IMG/VR virus record: IMGVR_UViG_3300005758_000413
Coordinates: 1 to 32,597 of that record
Reading direction: 5' to 3' (one strand)
Source of the DNA: a virus
Taxonomy: Duplodnaviria; Caudoviricetes
Length of the DNA: 32,597 nucleotides
Shown: positions 1 through 32,597 of the stretch, in pieces
How the letters are laid out: every line of letters begins with the position of its first letter
How positions within the stretch are numbered: position 1 is the first letter of the stretch
Position numbers and translations under genes: made by a program
The notes under the pieces: model-generated
What the model was told of the DNA's origin: nothing
Seen by the model: the letters and a program-made list of their open reading frames with translations, nothing else
Databases searched by the model: none

Positions 1-31
1 GTTTTGAAGCGGCCTTCTTTTTACTTTTGAT

Positions 32-391
32 CTACCCCTCCCCACCTTCTTTCAACGACAGAACACCAGATTCACGTGATGCGTTCTTCTGCGTGTTCCA
101 TGGGTGCGAAGGATCAAGAGGCAAACCATCTTCGCCCGCGCCCGGTGCGTGCCCGTAACGTTCTTCGATCTGTTTGTCCTTTGAGTGGTGCGTGTGACAA
201 AGCGTCTGCAAGTTGGCTGGATCAGTGAAGAGTCCCATGTTTCCCTTGTGAGGCTTCTTGTGGTCAACCGTGTTCCCTGGAACCAACAAGCCGCACTCCA
301 TGCACTTGACGCAGAAGGGGTTCTGCCGTAGGTGTGATCGGCGCAGCTTCTTCCATGTGGTCAGTTGATACAGATGTGTGAATTTGCCCAT
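32..391 (-). CDS. HNH endonuclease, packaging-associated (HK97 gp74-like)
   Basis: Motifs W..LR..HL..NPFCVKC ... TVDHKKPHKG....F.DPANLQTLC..HHS.DKQ. Start placed at ATG 391, which overlaps the TGA of the upstream ORF; the track's 421 start is a longer alternative. Confidence 0.9.
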   Translation of the reverse strand: MGKFTHLYQLTTWKKLRRSHLRQNPFCVKCMECGLLVPGNTVDHKKPHKGNMGLFTDPANLQTLCHTHHSKDKQIEERYGHAPGAGEDGLPLDPSHPWNTQKNASRESGVLSLKEGGEG

Positions 392-621
392 CAAGCGGCC
401 CTCCCCCGGTGTGCTGGACATCTACGTGTTTGAAAAGACTTGGACTGGTCAAACGATGTGACGTTGCGTGGGGTGCGCACTTCAAAAGCTGCGCCGCAGT
501 CAAAGCACTTACCCGACCAGATTTTCAAAACCGTTGCGGTTCCATCCGTTCGTGTGTAGTCTTCAAAGCGTGTGAAGAAAAACTTGAGCGACTTGATGTG
601 TGGGTGCTGTACGTGTTCCAT
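391..621 (-). CDS. Small hypothetical protein with a CxxC motif (possible Zn ribbon)
   Basis: GGAG 8 nt before the ATG; TGATG coupling to the HNH gene; CFDC...C..H. Confidence 0.65.
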   Translation of the reverse strand: MEHVQHPHIKSLKFFFTRFEDYTRTDGTATVLKIWSGKCFDCGAAFEVRTPRNVTSFDQSKSFQTRRCPAHRGRAA

Positions 622-690
622 TCAATGGACTCCAGTAAAACCGTATGAAGGCGACACCGAGGGTATCGTCCGTTGATGATCACCGTGTTG

Positions 691-713
691 ACAGAAAACC
701 GGGGAGCCCGGTT
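691..713 (-). terminator. Weak intrinsic terminator downstream of the primase gene and repeat cluster
   Basis: AACCGGG-CTC-CCCGGTT followed by TTCTGT on the - strand. Confidence 0.4.
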
Positions 714-723
714 GACTGAAGAT

Positions 724-915
724 TTCCAGGTGAGTACGAAGAAGATTATTAGAAGGGCAAAACTCGTACTCACCTGCATCCGGAGCAAATAGAGACCTTG
801 GCGAGTGTAGGTGAGTAGTGAGTACGCCCTTATATTTTATATAGGGCGTACTCGTACTCACCAGTACAAGTGAGTACGTACTCACCTCGTACTCACTCGT
901 ACTCACCTGGAACAC
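724..915. repeat. Cluster of (TC)GTACTCAC direct and inverted repeats around an AT-only loop; candidate replication origin
   Basis: About 9 GTACTC/GAGTA(C) units in both orientations. Near-perfect inverted repeat 810-830/843-862 around TATATTTTATAT; perfect palindrome GTGAGTACGTACTCAC at 870-885; abuts the primase stop codon. Confidence 0.8.
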
Positions 916-916
916 A

Positions 917-3124
917 TTAGGAAAAATCACGAGGTTTTCCTTTCTTTTTGTCCACTGCCTTGCGCTCGCGCTCCCGAGCACGGAACCATTCCTTGCCATC
1001 GTGCGCGACCTTGTAAAACTGGATACGGTTTGGTCCAGCCTCGCCCTCAATCCAGCCATTGTCCTGACAGTACTTGACAACATCCTTGAACAAACTGTAT
1101 CGAATGCCCGTGCCAGTGCGGATCATGTTGGTGCTGGCCAAGCCGTCATCCTGGTCAAGCAACCATCCAACGACCGTGTACGCCTTGGCGTCCAAGGTGG
1201 CTGTCTTTTGGCGTGCTTTGGCTTCCTCGTCACGCTCTTGCGCCTCTTGCGGGCTCAGCGGTGTGATGTCCTCACGTGGGATAAGGAGCGGCCCTTTGCG
1301 CTCAAACATCACCGAGCCCATGCTTGCGCTGTAATTGTGCTTGACGTGTTTGAACATCGCGTACTTGCTGACCGTGGCGTGGTCACTGGTGAGCCCGTAC
1401 CGTGCAGCGTCTTTGGGTGGCATGGACACCATGACAGCCACCGAGCGTGAATTGTCAGCAAAGCTGGACGCACCACGTAGCGAGCCCTGATTGATCTCTT
1501 CCAGCGTTGCCCACTGCGCCGTCTTGTGCATGTGGTGCAACACGATGACAGCGCAGTTGCCCGCCTTGGCGATGTATGTCAGCGTCTGCATGTAAAGCGC
1601 CATATCGCCCGGGCTTGATTCTTCTAGATTGTGCGTGTAGACAACGGGGTCAACGCATATCACCTTCAACTTGGCGTGCCGTATGAACCCAATGAGCCAC
1701 TCCACCCGGGCCGTGCGCTCTGGTGCGCTGCGTTGGTCAAACTTGGACATTAGGAGCCAGTTGATAGCGTCATCATCGGCTGCGTAGAGCATCAGGTTTT
1801 GCCGCAGTGCGCCATCAATGTCATAGAGCATGCCGCCCATCCCATCGTCAGCGTCTTTCAGGGCCGTGGCCAAGCGGTGGACACGTTTGTGGAGTTCCAG
1901 CGTGTCATCCTCGTAGGACACGTACAGGCCACGCATAGGGCCAGTCACGGTAAAGCCGCCCCAACTGTTGCCCAGTGCGCCATGGACAAGCAAGTGGAGC
2001 ATCAGCATGGACTTGGACACGCCACCCGGGCCAGCCAAGACCGTGACCTTACCCACGGGCGCAAACTTGTCCCAGGCAAACTCGCGCTCCTCGGGCAATG
2101 TCTGCAGGTAGCGGCCGATGCTGGCCTTCTGCTGGAAGCTGTCGTAGTCTTCCATGGCCGTGGCGGTGTCTGCGTTTTCCTCAGACTTGGGCAAGTGCCC
2201 AGCCTCGCGCAACCAGTTGACGAGCGTTTTGTAGGTGAGGTGAGGATGTCCGTTGACGTCCGGCTCGGTGTCAAAGCACTTCACGGCCGGACGCGGGTTG
2301 CCGTCGTGGTGCGCTTCGTAGTAGACCGTCTGAGTGTCGTTCTCGTTGCCGTGTTGTTCCACGAAGGGGCACGTGATGAAGTGCTTGCCGGGGTGGCGGG
2401 GGTCTTCCTTCAGGTACAGTCCTGCACGTCGCAGCGCAACCAACACGGGATCAGTCTTGCCGTCAGGGATGTCCGCTGGCCCGGTGCGCTCTTTGTCTTG
2501 CGCGTCCACGTTGTAAACCACGCGCCACGCTTTGCCGGGTCCGGTGTAGCCTTCCCAGAACACCCCATCGCGCAGCTTCGCGGGAAGGTACATGGGCTGA
2601 CTGAGTACCCATGACTCGGGCGTACACCACGGGCCGAGCCCCAGCTTCTTGGCCGCAGCCTGCGTCGTGGCACGCATGACGGGTTCCGTTAGGTCATCGC
2701 CTTCAATGGGCACGCCCACGGGCAAGACCACACGGTAGCGGGGCGCATCAGGGGTGTGTGACAAACTGGTGTAGACCCAGCCCTCAGCGCCGAGCCCTTC
2801 CAGCATGTCAAACACGTCTTGCGGGGCCGGGGGCGGGTCTTGGCCATCTTGGGCCTCAATGTCAAGCGTCAGCAAGGTGCGGGCCTGCACATTGGTGTCG
2901 TGCCGTTTGCCGTCAATCACGCCGCCCACAAAGTAGGGCAGTGACTTCTTCACGTCGCCACGCACGCGCTTCGGTGCGGTGTGGTATTCCTTGGAGGTCT
3001 TCTCGAGCGTTACGGGCTTCTTGAAACGGTCACGCAAGTCCGCCAGCGTTTCCTCGGCTCCGCTTGCCGTTGTCCGTGTGTTGAGCACGCCCCGAGCGTA
3101 CGAATAGGGGGTAAGTGTTGCCAT
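917..3124 (-). CDS. Primase-helicase: N-terminal prim-pol-like domain, Zn-binding segment, RepA/AAA_25 helicase, C-terminal winged-helix-like region
   Basis: LDIE and YTSLSH...PRYRVVLP primase motifs; CPF..QH...CF; Walker A GPGGVSKS; YVSYED; ICVDP; LHHMHK; LRGASSF. Alternative start at 3172. Confidence 0.88.
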   Translation of the reverse strand: MATLTPYSYARGVLNTRTTASGAEETLADLRDRFKKPVTLEKTSKEYHTAPKRVRGDVKKSLPYFVGGVIDGKRHDTNVQARTLLTLDIEAQDGQDPPPAPQDVFDMLEGLGAEGWVYTSLSHTPDAPRYRVVLPVGVPIEGDDLTEPVMRATTQAAAKKLGLGPWCTPESWVLSQPMYLPAKLRDGVFWEGYTGPGKAWRVVYNVDAQDKERTGPADIPDGKTDPVLVALRRAGLYLKEDPRHPGKHFITCPFVEQHGNENDTQTVYYEAHHDGNPRPAVKCFDTEPDVNGHPHLTYKTLVNWLREAGHLPKSEENADTATAMEDYDSFQQKASIGRYLQTLPEEREFAWDKFAPVGKVTVLAGPGGVSKSMLMLHLLVHGALGNSWGGFTVTGPMRGLYVSYEDDTLELHKRVHRLATALKDADDGMGGMLYDIDGALRQNLMLYAADDDAINWLLMSKFDQRSAPERTARVEWLIGFIRHAKLKVICVDPVVYTHNLEESSPGDMALYMQTLTYIAKAGNCAVIVLHHMHKTAQWATLEEINQGSLRGASSFADNSRSVAVMVSMPPKDAARYGLTSDHATVSKYAMFKHVKHNYSASMGSVMFERKGPLLIPREDITPLSPQEAQERDEEAKARQKTATLDAKAYTVVGWLLDQDDGLASTNMIRTGTGIRYSLFKDVVKYCQDNGWIEGEAGPNRIQFYKVAHDGKEWFRARERERKAVDKKKGKPRDFS

Positions 3125-3199
3125 CTTAAGAGTGTTCCATTTGAATGAGTGTGGTTTGTGTGGGCTTGTCATTGTGCCGGGTTGGTACGCAAGGGGCTG

Positions 3200-3228
3200 T
3201 CGTACTCACTCGTACTCACTTGGAACAC
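3200..3228 (+). repeat. Second copy of the 29-bp repeat unit (matches 887-915)
   Basis: TCGTACTCACTCGTACTCACTTGGAACAC versus TCGTACTCACTCGTACTCACCTGGAACAC, 28/29 identical. Confidence 0.92.
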
Positions 3229-3274
3229 CCGGGCCGAAACCGATGGTAGCTCCCCGAGTGGTACAGTTGCCCCC

Positions 3275-3416
3275 GGTGTTGCCCGTTTGGCGGTGGCGCA
3301 GTCTCCTTCCTGAGTGGTGTGGTTTTACCTATGGGTTCAGCCACTTTCCAAGCGGGCAACACCAACTCCCCTTGATCTTTACCCCCGCGCTGGCAACGGT
3401 TCGGGGGTTTTCTTTT
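3275..3416 (+). ncRNA. Candidate ~140-nt structured small RNA
   Basis: Extended -10 TGgTACAGT at 3259-3267; 16-bp stem 3275-3290/3348-3363 with a G-U pair; ends in a GCAA-loop terminator. Confidence 0.5.
3381..3416 (+). terminator. Rho-independent terminator
   Basis: ACCCCCG-c-GCTG-GCAA-CGGT-t-CGGGGGT followed by TTTCTTTT. Confidence 0.8.
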
Positions 3417-3437
3417 GATTGTTGGTTTCATGCAACG

Positions 3438-3536
3438 GTGAAGAATATTCTTGCGCGTGTGAAGAAAGTTCTTGGACTCTTCTAAAAAGTCTTTGATACT
3501 TCATTCATACCGCAACCACTTCACAGGAGCACTCAA
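3438..3536 (+). promoter_or_regulatory. Early sigma70-like promoter cassette, copy 1, with tandem AAGAA-N2-TTCTT boxes and RBS
   Basis: TTGGAC (3472-3477), 17 bp, GATACT (3495-3500); CAGGAG RBS; near copy at 18573-18644. Confidence 0.8.
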
Positions 3537-3734
3537 ATGACAGCAACATTCGTAGATAAAAAGATTGTTCACATGGGCCAAGTTTGGCGCGTTGTATCCG
3601 TTGGCTCCCAACGTGGTGGAAACACCTTCTGCCACTTGGCCAGCTTGACAAACGGCAAGCGTCAGAAAAATGGCTGGGTCCCAGTTCAGATCAACGACTG
3701 GGTTGACACCGAAGTTCTAAAAGCCGCCAAGTAA
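3537..3734 (+). CDS. Small early hypothetical protein
   Basis: Strong AGGAG RBS; first gene after the promoter. Confidence 0.8.
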   Translation: MTATFVDKKIVHMGQVWRVVSVGSQRGGNTFCHLASLTNGKRQKNGWVPVQINDWVDTEVLKAAK

Positions 3735-3763
3735 TCCCACCAACACCACTCAGGAGCACTCAA

Positions 3764-4102
3764 ATGACCAAAGCAATCACCCGCAACACTGCTCAGGTTT
3801 CAGGCATCTGGCTGAAGCCCGAATACTGCGCAACCGAGGAGGCCGTGTTCGAAGCCGCTTTCAATGGCGTGCGTCGTCGCCCGGTCATGGCCCGCACCGA
3901 CAAGGGCGAGCTCGTGGTTTGCTGCTCACGCACGGCCAAGAAGAAAGGCTGGGTCATCGAGGGCCGTTTGTTCGGCAAGGTGGTCGAGGAGTCCGCCGCA
4001 ACCCCTGCACCTGCGCCAGCAAAGCCCGCAGCCAAAGCCCAGCCAAAGACAGCCGCCAAGCGTGCGAAGCGTCTGGCATCGTTGGAAGAAATGCTCGGCT
4101 GA
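3764..4102 (+). CDS. Hypothetical protein with an Ala/Lys/Pro-rich C-terminus
   Basis: Strong AGGAG RBS; codon usage typical of the operon; ends in LEEMLG. Confidence 0.8.
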   Translation: MTKAITRNTAQVSGIWLKPEYCATEEAVFEAAFNGVRRRPVMARTDKGELVVCCSRTAKKKGWVIEGRLFGKVVEESAATPAPAPAKPAAKAQPKTAAKRAKRLASLEEMLG

Positions 4103-4177
4103 CCTCATGCTGGTTTGGGGGCATAATTGCCCCCGGGCCTACACCCACCCCACCCACCACACTAGAAGGAAACCAAG

Positions 4178-5098
4178 ATGGCCAAAACGCCGCTCGCCGC
4201 ACTCGCTGGAGTGCCAGACTACGAACAACACCCACTCGCCGCATCGCTGATGCCCGGTGGCATGTCAACTGAAGAGTTTGACGCATTCGCTGAGGATGTT
4301 GCCGCCCGTGGCATCATCTACCCCATCACAATCTTTGAGGGCAAAGTGCTGGACGGGTGGCACCGCTATCGGGCCGCAGTGCGTACGGGCAGCGCCCTCA
4401 AGACGCAAGAGTACTCAGGCACGGATCCAGCCGGGTACATCGCCGCATGTAACGTCCTGCGCCGCAAGTTGTCAAGCCTGCAACGTGCCCTCGTTGGTGC
4501 GAAGCTGCACCTGGAACACGCCGTGACCCAGCGTGACGTCTGCCGCCGTTTGGGCATTTCCAACACGGTGCTGAGCATGGTGCTCAAGGTGATTGACAGC
4601 CGCAACGCCAAGATCATCAAGCGCATCGAAACGGACAGCGATTACACCCGGGGCATGTTGCGCGAAGACCTGGAAGATGCGGGCCTTGTCCATGCCAACT
4701 ACGGGCGCAAGACTGACGAGGTTGATGCTGACGAGGACGATATGGAGTTCACCGAGCGTGCAGCGGGTCCAGGCAAGGCGGTCGCGAACAGTGTGTTTGA
4801 CATGGCCCGCGCTACGGGTGCTGACGAGCTTGATGAAGACCTCATCGGTGACGATGCGCCGTTGCCCACGGTTGGCAAGAAAGCAAGCCACCCCGAGCGC
4901 CGCACCAAAGACACGCCCGCGCAACGCATGCAAGAACACTTTCGTGAGCTGATGTACGATGAAAAAGCCACATTCATCCAGATGGTGTGGGCAGACCTGC
5001 GCCCCATCGCTGAAGAACTGGGCTTGCCCGGTTTGGTCAACACCGACGTGACAAGCAAAGCCATCAGCAAGGCCAGCAAGGCACGCGCCAAGGCGTAA
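4178..5098 (+). CDS. ParB/Srx-like N-terminal domain protein with HTH
   Basis: HPLA..MP.MS.EEF..F.EDV...G...PI....GKVLDGWHRYRA, N..RR.LS..QRA, then HTH-like TQRDVCRRLGISNTVLS. Confidence 0.8.
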   Translation: MAKTPLAALAGVPDYEQHPLAASLMPGGMSTEEFDAFAEDVAARGIIYPITIFEGKVLDGWHRYRAAVRTGSALKTQEYSGTDPAGYIAACNVLRRKLSSLQRALVGAKLHLEHAVTQRDVCRRLGISNTVLSMVLKVIDSRNAKIIKRIETDSDYTRGMLREDLEDAGLVHANYGRKTDEVDADEDDMEFTERAAGPGKAVANSVFDMARATGADELDEDLIGDDAPLPTVGKKASHPERRTKDTPAQRMQEHFRELMYDEKATFIQMVWADLRPIAEELGLPGLVNTDVTSKAISKASKARAKA

Positions 5099-5161
5099 AG
5101 AATAACCCGTAGTCCGCCCGGGTTCCAATGGCGGGCAACTCAAAACCACTTAGGAGTCACT

Positions 5162-5821
5162 ATGACCAAAGCACTGAACGTCGCAAAACTTGCGGAACAA
5201 TTCGACCAACTCGCCGAGCTGATGCTGGCCATCAGCGGGACCTTTCGGGGTGGCGCAAGCGATAGCGATGAGGCTGCTGGAGATGCAAAGCCTAGCCGCA
5301 AAGTACGAGCCGCAGCCCCCGCAGATGACGAGCCTGCTGAAAAGCCTGCACGCCGTAGTCGCAAGCCCGCAGCCGTCGAAGAGGGCGCGGAAGACACGCA
5401 CACGGAAGACCAAGTTCGCGCCGCACTGAAGGAGCTCGCCTCTGTAAAGGGCAAGGACGCTATGGCCGAAGCGTTGGCCAGCGTTGGAGCGGGCCGCTTG
5501 CCTGACGTTGATGAAAACGACTACGGGGTGTTGATGAAAGCCGTGAAGGAAGCCATGGAAGCTGAGGAAGAGGAAGAAAAGCCCGCCGCCAAGTCCAAGG
5601 CCAAGCCAAAGGCCAAAGTCAAGGAAATCGACTTCGACGACGTGAAGGAAAAGTTCACGCAACTGGTTGAGACTGACAAAGCCGCAGCCAAGAAGGTGCT
5701 CAAAGCTGCGGGCGTGGCCAAGCTGAGCGAAGTTGACACCGACGACGCTGACGCCGTTGCCGAGTTGGCCAAGGCTATCGATGAAGCCCTGGAAAACGCC
5801 GATGACGACTTGGTCGGCTGA
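5162..5821 (+). CDS. Acidic Ala/Glu/Lys-rich protein with two helical repeats, of the type found upstream of DUF2800 genes
   Basis: GGAG RBS; repeats DQVRAALKEL...ALASVGAGRLPDVD and DDVKEKFTQL...VLKAAGVAKLSEVD. Confidence 0.75.
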   Translation: MTKALNVAKLAEQFDQLAELMLAISGTFRGGASDSDEAAGDAKPSRKVRAAAPADDEPAEKPARRSRKPAAVEEGAEDTHTEDQVRAALKELASVKGKDAMAEALASVGAGRLPDVDENDYGVLMKAVKEAMEAEEEEEKPAAKSKAKPKAKVKEIDFDDVKEKFTQLVETDKAAAKKVLKAAGVAKLSEVDTDDADAVAELAKAIDEALENADDDLVG

Positions 5822-5846
5822 CACTAAAACAAACGACTAGACACTC

Positions 5847-5868
5847 CGGGGGCTTCGGCCCCCGTTTT
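5847..5868 (+). terminator. Rho-independent terminator
   Basis: CGGGGGC-TTCG-GCCCCCG-TTTT (cUUCGg loop). Confidence 0.8.
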
Positions 5869-5882
5869 CATCGGAGAACACC

Positions 5883-6338
5883 ATGTCAAAGAAAAGCCGC
5901 CGGGTACGATCAAACCCTGTCGGGGCACTGTACGCACGCCAGAACCTGCGCAAGACCGCGCTGGACTGCAAGCTGCGCATCTACCTGACAGCCCACGGTG
6001 AAGAAGCCGTTGACTTGCTGGCCGACTTGGCCATCATCCTGGGCACCTGCGCTGAAGCGGGCCGCATGATGGTTGGTGGCGAGGCGTGGGTCAAGATGCT
6101 GCACTCTGGGCTCCGTAACATCCAGGCGATGTGCCTCAATGGGTATCGGTGGTCGGCTGCGCCTGCGCCGTACCTTGACGCCTGCCTAGACACGGTGGAG
6201 GCCCGCATGATGCTCATTCCGTTGCCCGAACTGGTGGTCGCGCATAGCGCCGCGCATTGGCTGGGCCGCGCAGTGCGTGGACGTGCAGTCACGGAAGACA
6301 TGATTGCCGGAGCCGAAGCATGGTCACCAAAAAGATAA
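5883..6338 (+). CDS. Hypothetical protein
   Basis: GGAG RBS; fits operon packing. Confidence 0.7.
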   Translation: MSKKSRRVRSNPVGALYARQNLRKTALDCKLRIYLTAHGEEAVDLLADLAIILGTCAEAGRMMVGGEAWVKMLHSGLRNIQAMCLNGYRWSAAPAPYLDACLDTVEARMMLIPLPELVVAHSAAHWLGRAVRGRAVTEDMIAGAEAWSPKR

Positions 6339-6643
6339 AGCCCGGGCACCTGCGCCAACACGGGGAGATCCGTGCCGCATTGACGCAAGCCCTGCGGACA
6401 CATGGCGGCTTCATGTTTTATACCGAGCTCAAGGCCGCAGCGGGCAACCGCAACATCCAGACGACTCTGCGCCGCATGGTGGACGCCGGGTACGTTCAGT
6501 ATCAGCGCATCGCGCCCCGTGTGGGGGTGTACCGTTGGAATGACGGTGGCGTCTACCCCGTGTGGGTTGACACGCCCCCGCAACGCACGCCCGCAGCCCT
6601 GACTCGCTGGATGCCCTCTTCACCCTATGGAGCCAAGAAATGA
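6320..6643 (+). CDS. Hypothetical protein, possible winged-helix DNA-binding protein
   Basis: GGAG before ATG 6320; MFYTELKAAAG..NIQTTLRRMVDAGYV pattern; ATGA overlap with the next gene. Confidence 0.6.
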   Translation: MVTKKIKPGHLRQHGEIRAALTQALRTHGGFMFYTELKAAAGNRNIQTTLRRMVDAGYVQYQRIAPRVGVYRWNDGGVYPVWVDTPPQRTPAALTRWMPSSPYGAKK

Positions 6644-7359
6644 CAAATAAGACACTGACCCTGCTGACAACCACTGGCGAGCGCCCCGAAGCGTTTGCGC
6701 TGTGCGTGCAGTGGATGAACCGCCAAAACTACGACGGCCCGGTGTCGTGGATCATCGTGGATGATGGCCGCACCCCCGCCGATATCCAGCCCGTGCGCCA
6801 AGACTGGGAAATCATGCTGGTGCAGCCTGAGGACAAGTGGCAACCCGGGCAGAACACGCAAGGCCGCAACCTACGCGCCGGACTGCGTGCCGTGGGTCTG
6901 CTTATGAAACACCGCGAGATGAACCTAGTGATCATCGAGGATGACGATTGGTACGCCGCTGACTGGTTGACAACCGTTGCCTCTGAGCTTAACAATGCCG
7001 AGCTCGTGGGCGAAGGCTGGGCCAGATACTACAACGTGAAACACCAACGCGCCCGCAAGATGCTGAACGACAAGCATGCCAGCCTCTGCTCAACGGCCAT
7101 GCGTGACGGTGCGTTGAAACACTTCTACGAGGTTTGCCTGGACGGGGTGGACTTCATTGACGTGGACTTGTGGAAGGGTCAAGGCTTCACGCGCAAGCTG
7201 TTCGGCGGGCATCGTGTTGTCGGCATCAAGGGGCTCCCGGGCCGTGCTGGGATCGGCATGGGGCACTCCAGCAAGATGCAAGGCTACGCCGACATGGACA
7301 GCAAAATCTTGCGCGACTGGGTTGGCCAAGACGCTGACGCATACTTGCGATTCACTTGA
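6640..7359 (+). CDS. GT-A fold (GT2-like) glycosyltransferase
   Basis: LLTTTGERP..F..C...M..Q.Y....WIIVDDG and an intact DxD-type motif VIIEDDDWY. Confidence 0.85.
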   Translation: MTNKTLTLLTTTGERPEAFALCVQWMNRQNYDGPVSWIIVDDGRTPADIQPVRQDWEIMLVQPEDKWQPGQNTQGRNLRAGLRAVGLLMKHREMNLVIIEDDDWYAADWLTTVASELNNAELVGEGWARYYNVKHQRARKMLNDKHASLCSTAMRDGALKHFYEVCLDGVDFIDVDLWKGQGFTRKLFGGHRVVGIKGLPGRAGIGMGHSSKMQGYADMDSKILRDWVGQDADAYLRFT

Positions 7360-7369
7360 GGAGTACACC

Positions 7370-7585
7370 ATGCAAAAACGAACATCTCTACCGCCATCTC
7401 GTTTCCAGTGCTGGGGGGCCTGCCCCGCAGCATCTACACATGTGCCCACATTGACCAAAGAACAATTCCTGACCCAGTACGTGCTCGCCCGGGCCAACAG
7501 AGTTGAATCAGGGTTTTCTGGGGACTCCGCTGCTGAAACGGCTGTCAAGGCATGGGACATCATTCAAAAGGCTTGCCGCAAATGA
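7370..7585 (+). CDS. Small hypothetical protein
   Basis: GAGGAG RBS; ATGA overlap with the exonuclease gene. Confidence 0.65.
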   Translation: MQKRTSLPPSRFQCWGACPAASTHVPTLTKEQFLTQYVLARANRVESGFSGDSAAETAVKAWDIIQKACRK

Positions 7586-8733
7586 CAGCACACGCCAAAC
7601 TCTCACCATCGTCAGCGCATCGCTGGCTGATGTGCCCGGGCAGCATCGAAGCCAACGCCGACAAGCCCTGGGAACAAAACATCTACGCACTGGAGGGCAC
7701 CACTGCGCACGCCCTTCTTGAAACGTGCTTGCGCTTGGACACGGGGCCGGAAGACTTTCTTGGCCAAGTGCTTGACGAGCAACTGTTGCCCATCGATGAA
7801 GACATGGTGGACGCCGTTGGCTACGCGCTGGACTACGTCAAGGGCTATCTGGCCAACAACCCCAAAGCCACAATCCGCATCGAGAAGCCCGTGTACCCCG
7901 GCAAGCTGCTCGGCACCGACACGAAGACCATCTGGGGCACGCCCGATATTCAGTTGGACAATTACCCCGCCGAACTGGTGACGATTGACTACAAACACGG
8001 GGTCGGTAAGGCCGTGAGCGTGAAGGACAACCCGCAGATCAAGATCTACCATATCGGGGGCCGTGCGTTGCGTGGCAAATACCGAAGATATCGATCTGTC
8101 GTGGTGCAACCCCGTCTTCCAAAGCGCCGCCCCGTGCAGGAAGCGCCCGCCATCACGGATGACCAGTTGATGCACTGGGCTGACACGGTGGTGCGACCCG
8201 TTATCCCGATCGCATTGGCCGGGGATGCACCCCGCAAGGCTGGGGACTGGTGCCACTACTGCCACGCCTCGGGCCGTTGCCCTGCGCAACTCAAACAGAC
8301 GTTTGACCGTGCCGCCAAAGAGTTTGGAAAGGTGCAGAAGTCCCCAAAGCTGGTCACCCCCGCTGAACTGTCCAGCTACCTGGATCAAGTGCCGATGGTG
8401 CTTGAAGCTGTCAAGGCGTTGCAAGAGCACGCCACCACGGCCATTCATGCGGGGGTAAAGATCCCGGGTTACGTGCCCGAGTGGTCGGTGGCTCGCCGTA
8501 TCTGGCTGGATGAAGAAAAGGCCAACGCCAAGCTCAAGAAACTGGGTCTGGAAACGAAGGAACGCTACGAGGTGAAGCTGCTGAGCCCCAGCAAGGCAGA
8601 AACCGCGCTGCGGGCCAAGGGCGTGATCGCACCAAAGAAGCGGGGCCAGCCACGCCAGCCCAGCCCGTTGGAAGACGTTATCGCGTACACCGAGCAATCA
8701 CCCACCATCGGAAAAGCCCCCGACAGGCTATGA
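7582..8733 (+). CDS. DUF2800 Cas4/RecB-like PD-(D/E)xK exonuclease
   Basis: HAKLSPSSAHRWLMCPGS, EGT.AH, WGTPD, IDYKHG.G, NPQ..IY, WCHYC.....CPA (Fe-S-type cysteines). Confidence 0.92.
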   Translation: MTAHAKLSPSSAHRWLMCPGSIEANADKPWEQNIYALEGTTAHALLETCLRLDTGPEDFLGQVLDEQLLPIDEDMVDAVGYALDYVKGYLANNPKATIRIEKPVYPGKLLGTDTKTIWGTPDIQLDNYPAELVTIDYKHGVGKAVSVKDNPQIKIYHIGGRALRGKYRRYRSVVVQPRLPKRRPVQEAPAITDDQLMHWADTVVRPVIPIALAGDAPRKAGDWCHYCHASGRCPAQLKQTFDRAAKEFGKVQKSPKLVTPAELSSYLDQVPMVLEAVKALQEHATTAIHAGVKIPGYVPEWSVARRIWLDEEKANAKLKKLGLETKERYEVKLLSPSKAETALRAKGVIAPKKRGQPRQPSPLEDVIAYTEQSPTIGKAPDRL

Positions 8734-8815
8734 TTGTCGCCCGGCCTCGCAAGGGCCGGGTCTATTGAGTAATCAACGGAACATAAACTGGAACATCAAC
8801 TGAAAGGAGCCATCC

Positions 8816-9421
8816 ATGGCCACTAAAAAGCGCGTCTCGCTTAAGACACCCGAGGGCACTGCCTGTTTCGCAAACGTATTTGAGGCTCGTGCCCGCAAGG
8901 ATGCCAAAGGCAACCCCAAAGGCGACCCCAAGTTTTCCATACTGCTGGTGTTCGATCGTGGCACTGACTTGTCAGAAATGGAAGAGGCTATCGAAGCCGC
9001 AGCCGTTGAAAAGTTTGGCAGCAAAGCCGCCGCCATGCTGGCCAACGGCAAGCTCCACAATCCCCTGCGTGAAGCCTCCGACTACGACGAGCACGGCAAA
9101 CCGTTCACCAACAAGGGCGCGATGATGGCCGCATTCAAGTCCACCGATCAGCCCGGTGTGGTCGATGAGGATGCCGAGCCGCTCATGTCCAAGACAGAGT
9201 TCTACTCTGGTTGCCGTGCCCGTGTGTCGTATCGTGTGTACGCCTACGACAACGAGTCCAAGGGCGTGGGCCTTGCACTGGTCAACGTGCAGAAGCTGGG
9301 CGACGGTGAGCGCTTGTCGGGCAACCCTAGCGCCGAGGATGACTTTGCCGATGCCCCAAAGGCCAAAGCGAAGCCCGCACGCCGCAGCCGCGATGACGAT
9401 GACGAGGATGATCTGCTGTAA
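8816..9421 (+). CDS. DUF2815 single-stranded DNA-binding protein
   Basis: FANVF, PKFS.LL, FYSGC.AR.S...YAY...KGV...L.NVQKL.DGERLSG, acidic tail; lies between DUF2800 and PolA. Confidence 0.92.
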   Translation: MATKKRVSLKTPEGTACFANVFEARARKDAKGNPKGDPKFSILLVFDRGTDLSEMEEAIEAAAVEKFGSKAAAMLANGKLHNPLREASDYDEHGKPFTNKGAMMAAFKSTDQPGVVDEDAEPLMSKTEFYSGCRARVSYRVYAYDNESKGVGLALVNVQKLGDGERLSGNPSAEDDFADAPKAKAKPARRSRDDDDEDDLL

Positions 9422-9487
9422 GCTATCATTCACGCCGCCCCGGTAGAACGCCGGGGTGTTTCAAAAACCTTTTCCGGAGCACTCCAA

Positions 9488-9967
9488 ATGACCAAAGCAA
9501 ACGACATCGACGATCTGTTGGGCGACGACGCACCTGCGACCAAAGCCCCCGCCAAGAAAGCCGCAGCCAAGGCACCCGCCAAAGCCGCAGCCAAGGCACC
9601 CACCAAAGCCGCCCCCGCGAAGAAAGCCGTAGCTGACAAGGCCGAAAAGCCCGCAGCCAAAGCCACCCCCGCCAAGGCACCCGCCAAAGCCGCAGCCCCT
9701 GCCAAGGCTGAAAAAGCCGCCAAGGCTGACAAGCCCGCCAAAGTGCGCGAGCCAGTGGAGTTCGAAGACGGTGAAAAGGAAGCGCTGATGAAGCGTGTCC
9801 CCAAGCTGCTGAAGAACCCCATCAACTCCAAGGACCTTGCCGCCAAGATGGAAATCTCCACCCGCAAGCTGCGTCGCGTGCTGTACTCGCTGGAGCGTAC
9901 CGGGGCCATCACCCTCAAGTTGGGCGCAAGCCGCACCGAGGGCATGACGGTAGCCGCAGCGGCCTGA
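9488..9967 (+). CDS. Histone H1-like (PAKAAAK repeats) DNA-binding protein with C-terminal winged-helix-like domain
   Basis: About 70 aa of K/A/P repeats, then INSKDLAAKMEISTRKLRRVLYSLERTGAI. Confidence 0.8.
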   Translation: MTKANDIDDLLGDDAPATKAPAKKAAAKAPAKAAAKAPTKAAPAKKAVADKAEKPAAKATPAKAPAKAAAPAKAEKAAKADKPAKVREPVEFEDGEKEALMKRVPKLLKNPINSKDLAAKMEISTRKLRRVLYSLERTGAITLKLGASRTEGMTVAAAA

Positions 9968-9992
9968 GCCTAACGCTGGCCCCTCAACCCGT

Positions 9993-10027
9993 GCCCCTGT
10001 CGGCCAAATCGGTCGCAGGGGCTTTTT
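9993..10027 (+). terminator. Rho-independent terminator
   Basis: GCCCCTG...CAGGGGC followed by TTTTT. Confidence 0.7.
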
Positions 10028-10058
10028 GTTGACTGTCACCTCGGCTACCCCCTCAACT

Positions 10059-12044
10059 ATGACTAAAAACGCCCTACATCTCGACTACGAAACGTTCAGC
10101 GCGTGCCCCATTGCCAAGTCAGGGGCGTACCGTTACGCACGCCACCAGACCACGGAAGTGCTCATTGCCTCGTACTGGTTGCCGGAAATGGACCCCGACC
10201 TGGACAAGCCGTTGGTCTGGTTGCCCCGCACCCAAAAACCCCCGCGCGACTTGTTGGCCGCAGCCCGGGACAAGGCCATTGAGTTTTGGGCTCATAACGC
10301 TCAGTTTGAACGCGCCGTGTCCACGTGGGCACTGCGACGCATGTACCCCGGGTTCCCAGAGATAGCCATTGAGCGCTGGATGTGTACGGCTGCGCTCGCG
10401 GCCGCGAACGGACTGGCCCGCAACCTGGACACCGCCTTGCAGATGCTGGGCACGGGTGTCGGCAAAGACCCAGAAGGCAAACGGCTCATCAAGAAGTTTT
10501 GCATCCCGCGCAAGCCCACCAAGAACGACCCACGGACGCGCATCTTGCCCGAGGATGACCCAGCCGACTTTGACAAGTTCGTGCGCTACTGCCAACAAGA
10601 CGTCCTCGGTGAACTGGAGCTCCACACGCACCTTCCACCCATGCACCCCGAAGAGCGCCGTTTCTTCCATCTGGACATGCACATGAACGAGCGCGGCTTG
10701 CCGATTGACTTGCCGTTGGTGCGTAAGACATACGACGTGCTCCAGGTGTTGGAAAAGAACATCCATGACGAGGTGGCCAAGCTCACCGGGGGCATCAAGG
10801 CCACGCAACGGGAAAAGATGCTTGCCGTGTTTGCGGGCATGGGCATTGACCTGGAAAACATCCGGGCGCAAACCGTGCGTGATGAACTGGCCAACAACAA
10901 AGACCTCAGCGAGGATGCCCGTCGTTTGCTTCAGTTGCGCGTTGAGGCGGGCAAGGCGTCCACCAAAAAGCTGGTCTCGATGCTGGCCTGCACCGACCCT
11001 GACGACCACGTTGTCCAAGGCGGGTTCCTGTTCCATGGGGCGCATACGGGCCGATACGCTGGCCGACTGGTGCAGCCGCAGAACTTTATCCGTGGGTCGC
11101 TCAAGCCGCACCAACAAGACACGGTCTTTGACTTGCTTGACATGGCCGACCCGGACATCATGGCCATGCTGTACGACTGGCCCATTGACACCATCAGTCA
11201 GTGCATGCGGGGCTTCATGCGTGCCCCGGAGGGCCAACGCTGGGTCGTGGTTGACTACACGGCGATTGAGGCCCGTGTGCTGGCATGGGTGGCCAACGAG
11301 GTGCGAGTGCTGGAGGCGTACCGCAAGGGCGTTGACGTCTACAAGATGATGGCGTCCAGTTTGTTCAGCATCCCAATCGAGAAGGTGGATAGCGAGCAAC
11401 GCCGCCTCGGCAAGAACTTGGTGCTCGGTTGCGGGTACTCGCTGGGCGGGGCACGGTTCGTCGAATACTGCGCCGGACTTGGCCAAGTGGTGGATCCAGC
11501 ATTCGCCGTGAAGGCCGTGAAGATGTACCGTGATCAGCACAAAGGCATCGTGAGCCTCTGGAAAGAAGTTGAGGACGCCGCCGCTGAGGCTATCCGTAGC
11601 CCGGGCAAGCGAACCGAGGTGGCCCGCTGCACGATGTTCATGCGCGAGCATTGGTTCTGCATCCAGTTGCCAAGCGGGCGCGAAATCCGCTACGCCAAAG
11701 CACGGGCCACGCCCGTTGAGCGCTGGGGCAAGCCCGGGTTCCAGATCAGTTTCATGACAGAGTTCCACGGTAAGGTCGTGCGCGAAACAACCTACGGGGG
11801 CAAGCTGGTTGAGAACATCGTGCAAGGTATAGCCCGTGACGTGATGCGTGAGGGCATGTTCAGCGCCGAAGAGGCCGGGTATCCGTGTCACGGTACAGTC
11901 CATGACGAATTGCTCACACTGCGCCAGCATGGCGAGGGCAGTCATCACGAGCTCGAGAAGATTGTCTGCACCTTGCCCAAATGGACACGGGGCATCCCAC
12001 TCAATGCGGAGGGCTTCGAATGCGTGCGCTATCGCAAGGGTTGA
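10059..12044 (+). CDS. polA: Family A DNA polymerase with 3'-5' exonuclease domain
   Basis: Exonuclease motifs LDYET, AHNAQFER, YC.QDV; HTGRYAG; motif A DYTAIEAR; motif B R..GKNLVLG.GY; motif C VHDE. Confidence 0.96.
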   Translation: MTKNALHLDYETFSACPIAKSGAYRYARHQTTEVLIASYWLPEMDPDLDKPLVWLPRTQKPPRDLLAAARDKAIEFWAHNAQFERAVSTWALRRMYPGFPEIAIERWMCTAALAAANGLARNLDTALQMLGTGVGKDPEGKRLIKKFCIPRKPTKNDPRTRILPEDDPADFDKFVRYCQQDVLGELELHTHLPPMHPEERRFFHLDMHMNERGLPIDLPLVRKTYDVLQVLEKNIHDEVAKLTGGIKATQREKMLAVFAGMGIDLENIRAQTVRDELANNKDLSEDARRLLQLRVEAGKASTKKLVSMLACTDPDDHVVQGGFLFHGAHTGRYAGRLVQPQNFIRGSLKPHQQDTVFDLLDMADPDIMAMLYDWPIDTISQCMRGFMRAPEGQRWVVVDYTAIEARVLAWVANEVRVLEAYRKGVDVYKMMASSLFSIPIEKVDSEQRRLGKNLVLGCGYSLGGARFVEYCAGLGQVVDPAFAVKAVKMYRDQHKGIVSLWKEVEDAAAEAIRSPGKRTEVARCTMFMREHWFCIQLPSGREIRYAKARATPVERWGKPGFQISFMTEFHGKVVRETTYGGKLVENIVQGIARDVMREGMFSAEEAGYPCHGTVHDELLTLRQHGEGSHHELEKIVCTLPKWTRGIPLNAEGFECVRYRKG

Positions 12045-12337
12045 AGCTGCGCCTGCAGACCGAAGACACGGTTGAAAAGCACTTGCGCAAGCGGGTCAAG
12101 AAGATGCGAGGGCTTTGCATCAAGATCCGTTTGTTGCCCGGGTGGCCTGACCGCTTGGTGTTCCTGCACGGGGGCATCTTGGTCTTCTTCGAGCTCAAGC
12201 GGCCCAAAGGGGGGAAGTTTGAACCACGACAACCGCGCGTTCATAAGATGCTGCGCGAGTTCGGATTTGCCGTGTACGTGGCCAACACCAAAGAATTGAT
12301 TGACGAAATACTGGACACCCACTATGCTCAACCGTGA
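12041..12337 (+). CDS. VRR-NUC domain nuclease
   Basis: E..VE..L...VK...GLC.K....GWPDRL......FFELK.P.G; sits between PolA and SNF2. Start uncertain (TTG 12041). Confidence 0.88.
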   Translation: MKLRLQTEDTVEKHLRKRVKKMRGLCIKIRLLPGWPDRLVFLHGGILVFFELKRPKGGKFEPRQPRVHKMLREFGFAVYVANTKELIDEILDTHYAQP

Positions 12338-13742
12338 CAACCTGCGCAACTATCAGCGCCGCGCATACACGTTCATCAAGCGCAACCCGCAGTCCGGCCT
12401 CTTTCTGGACATGGGCCTCGGCAAGACCGTGAGCACACTTACCGCTTTGACAGATCTATTCGAGAGCGGGGACGTGCGCCGTGTGTTGCTGGTCGCGCCG
12501 CTCAAGGTGGTTCAAGGCGTGTGGGCGCAAGAGGCCAAGAAGTGGGCACACACGAAACACCTGACGTTCAAGCTGATACACGGTGACGAGCGCCAACGCC
12601 TGCAAGCGTTGCAAAGCACGGCCGATGTTCACCTGATCAACGTGGAAAACCTGCGATGGTTGCTGTACGTGCTGAAGAACGCCGCCAAGCGCAAGAACTT
12701 CCAATGGCCGTATGACACGCTCATCATTGATGAGTCATCGTTGTTCAAGTCGCCAAGCGCCAAACGGTTCGTCACGTTGCGCCACACGCTCAACCGCTTT
12801 GAGCGCCGTCACATCCTAACGGGCACGCCCAGCCCAAACGGGTTGATGGATCTGTGGTCGCAGTTGTTCATCGTGGACAAGGGCCAACGCCTCGGCGAGA
12901 ACGTCAAACGCTACCGTGAGCGCTTTTTCAACTCGGCCGGGTACATGGGATATTCTTACGAGCCAGTGGCCGAGGCCAAAGAAAAGATCGCGGAGCTCAT
13001 AAGCCCGGTCATCCTCACCATGCGTGCCGAAGACTGGTTGGAACTGCCCCCGCTCATCAAGGACGAGGTCTGGGTTGACCTGCCCGCACCCGCCCGCAAG
13101 ATGTACGACAAAATGGAACGTGAGATGTTCCTGGAACTGGAGCAAGGCACCGCCGAGGCTGCGCACGCCGCAAGCGTGACGGCCAAGTGCCACCAGATAG
13201 CGAACGGAGCGCTCTTCCTCGAGGACAGCCGTGGTGACAAGGTGTGGCAAGCCGTGCACGAAGCCAAGCTGGAAGCCCTGCAAGAGATCTTGGAAGGCAC
13301 GGGGTCAAACGCATTGGTCGCGTATTACTTCAAACATGACCTGGAGCGCCTGCGCAAAGCGTTTCCCAAAGCGCCCGTCATCAAGGACGCCAAGAATCAG
13401 GCGCAGTTGGACAAGATGCAAAACGAGTGGAACGCTGGCGAGCATCGCGTGATGCTTATCCACCCGCAAGGTGCAGGCCACGGGCTCAACCTGCAAGACG
13501 GTGGTCACTTGCTTGTCTTCTACTCCATGCTCTTTGGTCATGAGCCGTATCGGCAAGTGATTGAGCGCATTGGCCCCGCACGCCAAGTCGGCAAGGCGAA
13601 GCGGGTGCTGGTGAAGCATATCCTGGCCCGCGACACGGTTGACGAGGCTCTTCTTGCATCTCAGCGAAGAAAGTTTGATGATGAGCGGGGTTTTATTGCA
13701 TCATTGCACGAGTACCGTCAGATCAAGGAGATGCTGGGATGA
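12324..13742 (+). CDS. SNF2-family (SF2) helicase
   Basis: LRNYQ, LDMGLGKT, IIDESS, LTGTPSPN, GHGLNLQ. Confidence 0.93.
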   Translation: MLNRDNLRNYQRRAYTFIKRNPQSGLFLDMGLGKTVSTLTALTDLFESGDVRRVLLVAPLKVVQGVWAQEAKKWAHTKHLTFKLIHGDERQRLQALQSTADVHLINVENLRWLLYVLKNAAKRKNFQWPYDTLIIDESSLFKSPSAKRFVTLRHTLNRFERRHILTGTPSPNGLMDLWSQLFIVDKGQRLGENVKRYRERFFNSAGYMGYSYEPVAEAKEKIAELISPVILTMRAEDWLELPPLIKDEVWVDLPAPARKMYDKMEREMFLELEQGTAEAAHAASVTAKCHQIANGALFLEDSRGDKVWQAVHEAKLEALQEILEGTGSNALVAYYFKHDLERLRKAFPKAPVIKDAKNQAQLDKMQNEWNAGEHRVMLIHPQGAGHGLNLQDGGHLLVFYSMLFGHEPYRQVIERIGPARQVGKAKRVLVKHILARDTVDEALLASQRRKFDDERGFIASLHEYRQIKEMLG

Positions 13743-14332
13743 ACATTTATTATCTGTTGCGCAAAGGTGAAGACCCCGCCCGCGAGTTGGACAACTTGTA
13801 CGGGGAGTCACACCGAATCCGTGTGCTGCGCAACTTCTACGAAGCCCGTGAGCGTGCATTCGCGCACGCGCATGAGACCGGGGTGCGTCACTGCCTGATA
13901 ATCGCGGGCAAGGCTGACCCCCGTTGGATGCACTGGCCCAGCACGGCCAAAACCCGGTCACTGTCGCTGGCCAGCATGGCAAACCCCGAGCCCCGGCATG
14001 ACCACGCCTTGCTCCTGTATGCGCGTCGCTTGCTGCGTCAGCACGCCTCCGCCGTGGTCGTGCCGCCGCTGGGTGCGTTGCCGCAGATGCGCCGGGGCTG
14101 GGAAGAGAACATGCCACTCGCTCCCGTGGTGGCTGCGTACCGAGTGCCCTCCGTGATGGCCGTTGACCACACGGGGCCGGGGCTGGAGTACAATCTCGTG
14201 AGCAACGGTTGCCGAGTGCTGGCCCTGAGTGACTTTGGGCACCGCATGACGGGCGAGCCGTTGCTGGACACTTACGGAAGCGCAATCAAATGGAAACGGG
14301 CATATGAGCACACTCAAAAGACTCTCTTCTAA
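13739..14332 (+). CDS. Highly diverged TET/JBP-associated glycosyltransferase (TAGT)-like protein, apparently lacking catalytic acids
   Basis: Resembles TAGT segments R....HA...G....II, EN......AYR, L...G...L and terminal I.WKRAY, but DDD is replaced by AGK and no ED motif is seen. First gene of the modification cluster. Confidence 0.5.
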   Translation: MNIYYLLRKGEDPARELDNLYGESHRIRVLRNFYEARERAFAHAHETGVRHCLIIAGKADPRWMHWPSTAKTRSLSLASMANPEPRHDHALLLYARRLLRQHASAVVVPPLGALPQMRRGWEENMPLAPVVAAYRVPSVMAVDHTGPGLEYNLVSNGCRVLALSDFGHRMTGEPLLDTYGSAIKWKRAYEHTQKTLF

Positions 14333-14900
14333 ACTGGTCTACATCCATGGCACCAACGGGAGCGGGAAAAGCACGCTGGCCCGTGCCCTGTTGGCCGCAG
14401 CCGCGCACCCCACGGGCATCGAACACCTCCCAGGCAACCCCAAAGCCTCCTGGACCAACACGGCCGGAGGTGTGGTGTTCATTGGCAAATATGGCAACGC
14501 CTGCGGGGGCGTAGATGGCCTTTCGCCCTATGCGTCGATCAAAGATATCGTCGGTATGCACGCTGACGAGGGCGGGGTAATGCTGGCCGAAGGGCTTGTC
14601 ACGCCGGGTCTGGCCACGTGCCAAGAGTTGGCCAACATGGTGAACACGCACCTGTTCATTCACTTGGACGTACCGTTGGAGGCGTGCGTGGCCAACGTGC
14701 TGACGCGCCGCAGCCGCAAGGGCACCGACAAGCCCTACGACACGGCAAACCTGATCAAGAAACGCGCATCCGCAGAAAGCTGGATCCGCCGTCTGGGCGA
14801 AGCTGGCCTCGCTGTTCAGATTTGTTCTTGGAATGAGGCATACTTGCGATGTCTGGAGTTCTTGGAACTGCAAGACTTTGACCACACTAATCTTCTATAA
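14304..14900 (+). CDS. P-loop nucleotide kinase of thymidine-hypermodification clusters
   Basis: HGTNGSGKST, IGKY..ACGGVD, AEG, LD.PLE.C..NV..RR; adjacent to the dUMP hydroxymethylase. Confidence 0.8.
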   Translation: MSTLKRLSSKLVYIHGTNGSGKSTLARALLAAAAHPTGIEHLPGNPKASWTNTAGGVVFIGKYGNACGGVDGLSPYASIKDIVGMHADEGGVMLAEGLVTPGLATCQELANMVNTHLFIHLDVPLEACVANVLTRRSRKGTDKPYDTANLIKKRASAESWIRRLGEAGLAVQICSWNEAYLRCLEFLELQDFDHTNLL

Positions 14901-14910
14901 GGAAACCACG

Positions 14911-16008
14911 ATGACACTCAAAACAATGCAAGACGCACCTCACGGCATGTACGGCTTCGGCCTGACCGTGCGCAACGTCAACGAGGCTTTGCCCCTTGGC
15001 CTGCAACTGGTGCAATCACACGGAGTACCCGTTACCTCGCGCGGGTTGGCCACGCTGGAAGTTCCAGGCCCAGTCACCACGATCTACCGCGCCCCTGAAG
15101 AGCGGGTGTTGTTCTGCCCCATCCGTGATGCAAACCCGTTCTTCCACTTCTTCGAGTCCTTGTGGATTCTTGCTGGTGCTCGCACGGTGCATCTGCCCCG
15201 CACGTTCCTGCAACGCATCGAAGATTATAGCGATGACGGCAAAGAGTTTCATGGGGCGTACGGCCATCGCCTGATGCACGCCTACGGGTTTGACCAGTTG
15301 GAAAAGGCTGGGGAGATCCTGGCCACGCGCCCCGACAGCCGTCAAGTCGTGTGCAGCATCTGGCATCCAACGCTGGACCTCGGTATGGCCACAAAGGACA
15401 CCCCCTGCAACGACATGATCATGTTCAAGGTGCGCGACGGCATGCTCAACATGACGGTGAACAACCGCTCCAACGACGTTATCTGGGGCGCATACGGGGC
15501 CAACGCCGTTCAGTTCAGCATCATCCAGGAGTACGTTGCCGCCCTTGCTGGCACGACCGTGGGTTACTACACGCAAGTGAGTGACTCGTATCACGTGTAC
15601 GTGGATAATCCACTCTGGCAGAAGTTCGCTTCGGGTCAATACATGCCGGAAGGCCACGTGGTCAACCCGTACAACATGGGCGACCTATCAGTAGCCCCGC
15701 GTCCTATGTTCCACGACCGTGCTGATGCGCTGGCATGCCGTGCGGATGCGCAGTTGCTGAACCAAATGGCGGAGAAGGGCGTTATCCATCACGCGCCTGT
15801 CGCCTGGATGAACAAAAAGTTCACCTCCTCGTTGTTCAACGATGTGGCCATCCCCATGCTCTTGGCTTTCTTCAATTACAAATCGGGTGACATGGACGGG
15901 GCGTGGCGCATGGCCAACGACAACATCAAAGCCCGCGACTGGGCCGCTGCGTGTGGCCAGTGGATCAGCCGCCGTGACCGTGCCCGCAAGGCAAAGGAGC
16001 AAGCATGA
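14911..16008 (+). CDS. Thymidylate synthase-superfamily dUMP hydroxymethyltransferase
   Basis: SRG, ERVLF...RDANPFFH.FE.LW.LAG, YSDDG..FHGAYG.R, catalytic KD.PCN, NRSND..WGAYGAN (Asn indicating dUMP specificity), S.H.Y. Confidence 0.9.
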   Translation: MTLKTMQDAPHGMYGFGLTVRNVNEALPLGLQLVQSHGVPVTSRGLATLEVPGPVTTIYRAPEERVLFCPIRDANPFFHFFESLWILAGARTVHLPRTFLQRIEDYSDDGKEFHGAYGHRLMHAYGFDQLEKAGEILATRPDSRQVVCSIWHPTLDLGMATKDTPCNDMIMFKVRDGMLNMTVNNRSNDVIWGAYGANAVQFSIIQEYVAALAGTTVGYYTQVSDSYHVYVDNPLWQKFASGQYMPEGHVVNPYNMGDLSVAPRPMFHDRADALACRADAQLLNQMAEKGVIHHAPVAWMNKKFTSSLFNDVAIPMLLAFFNYKSGDMDGAWRMANDNIKARDWAAACGQWISRRDRARKAKEQA

Positions 16009-16130
16009 AAAAGTTTCTAGAACTACTGGTCGGCGGGACGCTGGTCTGGGCCGTTGCGTGGATGGTGCTGGGCCTGTTGGCCAAAGTAACGGCATTCTTC
16101 TTCATGCTGGGCTGGGGGGCTGTCTTATGA
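16005..16130 (+). CDS. 41-aa membrane protein (not in the ORF track)
   Basis: AAGGAG RBS; ATGA overlaps at both ends; MKKFLELLVGGTLVWAVAWMVLGLLAKVTAFFFMLGWGAVL. Confidence 0.7.
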   Translation: MKKFLELLVGGTLVWAVAWMVLGLLAKVTAFFFMLGWGAVL

Positions 16131-16441
16131 ACTGCTGCGACTACGACTGCAATCAGGGACGCAACTGCCCCGCACGCAAAACCCCGGTCGCGGGGGCTGT
16201 CCCCAGCACGGGCGAAGGGTTCTGGCCACTGTTGTTCAAGCTGCGCACCCATGCACGCCCCGCCCCGCTTGACCCACGGACGTTTGAACCCGTTGCGTGG
16301 TGGTACGAGGTTGCATGCGGGGGGATGTCCCCCTACTTTGAGTGGAGGTTAACGAGCAACTTCGCCGACACGGAAGGAGCCCGCCGTGTGCGCCCCCTTA
16401 TCTTTGCCGAGCCCGGGTTTACGAAAGCGGACATCACATGA
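16127..16441 (+). CDS. Hypothetical protein with a Cys-rich N-terminus (MNCCDYDCNQGRNCPAR)
   Basis: ATGA-coupled on both sides. Confidence 0.7.
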   Translation: MNCCDYDCNQGRNCPARKTPVAGAVPSTGEGFWPLLFKLRTHARPAPLDPRTFEPVAWWYEVACGGMSPYFEWRLTSNFADTEGARRVRPLIFAEPGFTKADIT

Positions 16442-16995
16442 CCACGCACTTTGAACACGCCTGCCTCATGCGTGATGCCGGGGCCGTCAAGCGATATCAC
16501 ACGGTTCGCACTGCACGCATCCAAACCGTCGCTGAACACACGTTCGGCGTCATGCAACTGATCCAACAAATCTACCCCGACGCACGGAAGGAAGTCTTGT
16601 TGGCCGCGATGCACCACGATCTTCCAGAATACGTGACGGGCGATGTGCCTGCACCCATCAAGCGCCAACTCCCACGACTGGCCATCTTGCTGGAAGAAGC
16701 CGAGCGCGGTACTGCCCCGCTCTACCAAGACTTCAACTTGACAGCGTTTGAAGAAGCCGTTGTCAAGTGGTGTGACTTGATGGAGTTGGTGCTTTGGTGT
16801 CTGGAAGAAGTGCAAATGGGCAACACCTACGCGATGCACCCGTGCATCAAGGGGCTGTCCTGGCTCTGGGACGCATACGACGGCCTCGTTGCGCAAAACC
16901 CCATGACCAACACTGCGCGAAAATTGCTGCGTGAGACCACTGAGGCCGCACGCAAGGCCGGAATCACACTTACCGTAGAACACACAAAGGATTGA
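16438..16995 (+). CDS. HD-domain deoxynucleotide phosphohydrolase (YfbR/DatZ-like)
   Basis: VKRYH, TVAEH, HHDLPE..TGD.P.P.K, VK.CD..E. Confidence 0.88.
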   Translation: MTTHFEHACLMRDAGAVKRYHTVRTARIQTVAEHTFGVMQLIQQIYPDARKEVLLAAMHHDLPEYVTGDVPAPIKRQLPRLAILLEEAERGTAPLYQDFNLTAFEEAVVKWCDLMELVLWCLEEVQMGNTYAMHPCIKGLSWLWDAYDGLVAQNPMTNTARKLLRETTEAARKAGITLTVEHTKD

Positions 16996-17000
16996 ACAAC

Positions 17001-17453
17001 ATGAGCGCAAACGATACCCAAGTTGCGGGCACGCACTACCGCACCGAGTTCCAGCATTGGGACCTCGTGGTGGCCACTGGGATGGGATACTTTGAAGGTC
17101 AAGTGAGCAAGTACACCACGCGCCACCGCAAGAAGAACGGACTGCAAGACCTCGAGAAGGCGTTGCACTTCGCACGCAAGGGCTACGAACTTTCCATGTC
17201 CGGCCGCATCTCGCCACGCCTGCACCCCATTGAAGCGGCCATCGTGCTCTTTGATGACTACGCCCACGCCAACGAGCTCAACGTGGTGGAGTCCACCATC
17301 GTGCGCCGTGTTGCTCAGTGGTACGCCCCCAAAGACTGGCGAGACATCATCCAGTACATCCAACGGCTCATCACCCAGCACTACGAACCAGTCGACGAGG
17401 CGGGCGAACACGACGCCGAAGCTGGCCCGGGCTACGTGAACCAGGACCGTTGA
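17001..17453 (+). CDS. DUF3310 (SaV / T7 gp1.7-like nucleotide kinase) domain protein
   Basis: QV.G.HY, Q.WD, YFEG...KY..R.RKKNG..DL.KA.HF. Alternative start TTG 16992. Confidence 0.85.
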   Translation: MSANDTQVAGTHYRTEFQHWDLVVATGMGYFEGQVSKYTTRHRKKNGLQDLEKALHFARKGYELSMSGRISPRLHPIEAAIVLFDDYAHANELNVVESTIVRRVAQWYAPKDWRDIIQYIQRLITQHYEPVDEAGEHDAEAGPGYVNQDR

Positions 17454-17454
17454 C

Positions 17455-18339
17455 ATGACCGCCATCCCCACACTTGAGCAAGCCCGCCCATTCCTGCGGT
17501 TCGTGATCGCCCGTCACCGGGTGTGGATCAACCGCACTGCGGGCAAGCCTGCACCCTGGACCGATGACGCCATCTTGCAAAACTATCGGTTCTGCAACGT
17601 GTATCGAGAACTGGACAAGGTGACGCTCTGGGTTCGCAAGAACTGGAGCGCCGACTACGGTAGCGACCCCGATCTTTGGTTTGCGATGGTGGTGGCTCGC
17701 CTAGTGAACTTGCCCAGCACGCTCAACCGTTTGCAGCCGTTGCCGTGGGTGCCGAAACGCTTTGTGGAAACGCTGGAGGCGCAAGCTAAGGTCGGCGTCA
17801 CGGTGTTCGGGCCTGCGTACATCGTGTCCACCAACGGGCACGCCATGCCGAAGGCGCAGTATCTAGCCGACATGGTGCTGAACCCTATGTGGAAGGCCCG
17901 TGCTGACCTGCGCCCGCAAGAGCGCGAACCGTTGCAGGCGTATCACGCACGGCTGATGTCTATGCAAGGCATGGGGTCGTTCATGGCCGCGCAAGTGGTG
18001 GCTGATATCAAGAACACGCCGGGGTCGCAACTGCGCAAGTCCAAAGACTGGTGGGACTGGGCTGCGCCCGGGCCTGGGAGCCTGCGTGGCCTGAGCCGTG
18101 TGCTGGGCCGTGGTGCGGTTAGAACTGGCCTGCGCGAGCCTGACTGGTTGGCCGGGGTGCAGTATTTGCGCGATCAAGTGAACGATCGCTTCACGTCACT
18201 GGGCTGGGAGCCAGTGTGTTCGCAAGACACCCAGAACTGCCTCTGTGAGTTTGACAAGTACGAACGCGCACGGCTGGGCGAAGGTAAACCGAAACAGAAG
18301 TTCCCGGGGGCGGGCAGTCAAACGGAGTTGTTCAAATGA
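17455..18339 (+). CDS. 5-hydroxymethyluracil DNA kinase (aGPT-Pplase1 / 5-HMUDK helical family)
   Basis: P.PWT.D.IL..YRFCNVYRE.D, G.GSFMA.QVVAD, PGPGS.RGL, QNCLCEFDKY.R. Confidence 0.9.
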   Translation: MTAIPTLEQARPFLRFVIARHRVWINRTAGKPAPWTDDAILQNYRFCNVYRELDKVTLWVRKNWSADYGSDPDLWFAMVVARLVNLPSTLNRLQPLPWVPKRFVETLEAQAKVGVTVFGPAYIVSTNGHAMPKAQYLADMVLNPMWKARADLRPQEREPLQAYHARLMSMQGMGSFMAAQVVADIKNTPGSQLRKSKDWWDWAAPGPGSLRGLSRVLGRGAVRTGLREPDWLAGVQYLRDQVNDRFTSLGWEPVCSQDTQNCLCEFDKYERARLGEGKPKQKFPGAGSQTELFK

Positions 18340-18578
18340 GTGCCGTGTACGGATGCCACAATCACGCGCCGTTCAAGCCGTTCGTTGAGGTGCAGGCCGG
18401 GTGGAGCGCAGCCACGATGCCCGGGGTAGAACCCAGCACGCGCCGCCCGCACGTCATACGGATACCCTTCCGCATGTCCATGGACTGCAAGTATGATCTT
18501 CACCACGTGGATCCAAAGTGCAAGGGGTGTTCACATGTTGCGCCACCGCAACAAATGGAATTTTCTTTTGATGTGTGA
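18336..18578 (+). CDS. Small Cys/His-rich hypothetical protein
   Basis: ATGA overlap with the kinase gene; YGCHN, C.Y...DPKC.GC.H. Confidence 0.7.
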   Translation: MSAVYGCHNHAPFKPFVEVQAGWSAATMPGVEPSTRRPHVIRIPFRMSMDCKYDLHHVDPKCKGCSHVAPPQQMEFSFDV

Positions 18579-18650
18579 AGAAAGTTCTTGCGCTCTTCTA
18601 AGAATATCCTGAAACTTCAGTCATACCGCAACCACTCACTGGAGTTCAAC
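18573..18650 (+). promoter_or_regulatory. Early promoter cassette, copy 2
   Basis: TTGCGC (18588-18593), 17 bp, GAAACT (18611-18616); shares GTGTGAAGAAAGTTCTTG and TCATACCGCAACCACT with copy 1. Confidence 0.8.
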
Positions 18651-18890
18651 ATGCCCGCCAACACATACAACCCCAACGTCCGCCACCTGGACACCGCCAT
18701 CGCCATCCTCGGCGCAGGCAAGCAAAACCGCAAGCCTCGTACCCCAGCCGTTCACCTCATCGACCTTGGCGGTGTGTTCGCCGTGCAAGTCAACGGCAAG
18801 ATGGTTGCGCAGTTCATCGATCACGCCGAGGCCCGCGCTGACGCTACCCGCCGCGCTGACAAAGTTGGCGTCACCGTGTTGGAGTACTGA
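18651..18890 (+). CDS. Small hypothetical protein
   Basis: GGAG RBS directly after promoter copy 2. Confidence 0.75.
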   Translation: MPANTYNPNVRHLDTAIAILGAGKQNRKPRTPAVHLIDLGGVFAVQVNGKMVAQFIDHAEARADATRRADKVGVTVLEY

Positions 18891-18894
18891 CACC

Positions 18895-19278
18895 ATGACC
18901 CGCATCAACCTAGTCCACCCCTCCACGCTTTGCGACAAGCATCTGGGCGCTGAGTACCGTGAGCTCCCCCGTGTGTTCGGCCTAGTGCGTGCCGCTGCGG
19001 CCCGTGGTGAGCGCCCCGCTGACCCCCGCAACCCTACGGAGTTCCGTCTTGGTTCTGGCCATGTCCGGTTCTTCTATCCACGCCTCGGCTGGCTCGTTGA
19101 GCGGTACATGCTGCTCGTGCAGGAATGCCAGCGTCGCGGCCGCACCGTCAACTTCACCGCACCGGACACGCACGGCATTCCCGTTGAGTGGTTCGGCTAC
19201 TGGCAACCCAATGAGCGCGATCTTGCGCTGTCCCAGGCCCGCATCTTGGCCAAACTTCCTAAAGGAGCACAATCATGA
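18895..19278 (+). CDS. denV: Pyrimidine-dimer DNA glycosylase / endonuclease V
   Basis: MTRINL......L.D.HL.AEYRELPRVF ... F.LG.GHV.FFY..L..L..R...L..E...RG, matching the T4 endonuclease V pattern. Confidence 0.95.
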   Translation: MTRINLVHPSTLCDKHLGAEYRELPRVFGLVRAAAARGERPADPRNPTEFRLGSGHVRFFYPRLGWLVERYMLLVQECQRRGRTVNFTAPDTHGIPVEWFGYWQPNERDLALSQARILAKLPKGAQS

Positions 19279-19490
19279 CACGCCCTACCCCCTACAACAC
19301 CGGCAAAGTGCAGATCGGCAGCATGTACGAGCATCGCCAAACCTATCAACCCAGCCGTGACATGGAACGGCTCCAGACCGCCATGCTGGGTCGCCCCGAA
19401 ACCCTTGGTGAAAAGATTGCCGGGGTGGTGCTGGCCGTTGCGATTGGTGTGGGCATGGCGTGGCTCTTGGTGGCATGGTGGTCGTCATGA
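19275..19490 (+). CDS. Small protein with a C-terminal transmembrane helix
   Basis: AAGGAG RBS; hydrophobic C-terminus. Confidence 0.75.
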   Translation: MTRPTPYNTGKVQIGSMYEHRQTYQPSRDMERLQTAMLGRPETLGEKIAGVVLAVAIGVGMAWLLVAWWSS

Positions 19491-19717
19491 ACTACAACAT
19501 CGTCGCCGCTGTTCTGCTGGTGCCCGCCATGCTGGGGCCGCTTATCCGAGCGTCATACGTGCTTTGGCGCGAGTGGTCCTATGAACCCACGGCTGGTGAC
19601 AAGGTGGCCATATTCATGGAAACGTACTTTGTGAGCCTGCTCGTATCAATCTTGTCCGTGTTCGTTGTCGGTTTCAACGTAGCCGTTGGAATGTTTGTAT
19701 GGGGTCATCTATTATGA
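19487..19717 (+). CDS. Small two-TM membrane protein
   Basis: ATGA coupling; two hydrophobic stretches. Confidence 0.65.
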   Translation: MNYNIVAAVLLVPAMLGPLIRASYVLWREWSYEPTAGDKVAIFMETYFVSLLVSILSVFVVGFNVAVGMFVWGHLL

Positions 19718-19860
19718 ACAACGAAACACTGAGCCAAGTCCGTGATGACTTTTGGTCTGCGGCCTTCAAGAACGGTTTTCGCTGCGGTGTCATGCGTGAT
19801 GGCCACTACTCCCGATTGGACCGCGACTGGGTGATCATGTTTTGCGGGGGTGCGATATGA
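19714..19860 (+). CDS. 48-aa hypothetical protein (not in the ORF track)
   Basis: ATGA overlaps at both ends fill the gap exactly; MNNETLSQVRDDFW... Confidence 0.55.
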   Translation: MNNETLSQVRDDFWSAAFKNGFRCGVMRDGHYSRLDRDWVIMFCGGAI

Positions 19861-20129
19861 CAGACAAACCCGTTGACGTCGCGGATACCATTGCCGGGGC
19901 GCTGGGCGTCAGCCGAGCCACTGCATACGACTTGATGTGGCAAGCGGGGAAACAATCTTGGCAGCACGAGGCACGCATCAAAGAGGTCTTCACCCTTGCC
20001 CGCCGTTGGTCTACAAACCGCCGCACCACGGAAACCCGGCTGGCCACGATGGTCACGAGTGCAAAGGATGCCAAGAAGGCTCAACTGCGCAACGACGCCG
20101 CATTCTTGCAAGCCCTGCGCGACCTGTGA
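19857..20129 (+). CDS. Hypothetical protein with an HTH-like segment
   Basis: IAGALGVSRATAYDL; last gene before the terminator. Confidence 0.65.
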   Translation: MTDKPVDVADTIAGALGVSRATAYDLMWQAGKQSWQHEARIKEVFTLARRWSTNRRTTETRLATMVTSAKDAKKAQLRNDAAFLQALRDL

Positions 20130-20158
20130 CTGTTGCATAAATACAACACCCCACCCAT

Positions 20159-20182
20159 GAGGCCCCCTGCGGGCCTCTTTTT
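20159..20182 (+). terminator. Terminator of the + strand early operon
   Basis: GAGGCCC-CCTGC-GGGCCTC-TTTTT. Confidence 0.85.
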
Positions 20183-20346
20183 ATTGGCCAACGTACTCGG
20201 CAAGAGTCGGCAAAATCCGGGCATGGCGACCCGTTTGTTGGCTGGGGGAGGCTACCCCCTCGGCAAATGCCAAAAAGCGCCCGCCTGACCCAGCTTTTGG
20301 CCAAGTCAGACGGGCCAAGACGGGAGCCACCCCGCCGAGGAGACAC

Positions 20347-20820
20347 TCATGGCAACTGGGAAGCACGGGCTGCGTCGTAGAGCGCCGTGCATTGGTTCAG
20401 GGCTGTTTGAAGCTGGGCTGCGTCGGCAGCGTACCGGACAAGAAATTCTGCATCTGGTTGAGCCAGTCCCGCTCCGGTGCAGCCAACGGGGGCATCGGTG
20501 GGAGTTGCGGGGCAGGCGGGCACGCTGGCACGGGCTGCGGGGCGGTTGCGCAGGCTTGCAAGAAGAGCGTCACGCTCAGTACGATGGCGAGTTTCTTCAT
20601 GGTGTGCTTTCCGTAGTTGCGCGTCATACTGCAGACGCAAAGATTGTTCCACTGCGCGGGCCAGTGCAACCGCGTCGGCGTGGGCTTCGGCAGTCTGGGC
20701 ACGATCAATCGCCCATGCGTGCTCTACCGTTGCTTTGCCCGTGTGATACGCCTTCCAGTGCGTGGCCGCAAGCAACACCGCAACACAAACGGCAAGGGCT
20801 ACACGGAAGGAGGTGATCAT
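20347..20820 (-). CDS. i-spanin (Rz-like)
   Basis: N-terminal TM, Ala-rich coiled coil, C-terminal cysteines; follows the endolysin with an ATGA overlap. Confidence 0.8.
   Translation of the reverse strand: MITSFRVALAVCVAVLLAATHWKAYHTGKATVEHAWAIDRAQTAEAHADAVALARAVEQSLRLQYDAQLRKAHHEETRHRTERDALLASLRNRPAARASVPACPATPTDAPVGCTGAGLAQPDAEFLVRYAADAAQLQTALNQCTALYDAARASQLP
20397..20600 (-). CDS. o-spanin (Rz1-like) lipoprotein embedded in Rz
   Basis: MKKLAIVLSVTLFLQAC lipobox; Pro-rich mature part; alternative frame inside Rz. Confidence 0.85.
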   Translation of the reverse strand: MKKLAIVLSVTLFLQACATAPQPVPACPPAPQLPPMPPLAAPERDWLNQMQNFLSGTLPTQPSFKQP

Positions 20821-21299
20821 TGGTGCGTCTCCATGCACTGTTTGAACTCGGCTTCGCGCCGTAGGGTCAAACCCCGCACGGGCTGGCCCTGGAACTTGTC
20901 CCACCGCAAGATTTCGCGGCAGGCTCCGGGATAGTCACCGGAGTTCAGTTTGCGCACCAGTGTAGATCCGCAGAACGCCCGTGAGCCGATGTTGTAAGCG
21001 AGGCTCATGAAGGCGTCATACTCGTTCTGTAGAAGTGGCACCTGCACGCACTGGCGCAGGGCACCTTCAAACCGTTGGATGTCCACCAGTGCCCGCGCAA
21101 GTGCTTTCACTGGGGTGGTGGTGTCTTGCGGGCCGAGCGGGGTGCCATCGGGGCGCGTAGTGGTGCCGAAGCCGTTGGTCCACTTGTCGCCGGGCAGGGG
21201 TTGCACGGCTCGGTCGGTGTAGCCCTCATGTGTCAGTAGACCCACGAACGCCGCAGCGCTCAGGGTCAACACGGCTACCGCTGACCGGGTTTTATTCAT
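20817..21299 (-). CDS. GH24 lysozyme endolysin with SAR-like N-terminus
   Basis: Ala-rich hydrophobic N-terminus, HEG...D.WT.GFG.T, YDA..SLAYNIG..AFC.STL..KLN, GL..RR.AE. Confidence 0.93.
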   Translation of the reverse strand: MNKTRSAVAVLTLSAAAFVGLLTHEGYTDRAVQPLPGDKWTNGFGTTTRPDGTPLGPQDTTTPVKALARALVDIQRFEGALRQCVQVPLLQNEYDAFMSLAYNIGSRAFCGSTLVRKLNSGDYPGACREILRWDKFQGQPVRGLTLRREAEFKQCMETHQ

Positions 21300-21528
21300 C
21301 TTCGTTGGCCTCGGCCTTCTGGCGTGCGAGCTTCAAGTGCTGCGCCTTGAACCAGATGTTGACAACAAGGCCCGCCAAGGCAATCACCACGCCGGAAAGC
21401 GCCGCGAACTCGTTTGCCGATAACCCAAAGATCACCGCACTGGCCGACCCGGTGTAGGTGGCTGTCGTTGCGGCTTTGGAGATCAGGGCGCTTGCCGTTT
21501 CCGTGGTGGTGTGCGCAGTGGTGCTCAT
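21292..21528 (-). CDS. Holin (possibly a pinholin)
   Basis: 78 aa, hydrophobic core with charged C-terminus, directly upstream of the endolysin. Confidence 0.8.
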   Translation of the reverse strand: MSTTAHTTTETASALISKAATTATYTGSASAVIFGLSANEFAALSGVVIALAGLVVNIWFKAQHLKLARQKAEANEDE

Positions 21529-21563
21529 GGCGGGGGTACTTCCTTGTCAGCGTAGATGCGGGG

Positions 21564-21752
21564 TCAGCCTGCGGTGGCAGTGGGCTCAGGTTTTGGCTTT
21601 GCCGCCGCTTCAGCCTGTTGCGCTTGCTTTTGGGCTTGCATCTTGTTCAGCAAAATCCACGCGCCGGACTTGGTCGGCAGATCACCCAGAATAGTTTCCA
21701 GGAACTGCTCGTCTTGTTCGTTGAGCGTGTAGGTGCGTTGATTGGGGGTCAT
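21564..21752 (-). CDS. Small hypothetical protein downstream of the tail fiber genes
   Basis: GAGGA RBS before ATG 21752 (MTPNQRTY...). Confidence 0.65.
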   Translation of the reverse strand: MTPNQRTYTLNEQDEQFLETILGDLPTKSGAWILLNKMQAQKQAQQAEAAAKPKPEPTATAG

Positions 21753-21811
21753 AGTGGTTTCCTCGCGGGGTAGTTGGTTGAGCGGGGCATGGACTACACC
21801 CCGCCTGCCAA

Positions 21812-22177
21812 TTATGCCGCTCCGGGATGCACCGGGTATGTCATAACCGTTGCTTCTTGTTGCAGCGCAGCGAGGCGGGCCTGCTCCAGTGCAGCGGCTT
21901 CCGCAGCCGCCTGACGTGCCGCCATTTCGTCGGCGATGCGTTGCTGCTCCGCTGCGTATGTGGCCAACACCTCGGGCGTCCAGGCTGCGTTGCAAATCGC
22001 GACCACGTTTGCGGGCACACCCGCAAGGTCTTGCCCCGGTGTCAGCCGTGATCGGTAGAAAGTCTGGGCCAGTTGTTCAGCGCCGCGCATTAAACGGGTC
22101 GCCTCGCGGTATAGGACATGACCGTGCTCTGTGACGGTGATTTGATCGATACTTTTGGTTTCAGTGATTTGTGTCAT
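21812..22177 (-). CDS. Tail fiber-associated (assembly/chaperone-like) protein
   Basis: GGAG RBS; D.I.V...G.V..R.AT...L.PG.D......V.AIC.A.WT pattern typical of genes following LDDYEEG-type fibers. Confidence 0.7.
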   Translation of the reverse strand: MTQITETKSIDQITVTEHGHVLYREATRLMRGAEQLAQTFYRSRLTPGQDLAGVPANVVAICNAAWTPEVLATYAAEQQRIADEMAARQAAAEAAALEQARLAALQQEATVMTYPVHPGAA

Positions 22178-22193
22178 GGTGTGACTCCATTGG

Positions 22194-24266
22194 TTATGCT
22201 GCTGCGATGTACGTCATTCCGAGTTGAAAAGGTTTGCTCGCCCCAGACTCAGTGTTATTCACGCCCTGAACCCAGAAGCCGTATTGGTAGTCAGTGGATG
22301 AACTGTTGTCGATAATCAAGCCATGGTTGTTCGTGCTGGCTCCGTAAGACCCTTGACCGATACACCCACCGGCTGAAAGCTGAGCTGAGAAAGGTAGGTT
22401 GATGGTGAAATATGTGTTGGTTCCAGACGCTGAGACATTGAATGTCCCCGTGATTTCGCAAGTAACCTCTCGACCGACTTTCACATAGATGGCAGAAACG
22501 ATAGAAATGTTTGAGCAATTTATGATCGGGTTGGCTGCTGGGTTAAACCCACCCTCCTCATAATCATCCAGCGTGTTGGCGTTGGAGGATGGGTTCTGAG
22601 TGGCGGGGAACTCCAAACGGCCCGCCTGGAGCTTCATGTATCCGCTGTCACCGCCTCGGCCCCAAAGTGCCGGGTATCCATCACCGTCACTCAAGACGAC
22701 ATATTTGTCTAGCGTACGAAGGTCAATACCCGCGCCAACACCAGAGAAATTTCCAACAAATGTGTTCTTAGACCCCGTGGTCATAAGTTGGCCGCTGGAA
22801 TATGTGTCTGAGTTTGAACCTACGAAGGTGTTCAAACTGCCCGTCGTAAGGAGGTATCCCGCACCAGAACCGAGGAGAGTGTTGCTATACCCGGACGTCA
22901 AGTTAATGCCGGTGACTTCGCCCACGCCGACGTTGAAATTTCCGGTGAGCGCTCCACTCGAACCATACCCGGATTGACGACCGATAAAAGTGTTTCGAAT
23001 ACCCGTCGTCACGCCGAATGCCGCTTGATACCCGACTGCAGTGTTGTTCGCGCCCGTGGTGTTTGCCCGAAGAGCGCTTACCCCGAGTGCCGTGTTGTTC
23101 TCACCCGTCGTATTGAGTAAGAGCGCACCGTACCCCGCCGCAGTGTTGCCGCTGGCGGTAGTGTTGGAATAGAGCGCTGCGTCACCAAGAGCCGTGTTCG
23201 TGGTGCCCGTAGTGTTCGAGTAAAGCGCCGCCCACCCCGCAGCGGTGTTTCGGCCCGTGGTGTTTGATCGCAGCGCCTGTGAACCCACGGCTGTCACGCG
23301 AGTTGCGGTAGTGGTAGAAAGTGCGGCTTCATACCCAACGGCTGTCGTATAGTCCGCAGAAGTGCCCGCAGCCAAAGCGCCCGCACCGACAACGGTGTTG
23401 GAAGAAACTGCTCCGCCACCACGACCCACGCGAACCCCGTAGTGGTACGAGTCATTGTTGACAGTCAGGTTCGCCACCGTGCCGCCCACCACTGCGGCCG
23501 ACTGCCACGCTGACCCGTTGTAGATGCGCAGTTCGTTGTTGACGGTGTTGAAGTATTGGTCACCCACGGTCAGCGGGTTGCCATCGTTGTCCACCGTGGG
23601 GTCACTAGACTTCGCGCCGAGGTACGTGTCGGTGAACTCATCAAGCGCCGCAGCCGCCGCAGCCGCAGACACCGCCGCAGACGTTGCCGAACCCGATGCC
23701 GCCGTTGCACTTGTTGCCGCTGCGCTGGCCGAGTTGCCTGCGTTGGTGGCGCTGGTGCTGGCATTGGACGCGCTGGACGCCGCATTGGTCGCACTGGTGG
23801 ACGCCTCGCTGGCCTTGATGGTTGCCGTGCTGGCGCTGGTGCTGGCCGAACTGGCCGAGCTTGCTGCGTTGGTGGCGCTGGTGCTGGCCGAACTGGCCGA
23901 CGTAGCCGCCGACGTTGCCGAGTTGGCTGCGTTGGTGGCTGAGGTAGCCGCCTCGCTTGCTTTGGTGGTCGCAGTGGACGCGCTGGAGGCCGCGCTGGAC
24001 GCCGAGCTTGCCGCATTGGTTGCGCTGGTGCTGGCCGAACTGGCCGACCCGGCTGCACTGGTTGCGCTTCCGGCCGCAGCCGTTGCACTCGTGGCCGCTG
24101 CGCTGGCGCTGGTTGCGGCTGCGGTGGCGTTGGTGCCGACATCCGTTTGGAGCTCGTTCAGCTCTTCTTGGAACTGCGGTAACGCGCCCAGGAAGGCGTC
24201 GCCCCGGGCTGCGAAGTTTGCGGGATCCTGCCGACTGGGCGGGGTTGGTAGTGGGGTCAACGGCAT
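22194..24266 (-). CDS. Tail fiber / receptor-binding protein
   Basis: Ser/Ala/Thr heptad stalk (lambda Stf-like), 14-residue NTA.G..AL..NTTG solenoid repeats, C-terminal domain after ANTLDDYEEG. Confidence 0.88.
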   Translation of the reverse strand: MPLTPLPTPPSRQDPANFAARGDAFLGALPQFQEELNELQTDVGTNATAAATSASAAATSATAAAGSATSAAGSASSASTSATNAASSASSAASSASTATTKASEAATSATNAANSATSAATSASSASTSATNAASSASSASTSASTATIKASEASTSATNAASSASNASTSATNAGNSASAAATSATAASGSATSAAVSAAAAAAALDEFTDTYLGAKSSDPTVDNDGNPLTVGDQYFNTVNNELRIYNGSAWQSAAVVGGTVANLTVNNDSYHYGVRVGRGGGAVSSNTVVGAGALAAGTSADYTTAVGYEAALSTTTATRVTAVGSQALRSNTTGRNTAAGWAALYSNTTGTTNTALGDAALYSNTTASGNTAAGYGALLLNTTGENNTALGVSALRANTTGANNTAVGYQAAFGVTTGIRNTFIGRQSGYGSSGALTGNFNVGVGEVTGINLTSGYSNTLLGSGAGYLLTTGSLNTFVGSNSDTYSSGQLMTTGSKNTFVGNFSGVGAGIDLRTLDKYVVLSDGDGYPALWGRGGDSGYMKLQAGRLEFPATQNPSSNANTLDDYEEGGFNPAANPIINCSNISIVSAIYVKVGREVTCEITGTFNVSASGTNTYFTINLPFSAQLSAGGCIGQGSYGASTNNHGLIIDNSSSTDYQYGFWVQGVNNTESGASKPFQLGMTYIAAA

Positions 24267-24280
24267 GGGGTCTGCTCCAG

Positions 24281-25201
24281 TTAAGTGAGGCCTTCAATTT
24301 CCAGACTGCAATAGCTGAAATTTGAGTAGGCGATGTCTATTGTAAAGTCCCGATAGAAACCGAACACAATCAAGGGCTCGTAGTCGCTATCTTCATCCGC
24401 GCCAAGCCACACGGAAGGCGTCGCACGCAACCCGGCCAAAATTTTGAACACAGAGTTGATTTGCCCGTTCGGTAAGAACGTGCGAGCCGCGATACGCTTG
24501 CTGAAGGCGTGGACTTCAAATGTGGTGATGCCCGTTTTCACGTTGGTGTCTTTGCGCGAGTAGTCAACGATCCCCGCACTGGTGCCGCCCACCTCGCTAG
24601 AACCCAGCGAATAGGCGGTGCCGATAGCGAACTGACCGACCGTGATTGTGCCTGCGCTGAAGAGCGTAACCGACACACGCCCGCCCACGTAAGGCGGGAT
24701 ATCTGTCAGTGCCAGTTCTGTCTTCGGTATGAAGGGCTCAAAGAAGTACTCGTACCAGTCCGCAACGATAGACCCTTCCAGATCTGCCTCGTACGTGTAA
24801 ATGATCGGGCCTCCAGCGCCATCCGTGATTTCCACTTCAATGGAAACTGCGTTGCCCATGTTGATGAGCGCCAAACTGTTGAAGGCTACTCCGGGCTGAA
24901 TTACGAACGTGAATGGGCTTTCCGCTTCAGTGGCCGTGGACACCTGCGAATCAAACATCGCGCACTTGTTGCAAGGCCCAATGTCCTTCCACTTGGTGGC
25001 ATCTGTACCCGGCTGGACCGGGTTGTTGTTCACTAGGCTTTCCCAGCGGCGCACGTTGTCCACGCCGTTGATCGTTATCGGGTACACCACGACAGCGCCA
25101 ATGTCGTAGTCGCCGCCCGACACCCAAAGCGGGTTCGGTTCAACGGCTGTCGTGGAGATCAGTTGCTCCGTATGAAACGGAATAGGCTTGATGACTTTCA
25201 T
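24281..25201 (-). CDS. Minor tail / tail-tip protein
   Basis: Between tape measure and fiber; W.....Y..G..V carbohydrate-binding-like start; I.DYSRK; GFYRDF.I. Confidence 0.75.
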   Translation of the reverse strand: MKVIKPIPFHTEQLISTTAVEPNPLWVSGGDYDIGAVVVYPITINGVDNVRRWESLVNNNPVQPGTDATKWKDIGPCNKCAMFDSQVSTATEAESPFTFVIQPGVAFNSLALINMGNAVSIEVEITDGAGGPIIYTYEADLEGSIVADWYEYFFEPFIPKTELALTDIPPYVGGRVSVTLFSAGTITVGQFAIGTAYSLGSSEVGGTSAGIVDYSRKDTNVKTGITTFEVHAFSKRIAARTFLPNGQINSVFKILAGLRATPSVWLGADEDSDYEPLIVFGFYRDFTIDIAYSNFSYCSLEIEGLT

Positions 25202-28200
25202 GCTGCGGGCACCGTTTGGAGTGCATCCCCGTCAAGCGTTACGCGCTCGAGGATGCGGGTTGTCTTGCCTGTGTTGGTGGCGGTGGCACGGGTTTCAGCG
25301 CGGAGATAGTTGACCTCCTGACGCAACATGCGGATCTCGTTGGCCACTTCGCCGCCGCCGGACAGCAAGTTGGCCGACTGCGCTGCGTTGTAAACCATCC
25401 CAGGGTTCTGGAAGTTGATGAGCTCTGGCCCCTGCTCGCCCACCAGTGCCAAGCCGCCCCCGTATGCTCCGCCCGTGGCGTACCCGGGCACGCCCCCGAT
25501 CTGGGCCAGCAACGAGGTGAGGTCTTCTATCTCGGTGACGAGCGTGTTGATGCCGCCGTTGATGTTGGACAAGATGTCGCGGTTGCCTTGATCGGCCCCC
25601 TGGAACATGGTGGTCAGCGCGGCGATTTGCGGGGCCAGTTGCGCCGCCCCGGCGAGCGATGTGCCCTGCTCAACCAGATACCCGCTGATGTCGGCGAACT
25701 GTTGTTGCACGTCCAGCAAGGCGACGAACTGTTTCTGTCCTGCGTCCGTGTTGAGGTTCAAGCCTTCCAGCAAAGCGCGGAAGTCAGCTTTGGTGTCCAG
25801 GTTGGCCAACTGCTCAGACGTGAAGCCCACCGACTGCAACATGCCGACGAGCGTGCGGGCCGACAGACCCACTTGCTCTTCTTGCGTGTAGAAGTTCTGG
25901 ACAAAGCCTTGAGTCTTGGCCGAAAGGGCTTCGATGCCCCCGGCGAGCTCGATGATGCTGGTGCGGGCTTGCACGGATGCCCGTGCGAAGTTGGAAAACG
26001 CCCCGCCGAACGCATTCATCACCTCGCTGACCGACTGGATAGCAATCAGGCGGTCAAGCGTGTCAGACAGCGTTTCACCCACCATGCGCAGCGGTTGCAG
26101 GTAGTCAGCGAACTGGTTGATCAGCGCCGTGCGGTATCCGGCAAGGGCGTCAGCGATCTTGGTTGCGATTTGTTCATTGGACAAACCCTGGAACGACAAG
26201 TTGATGGCCTGCGTAAACCCCTTCACCCGGTTGACTGGCAAACCCAACGCCACCGAGTAGAGTTTCATCTGGCGACTGACGAGTTGCAGATTTGCGTCCA
26301 TGAACTGGTCGAGGCCAGCGTTGACGGCTGAGTAGTTGGTGCCGCTCTTGTTGCTGCGGAACCATCCACCCTTCTGGAACCAGTTCTGATACTGCGTGAG
26401 GTCTGCACCTTGCTCACTGAATGTGCCCCGGAAGCCGACATCCGTTGTTTGGACTGCACCCATGCCGAACGCACGGTTAACGATGCCACCGATGGCCCCG
26501 CCGATGGCCCCGCCGATAGGTCCGCCCAGAATCGTGCCGATGATCGCACCTGCGTTGACTGCGGTGTTGCCCGAATCACCGATTGCTGAGAAGCCGTTGC
26601 TGATGGCCTTGCCGATGACGTTACCCGCCATCAGGCCCGCACCGTATGCGGCCAACGTGCCCGCGCCCATGCCGACGCCGCCTGCGTAGTTGCCACCTGA
26701 GAACAGATTGCTCGCGGCCCCCATGTTCGTGGCGAAGCTGGCGTTGCCCGTGATGGCAGACATGAACCCGGTGGCCCCAAACTGGCCAAGCGAGGCCAAA
26801 CTGGAACCGAGGCTGAACAAGTTGCTCGCGCCGCTTGCAGCGTTGCCCGTGCCCGTGATACCCGAGATGACTTGGCCAAGCGGAGCCATGATCGGCTTGA
26901 TGATGAACTCGGCAACCGTGGATTTGAACTTGTTTTTGATGTAGTCCGTGATATTGTCTACGAAGCCTTTGCCATTCTCGAAGCCGCGCATCAGTGCAGC
27001 GGTCAAGTCCTCGGTGATGGCGTCGCTGGCCTTCTTCCACGCCTCTTCGGCATCCTTGGCCGCTTTGATGTGGATGGCATCTTCTTTCAACTCGGCGAGT
27101 TCGTACAGTGCCGCCGCTTGCTTGCGCAACTCTTCGACAACGGATGCGTCCAGGCCCGCCTCTTCCAGCAAGCTGGCTCGGCGCAGCAAGCCCGCAGCGG
27201 TTTCCCGTTGCTTGGCCACGGCTAGGGCGTCCACGTACTCCTTGCCGAACTTGGCTTCCAGGTTGGACTCTTGTTGCTTTTCAATTTCCTTCTCTAGCGA
27301 GTCAGTGCTCTGCTGGAGCTTGGTGATGTAGTCGGCCCGCTCTTTCGCGGCCTCGTCAAGCATTTTCTTCTCGTCGGCGAGGGCTTGCGTTTCCTCTTCC
27401 GTGGCCAACATCACTTCCAGTGTTTTGGTCAAGTGTTGTTTTTGCGCATCAGTCAGTTTCAAGACGCCGTTCTGCAAGTCCTGCATCGTCTTGAGTGCCA
27501 GCTTCTGGCCCTCCGTCAACTTTGCGGTGCCCTGCGACTCGAGAAGCATGGTGCCCGTCTTGTCTTCAATGCTGTCAATCAGCTTCTTATACTGGTCTTC
27601 CAGCTTGGACGCTTCCGCCGCCATTTTCTTGGTCTCTTCGTTTACGACAGGGGCTTCCTTCTTGGCCGCACGTGATGCCGTGGCCATTGCCTCCATCGTG
27701 GTGGACCCGGTGGTGTTCCAGGCTTTGTCAGCCCGGGCCAGTGCCTCCGACCAGTCCTTCTGGAGGTCGTTGGCGTACTCTTTGCCGATGTCCACTGCGC
27801 CCGCGAAGTCGCCCTTCATGATGGCCATGAATTGCTTCCCGGCCGTCATCAGGGTTTTGCCCAACGAATAGAACACTTCCACCACAATCACGCCGATGGA
27901 GTACACGCCGCGCAAAGCTGCGGACAACACCTTGGAGATGTTCTTAAGGCGGTCACCTTCCGTCATGGCTGTGAAGAACTCATCAGCAAGGCCGGAAAGC
28001 GTGGGCAGTAGTTCAGCGGCTACTTGCGTGGCGATGCCCTGGAAGCCCATGCCCACCAGATCAAGCGTGTCGTTGAAGGCTGCGGCCTTGGCTGCGGTTT
28101 CCGTGTCAATCGTCAGGCCCAGTTTGCGGGCCATCGCGTCAAACTCATCAAGTGCAGCGGAGCCCCCGGCCAACACTGACAGCATGTCAGTCCCGGTCTT

Positions 28201-28707
28201 GCCGAAGAGTTGCACTGCGAGCGCGGACTTGGCTGCGCCATCTTCGTACTCGTTGAACTTGTCAGCAACCTCGCCAAGAACCTGACGACTGGTTTTCAGC
28301 GTGCCGTCCGTGTTGCGGGTTTGGATGCCCATCGCTTTGATCGCATCGTTGCCGCCCGCAACGGCGACAGACAGTTTTGTCATCGCGCCCTGAAGCGAAC
28401 TGCCTTCCATGCCACCCAGTTTGAAGGCCAGTTGCAACCCGGCGAGGTCTTTTACTGCGACGCCCGTGCGCTGCGAGAGCTCGTCCATGGCGTCGGCTGC
28501 GTTGATGCCACTCTTGACCCATCCGGCCAAAGCCGTGACGGACAAGCCTGCACCGATCGCACCGAGTGCGGTAACGGCAAGGCCCGCAGCCTTGCGCATC
28601 TTGGTCATCGTGCCTTCAACCGTGTTCAGGGCTCTGTCCATGTCCGCCTTCAAGCGGGCCACGTTTGCGGCCATCTCGATGGTGAGGGTTCCTACAGATG
28701 TGCTCAT
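25198..28707 (-). CDS. Tail tape measure protein
   Basis: 1169 aa, Ala/Gly-rich helical; N-terminal VGTL.IE..AN; LFGK.G..; C-terminal YATGG...VGEQGPEL; follows the tail chaperones. Confidence 0.93.
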   Translation of the reverse strand: MSTSVGTLTIEMAANVARLKADMDRALNTVEGTMTKMRKAAGLAVTALGAIGAGLSVTALAGWVKSGINAADAMDELSQRTGVAVKDLAGLQLAFKLGGMEGSSLQGAMTKLSVAVAGGNDAIKAMGIQTRNTDGTLKTSRQVLGEVADKFNEYEDGAAKSALAVQLFGKTGTDMLSVLAGGSAALDEFDAMARKLGLTIDTETAAKAAAFNDTLDLVGMGFQGIATQVAAELLPTLSGLADEFFTAMTEGDRLKNISKVLSAALRGVYSIGVIVVEVFYSLGKTLMTAGKQFMAIMKGDFAGAVDIGKEYANDLQKDWSEALARADKAWNTTGSTTMEAMATASRAAKKEAPVVNEETKKMAAEASKLEDQYKKLIDSIEDKTGTMLLESQGTAKLTEGQKLALKTMQDLQNGVLKLTDAQKQHLTKTLEVMLATEEETQALADEKKMLDEAAKERADYITKLQQSTDSLEKEIEKQQESNLEAKFGKEYVDALAVAKQRETAAGLLRRASLLEEAGLDASVVEELRKQAAALYELAELKEDAIHIKAAKDAEEAWKKASDAITEDLTAALMRGFENGKGFVDNITDYIKNKFKSTVAEFIIKPIMAPLGQVISGITGTGNAASGASNLFSLGSSLASLGQFGATGFMSAITGNASFATNMGAASNLFSGGNYAGGVGMGAGTLAAYGAGLMAGNVIGKAISNGFSAIGDSGNTAVNAGAIIGTILGGPIGGAIGGAIGGIVNRAFGMGAVQTTDVGFRGTFSEQGADLTQYQNWFQKGGWFRSNKSGTNYSAVNAGLDQFMDANLQLVSRQMKLYSVALGLPVNRVKGFTQAINLSFQGLSNEQIATKIADALAGYRTALINQFADYLQPLRMVGETLSDTLDRLIAIQSVSEVMNAFGGAFSNFARASVQARTSIIELAGGIEALSAKTQGFVQNFYTQEEQVGLSARTLVGMLQSVGFTSEQLANLDTKADFRALLEGLNLNTDAGQKQFVALLDVQQQFADISGYLVEQGTSLAGAAQLAPQIAALTTMFQGADQGNRDILSNINGGINTLVTEIEDLTSLLAQIGGVPGYATGGAYGGGLALVGEQGPELINFQNPGMVYNAAQSANLLSGGGEVANEIRMLRQEVNYLRAETRATATNTGKTTRILERVTLDGDALQTVPAA

Positions 28708-29162
28708 TTGCGTCCTGCCTGAATGAATGCCTTGAAGGCGTTGGACACCTTCTTAGCCACCACGTTTCTGTCAAACTGGTTTACCGGGTCACCGTATGGG
28801 GGCGGGCACTCGGGCCGTTCGCTTTCGTGGGCTTGGTTCAAGTATGCCCTAGACATCGCCCTGAGCGCGTTGAACTCCCAGGCTTGCAGGTGGAACCCCG
28901 TGCAGCGTTGCCACGCTTCGAGCTCTTGCGCGGTGAGCACGCTTGGCGACATGCCCCCTGTGGACACCATCCCAATGTCTTGCCAGTAGTGGATGAGGTA
29001 CACGCCCTCGCCTACATCGGGCATCAGTGGGGTGCCGCCGTTTGATCGAATGGCCTCGGCGCGAGTGGGGGGCTTGGCTGCGGGCGTTGCACCCGCAACC
29101 GATTTGATCTTGTCTGGCGTAGCTGGCGCAGAATCGAACCACGCCATCTGACGCGCATACAA
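28704..29162 (-). CDS. Tail assembly chaperone, frameshift extension (gpT-like)
   Basis: Open in the -1 frame from the slippery site in the upstream gene; EL.AW...G..L..WE...L..MS.AY. Confidence 0.8.
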   Translation of the reverse strand: MYARQMAWFDSAPATPDKIKSVAGATPAAKPPTRAEAIRSNGGTPLMPDVGEGVYLIHYWQDIGMVSTGGMSPSVLTAQELEAWQRCTGFHLQAWEFNALRAMSRAYLNQAHESERPECPPPYGDPVNQFDRNVVAKKVSNAFKAFIQAGRK

Positions 29163-29164
29163 AA

Positions 29165-29569
29165 TCAGATCTTCGATGACCCCTGAGTAAAATTTGCCCA
29201 GTCGCCGACGGCTTTGTTGATCTGCTCAGAGATGAAGCCAATACCTGGATCCAGGTAAGCGGCCTTGAACATTTCGTAGCCCGTCATTTCGCGGTAGCCA
29301 AAGCCGTTGAAGCTGGCCGTGCATGCGGCCAAGAACTCAGCGTCAAGCGTGCGCTGCTCGTCGTCCTTCATTTTCTTGCCGCCCTTGCGCACGTATTCCA
29401 AGATCGCGCGGTTGCGGGTGGCTTGCGCCTTCTGGAATTGCTTGGAGCCGGGGCCGTAAACCGTGATGCTCAACTGCTCGCCGTTGCTGTCCAGCAAGGG
29501 TTCGCCAGTGGCGGTTTCCAGATCGATGGTGGCAGTTTCTTTCACTGCCAAAGTGGAGATGTCTAACAT
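29165..29569 (-). CDS. Tail assembly chaperone (gpG-like)
   Basis: AAGGA RBS before ATG 29569; I...GPGS..F; ends W.NF, which contains A AAT TTT. Confidence 0.85.
   Translation of the reverse strand: MLDISTLAVKETATIDLETATGEPLLDSNGEQLSITVYGPGSKQFQKAQATRNRAILEYVRKGGKKMKDDEQRTLDAEFLAACTASFNGFGYREMTGYEMFKAAYLDPGIGFISEQINKAVGDWANFTQGSSKI
29189..29195 (-). other. -1 ribosomal frameshift slippery site AAATTTT
   Basis: X XXY YYZ phasing (gcA AAT TTT); the -1 frame reads YSGVIEDLILYARQ into the 28704-29162 ORF with no stop. Confidence 0.8.
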
Positions 29570-29677
29570 TGGATGGTCCTTTCGCGGGGTGGTGGTGTTG
29601 CCCGTGCCCAGCGCAGCCGCACCCCGCGAAGGATGCGAACCGCGCCGGGTCGGTGCGCGTTTTGCCATTGCTGGCGA

Positions 29678-30154
29678 TTAAGAGGCGAGCGATTCAACGA
29701 TGCCGACGCCTGCGCTGGTGCTGGTGAGTTCCAGCGTGCAGGTGGCGGTCGTGATGCTGTCAACGGAGCCGACGCCCACTTTGAACGACATGACCTTGGC
29801 CTGGAAGTAGTACTTGTCGCCGTTCTGGGTGGTCACCATGAACGAGTACGAGTTGTCGCTCAGGGAAGCGGCCTTCATCAAGATCTGGCCAGCGTCGTCA
29901 GTGTCCAGGCCCAGCGACAGAGTCATGGTGCCTTCGTTGAAACTGCCTTTGAACTTCTGCGTGCCACGACTGCCGACAGGCATGTGCGTGACCAGAGCGT
30001 ATTCGCGGCCGAATTCGCCCATGTCTGTGATCTCGCCGACAGCCGGGGGCACGGGAGAAGATGTGAAGAGGGTGCCGTAGCCGGACGCGTCAAACGTGCC
30101 GGGGGCGGAAGCGCTCACCTTCAGGGTAGAGCCTGCGGAAGTACGAACAGTCAT
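29678..30154 (-). CDS. Major tail (tube) protein
   Basis: AAGGA RBS; VGEITD.GEFG.....V.H.......K.KGS.N.G...L......DD.GQ, YF...VM.F. Confidence 0.88.
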   Translation of the reverse strand: MTVRTSAGSTLKVSASAPGTFDASGYGTLFTSSPVPPAVGEITDMGEFGREYALVTHMPVGSRGTQKFKGSFNEGTMTLSLGLDTDDAGQILMKAASLSDNSYSFMVTTQNGDKYYFQAKVMSFKVGVGSVDSITTATCTLELTSTSAGVGIVESLAS

Positions 30155-30203
30155 GGTGTTTTCCTTTGGTCAAGAAACCCTTTCGGGCGGTTAGATGCGA
30201 TGC

Positions 30204-30602
30204 TCATTCATAGTACCGCAAGAGGTAGTCTACAGGCTGCGTCCAGATGCCGGACTCGTTGTCTTTGTCAAGCGGGCCAGCGGTGGCCACGCGACAACTC
30301 ATAACCGTCTTCCCAGACGCTTCCACGTAGTGTTTGAAGTCCAGCGCCGCGCGAACCGCTGCGTGGATGGCTTTGACTTCCGCGATGGTTTTTGCCAGCG
30401 GGTTGATCTGCACCCGTGCTCGCACCAGTTGCGCGTCATGGGCGTAGTCCAGGTTCGGCTCAGGCGTTGCGCTGACAACCGTGTACACGAGCGCCGGGTA
30501 GGCGGTGCCCTGCGGGAGTTGGTTTGCGGCCTTGCGCGTGCTGACCAGTGCGTTGACGCCTGACACGTTCAGCAAAGCGGCGATGACGAGTTCGGTGTTC
30601 AT
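30204..30602 (-). CDS. Tail terminator (DUF3168-like)
   Basis: LPQ...YPA.VY..VS..P, R.QI; position before the major tail gene. Confidence 0.8.
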   Translation of the reverse strand: MNTELVIAALLNVSGVNALVSTRKAANQLPQGTAYPALVYTVVSATPEPNLDYAHDAQLVRARVQINPLAKTIAEVKAIHAAVRAALDFKHYVEASGKTVMSCRVATAGPLDKDNESGIWTQPVDYLLRYYE

Positions 30603-31066
30603 AGTTTGCTGAATTCCTTTGGAAGGCGGTTGCGGATGTATTCTGCCATCGCATCGACCGCAGCCGTTGAGCTTTCGTCAAGGGCGGGGCGCATGTATGG
30701 CTTCGGCGTTGCGCCCGGGTGGTCAACGACCTCTTTGGCGATGCCCGCAAAGAATAGGCTCTTGCGGTTCTTTGGCTTGATGAAGTGTTGCGTCGTGCCG
30801 AACTCCACCCAGGATGCGTAGAAGGCTTTCACGTTGCCTGCGGTGATCACTGCCTGCACCGTGCCTCGGCGACTGGTGGTTTTCACCTTGATGCTGTCTC
30901 GCAACGCCCCCATCCGGACAGGCACATTTTCTTTGATGGCTTCTTCCAGCACTTTGGAGCCCGCACGAATGCCGCCCCTCAGTACGTTGGCTTCTACTTT
31001 CGCGGGCAAGTCTTGAAGAAGTTTGTGCAACTCCGACAAGCCCTTGATTTCAATTTCACTGGCCAT
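30599..31066 (-). CDS. HK97 gp10-like neck/tail completion protein
   Basis: I.GL.EL...L..L, PV..G.LR.SI, FYA..VEFGT, HPG..PKPYMRPALD. Confidence 0.9.
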   Translation of the reverse strand: MASEIEIKGLSELHKLLQDLPAKVEANVLRGGIRAGSKVLEEAIKENVPVRMGALRDSIKVKTTSRRGTVQAVITAGNVKAFYASWVEFGTTQHFIKPKNRKSLFFAGIAKEVVDHPGATPKPYMRPALDESSTAAVDAMAEYIRNRLPKEFSKL

Positions 31067-31403
31067 CAACGGAACCCTCGGTGCAGTCGAAAATGATGAA
31101 ACGGTTTTCTTCGTCGACATCGCGTGTGGCCACGATGTTGAAGATGCGCGTGCCGTACTTGATGCGCCACTTGGTTGAATCCAGCGGGGGCATGAACATC
31201 GCGCTGAACCGAACCGCGACCGTGTGGGTCAGGGTGGCGTTGATGGCCATGGAGCGCAGCTTTTCACGCCCCCCGATTGGTTTGATGTTGGCCGACACTT
31301 CTTTCATGTCAACCCACGTGTCCAACTGCTGGCCGTAGCCGTCTTGAGTGGTGGTGCGTTGCTGCACGACCACACGATGGATGAGTTTGCCAGTGCTGAT
31401 CAT
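31056..31403 (-). CDS. Head closure / head-tail adaptor (SPP1 gp16-like)
   Basis: GKL.HRV..Q......D.YG....W.....V.A.I.P..GRE, RI.Y..R.FNI. Confidence 0.9.
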   Translation of the reverse strand: MISTGKLIHRVVVQQRTTTQDGYGQQLDTWVDMKEVSANIKPIGGREKLRSMAINATLTHTVAVRFSAMFMPPLDSTKWRIKYGTRIFNIVATRDVDEENRFIIFDCTEGSVDGQ

Positions 31404-31404
31404 G

Positions 31405-31977
31405 TCACACCCCTTGGCAGTTGCGCACGTAGTCCAGCAAACGATACGCGGACTTCTCGAGCAACTCTTGCTCCGTGGTGTTGCGGTCGTACTTGATCTG
31501 GGCCAAGAGCAAAATCGCGGCCACGTAGTTCTTTTGAAGCGTGGCGACCGGGCTGACTGCGGTGTCGATGAGCCCCGCTGCGTAGGTCACGCGAAACCCG
31601 TTCGGCGTTTGCGTGCTGACCAGTGGCCACGCCTTGCCGGGGGCCGGGGTTACGACGTTGTCTGTCAGCACGTAGTCGTCTTCGTCGATTGTCTGGGTGG
31701 CGTTGTTCAGATCAACATACGTGATGGACGTGATCTCGATGACTGGCCCCATGTCCAATTCAATCTCCGTGGGGGGTGTGCCCGTGATGCTGACGCGCCG
31801 GGTTTGGCGCATGAGCGCGGTCTGCACGTACCCTTCGGCTTCCACGATGGCCGCATCAAGCAAGATCTGCAAGGTGCTGTCTTCGTGGTCGTGGTCTTGG
31901 CGGATGAACGCTTTGAACGCTGCGAGCGAGACTGCCGACTCCTCGGGAGGCAAGACAGTGGTGGAATAAAACTTCAT
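31405..31977 (-). CDS. Head-tail connector (HK97 gp6 / phiE125 gp8-like)
   Basis: VSL...K..IR.D...ED..L..L..AA...AE.Y, P...ITSI.Y.D....Q, WP, V.Y.AG. Confidence 0.88.
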   Translation of the reverse strand: MKFYSTTVLPPEESAVSLAAFKAFIRQDHDHEDSTLQILLDAAIVEAEGYVQTALMRQTRRVSITGTPPTEIELDMGPVIEITSITYVDLNNATQTIDEDDYVLTDNVVTPAPGKAWPLVSTQTPNGFRVTYAAGLIDTAVSPVATLQKNYVAAILLLAQIKYDRNTTEQELLEKSAYRLLDYVRNCQGV

Positions 31978-32597
31978 GACAACTCCAGTTCTTCAAAGAT
32001 GTGGCCAAGTGGAAAGCACGTCAGGGCCGTTGATGTGGAACAGTTTACGACCTGCACCCGCTGGGTTCGCAAGTCTGCAGCGAGCGGGCCAAACCGCTTC
32101 ACGAACTCGTCGTAGGGGCTGGGCACGTTGAGTTGACCCGGGTGGTCACCAAACCAGTGGCTCCGGCCGTTGGTGCGCTGCATGTCGTAGCCCAGCAAGA
32201 GCATCCGGCTCGCCCCGAAGTGAAAAGCCAAGTTCATGGCCTGATACCCCGAATTGAGTCCTTGGTTTACCACCCACGGCTCCAGGCAAAGCCCCGCACC
32301 GACCCTAGACGGAACGAAATCCAGCCCGTGGCGAGCGCAAGCCCGCTCATCCTGACTACACCGGAGCCCATGGAATGCGTCGTCGCTGCGGGGCCGTTTT
32401 GCGTCCCACCATTGCCCGTCACATGCGTAAAGCACGTCCGCCCACGGGGCAAGCGTCCACGCATCGTTTACCGCGACCGCTTTGCAGAGGCCCGCTGCGT
32501 GTGCTTTGGCGACGTGGTCGACTTGTTGCTGGGTGAGGCTTGGTCCACCTGCGATGAGGACGCACGTTGTTCCGTGGGGCCAGCGTCCGAGGCCCCC
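31974..32597 (-). CDS. GT29/GT42 sialyltransferase-fold, MptE/DUF115-like transferase (5'-truncated by the window edge)
   Basis: The frame is open to 32597: CVLIAGGPSL...AVNDAW.LAPWADVLYACD..WW...NSGYQAMNLA.H.GA.R.LLLGYDM...HWFG.H...VVNCS..TAL.CF. Confidence 0.75.
   Translation of the reverse strand, partial: GGLGRWPHGTTCVLIAGGPSLTQQQVDHVAKAHAAGLCKAVAVNDAWTLAPWADVLYACDGQWWDAKRPRSDDAFHGLRCSQDERACARHGLDFVPSRVGAGLCLEPWVVNQGLNSGYQAMNLAFHFGASRMLLLGYDMQRTNGRSHWFGDHPGQLNVPSPYDEFVKRFGPLAADLRTQRVQVVNCSTSTALTCFPLGHIFEELELS

What the first reader, a model, noticed from the sequence alone, without database searches (positions are those of the whole stretch)
13739..18578. 5hmdU hypermodification cluster with a DNA kinase but no amino-acid:DNA transferase: possibly a new thymidine modification
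Seen: one translationally coupled run of TAGT-like protein, P-loop kinase, dUMP hydroxymethylase, HD hydrolase, DUF3310 and 5hmdU DNA kinase. Established: in M6/YuA, ViI, phiW-14 and SP10, 5hmdU in DNA is (pyro)phosphorylated by the kinase and then substituted by an amino-acid:DNA transferase (aGPT-Pplase2), often with PLP, radical SAM or flavin tailoring enzymes. I recognise none of these partners in the early arm, which appears complete from promoter (3.47 kb) to terminator (20.18 kb). Inference: the end product differs from known bases. Options are a terminal (pyro)phospho-methyl-dU, a sugar or sugar-phosphate adduct made with the GT-A at 6640, or a substitution by an unrecognised small protein (13739, 16127 or 18336).
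Basis: partly seen in the sequence, partly recalled or inferred. Interest (0 to 1): 0.85.

Follow-up and report, generated by a model that had tools for sequence, protein, structure and literature searches.

The report
Transferase-less thymine-modification cassette in phages
This uncultured phage, like six near-complete relatives, carries genes that likely make hydroxymethyluracil DNA and phosphorylate it but has no detectable gene for the enzyme that normally swaps that phosphate for an amino acid, so its DNA is predicted to keep a phosphorylated base while a related, uncharacterised enzyme likely turns the remaining hydroxymethyluracil back into thymine.

Summary
17455-18339 is not the kinase: it is aGPT-Pplase clade 1 (M6 gp55 homologue, 36%), an uncharacterised AADT paralogue that keeps the catalytic cysteine. 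The kinase candidate is the P-loop gene 14304-14900 (M6 gp54 family).

Six relatives at 92-100% completeness have hydroxymethylase, kinase and Pplase1 without AADT, so the missing 15% of this genome is unlikely to explain the gap. In the same clade the mirror form (AADT, no Pplase1) also occurs, including cultured Rhodoferax phage P26218.

The proposed substitutes fail. 13739 is a TAGT-like GT-A fold lacking DxD (0 of 43 rows) and persists in genomes with no hmU genes. GT-A 6640 is absent from complete relatives.

Best reading (about 0.4): virion DNA holds T plus terminal 5-phosphomethyl-dU, with Pplase1 converting the other hmU to T, a step described as unknown in print. Main rival: Pplase1 acts as the transferase; SP10 has no detectable AADT yet makes glutamylthymine. 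No chemistry was tested. The scan earlier noted the kinase-less sister cassette on other DNA, not this form.

The parts
13739..14332 (+). Degenerate TAGT-like GT-A protein (197 aa), likely non-catalytic; accessory, not tied to the hmU pathway
   Evidence: 41 relatives at under 50% identity; profile match to neighbouring TAGT family, probability 86%, P 5e-6, against P 0.16-0.59 for 7 control families; model pLDDT 96, best viral matches GT-A/TAGT; DxD/DD in 0 of 43 rows against DDD in 23 of 23 TAGT rows; also in G054/G055, which lack hydroxymethylase, Pplase1 and AADT
14304..14900 (+). P-loop 5-hmdU DNA kinase candidate (M6 gp54 family), intact
   Evidence: PF18748 27.7 bits, cut-off 27; M6 gp54 27% identity, E 4e-7; E 8e-36 to a profile of other phage kinases built without the three closest relatives; carries all 12 invariant columns of a 20-row alignment that includes it; activity not tested
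14911..16008 (+). dUMP hydroxymethylase candidate (365 aa from the likely start; longest ORF starts at 14833)
   Evidence: 39% to M6 gp58, E 3e-63; closer to solved CMP hydroxymethylase (E 5e-22) than to thymidylate synthases (best 1.5e-10); PC...RSND...GAYGAN motif shared with M6 gp58 and P26218 gp16
16005..16130 (+). 41-aa hydrophobic ORF, strain-level accessory
   Evidence: found only in L001 and L083 of 209 loci
16127..16441 (+). 104-aa variable ORF, strain-level accessory
   Evidence: found only in L001 (45%) and L083 (partial) of 209 loci; no Pfam hit
16438..16995 (+). HD 5'-deoxynucleotidase-like protein (M6 gp59 homologue); inferred to deplete dT nucleotides
   Evidence: PF12917 E 3e-12; 37% to gp59
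16992..17453 (+). DUF3310 protein (M6 gp61 homologue), conserved member of the cassette, role unknown
   Evidence: in 53 of 80 Pplase1 loci
17455..18339 (+). aGPT-Pplase clade 1 (PF18723, M6 gp55 homologue); AADT paralogue with invariant Cys264; not the kinase
   Evidence: nearest other family by language-model features is PF18724 (0.93); C264, E265 and K268 conserved in all 71 rows; Q260-N261-C-L-C264 aligns with AADT E-T-x-x-C, but the profile alignment is weak (P 0.011-0.29)
18336..18578 (+). 80-aa Cys/His-rich ORF, mobile accessory
   Evidence: homologues in L001, L002 and L155 only, and in L155 it lies between the VRR and helicase genes; absent from G008 and G014
18573..18644 (+). Second copy of a promoter-like 70-nt element; marks the spot where relative L002 carries an AADT gene and the window has none
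   Evidence: copy at 3457-3529; L002:5716-6606 is PF18724, E 6e-35, between the 18336 and 18651 homologues
6640..7359 (+). GT-A glycosyltransferase; judged not part of the DNA-modification system
   Evidence: no homologue in G008, G014, G016, G018 or G003; 27 of 28 viral relatives have no hmU-pathway gene in the fetched locus, and the 3 inspected sit among head and head-tail connector genes

Best explanation
The cassette likely makes phage DNA with hydroxymethyluracil in place of thymine, the P-loop kinase likely phosphorylates a sequence-defined fraction of it, and, with no amino-acid:DNA transferase gene detectable, that 5-phosphomethyl-dU is predicted to remain as the final base while Pplase1 (17455) likely converts the unphosphorylated remainder to thymine. 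Shown: gene identities by homology, intact motifs, no detectable AADT here or in six near-complete relatives. Inferred from characterised homologues: hmdUMP synthesis and base phosphorylation. Inferred from gene distribution and old genetics only: that Pplase1 works without the kinase, that its product is T (Cys264 adding to C6, loss of water, hydride from an unidentified donor), and that the phosphate persists into the virion as an anti-restriction mark.
For: (a) The kinase is intact and is kept without AADT in G008, G014, G016, G018, G078 and G086 (92-100% complete); PF18724, PF18746 and two home-made AADT profiles are negative while controls ring. None of the six has a TAGT, GT-B-like or rSAM/SPASM substitute of the families tested. 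(b) Among 64 loci with hydroxymethylase and Pplase1, 20 have the kinase, 41 have a glycosyltransferase-like gene, 0 have both and 3 have neither; the Pplase1 tree interleaves the two kinds with the same active-site motif. So Pplase1 does not depend on the kinase, and the kinase behaves like one of several interchangeable caps for the same hydroxyl. (c) Of 17 records at least 90% complete in the Pplase1-selected set of 50, 11 have no kinase. (d) M6, ViI, PhiW-14 and SP10 all encode Pplase1 and their virion DNA has no hmU, only T and the modified base; M6 gp55 is dispensable for glycine transfer; the M6 AADT with borohydride gives T (PMC8989533). (e) PhiW-14 am37, defective in putrescinylation, accumulates phosphorylated hmU in DNA (PMC5977210 passage) although the phage encodes Pplase1. 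(f) M6 gp54 phosphorylates about 23% of hmU in vitro and this blocks NcoI. (g) The AADT metal ligands E and T are Q260 and N261 here.
Against: No chemistry, no isolate, no expression data. SP10 has a kinase-Pplase1 fusion and no PF18724 match, yet makes glutamylthymine, so 'no AADT' need not mean 'no transfer'. In the kinase-selected set 0 of 17 near-complete kinase genomes lack both paralogues (both 7, AADT only 6, Pplase1 only 4), which hints that phospho-hmU needs processing; Fisher p = 0.24 and the genomes are related. In the window's clade AADT-only and Pplase1-only forms alternate on the hydroxymethylase tree, as if one could stand in for the other. am37 is a conditional-lethal mutant, so phosphorylated DNA may not package, and the passage read does not map it to a gene. 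Kinase/GT exclusivity is not absolute: L012 (left out of the count of 64 because the fragment has no hydroxymethylase) and G091 carry both. The GT-B label of 2 of the 3 GT-B-like clusters is weak. The kinase passes the Pfam cut-off by only 0.7 bit.
Confidence: 0.4

Rival explanations
1. Pplase1 stands in for AADT: it takes the kinase product 5-PmdU, expels phosphate through Cys264 and adds a host nucleophile (amino acid, amine or thiol), giving a new or SP10-like substituted thymine.
For: Catalytic Cys kept. The nearest other family is AADT. AADT-only and Pplase1-only forms alternate in the clade and no near-complete kinase genome lacks both, 0 of 17. SP10 makes glutamylthymine with a kinase-Pplase1 fusion and no detectable AADT. 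A kinase-Pplase1 fusion cluster of 76 members exists in the Atlas.
Against: Pplase1 with the same motif occurs in 41 kinase-less loci and does not group by partner. M6 and ViI virions show only one extra nucleoside although both paralogues are present. SP10's domain has E at the position where the window has Q260. SP10 has other candidates, such as the 896-aa gp185.
Confidence: 0.23
2. No new base: hmU is only transient. The kinase activates it and Pplase1 reduces it, or the phosphate is hydrolysed, so the virion holds plain T, or T plus hmU.
For: Phosphate is a good leaving group and the paralogue forms T with borohydride. Kinase and Pplase1 are adjacent or fused in many phages. Extra negative charge may hinder packaging (inference).
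Against: Kinase-less Pplase1 genomes show phosphorylation is not generally required. am37 accumulates the phosphorylated base. An ATP-consuming route to unmodified DNA would give no protection on entry (inference).
Confidence: 0.22
3. A sugar or sugar-phosphate adduct is built by 13739 or by GT-A 6640, or an unrecognised small ORF (16127, 18336) substitutes the phosphate.
For: 13739 has a GT-A/TAGT fold, is a conserved family and overlaps the kinase gene. It has conserved acidic residues elsewhere (D165 in 93% of rows, D177 in 79%), so metal-independent or altered catalysis is not excluded.
Against: DxD is absent in 43 of 43 rows and the acidic ED(F/Y)D helix aligns to G-L/L-G. 13739 occurs beside AADT (L002, L125, L127, L155) and in genomes with no hmU pathway, and is not found in 4 of the 6 kinase-plus-Pplase1 genomes. 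6640, 16127 and 18336 are absent from complete relatives G008 and G014.
Confidence: 0.09
4. An AADT lies in the missing 15% of the genome, or is too divergent to detect, and the product is an amino-acid or amine thymine of known type.
For: The record is linear and 85% complete. The closest cassette relative, L002, has an AADT. One divergent AADT-like gene (G091) escaped PF18724 and was found only by a second profile.
Against: Two circular-complete clade members lack it (G008, G014). The L002 insertion site is empty in the window. Both profile types are negative on all six frames.
Confidence: 0.06

Closest known systems
M6/YuA, PaMx11, ViI, PhiW-14 and SH-Ab 15599 thymidine hypermodification (PMC8989533, PMC13458397)
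   Same: dUMP hydroxymethylase, HD nucleotidase, DUF3310, P-loop 5-HMUDK and aGPT-Pplase1 are all present; homologues of M6 gp54, 55, 58, 59 and 61.
   Different: No clade 2 AADT, PLP, rSAM, flavin enzyme or dCMP deaminase detected; a genome of about 38 kb by the 85% completeness estimate; a degenerate TAGT-like gene upstream.
Bacillus phage SP10 (gp186 kinase-Pplase1 fusion; glutamylthymine plus T)
   Same: Kinase and Pplase1 with no detectable PF18724.
   Different: Here the genes are separate, there is no gp185-like rSAM protein and no second kinase; the Pplase1 motif has Q-N where SP10 has E-G.
Rhodoferax phage P26218 (cultured member of the same replication-module clade)
   Same: Same gene order from polymerase and helicase to kinase (52% identity), hydroxymethylase, HD and DUF3310.
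   Different: It has an AADT and no Pplase1, the mirror image of the window; I did not look up its base composition.
Kinase-less Pplase1 + thymidylate-synthase-like + glycosyltransferase cassettes (pelagiphages, PMC9599517 passages; scan note e1-9745358)
   Same: Pplase1 and hydroxymethylase core without AADT.
   Different: Those carry intact TAGT or GT-B-like genes in place of the kinase.

Membership tests
5-PmdU/AADT thymidine hypermodification pathway | dUMP hydroxymethylase gene | tested here: met
   39% to M6 gp58, shared motif, closer to hydroxymethylase structures than to TS; homology only
5-PmdU/AADT thymidine hypermodification pathway | P-loop 5-HMUDK gene | tested here: met
   14304-14900:
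5-PmdU/AADT thymidine hypermodification pathway | clade 2 aGPT-Pplase (AADT, E-T-x-x-C) | tested here: not met
   15% of the genome unseen, but complete relatives also negative
5-PmdU/AADT thymidine hypermodification pathway | substituted thymine in virion DNA | not testable with these tools
   needs LC-MS
aGPT-Pplase clade 1 (PF18723) | full-length profile match and M6 gp55 homology with conserved C-E-x-x-K-Y motif | tested here: met
   E 1e-41
5-hmdU DNA kinase (for 17455) | P-loop kinase domain as in M6 gp54 and SP10 gp186 N-terminus | tested here: not met
   17455 matches only PF18723; the kinase domain alone of SP10 gp186 is active
TAGT glycosyltransferase (PF20691) (for 13739) | GT-A fold related to TAGT | tested here: met
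TAGT glycosyltransferase (PF20691) (for 13739) | DxD/DDD metal-binding motif and acidic ED(F/Y)D helix; Pfam match | tested here: not met
   0 of 43 rows; no PF20691 match
hmU phages of SPO1 type (unmodified hmU) | absence of kinase and aGPT-Pplase genes | tested here: not met
   both present; SPO1 used as the negative genome in PMC5889632

The most novel reading that the evidence does not exclude
These small phages package DNA whose thymine positions are partly 5-phosphomethyl-dU, a natural base-phosphorylated genome, and Pplase1 is the long-missing enzyme that turns hydroxymethyluracil into thymine on the DNA polymer. The clade offers natural single-gene dropouts: Pplase1-only genomes (T plus phospho-base) and AADT-only genomes such as cultured P26218 (predicted to keep plain hmU beside an amine- or amino-acid-thymine).
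Probability: 0.35. Interest if true: 0.82.

Novelty: new variant of a known kind. Interest (0 to 1): 0.62.

Why it matters
How hmU becomes T in replicated phage DNA is stated to be unknown (PMC5889632; PMC5977210), and Pplase1 has no assigned activity in the papers found by searches. Minimal cassettes that keep kinase and Pplase1 but drop AADT, and sister genomes that do the reverse, isolate this protein's role and name two decisive experiments, one of them on an existing isolate. Under the best reading a phosphorylated base would be a final DNA letter rather than an intermediate. Under the first rival a second transferase family would be revealed and SP10's unassigned glutamylation explained.

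Tried and rejected
Single-sequence fold of 13739 failed (pLDDT 32); the 43-row alignment worked. The Atlas feature search for 13739 gave only methyltransferase hits at 0.81 or lower, treated as noise. tblastn of 13739 and 6640 against isolated phages found nothing. PDB fold search of 13739 gave no hit at E 0.001 or better, though the top rows were GT-A and nucleotidyltransferase folds. 17455 has no PDB sequence match at E 1, and the kinase matches only the RecA Walker A stretch. Profile alignment of Pplase1 to AADT is weak, so the residue equivalence rests on a short motif. The careful Pplase1 tree did not finish; the quick tree was used, and the trees are FastTree only. G091 was first counted as AADT-less and then moved to 'both' after a divergent AADT-like ORF was found. 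G070 is counted as AADT-only but has a weak Pplase1-like match far from the cassette. A borderline AADT-profile score in G086 (E 0.002) is of the same size as the hit on its HD protein and was dismissed. One search had no positive control; supplies one. No complex prediction of 13739 with the kinase was obtained, so binding is untested. Iyer 2013 and Witmer and Wiatr 1985 could not be read; supplements of the Lee papers (S7, S8, S14) were not opened and may hold data on gp55/gp160. No metagenome-collection, GTDB or sequencing-read search was completed.
Full report
Setting. The window is the whole record held (32,597 bases, linear, 85% complete). The + strand arm runs from about 3.5 kb to a terminator-like hairpin at 20159-20177 and holds exonuclease, SSB, PolA, VRR nuclease, SNF2 helicase and the cluster in question. 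The - strand holds lysis, tail and head-completion genes at the right and an HNH gene at the left end. The unseen part is therefore most likely terminase, portal and capsid (inference).

Observation. From the helicase stop to 18578, seven of nine junctions overlap and two are gaps of 10 and 1 nt. Pfam gives PF18748 for 14304 (27.7 bits, cut-off 27), PF00303 for 14833, PF12917 for the HD gene, PF11753 for 16992 and PF18723 for 17455. No AADT (PF18724), aGPT-Pplase3, TAGT, radical SAM or DAO-family match exists in the record. M6 gp52, gp53 and gp65 give no tblastn row at E under 1, and gp51 gives only a 27-residue match at E 0.98.

A correction. In Lee et al. 2021 (PMC8989533; I read the abstract and sections 4, 15, 16, 17, 21, 23 and passages) the proven kinases are P-loop proteins (M6 gp54, ViI gp67 and gp243, PhiW-14 gp37, SP10 gp186, whose kinase domain alone is active), the product is the monophosphate 5-PmdU, and gp55 can be left out of glycine transfer. 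SP10 gp186 is a PF18748 + PF18723 fusion, which probably explains the Pfam name. The kinase candidate here is 14304-14900: E 4e-7 to gp54, E 8e-36 to a profile of other phage kinases, and it carries all 12 invariant columns of a 20-row alignment. 17455 is aGPT-Pplase clade 1. Its nearest other family by language-model features is AADT (0.93). Its C264, E265 and K268 are conserved in all 71 rows, and Q260-N-C-L-C264 lines up with the AADT E-T-x-x-C motif, although the profile alignments are weak (P 0.29 and 0.011). In AADT that Cys is catalytic and E and T bind the metal (PMC13458397 section 37; PMC11472151 passages).

Is the AADT really missing? Of 50 records chosen from the 80 Pplase1 loci and one 13739 locus, 17 were at least 90% complete; 6 had the kinase and 2 of those had AADT. 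Of 50 records chosen from the kinase and 13739 scans, 19 were at least 90% complete and 17 had the kinase: 7 have both paralogues (G091 counted through a divergent AADT-like ORF), 6 have AADT only (G070 has a weak Pplase1-like match elsewhere), 4 have Pplase1 only, and none has neither. Merged, six genomes (G008, G014, G016, G018, G078, G086; three with direct terminal repeats) have hydroxymethylase, kinase and Pplase1 without AADT. Six-frame searches of their whole sequences with a standard and a divergent AADT profile, TAGT, three GT-B-like clusters and an rSAM/SPASM cluster were negative while four control loci rang. G008 and G014 share the window's whole replication module. The closest cassette relative, L002, has an AADT gene between the homologues of 18336 and 18651; the window has about 70 nt there, filled by a second copy of a promoter-like element.

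The proposed substitutes. It lacks DxD in 43 of 43 rows against DDD in 23 of 23 neighbouring TAGTs. It occurs beside AADT (L002, L125, L127, L155), in two complete genomes with no hydroxymethylase, Pplase1 or AADT, and it is absent from four of the six AADT-less genomes. GT-A 6640 has over 1,000 relatives but none in G008, G014, G016, G018 or G003; 27 of 28 viral relatives have no hmU gene in the fetched locus, and the three I inspected lie between capsid and head-tail connector genes. 16127 is found in 2 of 209 loci; 18336 in 5 of 209, three of them overlapping cuts of one contig.

What Pplase1 does. Among the 64 of 80 loci with a hydroxymethylase, 20 carry the kinase, 41 a glycosyltransferase-like gene, none both and 3 neither; closely related Pplase1 proteins pair with different partners on the tree. 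Exceptions lie outside this count (L012, G091), the loci are not independent, and the GT-B assignment is weak for two clusters. Even so, Pplase1 usually works without a kinase. The four classic phages all encode it (Table 3 of PMC5889632, passages; that table swaps the M6 gp51 and gp55 labels relative to the 2021 paper), their virions hold T and one modified base but no hmU, and the hmU-to-T step is stated to be unknown. The M6 AADT converts 5-PmdU to T when given borohydride, so the fold can support this chemistry. I infer that Pplase1 is the T-forming enzyme; the hydride source is unidentified.

What the kinase product becomes. With no AADT, the simplest outcome is that 5-PmdU stays. PhiW-14 am37, blocked in putrescinylation, accumulates the phosphorylated base (PMC5977210 passage), and phosphorylation blocks NcoI in vitro. 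Against this: am37 is conditionally lethal; no near-complete kinase genome lacks both paralogues (0 of 17, p = 0.24); AADT-only and Pplase1-only forms alternate in the clade; and SP10 makes glutamylthymine with no PF18724 match in 144 kb and no convincing hit from my profiles on the five neighbouring proteins tested. I put terminal 5-PmdU plus T at 0.40, Pplase1 as transferase at 0.23, no new base at 0.22, a sugar or small-protein route at 0.09 and a hidden AADT at 0.06.

Comparison and novelty. The cassette works like the first two steps of the M6/ViI/PhiW-14 pathway but fails membership on the AADT feature. Searches of the held library found no paper assigning an activity to Pplase1 or reporting 5-PmdU as a mature virion base; the library lacks many subscription papers, Iyer 2013 and Witmer and Wiatr 1985 could not be read, and supplements were not opened. 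Kinase-less Pplase1 cassettes are noted in pelagiphages (PMC9599517 passages) and in phage RP13 (PMC13697223 passages). The cultured clade member P26218 has the mirror form and allows an immediate test. Verdict: a new variant of a known kind. The gene content is well supported; the chemistry is untested.

Noticed in passing
window 3457-3529 and 18573-18644: Two copies of a 70-nt element, each ending in a ribosome-binding-like GGAG before an ATG; probably a phage early promoter that opens the early arm and, again, the genes downstream of the cassette.
   Followed up: partly
L206 (NC_029061.1) 9773-12244: Cultured Rhodoferax phage P26218 has AADT, kinase and hydroxymethylase but no Pplase1; its AADT group (A-E-T-V-C-C-V-F-K-Q-H in clade loci) is only about 28% identical to M6 gp51, so its donor molecule may be new. 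RefSeq labels the kinase 'terminase small subunit', as it does for M6 gp54 and SP10 gp186.
   Followed up: partly
L129 and L130, 9902-10477: The degenerate TAGT-like gene is kept next to the helicase in two complete genomes that have no hydroxymethylase, Pplase1 or AADT, pointing to a role unrelated to hmU chemistry.
   Followed up: partly
L164:8985-9995, L171:8347-9357, L194:8381-9448, L192:9058-10008 and related loci: A divergent AADT-like group of about 335-390 aa with an E-S-x-x-C motif in most members, missed by a profile of typical AADTs; my profile rang in 30 loci.
   Followed up: partly
window 6640-7359; L098-L124: This GT-A family normally sits among head and head-tail connector genes of HK97-like phages and in Stenotrophomonas genomes, suggesting virion or surface glycosylation; here it lies in the early arm.
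   Followed up: partly
window 18766-19278: Endonuclease V-like pyrimidine-dimer glycosylase downstream of the cassette, shared with L001 and L002.
   Followed up: no
L008, L045-L052, L060, L061: Pplase1 homologues in large phage contigs with no hydroxymethylase or kinase within the fetched flanks.
   Followed up: no
G070:29383-30132: A weak, divergent PF18723 match far from the modification cassette in an AADT-bearing genome.
   Followed up: no
window 4178-5098: ParB-like/HTH protein conserved in the clade's early arm; a ParB-dependent T-dioxygenase class appears in search listing 13, but no link was tested.
   Followed up: no

What the first reader, a model, noticed from the sequence alone, without database searches (positions are those of the whole stretch)
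14315..18575. Beta-clamp-binding-like motifs at the C-termini of the DNA-acting modification proteins
Seen: the TAGT-like protein ends QKTLF* (14315-14329), the 5hmdU DNA kinase ends QTELFK* (18319-18336), and the next Cys-rich protein ends QMEFSFDV* (18552-18575). The nucleotide-pool enzymes (hydroxymethylase, HD, DUF3310) have no such tail. Established: QL[S/D]LF (QxxLF) and hexameric QLxLxL are DnaN clamp-binding motifs, usually near protein ends. No phage clamp is visible here. Inference: post-replicative base modification is tethered to nascent DNA through the host sliding clamp, and the motif marks the 18336 protein as a candidate missing pathway component.
Basis: partly seen in the sequence, partly recalled or inferred. 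Interest (0 to 1): 0.75.

Follow-up and report, generated by a model that had tools for sequence, protein, structure and literature searches.

The report
One likely clamp tail, two look-alikes
In this thymine-modifying phage only one of three clamp-hook-like protein tails is a real add-on that likely grips the host DNA sliding clamp, the other two are better explained as a protein's last helix and a repeated DNA signal read as codons, and in related phages the true DNA kinase carries a different, acidic tail that probably docks on the phage's own replication proteins.

Summary
The three tails exist at the stated coordinates and exceed chance, but differ in kind. QTELFK ends an M6 gp55 homolog (clade-1 aGPT-Pplase, not the proven kinase). 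It is an optional appendage: 205 of 266 homolog ends lack a tail, but 8 of 61 long tails end QxxL[LF] (0.14 expected), mostly in one subclade, and ribosome-site overlap does not explain this. It fits MuC's validated DnaN motif: a likely host-clamp ligand, binding untested (complex prediction unavailable). QKTLF is the end of a conserved helix of a TAGT-like fold lacking the DDD motif, overlapping the kinase start; QxxLF in 2 of 43 family members. QMEFSFDV is largely a repeated upstream DNA element read as codons, on a generic phage accessory family found beside lambdoid genes, so not a pathway part. The P-loop kinase ends HTNLL, but 6 of 6 relatives carry an appended acidic VDDLL-type tail shared with SSB, helicase and two more replication proteins, absent from nucleotide-pool enzymes. 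No phage clamp in two complete relatives. This scan noted clamp-like tails on modification enzymes before on other DNA; the SSB-like tail was not found there.

The parts
17455..18339 (+). Clade-1 aGPT-Pplase / Pfam HMUDK_hel protein (M6 gp55 homolog); activity unknown
   Evidence: PF18723 E 1e-41; 36% to M6 gp55
18319..18336 (+). QTELFK tail: appended beyond the family's usual end; likely beta-clamp-binding motif; its codons also hold the GGAG ribosome site (18324-18327) and the A of the next ATG
13739..14332 (+). Degenerate TAGT-like (GT-A fold) protein lacking the DDD motif; 43-member family
14315..14329 (+). QKTLF: end of the conserved terminal amphipathic helix, dual-coded with the kinase N-terminus
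14304..14900 (+). P-loop 5-hmdU DNA kinase (M6 gp54 homolog); ends HTNLL (14883-14897), a degenerate form of the acidic tail of its relatives
   Evidence: PF18748 E 2e-6
14911..16008 (+). dUMP hydroxymethylase (thymidylate synthase fold); no tail
16438..16995 (+). HD nucleotidase; no tail
16992..17453 (+). DUF3310 nucleotide-kinase-like protein; no tail
18336..18578 (+). 80-aa Cys-rich protein of a generic phage accessory family; tail QMEFSFDV 18552-18575
18557..18650 (+). Repeated upstream element (promoter-like by position), copy 2; overlaps the EFSFDV-stop codons
3408..3536 (+). Repeated upstream element, copy 1, in front of ORF 3537
8816..9421 (+). Enc34/T7-type SSB ending in the acidic DDLL tail
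   Evidence: PF10991
5162..5821 (+). phrog_408 protein ending DDLVG (DDLL-type tail in relatives)
9488..9967 (+). Ala/Lys-rich HTH-like protein with the DDLL-type motif at its N-terminus
12300..13742 (+). SNF2-type helicase ending EMLG (acidic-hydrophobic tail; codons also hold the next gene's ribosome site)
10026..12044 (+). Family A DNA polymerase; no terminal tail and no conserved clamp motif; candidate receptor of the acidic tails
917..3172 (-). Primase-helicase (AAA_25); no tail; candidate receptor of the acidic tails

Best explanation
The clade-1 aGPT-Pplase of this phage, predicted to replace thymine with 5-hmdU, has an optional QTELF tail that likely binds the host beta-clamp and would hold it on clamp-loaded new DNA, while QKTLF is likely just the last helix of a TAGT-like fold and QMEFSFDV likely a repeated DNA element read as codons. 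Shown: tail sequences, their distribution in homologs, the overlaps, the absence of a phage clamp gene in two complete relatives. Inferred steps: (1) hydroxymethylase, HD and DUF3310 supply 5-hmdUTP to the phage Pol A; (2) the P-loop kinase phosphorylates 5-hmdU in DNA; in relatives it is brought to the fork by an acidic [VL]-[DE]-[DE]-L-L tail copied from the phage SSB tail, probably docking on Pol A or the primase-helicase as T7 gp2.5 does; (3) the clade-1 protein acts on or binds that DNA, and in some lineages gains a Q-x-x-L-[LF] hook that raises its local concentration on DnaN rings loaded by the host loader; the hook is an accessory, not a requirement. The 80-aa protein is not part of the pathway.
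For: QTELF fits the Mor/C consensus Qx[D/E][L/M]F, and the near relative's QPELF is one conservative change from MuC's QPDLF, shown to bind DnaN (PMC12867686 passages). 8 of 61 long tails end Qxx[LM][LF] versus 0.14 in shuffles, 15 end L[LF] versus 0.96; 14 of 48 rows in one subclade versus 1 of 73, 12 changes on a quick tree. Control for ribosome-site overlap: 0 of 242 coupled genes end QxxL[LF], 4 end [LM][LF]; Q at -5 is 4.5% there versus 8 of 15 in the tails. QKTLF: helix 182-196 in the model; W185 41/43, position 193 I/L/M/V in 32 of 43 and Q in 4; same WKKAYE helix in active TAGTs. QMEFSFDV: TTTTCTTTTGAT occurs exactly twice in the window, both before the same repeat; tail in 1 of 12 distinct family sequences from loci. 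Acidic tail: SSB 6/6, 5162 family 5/5, helicase 8/8, kinase 6/7, 9488 N-terminus 5/5; Pol 0/7, VRR 0/7, hydroxymethylase 0/6, HD 0/6, DUF3310 0/6; acidic-hydrophobic ends are the SSB family's own signature, 46 of 76. No PF00712 in 4 of 4 records, two complete.
Against: No binding data or complex model. 205 of 266 clade-1 homologs, including the nearest at 60-64% identity and M6 gp55, have no tail; strict QxxLF occurs only in the window's own lineage. E and K of QTELFK are explained by the overlapping ribosome site and ATG, and G at -4 in other tails partly so; most motif-bearing homologs have no DNA context to check. The Q-type tails cluster in the same clade as the acidic tails and one relative mixes QTSLL, QRELL and NDLF, which favours a single receptor. 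The sub-lineage nearest the window shifts the TAGT-like helix end to Qxx[LF]F (3 of 43 plus L246), so QKTLF may be under selection. Q and M of QMEFSFDV are not matched by the other repeat copy, the 5' end of that gene is also nearly free of synonymous change (1 of 14), and the sigma-70 scan found no promoter there. M6 gp54 and gp51 work purified, without clamp (PMC8989533 passages).
Confidence: 0.45

Rival explanations
1. One phage-encoded hub: all terminal L-[LF] tails, Q-type and acidic, are variants of the phage SSB tail and dock on Pol A or the primase-helicase; the host clamp is not involved.
For: Q-type tails are concentrated in the clade that spreads the acidic tail (14 of 48 versus 1 of 73); L242 uses QTSLL, QRELL, NDLF at positions where others have DDLL; Pol and primase lack the tail, as receptors would; T7 gp2.5's acidic tail binds polymerase and primase-helicase (PMC5686142 passage).
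Against: The clade-1 tails are mostly non-acidic, have Q at -5 in 8 of 15 and end in F in 7 of 15, the signature of DnaN ligands.
Confidence: 0.22
2. No tail in the finding is functional: all three are by-products of gene overlap, ribosome sites, a DNA repeat and drift.
For: Each of the three overlaps a DNA-level signal; none is conserved beyond close relatives; several other long clade-1 tails are plain ribosome-site overlaps (L127, L125, L143, L076, L224).
Against: Coupled genes do not end in L[LF] or QxxL[LF] more often (4 and 0 of 242) and Q is not enriched at -5, against 15 and 8 of 61 in clade-1 tails.
Confidence: 0.14
3. Host clamp as tool belt for everything: the acidic DDLL-type tails are also DnaN ligands, so SSB, helicase, kinase and the clade-1 protein all gather on host clamps.
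For: Mor uses only DLF of the consensus (passage); the motif works at either terminus here (9488 N-terminus), as in MuC; interchange with Q-type forms in L242; no phage clamp.
Against: The acidic tail is the family-wide T7-type SSB tail (46 of 76); it lacks the conserved Q; Pol A has no conserved clamp motif.
Confidence: 0.12
4. One reading: all three tails bind DnaN and the 80-aa protein is a missing pathway component.
For: Three matches in one cluster are beyond chance; QMEFSFDV resembles the Pol III C-terminal motif QVELEFD (PMC3716654 passage) and is kept in 4 of 4 full-length relatives at 73-91% identity; the 80-aa gene follows the clade-1 gene in L002 too.
Against: None of 14 further loci of the 80-aa family has a kinase, hydroxymethylase or clade-1 homolog in the fetched DNA; neighbours are YqaJ, SSB, DnaB, NinB, RusA, terminase; the gene is absent next to the clade-1 gene in two complete relatives; its tail is a DNA repeat; QKTLF is a helix end.
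Confidence: 0.07

Closest known systems
Bacterial beta-clamp clients with QL[S/D]LF or hexameric motifs (Pol II, III, IV, V); phage Mu MuC/Mor (PMC12867686)
   Same: Terminal Q-x-[DE]-L-F on a phage DNA-acting protein in a phage without its own clamp.
   Different: Client is a base-modification protein of unknown activity; motif is sporadic in the family, not conserved as in Mor/C; phage has its own Pol A; binding not shown.
Pseudomonas phage M6 / PaMx11 thymidine hypermodification cluster (PMC8989533)
   Same: Homologs of gp54 kinase, gp55, gp58 hydroxymethylase, gp59 HD, gp61.
   Different: No clade-2 amino acid:DNA transferase, PLP or radical SAM gene in the window and no PF18724 in two complete relatives; a degenerate TAGT-like gene instead; M6 proteins have no such tails.
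T7 gp2.5 / Enc34 ORF6 acidic SSB tail (PMC5686142)
   Same: Same SSB family; acidic tail with hydrophobic end used for contacts with replication proteins.
   Different: Here the tail signature recurs on four other protein families including the DNA kinase, and once at an N-terminus; receptor unknown.
T4 alpha-glucosyltransferase and gp45 clamp
   Same: The idea that post-replicative base modification rides on a sliding clamp.
   Different: Phage-encoded clamp; the interaction was not reproduced in vitro or in vivo in bioRxiv 10.64898/2025.12.06.692756 (passages).

Membership tests
Beta-clamp-binding motif client (17455 protein) | Q at position 1 and L-F at positions 4-5, near a terminus | tested here: met
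   QTELF-K-stop; fits Qx[D/E][L/M]F
Beta-clamp-binding motif client (17455 protein) | Motif outside the folded domain, on a linker | tested here: met
   Family ends about 8 residues earlier in 205 of 266 ends; Pfam match stops at 276; the single-sequence model was too poor to add
Beta-clamp-binding motif client (17455 protein) | Conservation across homologs | tested here: inconclusive
   Not conserved family-wide; recurrent and enriched in one subclade
Beta-clamp-binding motif client (any of the three) | Binding to the DnaN pocket | not testable with these tools
Beta-clamp-binding motif client (13739 protein) | Motif outside the folded domain and conserved | tested here: not met
   Part of terminal helix 182-196; QxxLF in 2 of 43
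Beta-clamp-binding motif client (18336 protein) | Motif kept by protein-level selection | tested here: not met
   Coincides with a repeated DNA element; 0 of 14 synonymous changes over the last 15 codons versus 8 of 18 just before; absent in 11 of 12 distinct family sequences
5-hmdU DNA kinase (5-HMUDK) | P-loop kinase domain homologous to M6 gp54 | tested here: met
   Met by 14304-14900 (PF18748; tblastn E 8e-5); not by 17455-18339, which matches gp55
TAGT glycosyltransferase (PF20691) | GT-A fold related to TAGT | tested here: met
   the syntenic gene of L020 is PF20691
TAGT glycosyltransferase (PF20691) | Acidic DDD metal-binding motif | tested here: not met
   Aligned columns are A-G-K-A in the window; D in 1 of 43 at the G57 column and not among the commonest residues of the others
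M6-type amino-acid hypermodification pathway | Clade-2 amino acid:DNA transferase (PF18724) | tested here: not met
   0 in window (85% complete) and 0 of 2 complete relatives; found in the more distant G001
T7 gp2.5-type tail docking | Tail binds phage polymerase or primase-helicase | not testable with these tools
   Only distribution was tested

The most novel reading that the evidence does not exclude
A phage with its own family-A polymerase runs base modification on short docking tails: the 5-hmdU DNA kinase, SSB, helicase and two accessory proteins share one SSB-derived tail, the clade-1 aGPT-Pplase repeatedly evolves a host beta-clamp hook, and both bring thymine modification onto new DNA in a pathway that lacks the known transferase.
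Probability: 0.3. Interest if true: 0.75.

Novelty: new variant of a known kind. Interest (0 to 1): 0.42.

Why it matters
How phages modify new DNA before host nucleases cut it is open; the one published clamp link (T4 alpha-GT and gp45) was recently not reproduced. A validated-type DnaN motif on a modification protein, and an SSB-like tail on the 5-hmdU kinase, give two cheap peptide tests and name candidate receptors. The case also shows that terminal QxxLF look-alikes can come from helix ends, gene overlaps and DNA repeats.

Tried and rejected
Complex prediction of DnaN with the 17455 tail could not be run: no verdict. The wide structural search was busy at every try; Foldseek PDB gave only weak GT-A hits (best E 1.4e-3); PDB sequence search 0 hits; ESM Atlas gave no usable hit for 13739 or 18336. 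Single-sequence fold of 17455 was poor (pLDDT 43.5) and not used. tblastn of 13739 and 18336 in cultured phages: no match. Locus searches with the 45-row alignment had no conserved seed. A search with P0016 gave 16 loci; the 9 ends recovered held no new Q-type tail. Rejected: ribosome-site overlap as the full cause of clade-1 tails; a hidden phage clamp; a clamp motif in Pol A; the 80-aa protein as pathway part. The careful tree did not finish; the quick tree was used.
Full report
Setting. The window is an 85%-complete virus record of a siphophage with primase-helicase, Enc34-type SSB, family A polymerase, VRR-NUC and SNF2 helicase, followed by a 5-hmdU module. The three tails are at the stated coordinates. 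Among 3000 distinct C-termini of mechanically picked ORFs (some spurious) from 260 other loci, QxxLF ended 0, Qxx[LM][LF] 4 and the hexamer 1, so the cluster is beyond simple chance. The question is whether each is a selected clamp motif.

Gene identities. The 17455 protein matches PF18723 (HMUDK_hel) and is the homolog of M6 gp55 (36%). In PMC8989533 (passages) the kinase is the P-loop protein gp54, active when purified, and gp55 could be left out of the lysate reaction; the words clamp and replisome do not occur in its main text. The window's kinase is therefore 14304-14900 (PF18748), which ends HTNLL. ORF 13739 has no Pfam, PHROG or NCBIfam hit, but its model (pLDDT 75) matches viral TAGT proteins, its 45-row profile aligns to a TAGT profile (prob 85%), and a PF20691 gene sits after the helicase in L020. 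The DDD motif is lost, so it is likely inactive or changed (inference). No clade-2 transferase is in the window or in two complete relatives.

Tail 1, QTELFK. Of 266 distinct C-termini (120 proteins plus loci), 205 stop within 25 residues of the last conserved motif and none of these matches; 61 are longer, and 8 end Qxx[LM][LF] (0.14 in 20,000 within-tail shuffles) and 15 end [LM][LF] (0.96). Strict QxxLF occurs in 2, both the window's lineage. On a quick tree of 121 domains without tails, 14 of the 15 motif rows (two are the window and its 94% twin) lie in a 48-row subclade (SH-aLRT 91) with 12 changes; Fisher P 7e-6, not corrected for kinship. The nearest homologs at 60-64% have no tail. 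The codons hold the next gene's GGAG and ATG, which explains E and K. As a control, 242 coupled genes with such overlap ended [LM][LF] in 4 cases and QxxL[LF] in 0, and had Q at -5 in 4.5% against 8 of 15 in the tails. So Q and L-[LF] look selected as protein. QTELF and L001's QPELF fit the Mor/C consensus Qx[D/E][L/M]F, whose MuC members bind DnaN (PMC12867686 passages). I put peptide binding at about 0.6 and a role in modification lower.

Tail 2, QKTLF. In 43 family sequences the end is a fixed-length amphipathic helix W-x-x-A-Y-E-x-A-[IL]-x-x-h-L; Q193 sits where 32 of 43 have I, L, M or V; QxxLF is in 2 of 43 (window, 68% relative), Qxx[LMF][LF] in 3, plus QNEFF in L246. Active TAGTs have the same WKKAYE helix. 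The last nine codons also encode the kinase N-terminus. A sub-lineage shift towards Qxx[LF]F is visible, so I leave about 0.25-0.3 for a clamp role.

Tail 3, QMEFSFDV. It resembles the Pol III motif QVELEFD (PMC3716654 passage) and is kept in 4 of 4 full-length relatives at 73-91% (a fifth hit is frame-shifted). But the 12-mer encoding most of FSFD occurs exactly twice in the window, at 3408 and 18561 (0 in 100 shuffles), each before the same repeat that runs to a ribosome site and ATG; the repeat core stands in non-coding DNA of the two complete relatives. The last 15 codons show 0 of 14 synonymous changes against L001 versus 8 of 18 just upstream, though the first 17 codons show only 1 of 14. 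Q and M are not matched by the other copy, and the sigma-70 scan found no site, so 'promoter' rests on position and repetition. The family itself is generic: 1 of 12 distinct sequences from loci has the tail, and none of 14 loci outside the two 5-hmdU lineages has a kinase, hydroxymethylase or clade-1 homolog in the 5-20 kb fetched; neighbours are YqaJ, SSB, DnaB, NinB, RusA and terminases.

What is conserved instead. In the window and eight close relatives an acidic-hydrophobic end marks SSB (6 of 6), the 5162 family (5 of 5), helicase (8 of 8), kinase (6 of 7, the window is the miss) and the N-terminus of the 9488 family (5 of 5, read by eye); 3764 family 2 of 7, ParB 1 of 4, ORF 13739 family 1 of 6; Pol 0 of 7, exonuclease 0 of 8 pieces, VRR 0 of 7, hydroxymethylase, HD and DUF3310 0 of 6 each, clade-1 protein 0 of 4. 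The kinase tail is an appended P-x-P-[ST]-[VL]-[DE]-[DE]-L-L, not seen in 18 distant kinases, uses varied codons and does not overlap the next ribosome site. The helicase tail does overlap one, so it is weaker evidence; outside the clade 2 of 101 helicase ends match. Acidic-hydrophobic ends are the SSB family's own signature (46 of 76), and T7 gp2.5's acidic tail contacts polymerase and primase-helicase (PMC5686142 passage). I infer SSB-tail mimicry with a phage receptor; DnaN is not excluded. No DnaN-like gene was found in 4 records, and the complete G003 shows no unexplained ORF of clamp size (read by eye). Pol A has no conserved clamp motif in 5 sequences.

Literature. Searches of the held library found no paper reporting a beta-clamp motif on a phage base-modification enzyme; subscription journals are mostly missing and no supplements were read. 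The T4 alpha-GT-gp45 link was not reproduced (bioRxiv 10.64898/2025.12.06.692756, passages). PMC9690074 (passages) gives the consensus and warns of its variability; PMC13229309 and PMC7824862 (passages) added nothing on clamps. That the host loader can load DnaN on phage primer junctions is my own knowledge, not from a call. Earlier notes of this scan describe clamp-like tails on modification enzymes in other phages and the missing clade-2 transferase in look-alike clusters; a word search for the acidic shared tail returned none.

Verdict. Observation partly confirmed, interpretation partly supported: one likely DnaN hook, optional and lineage-limited; two look-alikes; the pathway-component claim fails; the better conserved feature is the SSB-like tail on the true kinase in relatives. 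Binding is untested. Interest 0.42; new variant of a known kind.

Noticed in passing
window 5162-5821, 8816-9421, 9488-9967, 12300-13742, 14304-14900; L083, L084, L246, L327-L330: Clade-wide acidic DDLL-type terminal motif on SSB, helicase, DNA kinase and two accessory proteins, absent from Pol, nucleases and nucleotide-pool enzymes; receptor unknown.
   Followed up: partly
window 13739-18339; G002, G003: 5-hmdU kinase and clade-1 aGPT-Pplase without any clade-2 transferase, with a TAGT-like protein lacking DDD; the final base cannot be predicted.
   Followed up: partly
window 3408-3536 and 18557-18650: Two copies of an upstream element with a palindromic AAGAA-nn-TTCTT core (a third degenerate core at 3439), kept in non-coding DNA of relatives; likely early promoter or operator.
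   Followed up: partly
window 6640-7359: 239-aa ORF that looks by eye like a GT-A glycosyltransferase with an intact EDDD, no Pfam or PHROG hit, absent from relatives other than the same phage; could supply a sugar transfer that ORF 13739 has lost.
   Followed up: no
L328 14045-17468, L329 7356-10810: Relatives with kinase and hydroxymethylase but neither the clade-1 gene nor the ORF 13739 family nearby; a 278-aa unknown ORF stands before the kinase.
   Followed up: no
window 18895-19278: DenV-like pyrimidine dimer glycosylase (PF03013) just downstream of the modification cluster, without any tail.
   Followed up: no
window 4178-5098: ParB-like protein conserved in the clade, upstream of the replication genes.
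   Followed up: no
L242 1293-6604: A more distant relative uses NDLF, QTSLL and QRELL at the ends where others have DDLL-type tails, and has a clade-2 transferase.
   Followed up: partly
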